DNA of 64,000 nt from Laetmonice hystrix (taxonomy: Eukaryota): NCBI GenBank assembly GCA_965235115.1, contig OZ249439.1, positions 2,480,001 through 2,544,000 on the forward strand, read 5' to 3'. The notes under the pieces were generated by a model. The model made no database searches, was not told where the DNA came from, and worked only from the letters and a program-made list of their open reading frames with translations. Both the position numbers and the translations under genes were made by a program. Shown here one piece after another: positions 1-64,000 of the stretch (the stretch's first letter is position 1; every line of letters starts with the position of its first letter).

Positions 1-535
1 GGAGTAACTCAGACCACCTATAGTAATTGTTTATCAGCAGTGGGTGGGCTAGGAGTTGACGGTATTAAACATTGATCCTGTAATGACAGTCTCAGGTCTG
101 AGCACTGTTAATGTGTTGGATTGTGTTTACAGACTTGATGAGATTGTTTGTGAACACTTGTAGTTCTCACATTGATGGGAGTAACTCAGACCACCTATAG
201 TAATTGTTTATCAGCAGTGGGTCGGCTAGGAGTTGACGGTATTAAACATTGATCCTGTAATGACAGTCTCAGGTCTGAGCCCTGTTAATGTGTTGGATTG
301 TGTTTACATACTTGATGAGATTGTTTGTGAACACTTGTAGTTCTCACATTGATGGGAGTAACTCAGACCACCTATAGTAATTGTTTATCAGCAGTGGGTG
401 GGCTAGGAGTTGACGATATTAAACATTGATCCTGTAATGACAGTCTCAGGTCTGAGCCATGTTAATGTGTTGGATTGTGTTTACAGACTTGATGAGATTG
501 ATTGTGAAGACTTTTTGTACTGACGTTGATGGGAG
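1..535. repeat. 177-bp tandem repeat, 3 copies visible (may extend upstream)
   Basis: ggagtaactcagacc at 1, 178, 355; degenerate start at 532. Confidence 0.95.
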
Positions 536-3500
536 CAGACAGATGGCTGTCAGACACGACCGTCTAACTATCGTTATGTATGATATATGGCAGATATCTG
601 GGCAGACGCTCTAACCCCCACCCCACACCGTGTGGGGGGTCCATGATGTCAGGTGGGGTGCCATCTCAACCCCTGGCGTCCCATTTCACCCCCTTCCCCT
701 CTCATGTACCTTTTTGGTGGCTCTCTGATCATCAGCAGGGTGGCTCGTATACTGTTAGCCTCTCCCGGCCGCCGGTAGGGGGCGCGGCATCACTTAGTAA
801 CGTTATTCATAGGTGGCCGTGAAGCTATTTACAACTGATGTCTTGTTTTCTCCAATAATCCTCCCCGCTGGTGATAACGATTCGTCAGAAGGCAGGAGGG
901 GGCCACCCAGTTTACGGATTTATCAAATCTGTGCTGGTCGTACAGACAGCTCAGCTATTAACCAGATCACCAAACGTATCAGAATGACTCTTCTATATGA
1001 GATGAAAGTCTCCATTGGGAAGGTTTAGGACTGGTAAAACTTCGGATTTTCTGGTTTGCTACAAGCCAGTGGGAAACCTGAAGTATAAACTTAGGAAAGA
1101 TCTTAATTGGGGGATAGTGTGACTGTAAATTAGGTCACTCTGACCTAGAAACGAAAGCCCTGTCGTGTCAGATGTGACATCATTATCTGTACACACCTGA
1201 AATGTTTCGGATAAATTAGGATCCTTGCAGGCCACAACAAAGTGTGCCAGGGCGGTGACTGTCCGCCAGGTTGGTGGCCAGGTGTGTCTCAGGTTGACAT
1301 ACCTGATAATGACAGGTGTTTTCTGGGCCCAGCCTGGAGGGGCTGGAGGGGCCTGGTGACCAAGGCATGCCTGGAGGGGCTGGAGGGGCCTGGTGACCAA
1401 GGCATGCATGACGACCTCCGTCACTGCCGACTGATCCCAACATTTGATAACCAATCAGCACCCACGGAGACTGATAACCAATCAAACCCCACACCTACGT
1501 ACCACCGTCAGATGGCGCTGTCTCGGAAAGATAAACCGGCCACAAGTCCGGCAAAGTTAACCGTTGTAACGCCTTGAGTTTGTGTCCTGTCATTCAGGAG
1601 TTGTTACGTCACAAAGGAATCTTGGAGAGAGGCAGACCATAGAATTCTCCTTGACTCAGGAATCTGTCCGGTGTATTTGAAAAAAATCGTTTGAAGATGA
1701 TGGGCGGACTCACTGGTGGGAGTATGTGTGGAGTTTGAAGTTATTTGTGCGGGAAATGAACATGTGGTTTCAGTTTGAAGTTAGCGGTAAGGAATGAGAA
1801 ACAGATCCACTTTGAGAGACTCATGGGGCCTGGTTTCAGCGGTCATGGTAACCACATGTCAACCCGATGGTTTGATATTTCAGCCCCAGTTAAACTGATT
1901 AAAGGAAGGGTGAAAAAGGTTGAATAACGTGGCTGTTGGTCGAACCTGACTAGCCACTAATTGTTTTAATCTTCCAGGATGGAGATATGAGCGGTCGTGG
2001 CTGCTACCCTCAGGAGAATTGATGGAACCGCCAATGAGGAGAGGCGGCGGCACTTAGACCCTCAAAGTGGGAGGGAACAGATTTCTGTATTTTGGGTGAT
2101 TGCCGCACAGAAAATATACCAGGTTAAGCACCCTGACGAGTTTCTTGTAACCCTGAAGCATGCCACAAAAACGTGAAGAGGTTTTAGAAAAAACGGAAAG
2201 GAGAACTATCACAGGCAGGAGTGAAGGCTAAGAATGTCGACCATGCGCTTTACACGTCTAGGAGATCTTTAGCAGTTTATGAGATGACGTGATGGCGGAG
2301 ACGGTAGCGACCCTTAGAGAAACCAGCCGGGACCTGTTGAAATCGGAGTAGACGTATATCATGGCACGTGTTGGCTGGGAGTTAGGACAGCAAGTGTTTG
2401 TAACTTCTCGTTCTCCACAGCTTGGCCACTTCATTCTCCATCATCAATATTGTGATTGTGAACGTTTTTCCTGCACTCCGGGAGATAACATAGTGAAAGT
2501 GGTTGGTCGTGGTGATGGGGGTGCCAGGGACGGGGGTGGGGGGTTGTTACCCCCGTCCCCAGGGTTTAACCAACCAGCAGTCGGTGGAGGCACGTACGGC
2601 TATCACAGACACACCCAACCCTAGCTCAAGTCATGCCCAGAGACCATTACTTCGAACATAAATAAAAGTTGAAGTTTTCAGGACCTTGGTGTGAAATTGG
2701 CGGCATTGCCTGACCTTGATCGTGTGCCAGGCTCAGGTACAGAGGACAAATATTTAGATGATTAGTGGGGGAAAAAACTAAACAGGATTAAAATCTGGAG
2801 GAAACGTAGGCTGAAGAGAAGTTGTACTGTGAATGTTATTTATACATTCTGGATTAAAGGTAACTCAAAGTTTAAAAGAGGGCAAGTCGACACTGAGAGA
2901 ACAGTCATTGTACGGAGATTTCTGTGTGACTGTGCTTGGGAGAATAGTCATTGTACGGAGATTTCTGTGTGATTAAAAAACAACATTTGCCGATATTCTT
3001 AACCTGGGTTGTCCTGTCTCAGAGATTGGTTTGTTATTTATGGTCTCAGTGCCATCCACGAGTGAAGTCCAATCGTGCACGGCTGGGGGCCGCCGTTCTT
3101 TATTACAAAGCGGAGCCGTTTTGAGGACTGAGAGAATAAGATATGAAATGTATCTGTGAGGTCATGCCGTGAAGTACTGGGCCGTGGTGATGGTTGCCAT
3201 GTGGCCGTACGTCCTGGGTGATGACGTTCATGGAACCCGTCGTCTGCTGCTGCTCGAGTCTGCCACTAGAGGTCTCTGCCGTCTGTCGGTGGCGGCAGAG
3301 ATTACCACTTAGACACGGTTCACGGAGAACGCAGTTATTCTGCGTGCTGTGGAAGCGTGATCACACTGTGAAACAGTGGTGTATCATGGCCCGCTTACGT
3401 CTCACATCGACCGACCATCAAACCGGAATGGTGTTACAAAATGTTAATTTGAAATTAAAGATTTTAAAAGATGTGTAGGGTCACTTGTCAGATTGGTTTG

Positions 3501-5037
3501 TGATCTCTGGTTTCGAGTTTCACGATCCACGATTGTGAAAATCCCCTCTGATAGTTTTACCTTGTAATATATATTTGATATCTAAGTGACCCTGGATTAT
3601 CTGACACAAAGGTCATTTCCCAGCCTACCCTAATATGTATGTCACTTGTATGTAACACCCAGTCTGATTGGTTGAGAGATGATAGCGTTGATTGATGACA
3701 TATCGTCGGACGGCTGTTTTTGATCTTTACCCTCAAGGCGTTCTGATTGAGTCTGAAAACTCCTTCAGGCCTGAAAGTGAAGTTAAGTAGGCCTAAGTAG
3801 GTCCATAATGATGTCAAGTCATTGGGCAAGACCAGTGAGTTATTTCCCATGCATTTATTTCTTCAAGCCTACTTTGAAATAGACGGGAGTTTTGTTTGAG
3901 AGGAGAGAACAAGGACAAGAGAGTGGAGTTGAAGAGTTGGTCCAGCTCTGGCCCGCCGGGCCGCTGGTCCGTCGGTCGGCCTGGCTCACCCAGCTGGTGT
4001 GGCGACCGCCCGGCCGGCGTGCTTGACTAACCATGCGTGACTTTAGTTTAGGGCCCTGTACCTGATGAGTGCCGTGAGGGGGTAGGGGGCCAGGCGGTGA
4101 GGGGATTTAAAATTGAAGCCATCTGACCGGAGGTTGTGCTAGCAGCAGGCACCCGCGCAGAAGGCACCCCCCCCCCTCACCGTCAGTCGTGGCACTCATT
4201 ACCTCCAAGTTTTCAGGCAGGCCGATATTTTAATGACATGTTCTGTACGGTTTACCATACGGACCCACACTGGTGCCATGGATAGCAGACAGTAGCCCAT
4301 AATGTACACACTACTGGATACCGTGACCTGAAACTGGGGAGGATTTTGTTTTCACAACAAGGCAGTGGGCAGGCAGACAGCAAAGTCAAGACGAGACTTC
4401 AAGTATATAAAACACAGTTGTATGGAATAGTCGCAGTTTTTAAAATCAGAATGGGCCCGTAATTCTGATGCCCCGCCTATCTGTACCCTTCCCCGAGAAA
4501 TGTAGAAGGAATGCCAGGCTTGGAGGAGTTCTGGGGGGAGGGGGTACGGAGGGGGGTACGCGGGGTAGGCCTGCACATGGTTTTCTACCCCCTGTGTACC
4601 ACCCCATGATTCCTGATCCATCACCCCTCCACGTCCACCAGGGGGAGCCAGGGGTCCCAGTCGAGTGCACAAAGACAGACGTCCAGACTCCCGTTCGTCC
4701 GATGATTTTCTCTCCCCCCCCCCTCTCCCGACCCCCAACATCACGGCCCTCGGCCCCCGACCCTCGGCCCCCGGCCCCTGGCCCTACCCGGGCGAAGGGC
4801 GAGGATCTCCGGGGCCCGGGCTGTCCACCGATCACGGAGAAACCCTGATAAACGGCTGTGGTGTGGGGAGGTTGATTAGGGTGGGCAACCTAATACTGTC
4901 CCGGTGGGTTGGCTACCTTGGTGTAGATTTATATTCGGACAACTGGCACGATGAAAATCTTCAACCGGGCCTCAAGTGAGAGTACATTCAGAGGTTCTGA
5001 TCTACACAACATGGGGAACTCGTTTAGAGGTCGCTTG

Positions 5038-5730
5038 ATGTTCCTGGTGAGGGTTTGATATCTCGGTAAACGGGGAATGTTCCTGGTGAGGGTTTGATAT
5101 CTCGGTAAACGGGGAATGTTCCTGGTGAGGGTTTGATATCTCGGTAAACGGGGAATGTTCCTGGTGAGGGTTTGATATCTCGGTAAACGCGGAATGTTCC
5201 TGGTGAGGGTTTGATATCTCGGTAAACGGGGAATGTTCCTGGTGAGGGTTTGATATCTCGGTAAACGGGGAATGTTCCTCGTGAGGGTTTGATATCTCGG
5301 TAAACGGGGAATGTTCCTGGTGAGGGTTTGATATCTCGGTAAACGGGGAATGTTCCTGGTGAGGGTTTGATATCTCGGTAAACGGGGAATGTTCCTGGTG
5401 AGGGTTTGATATCACGGTAAACGGGGAATGTTCCTGGTGAGGGTTTGATATCTCGGTAAACGGGGAATATTCCTGGTGAGGGTTTGATATCTCGGTAAAC
5501 GGGGAATGTTCCTGGTGAGGGTTTGATATCACGGTAAACGGGGAATGTTCCTGGTGAGGGTTTGATATCTCGGTAAACGGGGAATGTTCCTGGTGAGGGT
5601 TTGATATCTCGGTAAACGGGGAATGTTCCTGGTGAGGGTTTGATATCTCGGTAAACGGGGAATGTTCCTGGTGAGGGTTTGATATCTCGGTAAACGGGGA
5701 ATGTTCCTGGTGAGGGTTTGATATCACGGT
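5038..5730. repeat. 39-bp minisatellite x~18
   Basis: atgttcctggtgagggtttgatatctcggtaaacgggga; starts at 5038 and 5701 differ by 17x39. Confidence 0.97.
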
Positions 5731-7117
5731 CGACGTGAAATGTCATCTGGCCAGGTGGGCAGACGGGGGGGGGGGGGTGACCTGGCGTGGATTACGTCGA
5801 GATAATCCCCCGGATTCCAGGGGAACCACAGGTGTTAATCTTACCCCCATAATCTCTGGACGTGAGTTCCCTCCCGACATGCTGCGTGTATTTGGAGGTA
5901 TAAGACAGAGGTAGAGCTAGGCGGGCTCCTTTGAAAACACGAGACCAAAGGAGGCGGGTTATTCCTGGCCATACATCGGCAGATACCGACTACCTGTGTG
6001 ACACATGACTGTCGAGTTGAACCATCGTTGGTTGCACACACAAGGACCTGTATAACACATGCCTGTCGAGTTGAACACACAAGGCTGGCGTCGTCTTCCG
6101 TGCGATAATCTATAGGGGCACTAATCCCCTTAGAAGTTAATCAGGGTTTTATATAGGGCAGTGGGGTGAAATGAAAACGTTTGCCAAAGTCAAAGATATA
6201 AGACTTTAAATACTGGATTCGTTTTCTAACAGAAGTAGAGAATGATAGAACGTAGAACTACGACATGTTTTTGATATATTTTTTGTGTTCGTGTTTTTTG
6301 TTTGGGGAGAATTGACTGGCCTGTCTGCCAGCTGGATGCTGATATTTGAAAAAACAGCAAAGACAGTATGGCACAGCCGACATGGAAGACAGCCTACTCA
6401 CATTCTAACCTAATTTTTCACAAGTGATGTGCTGATAGACTATGCGTGCGTCCATTTCATAGCTTACAATAATATTTCAGTTACTGTTACATTTCTTTGG
6501 GATCATGTGAAAAATATTAACCGCAAAAGTTTTCAGGAAAATAAAATGGTATATATGTGTTTCTTTAGCCCATGGGACTCTGATGTTATAAAGTGATGTT
6601 ATATAAACCCATTTATATATAAATTTATATACCCATTTATATAAATCTTTCTGATTGAAAACACACATGGATTATACCTGGAGGTGTCTGTGATCAGAAT
6701 GTAGATAAAGCGAAACCTTGCAGGGGTTTCTCCCCAATCCCCCCCTCTCCAGGCAGGGTGAGCACATTGCGGGAGGTTATGGATGCATTTATCCTTCATT
6801 TAGCCGGAGGCTGGGGGGAATCAGAGTGAGAGCCCTGAGGGTAACTGACAACCACAATACTTATCTACCCCACATACCTCCCTCCAGCTCTACACAACCC
6901 TCACCCCCAAATACCCCACTACACCCCACAGGAAACCCTCATGACAACTCTGGTCAAGTCGTCGTTCACATGTCACTGTCTGTCAGTGAGGTAAAAAGTG
7001 GTTTTATACCGCCGCGGTCATATGCTGGGAGGATCAGCTGCCAGTATAAATTCCTCTATTTCATTGTGGACAATCCAGATAGATTAGAGAAACAGCTGAC
7101 TTTATTTACGGGTCATG

Positions 7118-7370
7118 ATGATCTACAGACTCCCTGCCCCCTGGGAACATGGTCTACAGACTCCTTGCCCCCTGGGAGCATGATCTACAGACTCCCTGCC
7201 CCTAGGAACATGATCTACAGACTCCCTGCCCCCTGGGAACATGATCTACAGACTCCCTGTCCCCTGGGAACATGGTCTACAGACTCCCTGCCCCCTGGGA
7301 ACATGGTCTACAGACTCCCTGCCCCCTGGGAACATGGTCTACAGACTCCCTGCCCATGGAGTCTACAGAC
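7118..7370. repeat. 31-bp minisatellite x~8
   Basis: atgatctacagactccctgccccctgggaac. Confidence 0.95.
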
Positions 7371-7425
7371 GTTCCAACAGGTGACAGGCTCGAATGGTCA
7401 TCGATTCTCTATTGAGGCTGACAAG

Positions 7426-7584
7426 GAATTTGGTGCACCTTGCCTGTTTGTGGATATCTGGAAGGTATTTGACAGCTGAATTTGGTACACCATGCCTGTT
7501 TGTGGATATCTGGAAGGTATTTGACAGCTGAATTTGGTGCACCATGCCTGTTTGTGGATATCTGGAAGGTATTTGACAGCTGAA
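7426..7584. repeat. 52-bp tandem repeat x3
   Basis: gaatttggtgcacc...gtatttgacagct. Confidence 0.95.
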
Positions 7585-8132
7585 CCGTGGGCAGGAAGAA
7601 CAGGTGTCAGATATGTGTTTCATTAGATCATAATTCAATCACAAAATATAAATCAGTTTTCAATGAAACATCTTTGATTAACGATGCATGGTATCTTGAA
7701 TAGTTCCTCCCGTTTTTGGCGGTATGGCGGAGGGTGGGGGTTGGGGTGTGTGGCTGGGGGCCCATGGCGAGCCGTCAGTCACATTGGGATTACAGGAGCC
7801 AGGTATTGAAGTATCCAAAGATGTAGATCGATGTCATTTACCTCGGAGCTGTTTCTAACCTATTTCAGACCGATGTAGAAGCCCAAGCTGTCAGCAGCCA
7901 TCCTGTGCCGCTCAGACTAACTGCTCTAATTGTCCCAGAGGCTGTGGCACGGTGTCTGGTGCCAATCTGATAAGTTCACATTCACAGTAGGAGATCTCTA
8001 ATTCAACAATCCGGGAAGATTAGAGGTGACAGTTTTAATGATGTGATAATTGATGGCCTAGCATGGATTGGTGGCAGTCAGATCGGTGGCGGAGTTCGGG
8101 GTCAGTCTGAAAGCAGATGGTCCCTCCTTCCT

Positions 8133-8310
8133 TTATCTCGATGTGTTTGGTGGACCTTGGTTAGGTTCTGTCGTCTAACCATAAAGTGTGATCCGATCTT
8201 TGCTAAACTTAATCCTGGATAACATAAATTATCTCGATGTGTTTGGTGGACCTTGGTTAGGTTCTGTCGTCTAACCATAAAGTGTGATCCGATCTTAATC
8301 CTGGATAACA
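8133..8310. repeat. about 96-bp direct duplication x2
   Basis: ttatctcgatgtgtttggtggacc at 8133 and 8229. Confidence 0.9.
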
Positions 8311-10676
8311 CAAATATTCTTGTGACAGTTTCTGATTGGAGGAGCACCAAGGGATGAACTGTTATGTAAGGCGTGTCGGGATTGGCCGTTTTATTCCCAC
8401 CATTAGTTCTGTTTGCAGCCTCCAGGGGGTATCTTTCTCCGCCATTAAATGATGCGGGCAATTGTAGAAACTTGTACCCCACTTGTACCCCACCAGTCAC
8501 CCCGCTGGGAATCCGTAGATTTCACCCCATTTTTAGGACCCTCCAGGTTCCACCCTAATTATTGCCGCAGTGGTTAATTGCTACCGAAGCTGATGGGCAG
8601 TAATGAAGTTAATTAGTTAATTAGTAACTGTAAGGGGGGTCGGGCAGGGGTTGTACTCCCCTGGGCCCTTCCTTGTTTAATGAGGGCGTTTAGTAAGGTG
8701 TATATATATACGTAAATCGTTAACTGAGCTGTGGATTGTCCATGTACTGGCGGGGAGAGGGCGAGGCACCAGAAGTCTCATCTTGGAAGGTTTTACAGAC
8801 AGCTGAGCTGGAATGAACCATTCCGGGAGAGTTCGACGTTTAGGTAATCAAGTATATGTACACAGGGTTCTGGTGTTACTCGATATCGTCAGGTTAGATT
8901 TGAGTGTCCCTCAGATACAGTGTTTTTACAGATTGTAGTTTAATATAGGACCAGAACGAGATAGATTGCGAGTTGCCAGTCTCCGCCAGCGGTCCACGCC
9001 TGGACAAAGGTGGAAGAGTTCTTGGGTTGGCTCCAACTGATGCTCCCGCCTACATGGCACATCAAAGCCTAGTAATGACACATAATGACACCTCCCTCCT
9101 GTCCCAGGTGAAAGAAGAAATCCTCCCCGCCTCTCCCCCACAGGTGGGTGATGGCACATCAAAGGGCACGGTGCGGTGTTTACCTGCCGTTTCTAGGTGA
9201 GCCGAGTCAGCAAACGTCCAGAAGTGATCATTGTCACGGGTAATGTAGCCGGATTGTCTGGTGGAGACATCTGGTGGTCATTGGCATTGATTATCGGAGC
9301 ATCAGGGGCGGCAGTTGGTGTCTGTTTAACTTGACAACCATGTTTGATTCCAAGGTTTGCACTCAAACAAGGTCACACTCAGGGCTTGGACTCACTCTAC
9401 CATTGAGGCGATGTTGAACTTTGAAACCATTGGAAAATGTCATCAAGGGAAATATCATCGTTATTTGAGAATCAAATCTCGGAGTTCAATTTAACTTCTT
9501 ACATGTAGATTTTGTAGCCTTCTTGGTTGCCTGCCAAAAGTTAGATATTTCTTGCAGAACGAACTCTGGGGTTTAATTGTACTGAATTTGACAGTGGTTA
9601 AGGTTTTTTTTCATTGCAGTTGTTTTTATCTGGCATATTTAATTCTTAATGAAAGTTTCGGTGAACAAATGAGCAGAAGGTTTACCAGTGTTTGAGACAA
9701 TGGGTGTGATTGGTTGGGAGGGAGGGTGTCGGTGATTGGAGGACGCATTAGGCAGTCGTCTAATGACTCTACCCTGGGGTGTCTGCCTTCGGGAGGCAAG
9801 GTTTGTTCTGTACGGCATGTGGTTAAGGAGGTAACCTCCAAAAAAACTATTCTAAATCATTGAGCAAAAAACTGGCAGCACTGATACTATGAAAGAATTA
9901 TCATCATGTACAAAAGAAATTTAAATGTAAAATTTTGGAAGAAGAGATGGCTGGAGGGTGTATGGTTGATTAGGCCGTGACCGCTTCCAGCCACAGTCAG
10001 CGAGCATAGAGCACCTCGACCACCGGCACAGGCGACGCCCGCCCCCGGCCAGCAGGGACCTCCCGCAAAAAAAAAAAAAAAAAAGGGAGCAAGGCACAAG
10101 TGTGCATTGTGTAATTCTGGCCGCCCCTGGCGACCGCAGGAGTTTAGGGGTTAGCAGGAACGCCAGCGTCTAAAGGAAGTTCGGTTAGATCAGTCCAGAT
10201 GGCATATTTTGACAGATGTTTTTCCGTGTTTGAAATAGTTGTTCATGCTGAGACATTGAAGATTCATGATTGAATGGATAGTGGATATTAAGTCATTAGA
10301 ATAAAAAGTGGGGGGAAAGCTGGAGATGAGAGTGGGGTGGCTATAGAGGGTTATAGAGTCATTTACCAAGTACATGTATTCATCTCGTGTACTCGAATCG
10401 TTTTCCAACAGTTACAGTAGCAGCAATCAGAAGGACATTCAGAGACAGAAAATGTCGTGTGATTTTACACAAGACGTGCCAAGGAATGTATGAGGATCGT
10501 AAACGATAAGATATATAAACATGGTGTGAAGGTGAGCAGGTTGGGCTGTTTCTGTGTCCTTGAAGGATAGAACAATTGGTGATATGATGAGTGCCGTGTA
10601 CTGTGAGTGTCCTGATGTCCGATGACAAGCGGTTTTTGAAGAAATCCGACGAGCAGACCTCAGGATCTGACGGCAG

Positions 10677-11182
10677 TTATCTCTTTATGTACGGGGCTGG
10701 TCCTGTGACAGACTTTGATTATCTCTTTATGTACGGGGCTGGTCCTGTGACAGACTTTGATTATCTCTTTATGTACGGGGCAGGTCCTGTGACAGACTTT
10801 GATTATCTCTTTATGTACGGGGCAGGTCCTGTGACAGACTTTGATTATCTCTTTATGTACGGGGCAGGTCCTGTGACAGACTTTGATTATCTCTTTATGT
10901 ACGGGGCAGGTCCTGTGACAGACTTTGATTATCTCTTTATGTACGGGGCTGGTCCTGTGACAGACTTTGATTATCTCTTTATGTACGGGGCAGGTCCTGT
11001 GACAGACTTTGATTATCTCTTTATGTACGGGGCAGGTCCTGTGACAGACTTTGATTATCTCTTTATGTACGGGGCAGGTCCTGTGACAGACTTTGATTAT
11101 CTCTTTATGTACGGGGCAGGTCCTGTGACAGACTTTGATTATCTCTTTATGTACGGGGCAGGTCCTGTGACAGACTTTGATT
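10677..11182. repeat. 42-bp minisatellite x12
   Basis: ttatctctttatgtacggggcaggtcctgtgacagactttga. Confidence 0.97.
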
Positions 11183-13035
11183 TATGTAGTCACCATGGCA
11201 GGTCATATGATGATATATGATGTGTCATAATGTGGTCCCAGATATGAGGTCATTCACCATATTTGAGGCCCGCGATAAGAGGTCCTTCAGTAGAGTTTAG
11301 GGTGAGATAAGAGGTCCTTCAACCTAGTTGTGATGAAGTTTGAGAGTTGACTGACATCAATAGGCCGACCCTCTGTCATATCAACCTACAGTAGGAATGG
11401 TCGTCAGGCCCTAGGCCTATTAATTATTGCTTGAGTGTTGGTAGCCATGACTGGAAGGGGGCTTATTTCTTCTATTATCAGGATAAAAATTAATTATTTT
11501 TTTTTGCGAACCTAAAACACATTGATACGTTAGTGAGATTGTTTGGAACTGTGGTAAATTCCAGGAAGTTGTTACGGGAGTGGGGGGGGGGGGGTAAGCA
11601 GGGACCATGTCAGCACATTCCAACCCCCTACCCTCTCTCCCCCTCCAAACCCCTTCACCCCTACTCTCCCTCCCCCCCACACACACACCCTGCGGTATCT
11701 GAGCTCGCAGTCGGCCTGTCGTTTGTGTTGAGAGTCTGCCCACCATCCATCCATCGTGAACGCGCCGTTGTCACGTCATGACGTCACGCGACCCTTGACC
11801 CCGCGCGGTGAGCCGATCTCCAGGCTGATCAAGGAAAGCTTACCTTATCTTCGCTCTACCTATTCTCCCAGCTGATGGATGGCTTGGCAGTCTGTGATAT
11901 GATCGCCACCAGACCCTCACCACCAACAGTCAGCTAGCCCTCTCAACTTACCCACACCTTTCTTCGCATTCACATTCTCAAAGGACCAGAGAAAAAGACG
12001 TCCGGGGGAAGTCATAATGAATGATTTCATTGCTGCAGCAGAGGGGTTTAAACCTCATTCATGGTTCTGTAATCGGAATTCCTATTCACAGTGGTGTGAC
12101 AGTATTTCAAAGTGAACATAGAATCTTATCACCTTTTCACTTTCGTCGCAGTTTGGGCCACATTTTGAATTTAGTTTAATTGTCTGTGCGTTTGCTCAAG
12201 TTGATCCAACTGATGTTCCGATAGGCGCAAATATCTCAGATTTTTACTGCCTACAAATACCGGGTATGGAGTGAACCACTGGGGGTTTAGGGAACAACAC
12301 ACCAAATATGTTAGCCTCCGTCTGAGACGGTTGACACGCCTGGTGACACGCCCACCCTGGTGTTAGGCTGTCACTAATATAAGATCAGAGAAACCCTTAA
12401 CGTTCAGGAGATCAACCCCCACGTTATTACAGATCCTTTCCTCTCCAAGGTCACCCTCGATAGAATATTTCCTCCCCAAGGTCACCCTCTATAGAATAAC
12501 TGATAAACGTACGACAGGAAACAAAGACTACACGACCACTCCTTCTATTGTTACGGCACTCCTCGCTACAGATAATTTAACCTCGGGTAATAAATCGGGA
12601 TGTTGAGACATGTTGAGTTTCTGTGTATTGTGTGTGTGAAAAGCTCCTTATCTGGATAATTTGGTAAGATTCGTCTGTGTTGTAACCATAGAGGTTACAC
12701 AGTTACAGTCATTATACTGAACGTACCGAGTTGATTGCAACCACCACCGTCTTTACATTTGATGATCACAGGAACGAAGGCCGACCTCTGACCCCTGACC
12801 TTTGACCCGGTCGTCCTCGCAGGTGTCACCAACTGGCCGCCACTCGTGGCGAGTGTCGGTCACATACCCCTCCTCTCCTCCACCCCAATCATCTCACACC
12901 CTCTCATTACACACCTCTTTAGGTGTGATGATCACCCCCCACCCCAGCCTGTTTACCCCACCCCTCACGGTCTCACCTCACCCTTGACCTCCCACCCTGC
13001 CCACCCCACATGTCTGATCACCTGTCCACGAGTAC

Positions 13036-13138
13036 CTCTAACCATTGTGTTATTTTTTGTATGTTCCAGGTAAGCTATGTCACATCCTTGGGTTCACTGA
13101 CATGAGATGATCATGTAAGCTAGAGCTGGGTGGTAAGT
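13036..13138 (+). promoter_or_regulatory. candidate recursive splice site (ratchet point) with 63-nt cryptic RS-exon
   Basis: CTCTAAC branch (13036-42), AG-free T-rich tract, CAG|GTAAGC at 13069/13070, downstream GTG|GTAAGT at 13132/13133. Confidence 0.55.
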
Positions 13139-13196
13139 ATAAAGTTTACAACCCTGTATTATTAATTATTTAGATTATCATGAATGTTGAATAGAT

Positions 13197-13384
13197 GAGT
13201 TATGCCACCTATACCCAGTGGTGTAGGTGTCAGTCGGTACTGGGGGTCGGTGGGTGTCAGAGTTATGCCACCTATACCCAGTGGTGTAGGTGTCAGTCGG
13301 TAGTGGGGGTCGGTGGGTGTCAGAGCTATGCCACCTATACCCAGTGGTGTAGGTGTCAGTCGGTACTGGGGGTCGGTGGGTGTC
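13197..13384. repeat. 63-bp tandem repeat x3
   Basis: gagttatgccacctatacccagtggtgtagg... Confidence 0.95.
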
Positions 13385-14165
13385 TAAACCTGTCAGATCA
13401 GATCGAAATTCCACGATGTCCTGGGTTGTTATCAGATATTTGATCTGTCATCTCAGCCACACGTCACAAGGAGTTAACAAATGCCATGATTTATTCACCC
13501 ACACGTCACAAGGAGTTAACAAATGCCAGGATTTATTCACGAGTTTTCTCCTCGTGGATGACAAGAAGTTCAAGGATGAAATGTTAAAATCTCCAGCGTC
13601 AGGACAAGTGTACGGACAGCAAGGCCGTGGTTTCGTCAACCGTGGACAGCGTGAAGTCTTATCTCAGTGTGCCGTTTACATGTTGAGAGGGGAAATAATA
13701 CAACCCCACTTGGAAGGGGGTGATGAGGGTTGGGGTATTACGGGATCCTTAGCGGGATGATGAGACAGGGATGTCAGATAAAACACATTCAGGGGATGAG
13801 ATGAGATCGACCAGATAGACTCTGACCCGGCGGGCGGGGGTACATGGGTGGGGTGGGGTGGGGGGGAGGAGATACTTCAGGACGCCTCCTCAGTGTAACC
13901 TGACACCGCTAACTCCGATACGCCAGCAAACAGATGCATGACATCACAGATGGCAAGAGAAGTATGACGAGATAAGAATTCCTGACCCATCACTCTTTCC
14001 TTGTGAACCGCGCCTGGCGTCCAAACGTCTCCGACCAGACGATCTGTCACGTCACGTGGGGAGATCTCGATCAATCTGTGCTGTTGTTCACTGAGATTTA
14101 CTCTCACTGTTAGTGGTCAGGTTCATGAACGTCAGGACGTTTGGTCAGGACGATCCGTAATCCGT

Positions 14166-15093
14166 GATCTGATTGGTTGCAGGAGGTCACATGGTGGGAT
14201 CTCATTGGTTGAGGAGGACATACATGGTGGGATCTCATTGGTTGAGGAGGTCACATGGTGGGATCTGATTGGTTGCAGGAGGTCACATGGTGGGATCTCA
14301 TTGGTTGAGGAGGACACACATGGTGGGATCTCATTGGTTGAGGAGGACACACATGGTGGGATCTCATTGGTTGAGGAGGTCACATGGTGGGATCTCATTG
14401 GTTGAGGAGGACACATGGTGGGATCTCATTGGTTGAGGAGGACATACATGGTGGGATCTGATTGGTTGCAGGAGGTCACATGGTGGGATCTCATTGGTTG
14501 AGGAGGACACACATGGTGGGATCTCATTGGTTGAGGAGGTCACATGGTGGGATCTCATTGGTTGAGGAGGACACATGGTGGGATCTCATTGGTTGAGGAG
14601 GACATACATGGTGGGATCTGATTGGTTGCAGGAGGTCACATGGTGGGATCTCATTGGTTGAGGAGGACACACATGGTGGGATCTCATTGGTTGAGGAGGA
14701 CACACATGGTGGGATCTCATTGGTTGAGGAGGTCACATGGTGGGATCTCATTGGTTGAGGAGGTCACATGGTGGGATCTGATTGGTTGCAGGAGGTCACA
14801 TGGTGGGATCTCATTGGTTGAGGAGGACACACATGGTGGGATCTCATTGGTTGAGGAGGACACACATGGTGGGATCTCATTGGTTGAGGAGGACACACAT
14901 GGTGGGATCTCATTGGTTGAGGAGGTCACATGGTGGGATCTCATTGGTTGAGGAGGACACATGGTGGGATCTCATTGGTTGAGGAGGACATACATGGTGG
15001 GATCTCATTGGTTGCAGGAGGTCACATGGTGGGATCTCATTGGTTGCAGGAGGTCACATGGTGGGATCTCATTGGTTGAGGAGGACATACATG
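14166..15093. repeat. 31-33-bp minisatellite x~29 (ATTGG and CACATG in every unit)
   Basis: cacatggtgggatctcattggttgaggagg(t/ac). Confidence 0.97.
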
Positions 15094-15749
15094 TAGATTA
15101 GGTAGATGTTGGAGACATTGTTTTCACACTGGGTACGTGTCCATACCCAAACTTACCGGAGAATAAATACAGTTGGTTTCTGAATTTATAGGCACTTAAA
15201 TAGCAAATTCTGCTAATGTTCAAGCGTTTAAAACAGCGATCTTTAAATTGAATTGCATGAATGCTCGGTCACCGAGGATTCAGGAATCCTACTGGATTGG
15301 GGGCGGTGTCAAACTGGAGGCCGAGAAAGTAGATTTGCTGGTTGATGATGACCGAGGTGCCCCTAGTTGCTACAAGTAAGTACCCCTGTATCCTCACTGT
15401 GGACCTCAGTCCAGTACCCCAACCAGTACCAGGAGAGGGGGCGCTGTACCCTGACCCCCACCCACTGAGTCGGCTCTTTATGACCAGATTTTATTGTCGT
15501 ACTGCTGAAAGATAAGGCCCCATTTCAGGTCTCTGCTTTCGAGGAAGATTTGTGCATATTTCTTTGATTTTCAGGTGTCCAAATCGAAAACGTCCTTGAA
15601 ACAGAAGTGACCTTCATTTATATTTTATGCAAAGCTACTTTTCAAAGACTTTGTTTTCTTTGACGATGATGTCATGTAAATGGAAAGTGTTTACTGTCAT
15701 ATTGCCTAGTTTTCTGACATGAATGATGTTCAAAGACCTTTCCCAGTTG

Positions 15750-15763
15750 GTCGCCATGGCAAC
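15750..15763. promoter_or_regulatory. RFX X-box-like palindrome GTCGCCATGGCAAC
   Basis: 13/14 match to GTTGCCATGGCAAC; motif only. Confidence 0.3.
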
Positions 15764-16140
15764 ACCCCATCAACACGTGACGTTATCAGTTTATGTGAGC
15801 TCACCATTGCCCAGTTCTATCGATGAATCATCACGTGGCCGGCACAGCCACCCTCACCCACCGGGGGTAAAAAAGATGTCCTATTATCACCCCTATTTCT
15901 GTATTACCCTGCTGACAGCCTGTTGACAGGGTACCAGGTCGAGTATTAGATGTCAAAGTCGGTGACTGAAACCGACTATAAACTGACTGTTAGAAAGCCA
16001 GCCCCTTGAGGGCTATCGGCAGGGAACCGTCCACCTAACATAATCCATGGTACTTCACACACAAAACACCGTCTAGGGACGCTATGGGTTGTTCCTTTTG
16101 TCCCCGATTTGTAAATAGAAAGCAGTTCACATAATCTTGG

Positions 16141-16759
16141 TCAGATTTGAGGAACATATATCTCAGTCTGTGTACTTTATCTCCAGAGTTTTCAGATTTG
16201 AGGGATAGATATCTCAGTCTGTGTACTTTATCTCCAGAGTTTTCAGATTTGAGGGATAGATATCTCAGTCTGTGTACTTTATCTCCAGAGTTTTCAGATT
16301 TGAGGGATAGATATCTAAGTCTGTGTACTTTATCTCCAAGGTTTTCCGATTTGAGGGATAGATATCTAAGTCTGTGTACTTTATCTCCAGAGTTGTCAAA
16401 TTTGAGGGATAGATATCTCAGTCTGTGTACTTTATCTCCAGAGTTGTCAGATTTGAGGAACAGCTATCTCAGTCTGTGTACTTTACCTCCAAGGTTTTCC
16501 GATTTGAGGGATAGATATCTCAGTCTGTGTACTTTATCTCCAAGGCTTTCAGATTTGAGGGATAGATATCTCAGTCTGTGTACTTTATCTCCAGAGTTTT
16601 CAGATTTGAGGGATAGATATCTAAGTCTGTGTACTTTATCTCCAAGGTTTTCAGATTTGAGGGATAGATATCTCAGTCTGTGTACGTTATCTCCAGAGTT
16701 TTCAGATTTGAGAGATGGATATCTCAGTCTGTGTACTTATATCTCCAGAGTTTTCAGAT
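16141..16759. repeat. 51-bp minisatellite x12
   Basis: tcagatttgagggatagatatctcagtctgtgtactttatctccagagttt. Confidence 0.97.
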
Positions 16760-18284
16760 GTGTGAGTTTAGGTAAGTGTGTAGGTTCCGAAGTCATCCGT
16801 TACAATGTGGTAAATGTTTGTAAGATCTAAGTTTATTATAGATGTAGGAAAGTCATTTTCCTCTGGAGTAAAAGTTTGAATCATTGGCCATGGTCATGTT
16901 CTGACCACAGAATTCTAGTGAAACCATCTAAGTGTAAAAACCCAAACTACCTACTTGTGAGTGATATCTTTACAATCAGTGTTTGACCAGACGTACCGAG
17001 GTAGGTCTGACTGTTGATAGACGTTGATTCTGTGGTGTTGAGGAGTTCATTCTGTGGTGTTGAGAAGTTCATTCTGTGGTGTTGAGGAGTTCAAGTCTCG
17101 TTTTGTCAACCCGACCATTGTTTACAGGAAGGATTTCTGTCACTCAGATACCTTTCTCTACCTCCTCCATGGAGAGTTCCACATACCAAACGCCCGGTTC
17201 TCCAGTACTGGTCTCAACAAAGTAAATTGACACAAGTTGTGAAGCGCTTCCTGCTTGGCTTGTTGACACAGTCGGATTTGACCATTTGGAGGCGGTTATT
17301 TAATTAAAAGGGCACTGTGTAGGGTAGACGAAAGTACCCGTGTACCTTGAACTAGTGGAAGGTGTAGGAGTTTATGGTGGTGTGATGTAATACATGTAAT
17401 AACTGTACTTGGGTGGAGACCTGCCCTCTACTGCTGCCCTCTACCGCGGCCAACAGAGGGCGCAGGTCTCCAGCCAATACCATACCACGGTCCCAGCCAG
17501 CCACTGATTACAACATGGCCTCCGCCGTCTGAGGACAATGCTACCATTGTCTGTTGTGCGGATCAGTGGGGGTGACCACTTCAAGTGGTCAGTCAGTATT
17601 GGCTAGTGTGGCTCCCACCAATCCCACCTGCCACGCTGTGGTCAATGTGCCTTACCTGCACGCTGGTCTCCATTCATTCCGAAGACCCTGTTATACTGTG
17701 TTTGGTGATTGAGCACTGAATATATAATGTTATGATCGGTCATACCAGCCAGGTGACAAGGTTGGCCATGGGATTTGTTATTAATCACAGCAGTCCGGCT
17801 GATGTAATAACCACAAACACTCAAATCTCCGGGGTCAGAGACCAACAACTTGTTCAGCATCAATCACCTTGTGAACCGCGGGGTCAATCAGTTTAAACTT
17901 TGACATGTGAAGCCATGATTTTTTCAAGAATCTGGACAATGTGTTGGTCGGTGTGTATTTACTGAACGTCGAAAGCCATGAATTATAAATTTCAGACTCT
18001 ATTCACGACTTGATTAAGGCAGAAGTCATTGAGACCTTTGTAAGATAAGATTTTGTCGTAGTTGTAATTTCCCAGGGAATGACAATAGCCCTTTGTGTAG
18101 TCAGTGACCCGAACATGTTAGGTAGCATGTGATGTAGCATGCCGCCCACGATACCGGCAGTTTGAGACGTGACACTGGTAATGAAAACATCATGAAAACT
18201 TCAGTTATTTGTTGAGAGTTGTAGCGTTATTGTCGGCATTGTAATTAATGTCTTGTGGACTCAATACTCAATGAGTCCACTGAA

Positions 18285-18732
18285 AACTTTCTCCCCCTCC
18301 GAGACCCACAGACCGTGGTGGCTCTAACTTTCTCCCCCTCCGAGACCCACAGACCGTGGTGGCTCTAACTTTCTCCCCCTCCGGGACCCACAAACCCTGG
18401 TGGCTCTAACTTTCTCCCCCTCCGGGACCCACAGACCGTGGTGGCTCTAACTTTCTCCCTCCGGGACCCACAGACCGTGGTGGCTCTAACTTTCTCCCCC
18501 TCCGGGACCCACAGACCGTGGTGGCTCTAACTTTCTCCCCCTCCGAGACCCACAGACCGTGGTGGCTCTAACTTTCTCCCCCTCCGGGACCCACAGACCG
18601 TGGTGGCTCTAACTTTCTCCACCTCCGAGACCCACAGACCGTGGTGGCTCTAACTTTCTCCACCTCCGAGACCCACAGACCGTGGTGGCTCTAACTTTCT
18701 CCCCCTCCGGGACCCACAGACCGTGGTGGCTC
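18285..18732. repeat. 41-bp minisatellite x11
   Basis: aactttctccccctccgggacccacagaccgtggtggctct. Confidence 0.97.
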
Positions 18733-19806
18733 GAACACAAACAGTCCATGTAGTTCTCAGGAAACAATGAGGGCAGAGTGAGGACAGTCCACACACAATC
18801 TCTGAATGTTCCAACACGTGATTCTACACAAGTTAGCGTGTAATGTTAGCCACATCACAGTGCACCATGCAGAGATAGTCCCCCTGGGAACTTTCAAAGG
18901 TAGTTTTCTCAAACTTGGGTTGAGAAGACCTACAAATATTGGCGTTGGAGACATATTACTGGGCGTTTCCGGAGATAAATATGTGTGGATGGAAAGTACG
19001 AGTAAAAACTTGAAGTAGTTGTTGCGTGTGTGTGTATAATATGTGGTGGGGAGAAGAAAGTTGTTATTCTGTAGGAGCCTGTTCCGCTCCAGATCTGTTG
19101 GTAATCACAGGTAGATGTCAGGGGGGTGGTAGACCAGAGGTCAGAATGTTTTGTGGCCCGGCCTCCAGAGGTATATTTTAATGAAGGTCTAATTGAATAG
19201 AGTGAAGGAGAAATGACTAATTGCTCAAGTTGACAGTCGATCAGATAGCTACCGTACCATCAGGTTTGACTTCCGACCATCGCTCAGAACTGTCTGGTAA
19301 CATTTAACCTTCCAAATGTTTGCCGCATGTGTGAGTCTCTGTCATACTATATGTAATTCACAACCGCTGGGCTCGACGTACGTACGTTAATGATGTAATC
19401 CCCTTGTGTCAGGCTAATATCACGACCAGGTCGACATTCCCGCTATATAACCCGGGTTTTCATGAGTTAAGATTAACAGACAGCAGGCCGTGAAGGACAA
19501 TGTTTGATGGGAAGATTCTGGTGTCTGTGACGGTAAGTGAGAATATAGAGGCAGGTGTGTGTTCGATCTGTCAGTGATACGGAGAGAAGGTCGGTAGAGA
19601 AACCAAGGGACCGATTACATCCATACATTACCATGGAATGTCAGACATGAATACCATGTTGTTACCTGAACACGTGTCTTGATGAGTAAATGGTTGAAGA
19701 ATTCGTTGTGCCCAAGTTGTTACCGTAGGTAGCAGCAGGTTAATTGTCTGATTTATGTGATCACTGGGTAACTATTAGATGAGCCAGCGTCGGTTACACG
19801 TCATGT

Positions 19807-19820
19807 CCAGCAGAGGGCGC
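19807..19820 (+). promoter_or_regulatory. consensus CTCF core motif CCAGCAGAGGGCGC
   Basis: 14/14 match to CCRSYAGRKGGCRS; motif only. Confidence 0.4.
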
Positions 19821-20220
19821 GACGATCGGGACGCTGTAAGCCTCCAGTTCATAAAGTATTCAATGATTGTGTCATCAACAGTCGTAACATCTAGCCATAT
19901 ACTCGCAGTAATTGATTACGCCTAGCGAAGTAATTGATTGCGGAAGTAATTTCTTCATTAACAGCTTTAAATCTAAAACTTTAGTGGTAAAACTAGGGAC
20001 AGCGAGTGGCGGCAGTAGACAGAATTCACATCTAACCATTGCAGCCGATAAATGGCACTTCAAGTTCTTTAAAAAAAAGATATATAGCGACTAAAGGGAC
20101 ATCAGGTAGCGATTGTTTTTTCCATGGTTTTTGTATTTTTTGCTGTAAAACCTTTCCGACCCGCTGCTAGACACACCTCTGATGCTGATCATTTTCTGAC
20201 CACCAGCAGGATACCTATAC

Positions 20221-20368
20221 TGTCCCCAGCGGGACGATTCTTTTGTCCCCAGCGGGACACCTCTGCTGTCCCCAGCAGGACACTTCTGATGTCCCCAGCG
20301 GGACACTTCTGATGTCCCCAGCGGGACACTTCTGTTTCCCCCAGCGGGACACTTCTGGCTGGGGACAG
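20221..20368. repeat. about 23-bp hairpin-unit array x6 plus one inverted terminal copy
   Basis: TGTCCC-CAGC-GGGACA units; GCTGGGGACA at 20358-20367. Confidence 0.85.
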
Positions 20369-21485
20369 CTCTGCTACTGATCGCTCCTCCAACTGGTCGT
20401 TTCTAGAGCACCCGCCAGGGGGTATAATCAGAGCGAGGCTGCCGCCTCATTATGACCTACAGTACATTGTCATGTTGTAGATACACCCATTCTGATCAGA
20501 ACTTCGTGTGTCCGGGTCAAATTACTTTACACTAGGAGGGTGACATCCAGATGAAGCGTTGATAAGAGACTCAGAGATGGGATTTAGATCAGGGGGTGCA
20601 ATACAACGTAAAACTCTTTAGGAGCTTCATTCTCATCAACATTGTGTACTCATGTCAACGAAAGTCTGTAAAATTACTCAACCCGTTATAAAAACGGTGA
20701 CAGTCGGAATAAACGGTGTCCAAGCCCTGTTGGGATCACATTTAAGGACAAGTTGAATCGGGGCTCACGGGGTAAAAACTGACCGTTTCCAGGCCCGCTG
20801 TAATTCACGTGGCCGTACAGCACTTATGATGACAAAAACATTAAGGGCAGAAATGTTTGGAATGACATGGCTGAGTGAGTTTGATTGACAGGCCTGAGTG
20901 GGTTAGTCTGTGTTGGTCTGAGAGGGGCGGGGAGTGAGAGGGGTGACGAGCAGGCAGACAAAAACCTTACTGTCAACTTTGGGTCACAAGTCGACCTACC
21001 AAACCCACTTTGGCTTGACAAACTTTAACACAGCAACAGGTCTGACCGTAGGCAGGAGGTGATACTGTAGGTATAGAGACTACAGGAGCTGAGCCCTCCC
21101 TCCCCCCACAAAGGTAAAAGATAAAGACACACAAAAAAAACACAAAAGGCCAGGCTATTGGTGTTATCAAATTGGATCAAGTGTACGAAACGTGAATGGT
21201 TATTGCTTATATTGTCGGTATATTGAAGAGAAGAGTTCCTCTTTGAACACCAGTATCAGTAACAAACCTCTTTTTATCGAAGGCAACTTTATTTCTAACA
21301 CTACAATGTCGTTAGGGATCTTTGGCTTTCACAGCAGTGTCCCATGTTTCGACAGTGTCCCATGTGTATTTTACAGTGGTCACAAACTTGTGTACTCGTA
21401 TCTTTACAGTGGGATCGTGATTATATTAATTGCCAGCTCTGTTTACGTCCTTTTGGGAGGATAGATACCCACACCAGTTTATCCA

Positions 21486-21831
21486 GGCCAGTCAGCCAAA
21501 GGCCAGTCAGCCAAAGGCCAGTCAGTCAAAGGCCAGTTAGCCAAAGGCCAGTCAGCCAAAGGCCCGTTAGCCAAAGGCTAGTCAGCCAAAGGCCAGTCAG
21601 CCAAAGGCCAGTCAGCCAAAGGCCCGTTAGCCAAAGGCTAGTCAGCCAAAGGCCAGTCAGCCAAAGGCCAGTCAGCCAAAGGCCAGTCAGCCAAAGGCCA
21701 GTTAGCCAAAGGCCAGTCAGTCAAAGGCCAGTCGGCCAAAGGCCAGTCAGTCAAAGGCCAGTCAGCCAAAGGCCAGTCAGTCAAAGACCAGTCAGCCAAA
21801 GGCCAGTCAGCCAAAGGCCAGTCAGTCAAAG
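21486..21831. repeat. 15-bp minisatellite x23
   Basis: ggccagtcagccaaa. Confidence 0.97.
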
Positions 21832-22384
21832 CCACAGACATCGTACTAATCTAAAACTAAGCTCACGTTTTGGTAGGAGCCAATAAAACTGTTCAGTGGG
21901 TGATTATCGGTCCCAGTGAATGTAGCCAGGAGGATACAGATAAACACCTCACTGGAAACCTCACGTGTCGCACGTTTTCGGGTCAGGTGCTGTTTTTGGG
22001 TCAGCTTCCTATATAAATGTAAACCGCAAACGTTTTACATGTAAATTAACCCGAGACGGGTCAGTGGGGACATTGAACTCCACCTTTGTGTGAAGGTGTT
22101 TAAAATCACACTTTTGTTCACTTAAATATTTAGTTCCAGTGGCGTATGAAGCGAAACCTTGGCAGTAAAACCCAAACCAAGCGTTAGAACAGACTGATCG
22201 TGAGGGATATTTTGTGGATCACTGTGTTGTTAAGCGAGTAGAACGTAATTGAGCAAGATGAGAATGAAGTCATTGGGGCGGAGAGTGAGAATCGTTCTGG
22301 AACAAGAGGACATGACACGACATGGCTGGGAATGGGTTTAGGGGTATATCGGGTCCACAGAGGTGGCCCGAGCCGAGGCCAGCT

Positions 22385-22535
22385 CCGCCAGCCGTCCGGA
22401 CGGGCCGGTGGACCGGACGGGCCGGTGGGCCGGACGGGGACCGGCGGGGCAGACACGGCGGCCGGCGGGGCAGACACGGCGGCCGGTGGGGCAGGCACGG
22501 CGGCCGGTGGGGCATTTAAGGCGGCCGGCGGGGCC
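22385..22535. repeat. GC-rich low-complexity patch with 21-bp repeats
   Basis: ggcggccggcggggcagacac x3-4; palindrome CCGTCCGGACGG at 22392-22403. Confidence 0.75.
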
Positions 22536-23289
22536 CCCTGCCTGCCGTTTCGGTCAGCTCCCCTGGGATCCCGACGTGTCAGCACTACACTCCAGCTGTG
22601 TATCACCAAACCGAACCTCACAAAGTTACTTTCTCCTCAGGTTTCCACTGATGCCGCTAATTGGAATCAATCCAGACAGCCTGCCCCGTCACCAGGGACA
22701 CAAAACCTGGGCGGAGTTGGCCGGTTGATCTGGAGAACCGAATACCAGCGGTGGAGGCGGTGGGTCGGGTTCCAGCTCCGATAGACGGAGTTGATGAGGT
22801 GGTGTAGTGGTGTGATGAATGTGACTAGGTCCTGCTATGGTTCACATCCCATAGACTCTCTGTCGGTCTGGTGGGCCGGGGGGGGGGCACCTGAACCCTA
22901 CCGATAACCGGTCAAATGTTGACTGGAGGGTTTCTTATCAAAATAACCTTTTCCTTGGCAGGCAGGAAGGCAAGGGTTCGGTTGAAGCCGAACATACAAT
23001 TTGTCTTCACTCAGCAGTCGTCGGGTTGAGTTTATTGTTGTTGACTCAGCCCAGTAACATTTGAAACAAGTCGGCCACCGACATGAACCAAATGTGGAAC
23101 TTCACAAACCATTATCACAAATCGGTTCAAACTCACCCTGGATGTTCTTGGCATTCTCTGACGTTTGGCAAAATAAACTCCTTAAATACTGCACACATTT
23201 ATCCTCCCCAATATTTATATTTAGCCCTCCAAGTGCCTGTTGAAATCAGTGTCCAGGTTGTTTTAATGGAAACCCAGTCCAAGTTTTGA

Positions 23290-23876
23290 AGCCGATATGT
23301 AGATTGTATGAGAGGTTGGTGTAGCTTTGTTTTTAAGTACTTAGGTAAGTTAGCTAAGTGTTTAAGCCGATGGTACCAAGGGATATGTAGATTGTATGAG
23401 AGGTTGGCGTAGGTATGTTTTTAGGTACTTAGGTAAGTTAGCTAAGTGTTACGCCGAGGGTACCAAGGGATATGTAGATTGTATGAGAGGTTGGCGTAGG
23501 TATGTTTTTAGGTACTTAGGTAAGTTAGCTAAGTGTTACGCCGAGGGTACCAAGGGATATGTAGATTGTATGAGAGGTTGGCGTAGGTATGTTTTTAGGT
23601 ACTTAGGTAAGTTAGCTAAGTGTTTAAGCCGAGGGTACCAAGGGATATGTAGATTGTATGAGAGGTTGGTTTGTTTTTAGGTACTTAGGTAAGTTAGCTA
23701 AGTGTTACGCCGAGGGTACCAAGGGATATGTAGATTGTATGAGAGGTTGGTGTAGGTATGTTTTTAGGTACTTAGGTAAGTTAGCTAAGTGTTTAAGCCG
23801 AGGGTACCAAGGGATATGTAGATTGTATGAGAGGTTAGTGTAGGTATGTTTTTAGGTACTTAGGTAAGTTAGCTAC
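23290..23876. repeat. 87-bp minisatellite x~7 rich in AG|GT splice-donor motifs
   Basis: ...gtaggtatgtttttaggtacttaggtaagttagctaag... Confidence 0.97.
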
Positions 23877-24062
23877 CTATATTAAGGTCTTTATTGGAGT
23901 AATATTCAGATAAAGATCGCACCAGTACAAGTCATCTAGGTTCATAAAGTGCAGAATATCAAAGGTTGCTCAGTTAATTAGGACTTGGCCCTTAGGAAGA
24001 ACACTTGGCATATTTCCCATCTGACATCAACTCAGACTGCCATCTCAGCCATATATATTTAA

Positions 24063-24533
24063 TGTTTGTACCAGGTCCAAGTTCTAGTAATGTTTGTACC
24101 AGGTCTGGGAGTTATACCGACAGGTCCAAGTTCTAGTAATGTTTGTACCAGGTCTGGGAGTTATACCGACAGGTCCAAGTTCTAGTAATGTTTGTACCAG
24201 GTCTGGGAGTTATACCGACATGTCCAAGTTCTAGCAATGTTTGTACCAGGTCTGGGAGATATACCGACAGGCCCAAGTTCTAGTAATGTTTGTACCAGGT
24301 CTGGGAGTTATACCGACAGGCCCAAGTTCTAGTAATGTTTGTACCAGGTCTGGGAGATACCGACAGGCCCAAGTTCTAGTAATGTTTGTACCAGGTCTGG
24401 GAGTTATACCGACAGGTCCAAGTTCTAGTAATGTTTGTACCAGGTCTGGGAGATACCGACAGGCCCAAGTTCTAGTAATGTTTGTACCAGGTCTGGGAGA
24501 TATACCGACAGGTCCAAGTTCTAGTAATGTTTT
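24063..24533. repeat. 49-bp minisatellite x~9 (47-bp variants)
   Basis: tgtttgtaccaggtctgggagttataccgacaggtccaagttctagtaa. Confidence 0.96.
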
Positions 24534-26432
24534 ACGGTCAGAGAGGATCGCTGTCCCGAGTCAAGGAGCGGAGATTTTCGAGTTGTGACCCAGGTATGCC
24601 ATGCCACTCGTCCCCTAAAAAATTCCGGGCCGACAGTTGGCATCATGACCGGCAACATGTTGGCAAGGAAGAGTTAGTTTTCACATTGTGAAGAAAGGAA
24701 AATCATGACGGGCCTCGGCTAACAAGAGCAGCACGTCGTCTGCATTGAGTATTGCTGTCAATGACGGTGTCGGGGTTTGGGTTATGTTGACAGCATCATT
24801 GTGTATAGTCACAATTTACCGGTAAAGAGCGGGGCTACACTGAGTGTCGCCAGCACAAAGCCCAAGCCCTGCTGCTGCATTATATTCCAATGAAATTGAC
24901 TTGCCTGTAGAAAGTAGGAGATGAAAGGGACCGACATGTTAAGGTCTGACCCCAGGCAGGAAGTCTGAGCATCATTAGGAGACCATGAAGGCAGCCACTG
25001 TTGGGGGCACTCAGTATGCCTCCAGTCTCCTGCCAAGGGTCGTCCTCATTGGTACAGACCGCCGTGCCGGCCTGCCCTCCTGGCCCCGTTTAGTCTCTGG
25101 TCTTCAGTCAAAGTTGCTGCATGCCCAGTTTTTGAGTTGTTACTGTTAAAGTTATTTAGCCCTAAGAAATTGAGCATCAAGTTCGGAAGAAGAATTTAGT
25201 GACTTTGAGAAGGTTATTTAATGTTAGTAAAGTTTCCGATGATCGCAGGTCTGGGAGTTTGTATTTATTCCTGGCAGTTCGGACCACGGAGATAAATTGT
25301 ATGGATAGAAGAGATAAGATTTCCAGTGTAGATTACAAGGAATGTGGTTGGTAGAGGAGGCGGTTACCCCCAGGTGGTTTATATTCACATGGAGAGAAGT
25401 GTTCTCGGAGATAAGCAGACAAATTTACATATGGCGGCGGTAATTTTCCTGGTTATATAAGACAGGAGAAAGAACTGAAGATGGTCGAGTCATCAAGGCG
25501 GATGTTAAATAGACAGAGATAAAGCTTCCATACGGTTTGTTTGTGACAGGATGAATGTTATCAGATGGAGGTCTGTGATTGGTCAACTGATGGGTCATTT
25601 ATGACGTAACAATACGTCATAGCGTGCTGGTGATGGTTGGGGAGGCAGGTGAACGTCCTTCATAACGACTCGGTCTGTATCTGTCTGTGTACAGGTAACA
25701 GATTGTAATCAACCACAGTAAGTGTCTCAACTCTGAGGTAAAAACACTCGGATCTCTATCACTAATCGCTCGGCCCGGCTGCGCTAGTTTTATCAGTGTC
25801 TCATTTTTTAGAGGAAGAGAGGGCATTGACCCGTGGGGTGGCGGGCACTGTACCCCTCATTGAAACCAGAGTGACCATTGTCCAGCCAGCTGTCCAGCCA
25901 GGAACCCACCCCTCCGTCAGTATTCTCGTACTCAGGTAGCTGAGTTCTGACACACTTGTTAATTTAACAGTTCATGAGACTCGTCACTGCTGTCAGTAAT
26001 TCAGAATTACGAAAATAAAACATGTTCCCTTTTCTGTCATTTGATCTGCTAAAACTGCTGATATAACTTTAAAAATAAAAGGTATATACTATATACTCAG
26101 TCCTGCTGGGTGCCCACGTGAAGGGGTGTTAGCAGAGGACAGCAGAGTGGATTAACGGGTATTAGTGGTAATCTCCAGGCCAGGTAGGTGACTGTATGTG
26201 TTTCTGACAGGACAGGTGTTGGAGATTAAGGTGAGATTACCTTTATTATGGGATTATCTCTTTCATCCTGACTCACCAATCCTCAGTCAGAGGTTCTCGG
26301 ACCAAAGATCACAACCTGACCTTGATCTGACCTTGGTAGGATCTGAGCATTGACTTGTCACCAGATTATGTTTGAAATAAACGGTGAGAAATTGTGATTT
26401 TGCTGGAGGAATGCGATCCTGGCCCCAGGCCA

Positions 26433-26527
26433 CCATGTCCCATAACAACCATGTCCCATGACAACCATGTCCCATAACAACCATGTCCCATGACAACCAT
26501 GTCCCATGTCAACCATGGCCCATGTCC
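26433..26527. repeat. 16-bp repeat x~5
   Basis: ccatgtcccataacaa. Confidence 0.85.
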
Positions 26528-26944
26528 ACAGCCAGTTGTGTGCCCATGATTTCCAATGGAAGTAGAAGTTCCCCTGCTCACCAGTCTGATGGTAACCTGG
26601 CGAATCAGTGCTGCCGCCACCGGTCAGTGTGAGACTCAGCCCGTTTGGGGCCCAGCATGGCGTGTCGACCGGTCCCCCCTTCATTAGTATGTTTGGTTGC
26701 GGGCCGGGCGAGTGGCGGTGGGTGGGTGGGTGGGATTACAACAGGCTGCCGTAAAACACATGCCACACTCCCGGCCACCAGTCTATCCCCGCCGGCACAA
26801 CCACCACCAAACCCTGCAGGTCGTTAATTAGGATTACACGTTCTGACCAATTGTTTTATTACACTGATTAGTTCATGTGCCCGGGGGAGATTACAATAAA
26901 TCACACTTCTGTCCTCGACCTGAGAATGATAAATACGTCGTCTT

Positions 26945-28134
26945 CGGTAAATATCTTCGGTAAATTACCCAGGTTAAATACTGTGGACTGACACAGCAGT
27001 CTCTAACCTGGCCTGTGTGGAGGGCCCTGGTGGAGGTCGGTAAATATCTCAGCCAGTTACCCAGGTTAAATACTGTGGACTGACACTGCAGTCTCTAACC
27101 TGGTCTGTGTGGATGACCCTGGTGGAGGTCGGTAAATATCTCAGCCAGTTACTGGTTAAATACTGTGGACTGACACTGCAGTCTCTAACCTGGCCTGTGT
27201 GGAGGGCCCTGGTGGAGGTCGGTAAATATCTCAGCCAGTTACTGGTTAAATACTGTGGACTGACACTGCAGTCTCTAACCTGGTCTGTGTGGAGGGCCCT
27301 GGTGGAGGTCGGTAAATATCTCAGTCAGTTACTGGTTAAATACTGTGGACTGACACTGCAGTCTCTAACCTGGTCTGTGTGGATGACCCTGGTGGAGGTC
27401 GGTAAATATCTCAGCCAGTTACTGGTTAAATACTGTGGACTGACACTGCAGTCTCTAACCTGGCCTGTGTGGAGGGCCCTGGTGGAGGTCGGTAAATATC
27501 TCAGCCAGTTACCCAGGCTAAATACTGTGGACTGACACTGCAGTCTCTAACCTGGCCTGTGTGGACGGCCCTGGTGGAGGTCGGTAAATATCTCAGCCAG
27601 TTACTGGTTAAATACTGTGGACTGACACTGCAGTCTCTAACCTGGTCTGTGTGGAGGGCCCTGGTGGAGGTCGGTAAATATCTCAGCCAGTTACTGGTTA
27701 AATACTGTGGACTGACACTGCAGTCTCTAACCTGGTCTGTGTGGAGGGCCCTGGTGGAGGTCGGTAAATATCTCAGTCAGTTACTGGTTAAATACTGTGG
27801 ACTGACACTGCAGTCTCTAACCTGGTCTGTGTGGACGGCCCTGGTGGAGGTCGGTAAATATCTCAGCCAGTTACCCAGGCTAAATACTGTGGACTGACAC
27901 TGCAGTCTCTAACCTGGTCTGTGTGGAGGGCCCTGGTGGAGGTCGGTAAATATCTCAGCCAGTTACTGGTTAAATACTGTGGACTGACACAGCAGTCTCT
28001 AACCTGGTCTGTATGGACGGCCCTGGTGGAGGTCGGTAAATATCTCAGCCAGTTACTGGTTAAATACTGTGGACTGACACTGCAGTCTCTAACCTGGTCT
28101 GTGTGTGGACGGCCCTGGTGGAGGTCGGTAAATA
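26945..28134. repeat. 90-bp minisatellite x13
   Basis: ggtaaatatctcagccagttactggttaaatactgtggactgacactgcag... Confidence 0.97.
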
Positions 28135-29183
28135 TTGGGTCAACACGGGCGTTCACATCCACAAAGTATTCTCGTGTATAAGAAAATAGTAAGAAGATAG
28201 TAAATCTGAATGAATTCTCCTCACTCTGACCGTCGAGTGGGGATCCTGCCAACTTTGTAGATCTCATGATTGCCGTGTCGTGAAAGTATTTTGTTAGTAA
28301 GTCAGTTCATGAATCAACCGTAGGGGGGCGTTGTGGTATGTTGTTGGCTTACTCTCGCCGTTTCTCGTACACCTCCAAGACAAACATCACGTGATTAATA
28401 ACCAGTAAGTGGCAGGTAGTTTTTACCTCAGCCATTCTACCAACTTGTTCCCATAGAAACGATCGGTCCATCACACTCGTGTGTAGGTCCGGGTTTTTTT
28501 TACCGAAACCACCCACAATGCAAGTATCGGAAATGAAGGAGGAAAACTTGCCTCACCCGAGTAACAGCTGCCCGCCGATCTCTCGAGTGTTTAGCCACTG
28601 TCTCACACACACTATTTACTCGCCTTCAACAATATTTATTTGGACAAACCACTGGCAGAGAGCGGTACCTTTGGTGTCGGAGAGACGGCCACTTGAGGGC
28701 CCGACACTGGGAAGGTACTGTGAAACTGTGTCAGGCCGTCGCTGGGGTGGAGAGGGGCTTTGGTGTGTGCCGCCGGCCTGGGGCAGTGAGACGGCCGCCG
28801 GGCAGGGTGGCCTGGAGCAGGGTGGCCACGGTCCCCAGGTACGGGTCTGAGTGGGCTTTGATATCTGAGTGGGTTTGGGGAGGTTCCAGGTACTCGGAAA
28901 CTTCCCGTCATCCTGACCTCTAGTCGGCTCGTGGTTCCCTGACCGCCCACCAGGGGTGCTGCCATCGGGACGGAGACGCTGACAGTGAGATGTATCAGAT
29001 GAAGTCGATGTTTGTTCGGACTTTGTGTCTGGATGTGACATTGACAGCTCTCGTTGACAGGCTGAAAGCTTGGTCCTTGTGTCTAATGGACCCGTGCTGC
29101 CCCCATTGGGAGGGAAGGGACACTACAGTCATGTGTGCTTACATTGTCAGTGTCCTACTCATTACCCACTGTCTGTGACAGGG

Positions 29184-29720
29184 TTCCGCCCATGGTCCGG
29201 GCCGGGTCTGTCCGGCCGGGGTTCGGGAGTTGGTCCCGGAGGGGCCCCGCCTGTTCAGTGGGACAGAGAAGAAAGGACCCTCCCCACTTTGCCCGGTCCG
29301 GACCTGGTCTGTCCGGTCCTGATCCTGCCCAAGTCTGTCCGGGCCGGGTCTGTCCGGGCCGGGTCTGTCCGGGCCGGGGTCCGGGAGTTGGTCTCGGAGG
29401 AGCTCCGCCCGGTCAGGGGGACAGAGAGGGAAGGACCCTCCCCTCCTTGTCCTTGGTTCACCCCGGTCAGATGAGAACGCCTTGAACACTGCACCTCCCT
29501 CAGATTACAATAGTGATAACAACAGGCAGGTTCAAGGATCACACTGTCCGGGCCAGGTCTGTCCGGGCCAGGTCTATCCGGGCCGGGTCCGTCCGGGCCG
29601 GGTCCGTCCGGGCCAGGTCCGTCCGGGCCAGGTCTGTCCGGGCTGGGGTCCGGGATGAGAACTCCTTGAACACTCCACCTCCCTCAGTAGTGATAACAAC
29701 AGGCAGGTTCAAGGATCACG
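29184..29720. repeat. composite GC-rich 15-bp repeats (gtccgggccgggtct) plus about 184-bp period duplication
   Basis: atgagaac...caaggatcac block at 29471 and 29655. Confidence 0.85.
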
Positions 29721-32307
29721 GGGGAACCATTATAGACTCGAGCTGTAAGGGTTCAGGGTGAAGTTGTTGTTTGACCTTTGGTATGTAGAGGACCGGTCAG
29801 TGGCTCCACCTACAGTCGGATGGACGTAATCAATCAAGAGTCAGCAGAATCTTGGACTTAGAATGGTAAATGTTATAAGAAATATTGTAAATGGTATTTT
29901 GAATATTACTAATGGTGCGGGATGTTAGTGATAACGATACAAGATGAGCCATGGGGTGCAGAATGTTGCGGGGCGGGGTATCATTTATTACCCCATCTAC
30001 CCGGGGCACGGACAGCTGCCAGGGGTTCCTGACCTCCGTGACCTGTGGGTAATTGATATTCCTGTTTAGGGGTGAAAACGAAGCGGTAGTGAGGTGTGTA
30101 TGAGGTATTGATTGATGACCAGTATGTTAAGGACCTCATCAGTGTTGTTAGTGTACGTATCGTATCATTGAGTGGTCAGTTTTCACGGTCAGGCACCGTG
30201 ACCACGGCAGGGTGTGCCACCGCCCGCTGTGGTCATTGTTTCAGTCGTGCCTCACTGGTCAATCTCATGTCCAGCAGTCGCGGTGGGCAGTTCCCCATCT
30301 GGAGTGGTCACACCTGAGAAGACTGACCAGTGGTCAATGTTTACTCAGACCTCCTGCAGTGATCAGCAGGCGGTCATAGCACACTGACCCTCACAACCTC
30401 TTTGTCACCATGTACCTGGCCCTCAGCCACATGCCAACTTCTACTCTATCTACTCCAACCTGAGGGTGGGGGAGAGTCGGGCCGTGGGAGGTCTCTGACA
30501 TCAGATGTAGAAATCTGTTGTTTGCGGTCAGCGTGATTCCAGCAGCAGAGAAAGGAAAATATCTTTCTTGTCTGTTTTCTGAGGAAATGTCTAAACATTT
30601 AAACGATGTTGTAAGTTGATAGGGGAGTTTTTTGTCGATGATTTAGTTAAAGTTGCCGAGCATGGCGGGAGTAATTTCCTCCCTCTCTATGTTATTTACT
30701 GGCTGTCAGCGTAGATCCTTACACCCCCCCCCCCCCTCCGTCCCCATACACAGTCTGTGCTCGCCAGGCAAGGCGACCTACCTGTAAGCTTTACCTCTAT
30801 CACACCTGTAATTAATGTGGCCTGTGTCAGGTAAGATCTCAACACCTTCACCGTGAACAATAGCTGGCTGTCAGACTCACTCACAGCCAGTACAACTCGC
30901 CACTAACTCTGTGACATTCAAAATCAATATTTTAACTACATGATGACAAGCTCCATCTTGATTCCGTACTCAACTTCAGTGACACATCGGAACACGCGGC
31001 ATTTTTAAAACGAGCTCTTTAAACTTGTTTGAAATACTCCCTTTGTTCGCAAATATTATTGTAATGTCTACACCGTATTGGGGGGGGGAACACTTTGTTA
31101 AGTGTGTACCTAGACTTGGGTAATTTTAGCCAGCAGGGCCCAGTTTTTCAAACATTCTCAACTTGAGTAAAGCTTACTTTAAGACCGTATATTATTGACA
31201 TCTCCCCCGGTCTTAGAGTCTTTGTTTTCCTGTTCCACAATGTAAGAATTGGGATGGAAACAGACTTTTAACATAAAGATGTTTTAGAAAGTTATACCAT
31301 TTGTTTACTTCAGTTGGTTCTCATCTCAGACTGGTTAAAAAGTCATGAGAGTCAACCATATTACATCATCTTTACCCTTATAGTGGCTGTCTCCAGTAGC
31401 CCTGGGGACCCCCCCCCCCAGCCCCCCAGCCCGGTGTACCCCCCCCCCGGCATGCCGTGATTCAGTACCTCAGAATGCCTCCCTCTCAATCGGCCGTGTG
31501 GCCGGAAAGACCCCAGAGAACATATCTTCCTGAGCTGGCCTGAATATTGACGATACTCGTGAATGGAGAGAGTGTGAATGATATAAATGACTGACAATTA
31601 AATGTTCTCCCTGGAGATTTAGTGAAGTGTAGAATGGTATGGTTGTCATTGGTGTGAAATATCTTCACAGCGATATGAAATCCGAGGGATATTAACGTGA
31701 AGTGGATCGTTAAAACCTTGGCAGGCTGGAGCAAACACGCACAGCGACCAGACCGAACATCTACTCATTGTAACCATCCATTTTCAGTTTTTTTTCTGGA
31801 GGAAAGTTTTAAAACCATCTGAAGATGGTATGTTACCGAATTTGTTGACTCACCTAGACACACAATGAAAGAGAGGGATGGGTTTCGAAGACTCACACTG
31901 AAACGATTACCACCTTCCCAAAGGTAAACATATTGCACTTGGTGAAAATTGTCAGAGAAATTATACGGTATAAAATGTATGATCATGTGGCGTCAAGAGA
32001 CTGAAAAAAGTATGTCATGTGGCTGGAATTATAAGTGGTTTTTATGTTTGAACGCGAGCATGTAGCCATTTGAAAAGTACATAATGCGGAGCTGTCATTT
32101 GTTGGAACCACGCAATGGAGTGTCGTATTCCTGTAGATTCTGTGTCGTATTTCAGGCGGGATTGTGGATGATATTGTCTGATGATCTATACGTTGTGAAC
32201 GTGTGAATCCATGGCACAGTCATGGGAGACGATCAGACAGAAATGACCGTCCCTGTGGGTCTCACTGCTACTGAGAAGTCCTCTGAAATGTCACCGATCT
32301 TAAACCT

Positions 32308-32931
32308 AAAACCGGCTGTGTGCCCAGTCTGGAAATTTTGGTGGTGACTTTGGTAGGGGCTGATATTAGTGAAACACCTCAAACCGGCTGTGTGCCCAGT
32401 CTGCAGATTTTGGTGGTGACTTTGGTAGGGGCTGATATTAACTAGTGAAACACCTCAAACCGGCTGTGTGCCCAGTCTGCAGATTTTGGTGGTGACTTTT
32501 GTAGGGGCCGATATTAGTGAAACGCCTCAAACCGGCTGTGTGCCCAGTCTGGAGATTTTGGTGGTGACTTTGGTAGGGGCTGATATTAGTGAAACGCCTC
32601 AAACCGGCTGTGTGCCCAGTCTGCAGATTTTGGTGGTGACTTTGGTAGGGGCTGATATTAGTGAAACGCCTCAAACCGGCTGTGTGCCCAGTCTGCAGAT
32701 TTTGGTGGTGACTTTGGTAGGGGCTGATATTAGTGAAACGCCTCAAACCGGCTGTGTGCCCAGTCTGCAGATTTTGGTGGTGACTTTGGTAGGGGCTGAT
32801 ATTAGTGAAACGCCTCAAACCGGCTGTGTGCCCAGTCTGCAGATTTTGGTGGTGACTTTGGTAGGGGCTGATATTAGTGAAACGCCTCAAACCGGCTGTG
32901 TGCCCAGTCTGGTGACTTTGGTGGTGACCTC
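32308..32931. repeat. 72-bp minisatellite x~8.5
   Basis: aaaccggctgtgtgcccagtctgcagattttggtggtgactttgg... Confidence 0.97.
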
Positions 32932-33677
32932 CTAGTGAAAGTGTTTGTACTGAACGGTTTTCTGTATGAGATTTGGGAACCTCGACGTTTTGTTTATTCC
33001 TTGGTTAAAGACTAAGTTAGTAAAGGTAAAGTCTTGTCCCGGAAAAGACAGCTTTGATTGGACAAAAGGGTTTGCAGAACCAATATTGTTTAGTACCACA
33101 TCGATTTCCCCGCGGACTTGAGTATTATTAGGTATAGTGCCGACTGGCCACAAGGGTATAGATTAGATAGCTTGCTGTACGTGTCTGTATGTATGCCAGG
33201 GTTACAGACTGTGTATGGAGGGTGAGAATCAGGGGTACACCCACCTGAGGGTGATTGACCCAGATCAAACAGGTAATTGGGGGGAGAACCTCAGGGAATC
33301 CTGCCAGGTCCTATAAACAATGTTGGAGATGGTTAACTTTATGTTACCTGTCTTCATACTGTTATCCCCGCTGGAATTAGACGGCCTGAGAAGAATAGGG
33401 ATCATTGGTCTGGACTGAAGGGGTAGAGGCTTTCACCCCCGGGAGATCAGTGGAGGAGGGGGAGGGCAAACATCAGATCCGGGACACTGAAGGGTTGGGG
33501 TGTGAGAAGTGGAACCTATCGAAATGAAGGCAGGGGTATACCCTGGGGGTGTGGGAGGGGGTTTAAAGTCAGCCAGTCTGAAGTGGCCATTGTGTGCCTG
33601 TATTTACAAAAATGTATAGCGATAATTCATGCTGATATGTATCATGTTGACGTCAGATTCTCGAATATTTAATTTGG

Positions 33678-34044
33678 ACCCTGTAAAGTGAGAGTTTGAT
33701 CCTGGAAACCCTGTAAAGTGGAAAGTTGATCCTGGAAACCCTGTAAAGTTGGAGTTTGATCCTGGAAACCCTGTAAGGTGGGAGTTTGATCCTGGAAACC
33801 CTGTAAAGTGGGAGTTTGATCCTGGAAACCCTGTAAAGTGGGAGTTTGATCCTAGATCCTAGCAACATGACCCTTGAAACTCTGTAAGGTGAGAGTTTGA
33901 TCCTGGAAACCCTGTAAAGTTGGAGTTTGATCCTGGAAACCCTGTAAGGTGGGAGTTTGATCCTGGAAACCCTGTAAAGTGGGAGTTTGATCCTGGAAAC
34001 CCTGTAAAGTGGGAGTTTGATCCTAGATCCTAGCAACATGACCC
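33678..34044. repeat. 30-bp minisatellite with 171-bp higher-order duplication
   Basis: accctgtaaagtgggagtttgatcctggaa; flank agatcctagcaacatgaccc at 33854 and 34025. Confidence 0.95.
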
Positions 34045-34422
34045 AGTCCGACTGGCTGACTGTGAAACATGTAGGAGTGAAGGTAGCATTTATTTAATCA
34101 TTCTGACCCATTCTGTCTCCATGACACAATCTACAACAACAGGAAACACTGCGTTAACCGCCTTGTGATTACAGACAACTTAAAAAATATCCTGAAAGAA
34201 AGAGAAGAGTGAGCCATGACTCTGTGATAGCAGCTACAGTAACACTGATTCAGTGGTGTCGTGTTGGTGAGAAATTAGGTCACAGTGGGGAACAAAAACT
34301 AAACTTCTAGTGATTGATACTGAAATGTCATGCGATGTTTGATTCTGAGTTAGGTTTAAGACATTTCAGGGAGACCGTGAACCACAGGTGTGTGGGGATG
34401 GTTGGCAGGGGGAACAAACTTG

Positions 34423-34608
34423 GAACACTGCACTATGAACTATGAACAGTCCTTGAACACTGCACCATGAACAGACCATGAACACTGCACCATGAACAGA
34501 CCTTGAACACTGCACCATGAACAGACCATGAACACTGCACCATGAACAGACCTTGAACACTGCACCATGAACAGACCTTGAACACTGCACCATGAACAGA
34601 CCTTGAAC
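34423..34608. repeat. 25-bp minisatellite x~7
   Basis: tgaacactgcaccatgaacagacc(a/t). Confidence 0.93.
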
Positions 34609-35588
34609 GCTCAAGGTGAGGTGAGAACTGATTTCACTGAGCCCCAAACCCGTCGGGATTTGTTGCAGACCTCAAACAGACAGACAACCTCTGCTGGCGA
34701 AGTGTTTCAGCGTTGTTGTGTTTAGAAACATCTTGAAAAGTTCACGGGATAGAACCGTAGATGTCAGAGACCCAAAACAATGACTTGAAGAGGACGACAT
34801 TCACTGACATGAAATCAGTCTCTGTTCATCTCGAGCACCTGGTGGAAACGTTACTGACTGCACACACACTGCTCCTGTACCCAGCCTGGAGGACGGCAAG
34901 GTCTCACAAACCACACACAAACAGGAGGCAGTTTTTAACTACACCACCTGGTACCTCTTAAAGTATACAGGACAAGCTGTAGGAGAAAGAAATTAAAGCC
35001 TGTCATTGAAGGCCATGTAATGAATGTTGTCACTGTAGGAGCAGGGGTGATTTAGGAGTATGTTTGGGGCAGAGTGGCCTGCAACAATCGGTGAGTGTGA
35101 GACGTGTTACGACGGCTGTGCCGAGCAGAGAGAAGAATTTGGTGGTTGGAAACAGTTGATTTACGACTACACTGAACGGAAACGTGTGGAAACCTCAACC
35201 ACAGCCCGTGTTTGGGTCACAGCCCGTGTTTGGGTCACAGCCCGTGTTTGGGTCGCCCGGTTAATCTGGTAGTAAGTGGGGGTTGGACAGGTGTGTGCGG
35301 GTCTCCGGCACACAGGAGGCACGAGGAGTTCCCGCCATCAGGATCAATATTAGGAGATTCAAGAAAAGTGGAAAATATAAGTATCGAACGAGGAGGATAT
35401 GGAAGGAACTGCAGTCATGTCTGAGAGACAGGGTATGATGGAGGCGTGGGCAGAGAGAGACAGAGAGAGGGAGGGAGAGGGAGAGGGAGGGGGAGAGAGA
35501 GGGAGGGGGCAGAGAGAGTAGGGAAGGACGGACAGCCACGTTGTTGGCGTATAAACGATAGAGCCAGGGCATGGTTGTCTGTTAGTGG

Positions 35589-36344
35589 ATTATTGAAGGC
35601 CAGAGTGGAGTGTGTGGATGTATTATTGAAGGCCAGAGTGGAGTGTGTGGATGTATTATTGAAGGCCAGAGTGGAGTATGTGGATGTATTATTGAAGGCC
35701 AGAGTGGAGTGTGTGGATGTATTATTGAAGGCCAGAGTGGAGTATGTGGATGTATTATTGAAGGCCAGAGTGGAGTATGTGGATGTATTATTGAAGGCCA
35801 GAGTGGAGTGTGTGGATGTATTATTGAAGGCCAGAGTGGAGTGTGTGGATGTATTATTGAAGGTCAGAGTGGAGTGTGTGGATGTATTATTGAAGGCCAG
35901 AGTGGAGTGTGTGGATGTATTATTGAAGGCCAGAGTGGAGTATGTGGATGTATTATTGAAGGCCAGAGTGGAGTGTGTGGATGTATTATTGAAGGCCAGA
36001 GTGGAGTATGTGGATGTATTATTGGAGGCCAGAGTGGAGTGTGTGAATGTATTATTGAAGGCCAGAGTGGAGTGTGTGGATGTATTATTGAAGGCCAGAG
36101 TGGAGTGTGTGGATGTATTATTGAAGGCCAGAGTGGAGTATGTGGATGTATTATTGAAGGCCAGAGTGGAGTGTGTGGATGTATTATTGAAGGCCAGAGT
36201 GGAGTGTGTGGATGTATTATTGAAGGCCAGAGTGGAGTATGTGGATGTATTATTGAAGGCCAGAGTGGAGTGTGTGGATGTATTATTGAAGGCCAGAGTG
36301 GAGTGTGTGGATGTATTATTGAAGGCCATGTGGAGTGTGTGGAT
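35589..36344. repeat. 33-bp minisatellite x~23
   Basis: tattgaaggccagagtggagtgtgtggatgtat. Confidence 0.97.
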
Positions 36345-36743
36345 ACCACTTGGAGCCCAAACATCCCCGGCTCGTGTAATCCTACTCCCAGCTGACTACC
36401 TCACGGAGCGTTCACCTGGAGAAGTTGTCGGGAGAGATGTGTTGACACGACCGACCGTGGAGGAGAGGCTCTCTCCATCCATCTCTGTCTACAGGACCTG
36501 GAGGTTTACGGTCATTGCAGATTCCTCCAGGTGTGGGAACGGGGTTCAGGCCACTGGAAGCCTGCCAGGAGGAATGGGCGTTCACCTACCCAAAAGAGGA
36601 AAACGAATTGGGGAAAAATCTTGTTTTTACGAAGTGAATGTTGTGGGTTGTTGTAATTGGTTGCAGAGATTGCGGACGATTTGTCGCTGTTTGTCCTGCT
36701 GTGTTCGGTCTGGTTTTCTGGATCCAGAGAAAGATTCATTCAA

Positions 36744-37610
36744 GGACCGACTGTTGGCCATGGTGGCGGTCAAGGCAGGCCAGGACCCACCGACTGTTGG
36801 CCATGGTGGCGGTGTTGCCAGGCCAGGACCCACCGACTGTTGGCCATGGTGGCGGTGTTGCCAGGCCAGGACCCACCGACTGTTGGCCATGGTGGCGGTG
36901 TAGGCAGGCCAGGACCCACCGACTGTTGGCCATGGTGGCGGTGTTGCCAGGCCAGGACCCACCGACTGTTGGCCATGGTGGCGGTGTTGCCAGGCCAGGA
37001 CCCACCGACTGTTGGCCATGGTGGCGGTGTAGGCAGGCCAGGACCCACCGACTGTTCGCCATGGTGGCGGTGTGCCAGGCCAGGACCCACCGACTGTTGG
37101 CCATGGTGGCGGTGTTGCCAGGCCAGGACCCACCGACTGTTGGCCATGGTGGCGGTGTTGCCAGGCCAGGACCCACCGACTGTTGGCCATGGTGGTGGTG
37201 TTGCCAGGCCAGGACCCACCGACTGTTGGCCATGGTGGCGGTGTAGGCAGGCCAGGACCCACCGACTGTTGGCCATGGTGGCGGTGTGGGCAGGCCAGGA
37301 CCCACCGACTGTTGGCCATGGTGGCGGTGTCGCAAGGCCAGGACCTACACGTGTGTACCCGGCTCACAACCACTGATGGTACCGAATGTACCGGGCCGTT
37401 CCCCCACGGCACGGTTCGCCATGGTGGCAGTGTTGCCGGGCCGGCAACCACTGATGGTACCGAATGTACCGGGCCGTTCCCCTAGCGGCCGGCACGGTTC
37501 GCCATGGTGGCGGTGTTGCCAGGCCAGGACCTACACGTGTGTAGCTGGCTCACAACCATTGATGGTACCGAATGTACCGGGCCGTTCCCCTAGCGGCCGG
37601 CACGGTTCCC
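36744..37610. repeat. 43-bp minisatellite x~14 followed by about 186-bp duplication of its 3' flank
   Basis: ccaggacccaccgactgttggccatggtggcggtgttgccagg; ccaggacctacacgtgtg at 37338 and 37524. Confidence 0.95.
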
Positions 37611-39975
37611 GTGTCAAGGCCCTCCTCGTGTTTTACGACCGTTTGAGCAGTTCACCACCTCCAGTCATCTGACCCCTAGCGTAAGCCGACAATCAGTGTT
37701 GTGAGTAATGAAAGGGCCGACGATCACCTGGAGCCTGGCCGCCAGGTGAGGGCTGTGACAGGAGAGACGTTGGTGTCGGGCCGTCCGCCCATCTTGTAAA
37801 ACAACAGGGGTACCGAGCTACACCCCCAACCTAATGGAGGGGGTGCAACCTTCCACCCTGATCCTGTCGTCATTATCCACGGTGACACTTCAGATCAACG
37901 AGCCCCGTTCGTGAACCAAATTTGTCCCGTTTGTTCAGAAACAAAAATTCCCCAAACGTAATATCAGAGACAGATTTGATTCCTCAGTGTAAGACAAATC
38001 ATTTTTTGACTCCATCAAATGGATAGCTTAAGTAAGAAGATACAGATAAAGTGTTAAAGGCTGAATTACCCCCCGGACGTGTTATCCGCCAATGTTTATC
38101 ATGCTATTATCGAATCTTTCTCTGGCCATAAATTTTGACATAGGTCTGGGCGGCATACCGTGACAAGTGGAATCCAAATTCTTATTGGTCCATGACATTT
38201 CTTCTGAACATCAAACGTAACTATACTGAGGGAACAAAACCAACTATCGGTTTTTCTATAAAGAAAGCCGTTAAATCTTTCATGTGAAAAATTACAAAAT
38301 GACCCCAAGAAAATTAACCATTGAAAGCTGAAATATCTGAGTGAAGGCGTGTAGTTTGAGAGACGCCGACCTGCCAGTCGTCAACATGTCCACTACCTCT
38401 CCTTGTCCACTAACACGTTGTTAACATATTTTCAAGGTAGTACTTTTCGCCTGGTTTGTTAGCCATCTCTGAAAACAACTTTGACATGAGGTTTCTCAGA
38501 GATACTGACATTCAAATTATAATATCACATGTTTTGGTAACCTATACTTTCCCTGCTAATAACTTGAAACTAAGAGTGGTCGTGATAAACTGTGGACAGA
38601 CCAAAGTATCGTGGTTAGCTCAGACTGGGTGGGGATCCTTGAGACCTAGCCTAACAGATTGCAGAGAACCAGTCGTTGATCGCGAGACTTAACGACATCG
38701 TTGTCGTCTTACCGAGCTGTGTGATTACAGGTAAAAACGTGCAGGGGTTTCCTGTGTGTGATTTACAGGGGCCCGTAGGCGGACCCACCATAATGGCTAC
38801 CACTTATTGGTACCCCCCCCCTCTCCGAGCCCGGCAGGCCCGGCTGACGGATCGTCTGCCGAGGTTAAAACGGTTCAAACGCCATCAAACTGACGCTGTC
38901 CACGTCGTCATTGTGACGAAACTGTCGGCAGACGACATAACGTCACAAATATCTTGACTGACCCGCTTTATACACACATTATACTATTAGTAGGGTTACT
39001 TGGCAGTGCGGGGGGACAATTACTATTTTAGTTGATACAAAGTTGTGTATATGAAGGGGGTATAGATTACACGGGAAATGTAGTGGATGTAAATGATAAA
39101 GTTCACCCTAGCTCGAAGTTACAGTAAGAACGACAAAGCTCTCTTATCGCTGACAACAATTATGTCTATTTTTCAGGGACATTTTTCTTACTGGGGGAAT
39201 TTAGTAAAAGTTAAGTGGAAAGGTCCAGGGGCTCGGTTTGAAAGGTTTGAGTTGCTTTCATCTTTGCCGGCCATCTTGTTCCCTTTATACACAAATTGTT
39301 TTCTTGATTATCAGACAGATCGACTAATGTATGTACTCCTAGCGTTTCCTCTGGGGGTTGACCGTAAAAAATACACTCAGTGATTCATGCGATGTTACGA
39401 TTTTATAATCCCAATTTGTTACTGCCGCCTAGAAGTGACAGATGTCTCATTCATTCACAGCAGTCTCATTAAGAGAAGAGTTTTTTGGGGTAGACGTGCA
39501 TTAAGAGAATAATCAGAAAACAACCCCAGCGGCAGTTTCCCGGGAGGTAAAATTCCACACGTCCGATTTTACAGGGACAGTGATCTTGAAATAACAGACC
39601 GGCACATTGGAGGTCGTCGAATGTAAATATCACTTTAACATTTAATTATTTGTAAATTGTCGATAATATCTTAGAGGATACAGAGATAAGTACATAGGCT
39701 GTCATAGGACAGGTGGCCTAGTCCGATCGACAGACATAAAGACACACAGATAGATAGGCAGACAGACGGGGTACTATAAGTGTGTGGAAGATCAGGCCCC
39801 CATCCTGAGACCAGCTAAGACCTACCCTCATCATCCGGGCTCTCAAGGCCAACGGCGGGTTGAGTCATGGGTCCATCTTCACCCCACCCCTGGGACCTCG
39901 GGGGGGGGGGGTACTTTAGCTATAAACTAAGGCTTTCGCAGGAAGATAGGTACCTTTAGCGATTGGGTATTGAAA

Positions 39976-40094
39976 GTATTGTATTGTAGATTACTGTATT
40001 GTATTGTAGATTACTGTTGTATTGTAGATTACTGTTGTATTGTAGATTACTGTTGTATTGTAGATTATTACTGTATTGTATTGTAGATTACTGT
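39976..40094. repeat. degenerate 18-23-bp AT-rich repeat
   Basis: gtattgtagattactgtt. Confidence 0.85.
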
Positions 40095-40290
40095 AAGTAA
40101 TTCCCTCATGAATTGATGGATGACAGATGGAGATATGGTCATGGAGTCCGTCATTAGGCTGACCCCGGGAGTGGCGACTGGCCGGCGTGGTGACCTCTGA
40201 ACTCTAGGAGGTATTCTACTCCTGACCAGGTGGACAACATGTTGACCTCTAACCCCGGCTTGTCCTCAGGCCCACCTGTCGACTGGCCAG

Positions 40291-40596
40291 GCGAGCCTTG
40301 GACACGGGGGGGGGGGGGGGCTGGCACACCTGTGTGTACGGCTTGGTCACTGTGTGTACGGCTGTAGGCCGTGCCACAGTGGGCCATGGTATGTGTGAGA
40401 CTTGGATCGTGTATAGGCTGTGGGTAGGTTTCTAACCCTGACGATCAGGTGAGCCTTGGACACGGTGGGGGGCTGGCACACCTGTGTGTACGGCTTGGTC
40501 ACTGTGTGTACGGCTGTAGACCGTGCCACAGTGGGCCATGATATGTGTGAGACTTGGATCGTGTATAGGCTGTGGGTAGGTTTCTAACCCTGACGA
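40291..40596. repeat. 152-158-bp direct duplication x2 containing a G-run
   Basis: gagccttggacacg at 40293 and 40451. Confidence 0.92.
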
Positions 40597-41545
40597 TTGC
40601 CTGACACAGTGACAGTCTGTGCCCCCCGGCACGGTATATCTAGGGGTGTTAGACCTCACCCCACCGGTCGGCTCAGTGGAGACTAACCTCACGTTAAGGG
40701 AAATGGACGCAGCAAACGGATAAAAGTATAAAAAGATTCAGTCTGAATCACTTAGCTAACCAATTGAAACTTTAAAAATGTTTCTTTGAGGGTGGAGAAT
40801 TCGATATTTGAATCAAGATTGGGGCTGTAGTTGTAGTCCATTACAGTCCACTGTTGAAATATTGGGGGTACGCCCCCAACCCCAGCGTCTGTGAAAGAGG
40901 AACCAAGTCAAGACGTGTTACATATATCTCGTGTACCACAAACACCACAAAGCCTTCACCCAGAAAGTGAAGGGGCAGAGAGAAGTCCATTTAAAAAGCT
41001 CTTTGAAAGTATTGAAATGTCAGTCTTGGTGCATGGTCAGGTCTAGTGAACATTTACAGGATTCCTTAGAGATCCAAGTTACCGACTGTTCTGTTTGTAA
41101 CTTGCCGAACGACTGTAAAGAAGATTGGGGCTGTGTAAATAGTTCATTACTGCCGAATTACTCGAGAGTAGCCTGAGGTCTGAACTTTTCTCACAGTGAT
41201 ACCTCATTCTAAGATTTACACTTAAACTCTGAAGTTACGACTGTTTGTCTTTCACTTCTTCTGGTCTTTAGTACGTGTTTTTATTGGTTAAAGTATTGCC
41301 AACATGGTCCTTTGAAATCCGGCCAACATGGTTGTGTCTATATATCAGGGAAAGCTATGATTGCAGTGGTGTAGTTTTTATTAAAGCCATGTATTTTTTG
41401 GTGCATAGTTTCCTGTCTTTGTAATGAAGAAATGGGGAGATAGGATAGATTTTCCTGAGCTGATAAATTATACGCCTCCGTAAGTTCCGACTTAATAAAG
41501 ATGTACTAACCCGGCAAGAAATCATGCTAAAGTTTTCTATCCTTC

Positions 41546-41771
41546 ATTTCCCGTTATGTATAAAATGGATTTATCCATTTCATTTCCCGTCATGTATAAA
41601 GTGGATTCATTTATTTCCCGTTATGTATAAAGTGGATTTATTCATTTCTCGTTATGTATAAAGTGGATTTATTCATTTCCCGTTATGGATAAAGTGGATT
41701 TATTCATTTCCCGTTATGTATAAAGTGGATTTATTCATTTCCCGTTATGTATATAGGCCTAGAGTGGATTT
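41546..41771. repeat. about 31-bp AT-rich minisatellite x~7
   Basis: catttcccgttatgtataaagtggatttatt. Confidence 0.92.
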
Positions 41772-42702
41772 AATCGATTTGATTTCAGCGCCAGAGATGG
41801 GGGCAGGTGATGGTGGTGGTCACCTCTCCTACAGACCGTGACCAGGACCGTCACGCCCCAATGATTGACACAGGTTTTAATGAACACGAAACCTTTTCTA
41901 AAGAAGTTTAGAAGTAATTTCAGATTTAGGGATTCGAATATATGGAAGTGTAGAATAGCCATAAAGTGAAGACAGACGGCTCACTTGAAGAGCCGAGTGA
42001 CTGTACCATATTTCAAACTTTCTAAGCAGTAGATTTTTAGAACTGCAGGCCGTGTCTGTGACCGACCGTTTATCATGGCGGACTCCGGCCCGGAGAGGTC
42101 GAGATGTTGTGAGGACGTGTTGTGAATTGTTTGACAAGTCGTGGTCAGCAAGATCTTCTCATGGTCACACGGTTCTAGTAGTAAACGTCATCGGGGAAAT
42201 CTATCTCCAGGGGTTCTCTACCCCCTCTGGGTCCCAGACAGAGGGGTTTTACCCCGCCTTGACACCCTCTGTCCAAACATGTCGTTACACGCTGTAGATA
42301 TATAGTTATATCCCGAAATCTGCCGCCCGTACGGCGGCCGGTCGGACCCCACCCGAACCCCGCTATACCGTCCTCCAGCCCCGGCCTCTCCGCCCCCGTC
42401 CCAGGTCGGTGAGAAGTTTGGACCAAGACCTTTCAACCTGGCATGCTCCAGGTCTGACACACACACTCCTGTTATTATTGGTCACTAAGTGAACAACAAG
42501 ATTATTATTGCCGCCTGTTGGTTTCATGGAGCTGTGCTTGGTTTAGATCTCAGTCAAGATTTAAACCATGCCTCATCATGCAGCCAAACTTCAGTGTCAC
42601 ATTACATCAGGTTGAAAATTACCAGATCAAAATCAATAGTCGTGACCTGGATGTGGGAAGGTACAGAGGGAGATAAAAGGGGCCGCGGATTCTTCAGATT
42701 CT

Positions 42703-42799
42703 CTCACTGTAATAGTAAATACAGCTTTCATGTACCTCACTGTAATAGTAAATACAGCTTTCATGTACCTCACTGTAATAGTAAATACAGGTTTCATGT
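42703..42799. repeat. 33-bp repeat x3
   Basis: ctcactgtaatagtaaatacagctttcatgtac. Confidence 0.9.
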
Positions 42800-42999
42800 G
42801 CTGTCACAGAGTGCGGTTAGCTTCACAAAAAGAACACTAATAGCGTAAAGTTGATAATTGATTCATTAACCGGGCTTGCACTTTGTGAAACCTTTTAACT
42901 AATTGTCTCTTTGTAACCACTTTAATTAGAGGAGCTGGTCAATCAAATGGCGGAGGTAATTTGTACAATGATTGCTGACAAATGGTGCGGATGGTACTT

Positions 43000-43846
43000 A
43001 CAGTGACAGGTCGGATTGTGTAATGTATCTCGTTCTATTGGCACTGGGAGACACAGTGACAGGTCGGATTGTGTAATGTATCTCGTTCTATTGGCACTGG
43101 GAGACACAGTGACAGGTCGGATTGTGTTATCTCGTTCTGTGGGCACTGGGAGACACAGTGACAGGTCGGATTGTGTAATGTATCTCGTTCTGTGGGCACT
43201 GGGAGACACAGTGACAGGTCGGATTGTGTAATGTATCTCGTTCTGTGGGCACTGGGAGACACAGTGACAGGTCGGATTGTGTAATGTATCTCGTTCTGTG
43301 GGCACTGGGAGACACAGTGACAGGTCGGATTGTGTAATGTATCTCGTTCTGTGGGCACTGGGAGACACAGTGACAGGTCGGATTGTGTAATGTATCTCGT
43401 TCTGTGGGCACTGGGAGACACAGTGACAGGTCGGATTGTGTAATGTATCTCGTTCTGTGGGCACTGGGAGACACAGTGACAGGTCGGATTGTGTAATGTA
43501 TCTCGTTCTGTGGGCACTGGGAGACACAGTGACAGGTCGGATTGTGTAATGTATCTCGTTCTGTGGGCACTGGGAGACACAGTGACAGGTCGGATTGTGT
43601 AATGTATCTCGTTCTGTGGGCACTGGGAGACACAGTGACAGGTCGGATTGTGTAATGTATCTCGTTCTGTGGGAACTGGGAGACACAGTGACAGGTCGGA
43701 TTGTGTAATGTATCTCGTTCTGTGGGCACTGGGAGACACAGTGACAGGTCGGATTGTGTAATGTATCTCGTTCTGTGGGCACTGGGACACACAGTGACAG
43801 GTCGGATTGTGTAATGTATCTCGTTCTATGGGCACTGGGAGACACA
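43000..43846. repeat. 53-bp minisatellite x16
   Basis: acagtgacaggtcggattgtgtaatgtatctcgttctgtgggcactgggagac. Confidence 0.97.
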
Positions 43847-44682
43847 CAAGGAAAGTGTATTTTCATATGGCGATTACGCTAAGAGGTTGGGGTAGGTAGC
43901 CCATTGATAAACTTACGAGTCCAAGTCTGCCCTCTGTTTGGTAAATTGAAGTTGGGGAAAAAGCAACATTCTCAAGTTTGATCTGAGTCTGTCACAGTTA
44001 TTTTAATGAGATGGAATATGTGGCGGGTTGTATCTGGACTGTGTCATTGTGTATATCTCGCGGCATTCAGTCCGTCTAACCTGAAGGTACATGGTGGTTG
44101 GGGTGTGCAGGACCAGAAAGATATAGCGTGGATTAACCTGGATATTATCAATATGGGCTTGCTGGCTGGCTTGGTGCACAAGGGTTGGGGGAGGGGGTAT
44201 GGATGGAAAAAGTGACATAGTTTGTGGGGATATAACAGTTGTTTGTTGACTTGTCACACTGTGTTCCAGTTATAGTCTGTGTAGAACCGTCCCCCGCCCA
44301 CCACCGCCGCGTCTCAAGCCAAAACTCGTATATATATTTGTTCTTCAGCTTTCCACACTGCTAAACGTGCAGAGCATGTTGAGCAGCATCTGTTTGCACA
44401 CGGCACGAGACTGTCAGCTTGTCAGTTGACAGTTTGTCAGTTTGTAGTGCAGGTTTGTTAGTTCTTACCGACAGAGGGCAGTGCTGCGCCGGGCCGACTT
44501 GGGCGCCCTTTGTGAGGTGGGATATATCAGTGTACATAGCGTGCAGTCAGACAAAGTAGGCCAAGTCGTGTGACAGGGTGCTGCCTCATCGGTAACTTGG
44601 ATAGGGGGGGGGGGGTGTCAGAAAGGACAGAGTGGGAACCATCACTAATTAGAGTAATCCTAAATATTTATTGGTTGGACGG

Positions 44683-45042
44683 GTAGGTCGGGTATACCAA
44701 CCCTGTAGGCCGGGTACCAGACCTGTAAGTCGGGTACCAACCCTGTAGGTCGGGTACCAAACCTGTAGGTCGGGTACCAACCCTATAGGTCGGGTACCAA
44801 ACCTGTAGGTCGGATGTTGTCGGATACCAAATCTGTAGGTCGGATACCAAACCAGTAGGTCGGATACCAAACTTGTAGGTCGGATACCAAACCTGTAGGT
44901 CGGGTACCAAACTTGTAGGTCGGGTACCAAACCTGTAAGTCGGATACCAAACCTGCAGGTCGGACACCAACCCTGTAGGTCGGGTACCAAACCTGTAGGT
45001 CGGATACCAAACCAGTAGGTCGGATACCAACCCTATAGGTCA
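44683..45042. repeat. 20-bp minisatellite x~18
   Basis: gtcgg(g/a)taccaaacctgtag. Confidence 0.95.
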
Positions 45043-45494
45043 CACTTAGCCGGGAGGTGGAGGAGGACTTCAGAAGGCAAACTGACTTTTTTCTCTCACG
45101 TCGCTGTGGTACATAGAAGTCGGCTAACTGTGACCCAGCCTGACAAGTCGGTGGTCAGAAGTTGACAACACCTCCGGGGTACTGGGTCTGGGATGGTAGC
45201 GTTCTGTTCACACCTGAGTGAGAAAGTAACACCTTCACCACCACCGGGACGACCTGCGAGAGGACCCCGTCTCACTCAGAATTTTAGTCCCCAATTGCGG
45301 ACGTCCCTGATTGGGGACTTTCAGGTAACTATTAAATATGAATAGGGTTTCAGCGGGGATGTCCCTATTTGGGACTTTTCTGGGGATGTCCCCGGGGATC
45401 TGTGTTAGTGAGACTGGGGTAAGCTGTCTCTCCCTCAATCTGGGACCTGACCACAGTCTTTGAACGTCCCTTTTTCTATTTTACATTCCTTAGA

Positions 45495-46541
45495 TCTGTA
45501 TCGGTGAGACAAACAGAAAACTGCATGCCTGACCAGGACACGATGTTCTGTATCTGTGAGACAAACAGAAAACTGCATGCCTGACCAGGACACGATGTTC
45601 TGTGAGACAAACAGAAAACTGCATGTCTGACCAGGACACGATGTTCTGTATCTGTGAGACAAACAGAAAACTGCATGCCTGACCAGGACACGATGTTCTG
45701 TGAGACAAACAGAAAACTGCATGTCTGACCAGGACACGATGTTCTGTATCTGTGAGACAAACAGAAAACTGCATGCCTGACCAGGACACGATGTTCTGTG
45801 AGACAAACAGAGAACTGCATGCCTGACCAGGACACGATGTTCTGTGAGACAAACAGAGAACTGCATGCCTGACCAGGACACGATGTTCTGTGAGACAAAC
45901 AGAAAACTGCATGCCTGACCAGGACACGATGTTCTGTGAGACAAACAGAGAACTGCATGCCTGACCAGGACACGATGTTCTGTGAGACAAACAGAGAACT
46001 GCATGCCTGACCAGGACACGATGTTCTGTGAGACAAACAGAAAACTGCATGTCTGACCAGGACACGATGTTCTGTATCTGTGAGACAAACAGAAAACTGC
46101 ATGCCTGACCAGGACACGATGTTCTGTGAGACAAACAGAGAACTGCATGCCTGACCAGGACACGATGTTCTGTGAGACAAACAGAGAACTGCATGCCTGA
46201 CCAGGACACGATGTTTTGTGAGACAAACAGAGAACTGCATGCCTGACCAGGACACGATGTTCTGTGAGACAAACAGAGAACTGCATGCCTGACCAGGACA
46301 CGATGTTCTGTGAGACAAACAGAAAACTGCATGCCTGACCAGGACACGATGTTCTGTGAGACAAACAGAGAACTGCATGCCTGACCAGGACACGATGTTC
46401 TGTGAGACAAACAGAGAACTGCATGCCTGACCAGGACACGATGTTCTGTGAGACAAACAGAGAACTGCATGCCTGACCAGGACACGATGTTCTGTGAGAC
46501 AAACAGAGAATTACATGCCTGACCAGGACACGATGTTCTGT
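45495..46541. repeat. 46/52-bp minisatellite x~22
   Basis: gtgagacaaacagagaactgcatgcctgaccaggacacgatgttct, with or without gtatct. Confidence 0.97.
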
Positions 46542-46984
46542 AACGTTCTCAGACCAATAATCAAACCGAGTGGGCGGGAAATTCCTTGACAAATGTGGCG
46601 CGCTATCTGAGTGAACGGAAAAGGTTGATATGTATTTCATTCTAATATATCGAAATTATCAAAAAAAGAATTTAGTCTATTATTACTTCTAGCTTTGCAC
46701 CCAACACATAAACATATCTATTAGCAGAACTCCGAGAAAATTCCCACATGACATCAAAATGTTGGCACGGACCAGCAGGAGACTGTCCTGGAGTCTTTAT
46801 CTCCATCAGTGGATGTTGATCTAGCCAGTTGTGGGGTTTGAATACCACCAGATCCAGAGGGGGAGTCCCCAAACATTCCGATGTGAGGTTACTTTTTATA
46901 CCGCCAGGGGTGCTGATAAACAACTGTTGGTGAAACGTCCAGGTGACAGGGTCAGATCGAGGACACAATAAACACAACCAGCCG

Positions 46985-47345
46985 ACGGTTCACGTGTTAT
47001 GTAATCGTTGTACGGTTCACGTGTTATGTAATCGTTGTACGGTTCATGTGTTATGTAATCGTTGTACGGTCAATGTCGGGTGTTTGACAGGATGTCTGCC
47101 TCGGCCGGGGCAGGCAGGGGTGGTCCTGTAGGGGGCAGGGGGTCGTACCCTCGGGGGTGCGGGGCCCTTGGACAAACATCAACCAGTCCGACAGTATTGA
47201 TTAAACAGACGGTTCTCAGTTAATATTTTGTTTCCTCTCCTCAACTGAGTGACCACTGGCCAGACCCACTGAGTGACCACTGGCCAGACCCACTGAGTGA
47301 CCACTGGCCAGTCCCACTGAGTGACCAGTGGCCAGACCCACTGAG
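46985..47345. repeat. two short arrays: 27 bp x3 (46985-47070) and 24 bp x4 (47245-47345)
   Basis: gtacggttcacgtgttatgtaatcgtt; actgagtgaccactggccagaccc. Confidence 0.85.
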
Positions 47346-47388
47346 TCTGAACCTCTCTACGCACCACTCAAGACTCGAATCCTCACAT

Positions 47389-47767
47389 CACGGACAGGTC
47401 CGTCATTCCGTCACTGAGAGATTTGACACGGACAGGTCCGTCATTCCGTCACTGAGAGATTTGACACGGACAGGTCCGTCATTCCGTCACTGAGAGATTT
47501 GACACGGACAGGTCCGTCATTCCGTCACTGAGAGATTTGACACGGACAGGTCCGTCATTCCGTCACTGAGAGATTTGACACGGACAGGTCCGTCATTCCG
47601 TCACTGAGAGATTTGAAACGGACAGGTCCGTCATTCCGTCACTGAGAGATTTGACACGGACAGGTCCGTCATTCCGTCACTGAGAGATTTGACACGGACA
47701 GGTCTGTCATTCCGTCACTGAGAGATTTGACACGGACAGGTCTGTCATTCCGTCACTGAGAGATTTC
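47389..47767. repeat. 38-bp minisatellite x10
   Basis: cacggacaggtccgtcattccgtcactgagagatttga; each unit has the ACGGAC-AG-GTCCGT inverted repeat. Confidence 0.97.
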
Positions 47768-48886
47768 CATGACAACCAAGGAGTCTATTAAAATTAATTT
47801 CCATATCATTATTCACAATGCAGCGTTCCTATATAAGGATGTAAGGGTATGAAGGATGCCCAGAGGACGCTACTGGTCAGACAGTTGAGAAATGACGTTA
47901 CACAACTCATAATCTCACTGAACTCCGTGGAACACGACAGTCCATTAACCGATGTCGTCTGGGGCGATATTTTTTCACGCCAGTTAAAGAAGTTTTTTCT
48001 GGCCGATATTGTGTGGAATTCACTGCGGATTGTCATTTGAGAGTGGGTGACAGCACACAGGGGGCAACATGTCACCGGTGTGACATGTTGTGTGACAGAT
48101 CGTGACAGGTACCTATAGACGGGAGATGAGGCAGGGTCGGTCCCGCTGGAGTCGGGTGTGGGGGGCGGGTTGGTGGACTGAGATGGTGTCTGCCCCGGGC
48201 CGCAGTCAAGGCGGTGCTGACACCTGGCGCTCAATGCGTGAACTCGATCGTTCACCAGTAAAACTACCCCACCTTCATCGAGAACGGGCGTGGGATGTCG
48301 CAGCAGTGTGTCACTGTTTAAAAATGAACGATTTTTAAGGCCAGATAATGGAGACCATGTTAGAAGCTTTTAGAGAAATAGATCGTATTTTACATGGGGA
48401 GACTCGTTCCACGCCAGGCCCATCATGCTTTCCTGGGAGAAGAGAACAGAAATGGTTCCGATTTCCTGATTTCCTGACACAGAGTGTTTGCTCCGATGGT
48501 ATCGGAAACTTTTGACGGTTGACAACTGTTTCACATTTCGATGGGGAAAAAAACGGGTTCACACTTTAATGTGTTGGCTACGCGTGGTAATCTTGGGTGT
48601 AGTGACAGCTAGAATGACAAGCCTATCGGAGAAGTCAGCGTGAAAAGTGTTTTTTGTTGACTGGTGGGAAGGGTTACTCGGAGATATGGCTTGGAGTGAG
48701 AGGAAACAGGACATGAAACAAGTTAAGTGAAGTGTTTTTTGGTATGAAAAGTTGACTATTCTTGACGATGATACGGAATCAACTGTCAGGTCTGGATGCC
48801 TGAGCCCTCCCGGCCACGCTGTAAAAACTTCCTAAAGGGATGTTTGTCATATCTTTGTAATAGTGAGTGTGTGATAAGGAAGAGTG

Positions 48887-49226
48887 AGTTAGGTTCAATG
48901 TGAGTTTTTTAATGTTTGACAGGAGGAGTAGAGATGTGTGCGTCTCGCTGATTGGTTAGAACGTGATAAAGGAGTACGATATGTTGTCATGGCGACGGTA
49001 TGGCCAGGACACAGTGGGGCGGGGTTGTGGCGGGTTGTGCTACCATGCTGTATTACCAGTTAGGTTCAGTGTGAGTTTTTAATGTTTGACAGGAGTAGAG
49101 ATGTGTGTGTCTCGTTGATTGGTTAGAACGTGATAAAGGAAGAGTACGATATGTTGTCATGGCGACGGTATGGCCAGGACACAGTGGAGCGGGGTTGTGG
49201 CGGGTTGTGCTACCATGCTGTATTAC
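48887..49226. repeat. 170-bp direct duplication x2
   Basis: gttgtcatggcgac at 48983 and 49153. Confidence 0.93.
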
Positions 49227-50005
49227 AATGTACGGACAGACGGGGGGGGGGGGGGGGCACCGTCTCTGGGGAGGGTCCCCCGAGGGTCCACTCTCTGAGA
49301 GTGATGGGAGATAGCTAAGGTCATTTAATGCATGCCGCTGTAATACATGGTGTGTGCCAGGCGACCAGTTTGTTACAAAGGTCTGAGTGAAGTTTACCAG
49401 TTTGTTACAAAGGTCTGACTGAAGTTTTTATTGCGGTGAGAGGCTGTGCCAGTCCGTCTGCTCTATACGCATGTGACAGAAATCCGACTTTTAAATTAAG
49501 GGAGATTCCTCGCCTGTCGGTTTGTGTGAATATTAACTGATCCCACAGCGGACAGAGTTCCTTTCAAACCACTTTTTAAAACTTCCTTTCTCTTTTCGGC
49601 GTGTGTTCCTTCTACAAAGGAATGTGCAAATTATACTTATCACTGTGAGAGCACGACAGCCCATCAATTTGAAGTTAGTGAATAATGTTATCACAAAGCG
49701 GTGGCCAAGGGCTAGCAACCCTTACCAATATCAACAAAGGTTGTAGATTTGTACCAATAATTCTCAACTCTAAGATAAGAGTTTTTGACGAGGGACAAGT
49801 CAGGCCAGGGGTTGGGAGTATAATGTCACATACCGCACCAGTGGGTTTAAACCCAATGTCAGTAAACCTGCCAAGTACACTCGATGTAATCATGTCAGCC
49901 TGAGCGTCTGGGCGGAGATTGAGACGGTGCTGACACCTTGTGAGGAACGAGAGAACGATTAAAATAAAAACAGAGTTATGCCTTAGAACGAAGGAGCGAA
50001 TGGAG

Positions 50006-50362
50006 TGTTATTATTGTGTTAGAAGTGTTAAATGTAAAGCCATTATTGTGTTAGAAGTGTTAAATGTAAAGCCATTATTGTGTTAGAAGTATTAAATGTA
50101 AAGCCATTATTGTGTTAGAAGTGTTAAATGTAAAGCCATTATTGTGTTAGAAGTGTTAAATGTAAAGCCATTATTGTGTTAGAAGTGTTAAATGTAAAGT
50201 CATTATTGTGTTAGAAGTGTTAAATGTAAAGCCATTATTGTGTTAGAAGTGTTAAATGTAAAGTCATTATTGTGTTAGAAGTGTTAAATGTAAAGCCATT
50301 ATTGTGTTAGAAGTGTTAAATGTAAAGCCATTATTGTGTTAGAAGTGTTAAATGTAAAGCCA
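50006..50362. repeat. 32-bp minisatellite x11 ending about 38 nt before the exon A acceptor
   Basis: ccattattgtgttagaagtgttaaatgtaaag. Confidence 0.97.
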
Positions 50363-50400
50363 TACATGACTAAAGAGAGTGTTACTGTTTTGTTTTCCAG

Positions 50401-50587
50401 GTGTCGGCCTCAGACCCTGACTGTGGATCGAGTGCCAGGGTGACGTACCGGATCGCACTCAACCTTGGCTTTGAGAACCCGCGAGAGTTGGAGGTACGCG
50501 AGGAAACAGGAGAAATATGTGTGAAAGCACCGCTCGACTATGAGAAAAAACACACGTACGAGTTCCCGTTACAAGCCAGAGATCAAG
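50401..50587 (+). CDS. ds: ds exon A (VSASDPDCGSSARVTY...LDYEKKHTYEFPLQARDQ), phase 0 to 1
   Basis: ttttccag acceptor, G|GTAGGT donor, cadherin motifs. Confidence 0.93.
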
Positions 50588-50611
50588 GTAGGTTGGAAGT
50601 ATTACTATAAC

Positions 50612-51087
50612 AATAATATGATTTTGCTGGGCGTTGTGCTCATTTGAAGCCCTCCATTTGGTTTGAAGCCCGAGCGAAGCGAGGGCTTCAAACCAAAGGA
50701 CAGCCTTCAAACCAAAAATGGAGGGCTTCAAATGAGGGCACAACGCCCAGCAAAATCATATTATTACTATTATTACCACTGCGATTATCTCAGACATCAT
50801 GATTGAATGAATGTAAATGAACAACTTAGGCATAGTCCAGGCTCCGTCACTGAGTAAACAACGTCAAATCTTGGATGCCCTGCGATAAGTGGGGCGATAG
50901 TGGTGTGTTCAATCGCGCCACCTAGCGGATGTAAACAACGTGAAAAGGGACGCACTTCAAACGGTCACACACACGCAGCCTTCAAAAAGGGACGACTTTC
51001 AAACGTCGTTTGAAGCCCGCCTCTTTCCATTAATGATTGGGGAAAGTGATGTGAACCTCTGGTAACACTGCACATAGTGGTAATAAT
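50612..51087. mobile_element. palindromic non-autonomous element (long IR, GCGAAGC mini-hairpin, second IR pair); family unassigned
   Basis: About 57-bp arms at 50612-50668 and 50705-50765 differ only by two 2-nt indels; inner perfect 15-bp stem 50657-71/50683-97; IR ATTATTACCACT 50769-80 / AGTGGTAATAAT 51076-87. Confidence 0.6.
50915..50928 (-). promoter_or_regulatory. consensus CTCF core motif CCGCTAGGTGGCGC inside the palindromic element
   Basis: 14/14 match to CCRSYAGRKGGCRS; motif only. Confidence 0.35.
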
Positions 51088-51299
51088 CATCAATAGGTAT
51101 GGCACAAGAGATCAACCTATTTGATATCGGGACTCTACTGTTAAATTAAGTATAGTAAGTTGAGATTTCAAAAATGAAATATTGTAGAAAAATCAGATTG
51201 TCAACTTTAAAGTTGGTTCAGTTTCTAGATAGCAGAGTAAAGGCAGAGATATACTAGGATGAAGATATCTCCTCCCCTCTCTGGGACAGGACGGGGTGT

Positions 51300-51490
51300 G
51301 GGGTGGGGGTTTGACATGTCACCCGCCCCCAGCAGGGTGTGAGGGGAGGGTGGGGGTTTGACATGTCACCCGCTCCCAGCAGGGTGTGAGAGAGAGGGTG
51401 GGGGTTTGACATGTCACCCGCTCCCAGCAGGGTGTGAGGGGAGGGTGGGGGTTTGACATGTCACCCGCTCCCAGCAGGGTGTGAGGGAGA
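51300..51490. repeat. about 48-bp G-rich repeat x4
   Basis: gggtgggggtttgacatgtcacccgctcccagcagggtgtgag. Confidence 0.92.
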
Positions 51491-51772
51491 GGGGGGATCA
51501 GTGGGTGTTACGACATGTCCGCCCCTCCACGGCATGTTGTCCGCCAAGCCCTGTAGACAAGTTATGTCTCCAGTAAAGAATGTGGCCAATATCTCCTCCA
51601 GCGGCTCCTCCTGTATCCATCCTCCAGTCGTGTGATCCCTCCATGGCTGACATTCCTCCAGGCTGTCTCAAATGGAGGGGAGGAATTCCTCCTGACTGAT
51701 AACTCAGATCTGGCGACATTCTGGTTCTCTGCTCTCAGACATCAGGTGACACAGGCCGTACGAGTCGGGTGT

Positions 51773-51861
51773 GACTAAACACCAAAAGTGACCGAATTTA
51801 CCGAAACCGACCGACACCAACCTTGGCATTATCGGTTTCGGTTGGTTTCGGTAGTTTAGTC
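51773..51861. repeat. imperfect palindrome (ACCGAA-rich), probable MITE remnant
   Basis: TACCGAAACCGACCGACACC (51799-818) pairs 18/20 with 51834-853; outer GACTAAAC/GTTTAGTC. Confidence 0.6.
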
Positions 51862-51993
51862 GGGCTGTACGAATCACGTGTAGTGGGAAATATGAAACAT
51901 CTCACTTGTGTGGTGAGAAATTTGTATACGTGTATGTGTCTGGTACCTAACTGAGTTAAGTAGTTATTGAAAGTTTTACATTTCATGTTCCAG

Positions 51994-52224
51994 ATGGGTT
52001 AGACACGACAGCCATGGTGAAAGTAACACTCCGTGACATCAACGACAACCGTCCAGTGTTTGTACCGAATCAGTACAACATTAACTTGGAGAATGATGTC
52101 GCTATATCCTCTATCGTCGTCATTGTCCGAGCGACGGACGCTGACTCTGGAGCCAGCGGACAGGTCAGATACTCAATCATCAGCGGCAACTCGCAAGGCC
52201 TCTTCTCCATCCACCAAACATCAG
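51994..52224 (+). CDS. ds: ds exon B (DGLDTTAMVKVTLRDINDNRPVF...FSIHQTS)
   Basis: ttccag acceptor, G|GTACCT donor, DINDN motif, in phase with exon A. Confidence 0.93.
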
Positions 52225-52376
52225 GTACCTCAAAGTCACTCGGAAATTCTGTTGGAAAAATAGCGTTGATTTTTTTTTACAGAATCATGAAAGTGACCCA
52301 TCCTTTCTTGGAGTAACATTATGTCTTGAAGTCAGAATATTATCTGAAGCTAACTGATGTGTTTTCTCCTGTACAG

Positions 52377-52613
52377 GTAAGATAAAACTGGTGCAGCCAT
52401 TAAGCCGTTACCCACGGGTGTACAACCTCGGAGTGGAAGCAAGAGATGGAGGCGGGAAAACATCAGCCATCAACGCCAACGTTAGCATCAGTATCCTTGA
52501 CGACAGCCAGCGTCCACCAGTCTTCTCACAGAGTCTGTACAGTTTTATTGTACCTGAGGATGTACCATCTGACACTCTGATTGGTCGTGTCCAGGCAACC
52601 AACACTAATCCAG
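52377..52613 (+). CDS. ds: ds exon C (GKIKLVQPLSRYPRVYNLGVEARDGGG...QATNTNP)
   Basis: ttttctcctgtacag acceptor, G|GTTGGT donor, cadherin motifs. Confidence 0.9.
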
Positions 52614-52827
52614 GTTGGTCTATTTGTTACACGGTATATCCAGACTAAAATTCGTCTTGTATCTGTTAAAAAGAAAACTGGATGGAAATAAGGGAATAGA
52701 GTGGTAAGAAGAAAGGGTTTCCTAGCTCTGTCCAACTCGTAATCTATCCTGTCCTCGTACATGATCTAGGACTAGGAGAAACAGAACTGTATATGTAATA
52801 AATGATTTGTTGTGGTTTCCCGTCTAG

Positions 52828-53003
52828 ATGCTGGAAAAATCGTGTATTCCATCGTGTCTGGTGACATGGACGGACAGTTCTCAGTGGACAGTCAGACTGG
52901 AGAGATAAAGTCGAGTGGTCAACTTGACCACGACTCTGTCCCTGCAGTCCTACTCAACATCCAGGCGGAGAGTGGTTCTCCACCGTCCTACGGCCGGGCT
53001 CAG
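52828..53003 (+). CDS. ds: ds exon D (DAGKIVYSIVSGD...LDHDS...SYGRAQ)
   Basis: ttcccgtctag acceptor, CAG|GTACAA donor. Confidence 0.9.
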
Positions 53004-53280
53004 GTACAATCTTCGATAATTATAGAACAACTAAACAAATAATTACAAAAATAACTTAAATCAAGTCAGGTTTCATCGTTAATAATTATAGAACAACTAA
53101 AGAAACAATTACAAAAGTAACTTAGTTGGGAAAGTTTCATCAATTCCTTCTAACTCTGGTGTAATTTGGAAAGTTTCATAATGTGTTAGAGTACCGTATG
53201 TCAGAGTTGTTGTAACCCATATCTTGTAGAGGACTTATTGGATGAATTGCTCCAGACTAACGAAGTTTTCCTTATCTCAG

Positions 53281-55402
53281 GTGAACATCAGCATCAGTGA
53301 CGTCAACGACAACACTCCAACCTTCTCAGTGAGTAACGTGGAGATCCCTGTCAAGGAAAACGTGGCTGTAAACTCTGTGATCTACATCACCCAGGCTGTG
53401 GACGGAGACAGTGGAGACAACGGTCGCATCACGTACAGTCTACAGGATCAGACTGGAGGCAGTTTACAACCAGACTTTACCATTGACACACAGAGTGGAG
53501 CGATCAAACTGGTCCGGAGTCTGGACTATGAGGGACAGCGACGACATCAAGTGATAGTTACAGCACGAGACAATGGGCGCGTTCCCCGTCAGTCGACCAT
53601 GACATTAACCTTGGAGGTTCAGGATGTCAATGATAACAATCCAGTGTTTACTAAGTCCAAGTATACTGTGACAATCATTGAGACTATCCTACCGAATACA
53701 AAGTTCCTACAGGTGAGCGCTACAGATAAAGACGAAGGAAACAACGGCCGTCTGAGCTATCTCCTACAGAACAGTCCTAACGTCGATCGGTTCGGAATCT
53801 ACGCTGACGGATTTATCTATAACCGAGTAAATCTAGACCGTGAGAACGCTGACCAGTATGTTCTACACGTAGTGGCCATGGACAGTGGTATCCCACCACG
53901 GTCCTCCAGTGTGGAGGTTAGTATCCTGGTACTAGACGCCAATGACAACAGTCCGGTGTTCCAGGAGGAATCGTATGTGTTCTACGTGGAGGAGAATCTG
54001 ATGGCTGGAGCAAACGTCGGGACAGTATCAGCCATTGACCGTGACCAAACAGACAGTCTCCGACTCCAGTACCATCTCGTGGACCAGAATAAATACTTCA
54101 ACATCAAGAGGGACTCCGGACAGATCCAAGCCAAGGTACCTCTGGATCGGGAGGGTGAACCAACCCATCGGTTCTCAGTGCGGGTCACAGATGGAGGATC
54201 ACCCCCACTCACAGCATCTGTCAATGTCCTCGTCCATGTTCTTGATAAAAATGATAACAGCCCAGTGTTTGAACACATCGGACCGTACCGAGCCAGTGTG
54301 GATGAGAACCAACCCAAGGGTACACTGGTAACTCAGGTCTCAGCCCGTGATCAGGATAAAGGTGATAATGGTTCAGTTACTTATCACTTCGCTCACGGTT
54401 CAGCTGGCAGAGACTCTCGTATGTTTACCATTCACCCTCGTACTGGTCAGATAAAAACTGGTGAAGTCCTTGACCATGAAACCAAGGACCGCTATGTGTT
54501 CAAGGTCATCGCTCGTGACAATGGTCATCCATCAAAGGAAACCTCGGAGACTGTTCACGTCGATGTGAATGACATCAATGAGAGCCCACCACTGTTTGAG
54601 AAAACTCACTACTCGTTCTCAATCGATGAGAACGTCATCCCAGGTAAAGTGATAGGTCGAGTGAACGCCAGTGACGCTGACTCGGGAGAGAATGGTCGAG
54701 TCGTTTACTACCTGGTGGAAGGAAACCTGTTTGGGACATTTTGGTTGAACGAAACTACGGGAGACATCATTGTATCGAAACCCATTGATTATGAAATCTC
54801 ATCGTCATATTCTCTGATCATCAGAGCTGTGGACAACAGCGTTATCAACCCAATGAGTAGTAACATCATCGTTAACATCACCATACGTGACCACAACGAC
54901 AACGCGCCAGTCTTTGAACAAGACCCGATAGTTATCACAGTCCGAGAGAACGAGCCAATCGGAGCGATCGTATATACATTCAGTGCCCTTGACCGGGACA
55001 GTGGACCTCGAGGGACCATTCATTATTCCATTGCCGACCAATCACCAGAGAATGTCTGGTTTGATATTGGCGCTGTGTCTGGGGAGTTGAAGATTGCGGC
55101 AGCCATAGATTTTGAGAAGATTACACAGATCTCTATCCAGGTGGAGGCGGAGGATCAGCCAGGGTCTGGAGAGAAACCTCTGTCGTCAACAGTTACAGCC
55201 AGAGTACTGGTGGAGGATGCTAACGACAACAAACCAGTCTTCCAAACCCGGGCTCAGGTCGATATCATGGAGGATGAACCGGTCGGGTACCCAATCGAAC
55301 ACGTGCTCGCAACTGATGCTGACTCTCATGAAAATGGACGAGTCTCGTATGCCATCGTGTCTGGCAATGAGAAAGGAAACTTTAGAATCGACTCATCTAC
55401 AG
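53281..55402 (+). CDS. ds: ds exon E, 2122 nt, about 7 cadherin repeats
   Basis: Core of ORF 53242..55515; cttatctcag acceptor, CAG|GTAAGC donor. Confidence 0.96.
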
Positions 55403-55544
55403 GTAAGCTCAAAGTGTTCATGTGGCAGAATGTCCATGTTGCTGGACTTGTACTGGATGTCTTAACTCTTCATTATAAGTTTTGTGGGTATCGGTATTCT
55501 CAGAACATTCAGTAACGTAGCACAATACCACACCACACCACGAA

Positions 55545-56057
55545 CCGTACCAGAATCTCCTCAGTGTAAGAAATGCTGTGTTCTGTAAGTAACGGTGTCA
55601 TGTTTGTGTACAGGCCTGCTGTACCGTACCAGAATCTCCTCAGTGTAAGAGTGCTAACCCTGTGTTCAGTGTCATGTTTCTGTACAGGCCTGCTGTACCA
55701 TACCAGAATCTCCTCAGTGTAAGAGTACTAACCCTGTGTTCAGTGTCATGTTTGTGTACAGGCCTGCTGTACCGTACCAAAATCTCCTCAGTGTAAGAGT
55801 ACTAACCCTGTGTTCAGTGTCATGTTTGTGTACAGGCTTGCTGTACCATACCAGAATCTCCTCAGTGTAAGAGTACTAACCCTGTGTTCAGTGTCATGTT
55901 TGTGTACAGGCCTGCTGTACCGTACCAAAATCTCCTCAGTGTAAGAGTGCTAACCCTGTGTTCAGTGTCATGTTTGTGTACAGGCTTGCTGTACCGTACC
56001 AGAATCTCCTCAGTGTAAGAGTACTAACCCTGTGTTCTTTGTATCCAGGCCTGCTGT
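55545..56057. repeat. 74-bp minisatellite x~6.5 overlapping the exon F acceptor
   Basis: CAG at 55613, 55687, 55761, 55835, 55909, 55983, each followed by GC(C/T)TGCTGT like the real exon start at 56049. Confidence 0.97.
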
Positions 56058-56288
56058 CGATAGCCCGGAGTCTGGACCGTGAGACGAAGCCAAGGTTCCG
56101 ACTTAACGTGACAGCACGTGATCACGGATACCCCCAGCAGGCCAGCTACATGACACTAACTATCCACATTATTGATGTCAATGATAATCCACCAGCCTTC
56201 CAACACTCTGTCTACAACGCCACGGTCAGAGAAAATGAGGCCATTAATTCATTCGTCACACAGATTAGGGCTCGTGATCCAGATACTG
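56049..56288 (+). CDS. ds: ds exon F (GLLSIARSLDRETKPRF...RARDPDT)
   Basis: TACTAAC branch point at 56022-56028, tctttgtatccag acceptor, G|GTAAGT donor. Confidence 0.93.
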
Positions 56289-56432
56289 GTAAGTCGAGGA
56301 TGTTCTTGTTCTCAAATCATTTAATGGTAAGAGTAGTTAAAGCCTTGGGTAAAATTGGTTCGGCAGTTGTAAAATAATGTATCTGGAAACTGCAAACGCC
56401 AGGAGAACTTAAACCTTTTTTAACATTGACAG

Positions 56433-56567
56433 GTAAAAATGCTGAGCTCCAGTACCTCATCCCAAATGGAATCGCAGACAGCAAGTTTACAATAGGCCTC
56501 ACCAATGGCAATGTTCTCACCAATGTTGTCCTAGACCGTGAACAAAAGAGCAGTTGGGTCATTACTG
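56433..56567 (+). CDS. ds: ds exon G (GKNAELQYLIPNG...LDREQKSSWVIT)
   Basis: ttgacag acceptor, G|GTGAGT donor. Confidence 0.9.
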
Positions 56568-56747
56568 GTGAGTACTCGAGTCTTTTTGTTAATTCTCTCA
56601 GGATACTTATAAAGGTCAGAGTAACCATGTAATTAACACTACTCGTGTATGACTGTTGTATTGTGAATCTACAGAGTAGTCGCCCAGTTTTCCTGGTAAT
56701 AGTATACATGTATTGGGACTAACGTTGGTAATGTGTTTGTGTGTCAG

Positions 56748-56957
56748 CATACGTCAAGGACAGCGCGTTCCCTGCACTCTACGACACGACCACCATCATG
56801 GTAAAGGTGACAGATCAGAACGATAATCGTCCTGTGTTTGTGGAACCTCTCTATAACCTTCGTGTACCAGAGAACGCACAACTAGCTGTTATACACACTA
56901 TCGTTGCCATGGACGCTGACGAGGGAAAAAACGGTCATGTCACATACAAGATCATTG
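56748..56957 (+). CDS. ds: ds exon H (AYVKDSAFPALYDTTT...DQNDNRP...VTYKII)
   Basis: gtgtgtcag acceptor, G|GTAAGT donor. Confidence 0.92.
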
Positions 56958-56974
56958 GTAAGTTATGTGCTTCA

Positions 56975-57375
56975 ATAGGGAGCCGAAGTAGGTCACGAGA
57001 TGTTGCGTTACAACGCGATAAAAGTCGATTTTGTTGACACGTCATTATCGCTCACGCTTGTTTAGCATTGCGCTGGCCATAGGGAACGGCGACTGCCAAC
57101 TTCAACTCGTGATTTCTCTGTAATTATGCTGCCCTTTGTAATGAAACCTTCCCAGATATTTGTATCAACCTGTTTTATGCTTGAATAAATAACTGTTATA
57201 CATAACAACACAAAAATCTTCAAGACTAGGGCGATCTTTGGAACGATGTCTCTTCATCCTATGTTAAACCAATGGGGAAATTTGTGACGCAACAATTGTG
57301 TGTCAACATTGACGCTCCATTTGTACCTCCTATCCAGAAAATCCGTAACTGTGTCACGAGACTTCGGCTCCCTAT
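56975..57375. mobile_element. MITE, 401 bp, 15-bp perfect TIR ATAGGGAGCCGAAGT
   Basis: TIR at 56975-56989 and its reverse complement at 57361-57375; no coding capacity; TSD ambiguous. Confidence 0.75.
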
Positions 57376-57542
57376 AGAATCTACTCGGTTTCATTTTCCA
57401 AGCAAACAACTTTGAACTCATGTGATTCCACCTTCCAAGTTCATCTGACTACAGATATTGGTCGTATTATTTGATTATTGGGGAGGTATTTATAATCGGT
57501 GAGGGTGACTGAATGATTATATTCTTGTTTCCTTCACACCAG

Positions 57543-57912
57543 CTGGGGACCCAAACAACCGGTTCCGTCTGGACTCACAGAGCGGCAAGCTGTCGTGTAT
57601 ACCACTGGACCGCGAGGAAGGTTCCTTCTACAACCTGACTGTGGCAGCCACTGATAGTGGCTCCCCCGCTCAGAGCAGTCATACTCACATCGCAATCTCT
57701 GTACTTGATGAGAACGATAACAATCCAAGGTTCAGAAAACAGTTCTATACCGCGGCTATCCTAGAGAACATCACGGTCGGTCAGGAGATACTGCGAGTGG
57801 TGGCAGACGACGCTGACGAAGGTCTGAACGCTCGCGTCACCTACTCCATCAGTAACGTCACTGAGGGTCTTTTCAAGATTGACAACACCACGGGGGCCAT
57901 TACTACCGCAGG
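57543..57912 (+). CDS. ds: ds exon I (AGDPNNRFRLDSQSG...DENDNNP...GAITTAG), ends phase 2
   Basis: ccttcacaccag acceptor, GG|GTAAGG donor. Confidence 0.92.
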
Positions 57913-58212
57913 GTAAGGGAGAAATACGGTTTATTGGGGAGTTCTTGCAAGAGTTTGTCAGATGATGTATCAACAGTAAACGTAAGAAAATCGTGGAAAA
58001 CTGGGGGGAAAGAAGTCTTACAATCTGGGGCCGAATATTACGTGAAGGGCTCACACAAATGACATGGTAGTGTAGTCCATAGTGTTGAGAACAAAAGAGA
58101 TTTATAACCTGATGTATTAGATCTAGTAGGGAAGAAATCATTCAGGTTTAATAATGGTATGACTTACTGTTCATGATGTCGAGTTTCAATATTAGTTTGT
58201 TACTGTTTCCAG

Positions 58213-58607
58213 TACCTTTGACCGTGAGAAGACGTCAAGTTACAGTTTTGAGGTGGACGCCATGGATGGCGGTCTGTACGGACCTCGTTCAAACCGTGTT
58301 CGTGTTGATGTCACGATCCTGGATGTCAATGACAACGCGCCAGTATTTGAACAGATTCCATACAAAGCGAACATCTCAGCCAGTCAGACGGTCAACCCGT
58401 ACGTGGTCAAGGTGGTCGCTGTGGACAAGGACGAGGGAGCGAATGGCGAGGTGGTCTACAGCTTTGTCAAACCGTCCCAATACTTCGAGATCAAGCCAGA
58501 TTCTGGGGTGATTGTCACCAAGTCTGTGCTAGGACCTGAGGCTGTGGGGGTTCACACAATCGACATCGTGGCCCGCGACAATGGCCAGCGTCCAAAGTCT
58601 TCTAATG
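58213..58607 (+). CDS. ds: ds exon J (TFDREKTSSYSFEVDAMDGG...RPKSSN)
   Basis: tgtttccag acceptor, G|GTGAGA donor. Confidence 0.92.
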
Positions 58608-58742
58608 GTGAGATTGACACACTGGTGGCTGTGACATTTAATATGAAAACATAGATTGTGTGTAAAACTATTACATACAGACGTACAGAGGATTGATGTC
58701 AGTGAGCTGAGTAACAGGATAAATACTTTCTTCTATTTACAG

Positions 58743-58955
58743 GACTGGTTGAGGTCAATGTCGGCAATGCTCCAGGTATCGGGTCATTACGGTTCAATAA
58801 TCTCACCTACAATGTGCACATCCCCGAGAATTTACGTGCGAGAACACGTATTGTCATGGTTACGGCACGGTTTGTATCGGGTCGGTCAGGAAGTATCAGT
58901 TACAGCTTTGCCAGCGGGAATGAGGACCACACTTTCTCCATCAACTCGAATACAG
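58743..58955 (+). CDS. ds: ds exon K (GLVEVNVGNAPG...FSINSNT)
   Basis: ttctatttacag acceptor, CAG|GTAAAG donor; frame is not the one shown in the ORF track. Confidence 0.9.
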
Positions 58956-59139
58956 GTAAAGATTGTTTTATTAGGATCTCCTCATAATATGACATTCACT
59001 CATTAGTCCATACAGTCAGGATCATATCGAGGGTAATGTTAGAAACTGCGCGGGTAATGACTTAGAAGACAGAAACCTTTGTTTTTACCAACTAGTATTT
59101 ACCTGTACTCTCATACATGTGATTGCCGTGATATTCCAG

Positions 59140-59637
59140 GTGAGATATTGGTACGTGACCCGAAGAAACTTGATTATGAAACCAACCCCCGTCTGAGGCT
59201 GATTGTAGTAGCAGCTGCTAACACAGCATACGGCTACACGACGGTGTGGGTGAACCTCCGTGATGTCAACGATAACTCACCCCGCTTCACGGAGGAACGC
59301 TACATATCGTCTGTGTTTGAGGGAAACAAGGACGGGACGTACGTCACACAGATCTTCGCGTCTGATGATGACGAGGGAGACAATGGTCGTGTGACGTACA
59401 CCATTATTGGTGGGAACATCCAGAATGCCTTTGTGATCGACCCTCCCAATACGGGCATCGTGAAGACGAAGTTTATCCTGGACCGTGAGATTCATGAGTC
59501 GTATCGTCTTGAGATCGAGGCTGTTGATGGAGGAGTTCCCCCACTCAGCAGTCGCTGTACACTCAAGATTTCTGTCAATGATATCAACGACAATGCACCA
59601 TTCTTCCCATCTTATCCTCCCAGGAACCTGAGAGAGA
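59140..59637 (+). CDS. ds: ds exon L (GEILVRDPKKLDYE...DINDNAPFFPSYPPRNLRE)
   Basis: atattccag acceptor, A|GTGAGT donor. Confidence 0.92.
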
Positions 59638-59823
59638 GTGAGTTATTCTCTTCATTTAGATCTCACCATAAATTCTAATGTATAAATCTATAACTTTATT
59701 TACTACCTCATAATTTTAGATGAAGGCATTTCCTTAATGCCATCAACTGCTGTTAATACCAGGTTTAGTGTCTGCTGCCCTGTCCAAGTTTTAACCCAGG
59801 AGGTGTTACTGTTGTTCCCGCAG

Positions 59824-60014
59824 GGAGTGAGTTAGGGACGCTGGTCCTCCAGGTGACAGCCAATGACAAGGATCTCAACCCTATCCTGAACTATGACTTC
59901 ACCCCTGATGGTAACCCAGGCAATACGTTTACCATCGACCGTTACAGTGGTCGTATCACCATCGCTAAACCTCTTGACTATGAGGAACGCACTAAATACA
60001 TTCTCAAGGTTAAG
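59824..60014 (+). CDS. ds: ds exon M (RSELGTLVLQVTANDKD...LDYEERTKYILKVK)
   Basis: ttcccgcag acceptor, AAG|GTAAGT donor. Confidence 0.92.
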
Positions 60015-60156
60015 GTAAGTTCAAGTACCCAGTTTATTCAGGGCTTCAAATTCGGATTATGAGACATTTTGTTAACTTATTAAATGTAACTTGAGTCCTG
60101 TAGATTTCCATTCTTGTTCTGCTGTTTCTCACCATGACGTTTGGTTTTATGTCCAG

Positions 60157-60388
60157 GCTGCGGACGGTACATACAACGCTACCACTAACCTCATCGTAAA
60201 CATCATCGATGAGAACGACAACCGTCCAGAGTTCACTCAATCTGACTACCAGGTCCAACTCCCTGAGCTAACCAACCCGGGTTACTCAGTGCTTACAGTC
60301 AGTGCTAGGGATCGAGACGCTGGAGAGAACGCTAGACTTACGTACAGCATAGAACCAGCCGGTGACTTCTCCATCAACGCGTCATCAG
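60157..60388 (+). CDS. ds: ds exon N (AADGTYNATT...DENDNRP...FSINASS)
   Basis: tttatgtccag acceptor, CAG|GTATAC donor. Confidence 0.92.
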
Positions 60389-60860
60389 GTATACAATATA
60401 CTGGTCTACTCGGGACACTCTGGGGGTGCAGGGTTTGGGGAACGGGACTCTCTGGGGGTGCAGGGTTTGGGCAGGTCGTACTTGTAGGTCTATCAACGCG
60501 TCATGACAAAATACTGGTCTACTCGGGACACTCTGGGGGTGCAGGGTTTGGGGAAGGGCAGGTCGTACTTGTAGGTCTATCAACGCGTCATGATAACATA
60601 CTGGTCTACTCGGGACACTCTGGGGATGCAGGGTTTGGGGAAGGGCAGGTCGTACTTGTAGGTCTATCAACGCGTCATGATAACATACTGGTCTACTCGG
60701 GACACTCTGGGGGTGCAGGGTTTGGGAAACGGGACGCTCTGGGGGTGCAGGGTTTGGGGAACGGGACGCTCTGGGGGTGCAGGGTTTTGGGAACGGGACG
60801 CTCTGGGGGTGCAGGGTTTGGGGAGGTCGTACTTATAGGTCTATCAACGGGTCATGACAA
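60373..60860. repeat. mosaic 87-bp array (with about 30-bp subrepeats) overlapping the exon N donor
   Basis: ATCAACGCGTCAT at 60373 (exon), 60492, 60579, 60666; variant at 60843. Confidence 0.93.
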
Positions 60861-60929
60861 CATACTGGAAGATGAAATGTTGGCTAGATCTTAGAGATGA
60901 ATCCAAATGTTATTTTTCTCTCACTCTAG

Positions 60930-61101
60930 GTGTGATATATACCAACAAGAAGGTGACCTTTAACCCCGGACATCACATCATCCCCTTGGTGGTGAAGGCT
61001 GAAGATCATGGGACGCCATCTTTGTCTCAGGTGGCAGTCGTACGTCTTCAGATTATCGACATCAATAACCACGCCCCAGTCTTCAGTCAGACCCTTTACA
61101 G
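60930..61101 (+). CDS. ds: ds exon O (GVIYTNKKVTF...DINNHAPVFSQTLYS), ends phase 2
   Basis: ctctcactctag acceptor, AG|GTACGA donor. Confidence 0.92.
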
Positions 61102-61230
61102 GTACGAGCGGACACTTTCACTCGGGTTTCTTTCTTTAATAAGTTATAGTTGAAATTATGATCTTACAGCTAAATGCAATGTAGCTATTAATAACAAACA
61201 ATGATGAATGAAACTTAAATGTTAAAGTTA

Positions 61231-61532
61231 AGGCCCGGCCACACAGCCCTTACGACCCGATCGTCGGACAGACGACGACGCGATCGTCGGAACGTCAGTG
61301 GTGTCCCATGCGGAATAGTTGATAAACGACGCATGCTCCCTCTGCGTTTGACGTCCACTGTGCACTGCCGACGGAACCGTCGCGTCGTAGATGTTCAACA
61401 TCTCAACATTCCCGACGCGATGAATCCGTCGGCTGATTTGGCCCGATGTGCGTCGGCTGCCCCGGCCACACAGACCGATGCATACCGACCCGATCGTCTG
61501 CGACGATCGGGTCGGTCTGTGTGGCCAGGCCT
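61231..61532. mobile_element. PIF/Harbinger-like MITE, 302 bp, TTA target-site duplication
   Basis: TTA|AGGCCCGGCCACACAG...CTGTGTGGCCAGGCCT|TTA; 16-bp TIR with 1 mismatch; a 3-bp TWA TSD is the PIF/Harbinger signature. Confidence 0.8.
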
Positions 61533-61611
61533 TTAACCTATCTGTTTCTCTCCCTCCCCCAGTGATGAGTTAAAGTTAACCTCTCTCTCTCTCTCTCTCT
61601 CTCTCCTCCAG

Positions 61612-64000
61612 CGGTGAGGTACGTGAGGACGCTCACCCAGGGCTGACCATCCTGTCAGTCGCTGCCAGTGACGAGGATGACTCGCTGGAGAACCGTAAGA
61701 TCGACTACAGTATCCTACAGGGTAACGAAGGTGGCCGCTTCCAGATCAGTACAAGTACTGGAGACTTACTCCTGACGGGTCTACTCGACCAGGAGACCAC
61801 CAAGACGTACACCCTGCTCGTCATGGCCAAGGATCGTGGCGAACCTTCCCTCAACTCGACCACTCGTGTGGAGGTCACCGTCCTGGATGTCAATGATAAC
61901 GCTCCAGTGTTCAGCCTGGAGCAGTACTCCACGGTGGTGGCAGAGAATGTGACCACTGGTCACTCGATCCTCAAGGTGTCAGCGACTGATAGTGACACTG
62001 GTATGAACGCTCGTATCGTGTACTACATCACGTCAGGTAATGACCTCAATAACTTCGTCATTGACCACATGAGTGGAGTGATCTCATTGAGAAAGTCCTT
62101 GGATTACGAGACGGTGACGAACCACCGCTTAGTGATCCGAGCGGAGGATTCCAGCACTAACTTCGCTCAGCAGTCGGCGTTCACGACGGTGAACATTAAT
62201 GTGACGGATGTGAACGAGTTCCTGCCACGGTTTCCTGTCATGATGTACTTGGAGTCAGTCTATGAGATGAGAGATGTCGGGACGTCAGTGTTCACGGCTC
62301 ACGCTAACGATAATGATGGAGGACGGTTCGGTGTCGTCGAGTATAGTATCCCCAATGAACAATATAACTTCAGGATTGATTCCACCACTGGGGTTGTTAC
62401 GACTGCCAGGAGGTTTGTGTACACAGAGAAAGATAACTACCGGTTCTCACTGCGAGCTACTGACAAGGGTGGAGAGTACCACATGGTTAGTGTGTCCGTC
62501 AATATTCTACCTAAGGTCGAGATCCGAGTACAGTTTGTGAAACATAAGTACTCGTTCAGCCTGCCTGGGAACGCGACCCGTGGGTACCGGGTGGGTCAGG
62601 TCCAGGCGGTCAGTCAACAGGATGGTAGTACAGGACATGCCAGGTACTCACTCACCAAGGAGAACGAGTACCTGGAGGTCGAGGAGATGACGGGTTGGAT
62701 TGTTGTCAAACGGAATCTGAAGGACGCTAAGGTCGACCGCCGCCGCCGACGGCGTGCCCTGGCGGAGGATGAGTTGGTACTGACGATCGTGGCGAGCTCA
62801 GGTCCTGGGAACGTGGCTGGAGACAAGGTGACAGTCGTAGTGACAGTTGACAGGTCGTGTGTAGGATGTGGTCTCCTGGCCGCCCAGAGTGGTGGCGACC
62901 TGAGCGGGACTCCACTAGTCCTGGTGATTGTGTTTGTGATCGTTGCCATCATCCTGGCTGTGATCGCTATCATTATGTACATGAGGACTCGTGATCGTAA
63001 ACTACGTCTCCCAGAGACTCAGTACGACAGTTCGTACGACCACTCTGACGTCTACCCACCACCTCCCATACGGGACGTGTCGTCATTCCCACCCACATAC
63101 AACGAAATCCAACATTATCCACCACGACGTCACAATCACAGTGACCATAACGTGACAACGTCTGAGATCTCGGAGCAGTCTCACTCAGCATCCTCGGGCC
63201 GAGGTTCGGCTGAGGACGGTGACATGGAGGATGCTGAGATCAGGATGATTAACGCTACACCACTACAAGTACAGAACGTACGTATGCCGGACTCAGGTAT
63301 CCAGCAAGATGATGATACGATCTCTGAACAGTCAGTACAGAATCACCAGGAATACCTGGCCAGGCTGGGTATCGACTCCACCAAACTCAACACCAAGGCC
63401 CCGCCCCCTGGCGCCCACAACCCGAAACACAAGCTGGCAAACGGTAAACCTGGGCCAGGTACGGGCAGTTCTGTGGAGAGTATGCACCAGTTCTCAGACG
63501 AAGGTGGTGGTGAGGAGGCGGGGCTGGACCTCGGTAACCTTGTGTCTCTCAAACTAAACGACATGGAGAATGATGAGAACATGGCCATCATGGATGGTAC
63601 TCGACAGTTTGGTTATGGTGAGACAGCCACGGAGCCATCGCACGCTGGATCACTATCCAGTGTGATCAACAGTGAGGAAGAGTTTAGTGGGTCGTACAAC
63701 TGGGACTACCTCCTCGACTGGGGTCCACAGTATCAACCACTGGCACACGTTTTCTCGGAAATAGCTCGTCTCAAAGACGACAGCATTAAACCCAAAAAAC
63801 AGCCCACCCACATTGTGCCACAGCGGCCCAACATGACAGCATTGAACTCACAGGTGGTCAATAAGACAATGCCGCCGCCACTACTAACAAACGCTCCACC
63901 TATGGCTGTGTTGGCACAGCCGGTGTCCACACGGCCTAGTCAGGGCAGTGGTTCGTCATCCTCAGGCAGTTCTGTAGCTGTCAATTCATCACGAACCAGC
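61612..64000 (+). CDS. ds: ds terminal large exon: last cadherin repeats, TM helix (62915-62983), cytoplasmic tail; open at window end
   Basis: (CT)n-ccag acceptor. Manual translation from codon start 61613 shows no stop to 64000 (absent from the ORF track because it has no stop). TM is LVLVIVFVIVAIILAVIAIIMYM. Tail motifs SGRGSAE, EYLARLGI and GSYNWDYLLDWGPQYQPLAHVFSEIARLKDD (63689-63781). Confidence 0.95.

What the first reader, a model, noticed from the sequence alone, without database searches (positions are those of the whole stretch)
13036..13138. Well-formed recursive-splicing ratchet point with a stop-containing RS-exon inside the giant dachsous intron
Seen: CTCTAAC branch consensus 28 nt upstream, a T-rich tract with no AG, then CAG immediately followed by GTAAGC (13069/13070), so splicing here regenerates a donor. 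A second donor, GTG|GTAAGT, lies 63 nt downstream (13133), with a weaker cat|GTAAGC at 13115. The intron is phase 0, and the cryptic exon reads VSYVTSLGSLT-stop (TGA 13103-05). Established: this architecture (3'ss/5'ss fusion, short cryptic exon, often with a premature stop) defines recursive splicing of very long introns in Drosophila and vertebrates. Inference: ds pre-mRNA here may be spliced stepwise. I am not aware of this being documented for this gene in such an invertebrate lineage, but cannot check. It was the best such site I saw by eye in 50 kb.
Basis: partly seen in the sequence, partly recalled or inferred. Interest (0 to 1): 0.8.

Follow-up and report, generated by a model that had tools for sequence, protein, structure and literature searches.

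The report
Probable recursive splice site, dachsous intron
Deep inside a 110-kb intron of this invertebrate's dachsous gene lies a textbook "intron end fused to intron start" site with a short stop-containing cryptic exon. It is one of four such sense-strand sites, so the intron is probably removed in steps as in flies, but no RNA data exist to prove it.

Summary

The site lies inside the dachsous intron, but that intron is about 110 kb, not 50 kb. Exon 1 sits 59-61 kb upstream of the window and ends AAG|GTAAGC. Splicing to 13070 would therefore rebuild the native donor exactly.

The bare acceptor-donor motif is no rarer than chance, with about two per 110 kb on either strand. The full architecture, with a strong donor 25-100 nt downstream, is strand-specific. 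It occurs 7 times on the sense strand against once on the antisense strand, over 198 kb of the intron in three species. Markov simulations expect about 0.1.

A sister site 56 kb upstream keeps its position and splice signals, but not its interior, in a relative whose intron is about 95% unalignable.

For 13070 itself the ortholog could not be reached and no RNA runs exist. One haplotype lacks the CTCTAAC motif.

Verdict: probably a real recursive splice site (about 0.55) and a new member of a known kind. Other agents of this scan noted the same architecture in other long introns of this genome.

The parts
13037..13043 (+). CTCTAAC branch-point-like motif, with its A 27 nt upstream of the AG. 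It is present on the reference haplotype only.
   Evidence: sequence. In one search a loose end at 13044 in all three DNA contig sets shows the other haplotype has unrelated sequence upstream of 13044.
13044..13069 (+). Acceptor half of the ratchet point: CATTGTGTTATTTTTTGTATGTTCCAG. It has no AG and has TT at -5/-6. Its approximate PWM score of 7.1 lies within the range of this gene's real acceptors (0.9-12.4, median about 6.7).
   Evidence: Both haplotypes are identical over this stretch.
13070..13075 (+). Donor half, GTAAGC. After ligation to exon 1 (...AAG) it rebuilds AAG|GTAAGC, identical at -3..+6 to the native donor of the giant intron.
   Evidence: score 10.7 for both.
13070..13132 (+). 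Candidate cryptic RS-exon of 63 nt. In phase 0 it reads VSYVTSLGSLT*, with TGA at 13103-05. A shorter 45-nt version ends at 13114.
13115..13120 (+). Alternative RS-exon donor cat|GTAAGC (score 7.9). The heterozygous SNP 13114 T>G makes it CAG|GTAAGC (11.2) on the other haplotype.
13133..13138 (+). RS-exon donor GTG|GTAAGT (score 9.1). It is weaker than the regenerated donor (10.7).
9144..9202 (+). Neighbouring weaker ratchet-like element: CCCCCACAG|GTGGGT with a 53-nt cryptic exon ending at TAG|GTGAGC (9197).
50386..50590 (+). ds exon 2, the true 3' end of the giant intron. Its acceptor is TTTTGTTTTCCAG|GTGTCG.
1..50385 (+). The in-window part of the 109.8-kb ds intron 1. Exon 1 is at window -61213..-59459 (G000:C4:2418787-2420541). 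Sister ratchet-like sites lie at window -43285 and -26872.

Best explanation
13069/13070 is most likely a recursive splice site (ratchet point) of the fly or vertebrate "RS-exon" type in the 110-kb first coding intron of dachsous.

Proposed mechanism (inferred, not shown):
1. During transcription the acceptor at 13069 and a donor 45 or 63 nt downstream are recognised together as a short cryptic exon.
2. Exon 1 is spliced to 13070, which removes the first 72.5 kb.
3. This recreates AAG|GTAAGC, the same donor as the native one. It outcompetes the weaker cryptic-exon donor and is spliced to exon 2, 37.3 kb downstream.
4. The stop-containing cryptic exon therefore never reaches the mRNA.

Three further sense-strand sites share this build: window -43285, -26872 and 9144. 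They suggest the intron is removed in up to five steps.
For: Shown directly:
- All motif elements are in place.
- The site lies in the phase-0 ds intron between exon 1 (window -61213..-59459) and exon 2 (50386). The collinear alignment to a 3328-aa dachsous homolog (P0050) leaves no residues between exon 1 and exon 2 unaccounted for.
- The regenerated donor equals the native donor.
- TT at -5/-6 and a branch A at -27 match the fly ratchet-point features in Duff et al..
- The ratchet-point donor is stronger than the RS-exon donor, and the cryptic exon is short and carries a stop, as described in PMC8605326.

Statistics:
- A downstream donor scoring 9.1 or more occurs at 3.6% of random sense positions.
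- The PWM scan covered 198 kb of ds giant-intron sequence from three species. It found 8 ratchet-like sites on the sense strand and 2 on the antisense strand.
- 7 of those sense sites and 1 antisense site also have a downstream donor. No site of either kind occurs in 58 kb of flanks.
- Markov order-1 and order-3 simulations of the sense strands expect about 1 ratchet-like site and about 0.1 with a donor. None of 100 simulations reached the observed counts.
- 8 of 83 strong sense acceptors are followed by a donor, against 2 of 134 on the antisense strand.

Conservation of a sister site:
- The site at window -43285 has a positional ortholog in relative 1, 0.85-1.0 kb after a shared conserved element.
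- The two share a CTRAC branch motif, TTTTGTATTTTRCAG|GTAKGT and AG|GTAAGG. Their interiors are unrelated and of different length (68 vs 62 nt).
- That ortholog is the best match among 130 candidate sites: 22 of 34 positions, against a mean of 10.3 (sd 2.8).

Context from the literature: in flies most introns over 40 kb carry such sites (PMC6110457).
Against: - No RNA evidence of any kind. The only public runs are three DNA contig sets from one sample.
- Conservation of 13070 itself is untested. Its ortholog in relative 1 would lie about 103 kb into that intron, beyond what could be fetched.
- The last 49 kb of relative 2's intron has no alignable counterpart.
- The simple motif YAG|GTRAG with a pyrimidine tract is as common antisense as sense (5 vs 4). 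The strand bias therefore rests on the downstream donor and on PWM thresholds that I chose. The PWMs are approximations from memory.
- The CTCTAAC branch motif lies on only one haplotype.
- SNP 13114 T>G gives the other haplotype a cryptic-exon donor (11.2) at least as strong as the regenerated one (10.7).
- The site sits between a polymorphic C-rich block and a 63-nt x3 minisatellite, which is a fast-changing neighbourhood.
Confidence: 0.55

Rival explanations
1. Chance juxtaposition. This would be a non-functional AG|GT that happens to follow a T-rich tract and precede two GTAAG motifs in a repeat-rich, G+T-skewed intron. The spliceosome ignores it.
For: - Basic ratchet-like motifs occur about 2 per 110 kb on both strands.
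- The upstream flank is structurally polymorphic, and the cryptic-exon donor varies between haplotypes.
- No counterpart was found in relative 2.
- The empirical control rate (1 full-architecture site in 314 kb of antisense plus flanks) still allows about 0.35 false sites per 110 kb.
Against: - Four full-architecture sites lie on the sense strand of this intron and none on the antisense strand.
- The Markov expectation is about 0.04 per 110 kb.
- The regenerated donor is identical to the native donor.
- A sister site is conserved in a relative.
Confidence: 0.25
2. A cryptic, poison or decoy cassette exon. The spliceosome recognises 13070-13132 (or -13114), but the exon is either included at low level, giving a stop and nonsense-mediated decay, or acts as a decoy. 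It does not serve stepwise intron removal.
For: - The signals match a short exon with good splice sites and an in-frame stop.
- On the alternative haplotype the +45 donor becomes a perfect CAG|GTAAGC, which would favour inclusion.
- PMC8605326 notes that RS-exons can be expressed.
Against: - An ordinary cassette exon has no reason to begin with GTAAGC.
- 7 of 17 sense-strand exon-like elements in these introns begin with a strong donor, far above chance. That points to selection for the regenerated donor.
Confidence: 0.15
3. An exon of another, unannotated sense-strand transcript nested in the intron, such as a non-coding RNA.
For: There is no positive evidence for this. It cannot be excluded without RNA data. 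The intron does hold conserved non-coding elements.
Against: - No ORF in 1-13 kb or at 13353-13760 matches a protein family.
- The region is single-copy.
- The architecture is shared with other sites spaced along the same intron.
Confidence: 0.05

Closest known systems
Drosophila intronic ratchet points with cryptic RS-exons (Ubx, kuz, Bx, luna; Duff et al. bioRxiv 10.1101/006163; Joseph et al., PMC8605326; Pai et al., PMC6110457)
   Same: - Pyrimidine tract, TT at -5/-6 and CAG|GTAAG.
- Branch A near -27.
- Lies in an intron over 40 kb of a developmental or morphogenesis gene.
- Short cryptic exon (63 or 45 nt) with a downstream donor weaker than the regenerated one.
- The cryptic exon would break the reading frame.
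- Several sites per intron. The first two segments here are 16.2 and 16.4 kb, against a fly median of 16.4 kb.
- At the sister site the splice signals are conserved and the interior is not.
   Different: - The organism is not an insect.
- No junction, saw-tooth or lariat evidence.
- Conservation is shown only for a sister site, not for 13070.
- The upstream branch region is polymorphic.
- Two sister sites use GTATGT rather than GTAAGT.
Vertebrate recursive splicing through RS-exons in long neuronal genes (Sibley et al. 2015, as cited in PMC8605326 and PMC6224609)
   Same: - The exon-definition logic applies.
- The RS-exon carries a premature stop.
- The reconstituted 5' splice site competes with the RS-exon donor.
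   Different: - Vertebrate sites were defined from RNA data.
- They are few and often sit in first introns over 150 kb.
- Here the claim rests on sequence architecture only.
Pseudoexons and decoy exons in long introns (e.g. DMD pseudoexons, PMC7175933; decoy exons, PMC7373989)
   Same: A short intronic unit with acceptor and donor signals and a stop codon.
   Different: Pseudoexons do not generally start with a consensus donor. The AG|GTAAGC fusion, identical to the native donor, is the distinguishing feature here.

Membership tests
Recursive splice site (ratchet point) with RS-exon | [quoted passage not shown] | tested here: met
   TTATTTTTTGTATGTTCCAG|GTAAGC lies 72.5 kb into a 109.8-kb intron. 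The acceptor score of 7.1 is within the range of this gene's real acceptors.
Recursive splice site (ratchet point) with RS-exon | Ligation to the upstream exon regenerates a strong 5' splice site | tested here: met
   Exon 1 ends AAG. This gives AAG|GTAAGC, identical at -3..+6 to the native donor.
Recursive splice site (ratchet point) with RS-exon | A downstream donor defines a short (about 50 nt) cryptic RS-exon | tested here: met
   Donors lie at +45 (GTAAGC) and +63 (GTG|GTAAGT, score 9.1). A donor this strong occurs at 3.6% of random positions.
Recursive splice site (ratchet point) with RS-exon | The ratchet-point donor is stronger than the RS-exon donor | tested here: inconclusive
   On the reference haplotype the scores are 10.7 against 9.1 and 7.9. 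On the other haplotype 13114 T>G gives CAG|GTAAGC, scoring 11.2. The scores come from an approximate PWM.
Recursive splice site (ratchet point) with RS-exon | The cryptic exon would disrupt the ORF if included | tested here: met
   In-frame TGA at 13103-05.
Recursive splice site (ratchet point) with RS-exon | Evolutionary conservation of the acceptor|donor core with a poorly conserved interior | tested here: inconclusive
- Relative 2 has no alignable counterpart.
- For the sister site at window -43285 the feature is met.
Recursive splice site (ratchet point) with RS-exon | RNA intermediates: exon-to-ratchet-point junction reads, saw-tooth read density, lariats to and from the site | not testable with these tools
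   No RNA run holds this gene. Only three DNA contig sets from one sample exist.
Fly-type ratchet point (Duff et al.) | TT at -5/-6 (99.5% of fly sites) and a branch point at -21 to -36 | tested here: met
   TTCCAG has T at -6 and -5. The branch A at 13042 is at -27 on the reference haplotype. On the other haplotype the CTCTAAC motif is absent.

The most novel reading that the evidence does not exclude
Recursive splicing through cryptic RS-exons may be a conserved, routine way of removing giant introns of developmental genes in this non-insect invertebrate clade. Ratchet points would be held in place across species whose introns are otherwise unalignable. That would make the mechanism ancestral to bilaterians, or repeatedly evolved, rather than a peculiarity of flies and vertebrates. 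Dachsous would be removed in up to five steps, 13070 being the last.
Probability: 0.4. Interest if true: 0.65.

Novelty: new member of a known kind. Interest (0 to 1): 0.5.

Why it matters
Recursive splicing has been shown by experiment essentially only in Drosophila and vertebrates. A sense-strand series of ratchet points in the 110-kb dachsous intron, one of them conserved between species, would extend the mechanism to another invertebrate lineage. It would also show that such sites can be predicted from architecture alone: acceptor|donor fusion plus a downstream donor, checked against the antisense strand.

In practice, these cryptic stop-containing exons are places where a single point mutation could knock out a planar-polarity gene. 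Gene predictors must also avoid calling them as exons.

Tried and rejected
- **RNA evidence.** The look-up of sequencing runs gave only three DNA contig sets from one sample. Read laying could therefore show haplotypes only, not splicing.
- **Background sampling.** Controls are limited to the antisense strand, 58 kb of flanks and simulations.
- **Walk along relative 1.** I walked contig_315 from exon 1. The intron there is about 1.4 times longer, so the ortholog of 13070 lies about 103 kb in. It was out of reach. The contig that holds relative 1's exon 2 reaches only about 10 kb of the giant intron upstream of it.
- **Walk along relative 2.** I walked 49 kb upstream of exon 2. No alignable islands were found.
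- **Three ratchet-like sites in relative 2.** They lie 40.3, 22.5 and 7.4 kb upstream of exon 2. One matches 13070 at 19 of 21 positions. I rejected this as evidence of orthology because the match is confined to consensus positions and is not collinear.
- **Genome-wide pattern test.** Ratchet point followed by donor gave 5 non-repeat hits. Donor followed by ratchet point gave 0. These numbers are too small to use.
- **Repeat or transposon origin.** Rejected: the 601-bp region is single-copy.
- **Nested coding gene.** ORFs in the intron have no family matches.
- **Fly dachsous.** The Pai et al. supplements returned no match for the gene names and identifiers searched, dachsous and known recursive genes (kuz, Ubx) alike. 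I could not determine whether fly ds is recursively spliced.

Full report
**1. The observation**

- CTCTAAC at 13037-13043.
- A T-rich stretch with no AG (CATTGTGTTATTTTTTGTATGTTCC).
- CAG|GTAAGC with its junction at 13069/13070.
- cat|GTAAGC with its GT at 13115.
- GTG|GTAAGT with its GT at 13133.

Translation of 13070-13132 gives VSYVTSLGSLT*DDHVS*SWV. The 63-nt unit therefore carries an in-frame TGA at 13103-05. The 601 bp around the site are single-copy in the 627-Mb assembly.

**2. Where the site lies**

The window is G000:C4:2480001-2544000. Cadherin-coding exons on the + strand begin only at 50386. That exon starts in the middle of a cadherin domain, directly after TTTTGTTTTCCAG.

A library search with the 723-residue exon (757-aa ORF) returned full-length relatives. 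One of them, P0050 (3328 aa), carries the dachsous-type cytoplasmic tail. It aligns collinearly as follows:
- Residues 14-589 align to window -61213..-59459, at 54% identity.
- Residues 578-641 align to 50392-50583.
- The alignment continues to the stop near 64273.

Named database relatives of exon 1 are "protein dachsous". Exon 1 ends ...GQCILK with AAG|GTAAGCCC.

It is 109.8 kb long, not about 50 kb. The site lies 72.5 kb from the intron's 5' end and 37.3 kb from its 3' end. Splicing exon 1 to 13070 would recreate AAG|GTAAGC, identical at -3..+6 to the native donor.

**3. Is it more than chance?**

The bare motif is not.
- YAG|GTAAG occurs 12 times on the + strand of the window. Seven of these lie in an 87-nt minisatellite at 23.3-23.9 kb, and two are real exon borders.
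- With stricter requirements (YAG|GTRAG, at least 70% pyrimidines, no AG), the ds intron has 2 sense and 2 antisense sites. The 198 kb of ds giant-intron sequence gathered from three species has 5 sense and 4 antisense.

The downstream donor is what separates the strands.
- I scored donors with an approximate metazoan 5' splice-site matrix written from memory. The tests below are internal, comparing each strand against its own background.
- A donor as good as GTG|GTAAGT within +25..+100 occurs at 3.6% of random sense-strand positions.
- Four of the five strict sense sites have such a donor, with p = 0.02-0.06 each.
- None of the four antisense sites does, with p = 0.41-0.77.

A matrix-based definition gives the same picture. 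It requires acceptor score at least 6, regenerated donor (AAG plus 6 nt) at least 7, and no AG.
- Ratchet-like sites: 8 sense, 2 antisense.
- With a downstream donor of at least 7.5: 7 sense, 1 antisense.
- None occurs in 58 kb of flanking DNA on either strand.
- Markov order-1 and order-3 simulations of the sense strands expect about 1 ratchet-like site and about 0.1 with a donor. None of 100 runs reached the observed counts.
- Strong acceptor-like sites are actually commoner on the antisense strand (134 vs 83). Yet 8 of 83 sense acceptors are followed directly by a good donor, against 2 of 134 antisense.
- Seven of the 17 sense "exon-like" units begin with a donor.

In this genome the sense sites are listed below by the first base after the AG, in window coordinates.

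| Site | Junction | Downstream donor |
|---|---|---|
| -43285 | GCAG\|GTATGT | +68 |
| -26872 | TTCAG\|GTATGT | +51 |
| 9144 | CACAG\|GTGGGT | +53 |
| 13070 | CCAG\|GTAAGC | +63 |

The first two intron segments would be 16.2 and 16.4 kb. Fly recursive segments have a median of 16.4 kb. I treat this match as suggestive only.

**4. Related species**

Two unnamed relatives sit in ENA assemblies.
- Relative 1 (ERZ26168297): exon 1 is 86% identical at the protein level.
- Relative 2 (ERZ25767047): exon 1 is 70% identical.

By walking from called ORF to called ORF I fetched:
- the first 23.4 kb and last 5.7 kb of relative 1's giant intron;
- the first 10 kb and last 49 kb of relative 2's, which is about 94 kb long.

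Relative 1's intron is about 95% unalignable to ours. It carries small collinear conserved islands that look like enhancers, with TAATTA and CACCTG motifs. It is about 1.4 times longer than ours.

The site at -43285 has a positional ortholog in relative 1. It lies 0.85-1.0 kb after the last shared island. The two share:
- a CTAAC/CTGAC branch motif;
- TTTTGTATTTTRCAG|GTAKGT;
- AG|GTAAGG.

The interior is unrelated, and the lengths differ (68 vs 62 nt). Among 130 other AG|GT sites with a pyrimidine tract, this ortholog is by far the best match: 22 of 34 positions, against a mean of 10.3 (sd 2.8) and a next best of 16. Conserved splice signals with a drifting, frame-breaking interior is exactly how PMC8605326 describes fly cryptic RS-exons.

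Relative 2's intron shares no alignable islands with ours. It nonetheless has three strong sense-strand ratchet-like sites, 40.3, 22.5 and 7.4 kb upstream of exon 2. Each has a donor 33-49 nt downstream. Exon 1 ends in AAG in all three species.

**5. What could not be shown for 13070 itself**

- Its ortholog in relative 1 would lie about 103 kb into that intron, near the end of contig_315.
- Relative 2 has a site with 19 of 21 identical bases (TTTTGTCTTTTCCAG|GTAAGC). The identity is confined to consensus positions and the location is not collinear. I do not count it as orthology, and one search finds no outstanding match for 13070.
- No RNA runs exist.

The three DNA contig sets from one individual show that both haplotypes are identical from 13044 to 13101. 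Two differences matter:
- One haplotype has unrelated sequence upstream of 13044. It is absent from the window. The CTCTAAC motif is therefore not shared by both haplotypes. A weaker TTCAT branch candidate would remain on that haplotype.
- SNP 13114 T>G converts cat|GTAAGC into a consensus CAG|GTAAGC on the other haplotype.

A 63-nt x3 tandem repeat starts 65 nt downstream of the cryptic exon. The neighbourhood is thus fast-evolving. The 58-bp SNP-free core is not in itself significant, because heterozygosity is about 1 SNP per 86 bp.

**6. Interpretation**

The sequence-level definition of a ratchet point with an RS-exon is met in full. These signals point to selection on the architecture in this gene:
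- strand specificity of the full architecture;
- recurrence in three species;
- identity of the regenerated and native donors;
- conservation of a sister site.

The literature makes recursion the expected state for fly introns over 40 kb in morphogenesis genes (PMC6110457).

Using antisense plus flanks as the empirical false-positive rate (1 per 314 kb), about 0.35 chance sites would be expected on the sense strand of this intron. Four are observed. Markov models give about 0.04.

- genuine recursive splice site: 0.55;
- chance motif: 0.25;
- spliceosome-recognised poison or decoy exon without a ratchet role: 0.15;
- something else: 0.05.

**7. Novelty**

Recursive splicing is well known. I found no paper linking it to dachsous, and the library search returned no paper pairing it with annelid, mollusc or lophotrochozoan terms. 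Other agents of this scan noted same-strand ratchet series in the ephrin, Eph, srGAP, RBMS and TCF introns of this genome. Those notes are unverified. I used them as context only, and I did not test their guess that the animal is an annelid.

This finding is a new member of a known kind. What it adds is a cross-species, position-conserved ratchet point in the same intron.

Noticed in passing
G000:C4:2436625-2436814 (window -43375..-43186; L005:6625-6814) and L016:19419-19602: A second ratchet-like site, TTTTGTTGTATTTTGCAG|GTATGT with donor AAG|GTAAGG at +68. It is conserved in position and splice signals in relative 1, while the interior is unrelated. This is the best-supported recursive site of the ds intron.
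   Followed up: yes
window 13014-13043 (alternative haplotype) and 13114: A heterozygous structural difference has its breakpoint at 13044 and removes the CTCTAAC motif on one haplotype. SNP 13114 T>G creates a consensus CAG|GTAAGC donor inside the cryptic exon.
   Followed up: partly
window 13197-13385: A 63-nt tandem repeat in three copies (97-100% identical), G/T-rich, starting 65 nt after the cryptic exon.
   Followed up: no
window 23342-23870: An ~87-nt minisatellite. Each of its seven copies carries TTAG|GTAAGTTAG, which inflates naive counts of ratchet motifs.
   Followed up: partly
window -10980..-10600 (outside the window, C4 about 2469020-2469400): A 21-nt minisatellite of CCTCCACAG|GTGGGCCT units, again repeated acceptor|donor-like junctions on the sense strand.
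   Followed up: no
window -59011..-44086 (outside the window) and rel1 L014/L016: About ten collinear conserved non-coding islands (45-370 bp, 69-86% identity) lie in the first 15 kb of the ds intron. Several hold TAATTA and CACCTG motifs and are probably enhancers.
   Followed up: partly
rel2 (ERZ25767047 ctg38084), 40.3, 22.5 and 7.4 kb upstream of ds exon 2: Three strong sense-strand ratchet-like sites, each with a donor 33-49 nt downstream, spaced 17.7 and 15.2 kb apart. Recursive splicing of ds may hold in that species too.
   Followed up: partly
window 5002-5746 and 10591-11220: Long ORFs on both strands that are merely tandem repeats (27- and 39-nt-type units). They have no protein-family match.
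   Followed up: no
window 52374-52385 and 55400-55410: Two real exon borders happen to read CAG|GTAAG: the acceptor of the exon at 52377 and the donor of the 757-aa ORF exon at 55402/55403. The motif alone does not mark a ratchet point.
   Followed up: yes
L019:3825-7937 (relative 2, upstream of ds exon 1): An intact-looking 1370-aa retrotransposon polyprotein ORF (RVT_1, RNase H, integrase) lies 2 kb upstream of ds exon 1 in relative 2.
   Followed up: no
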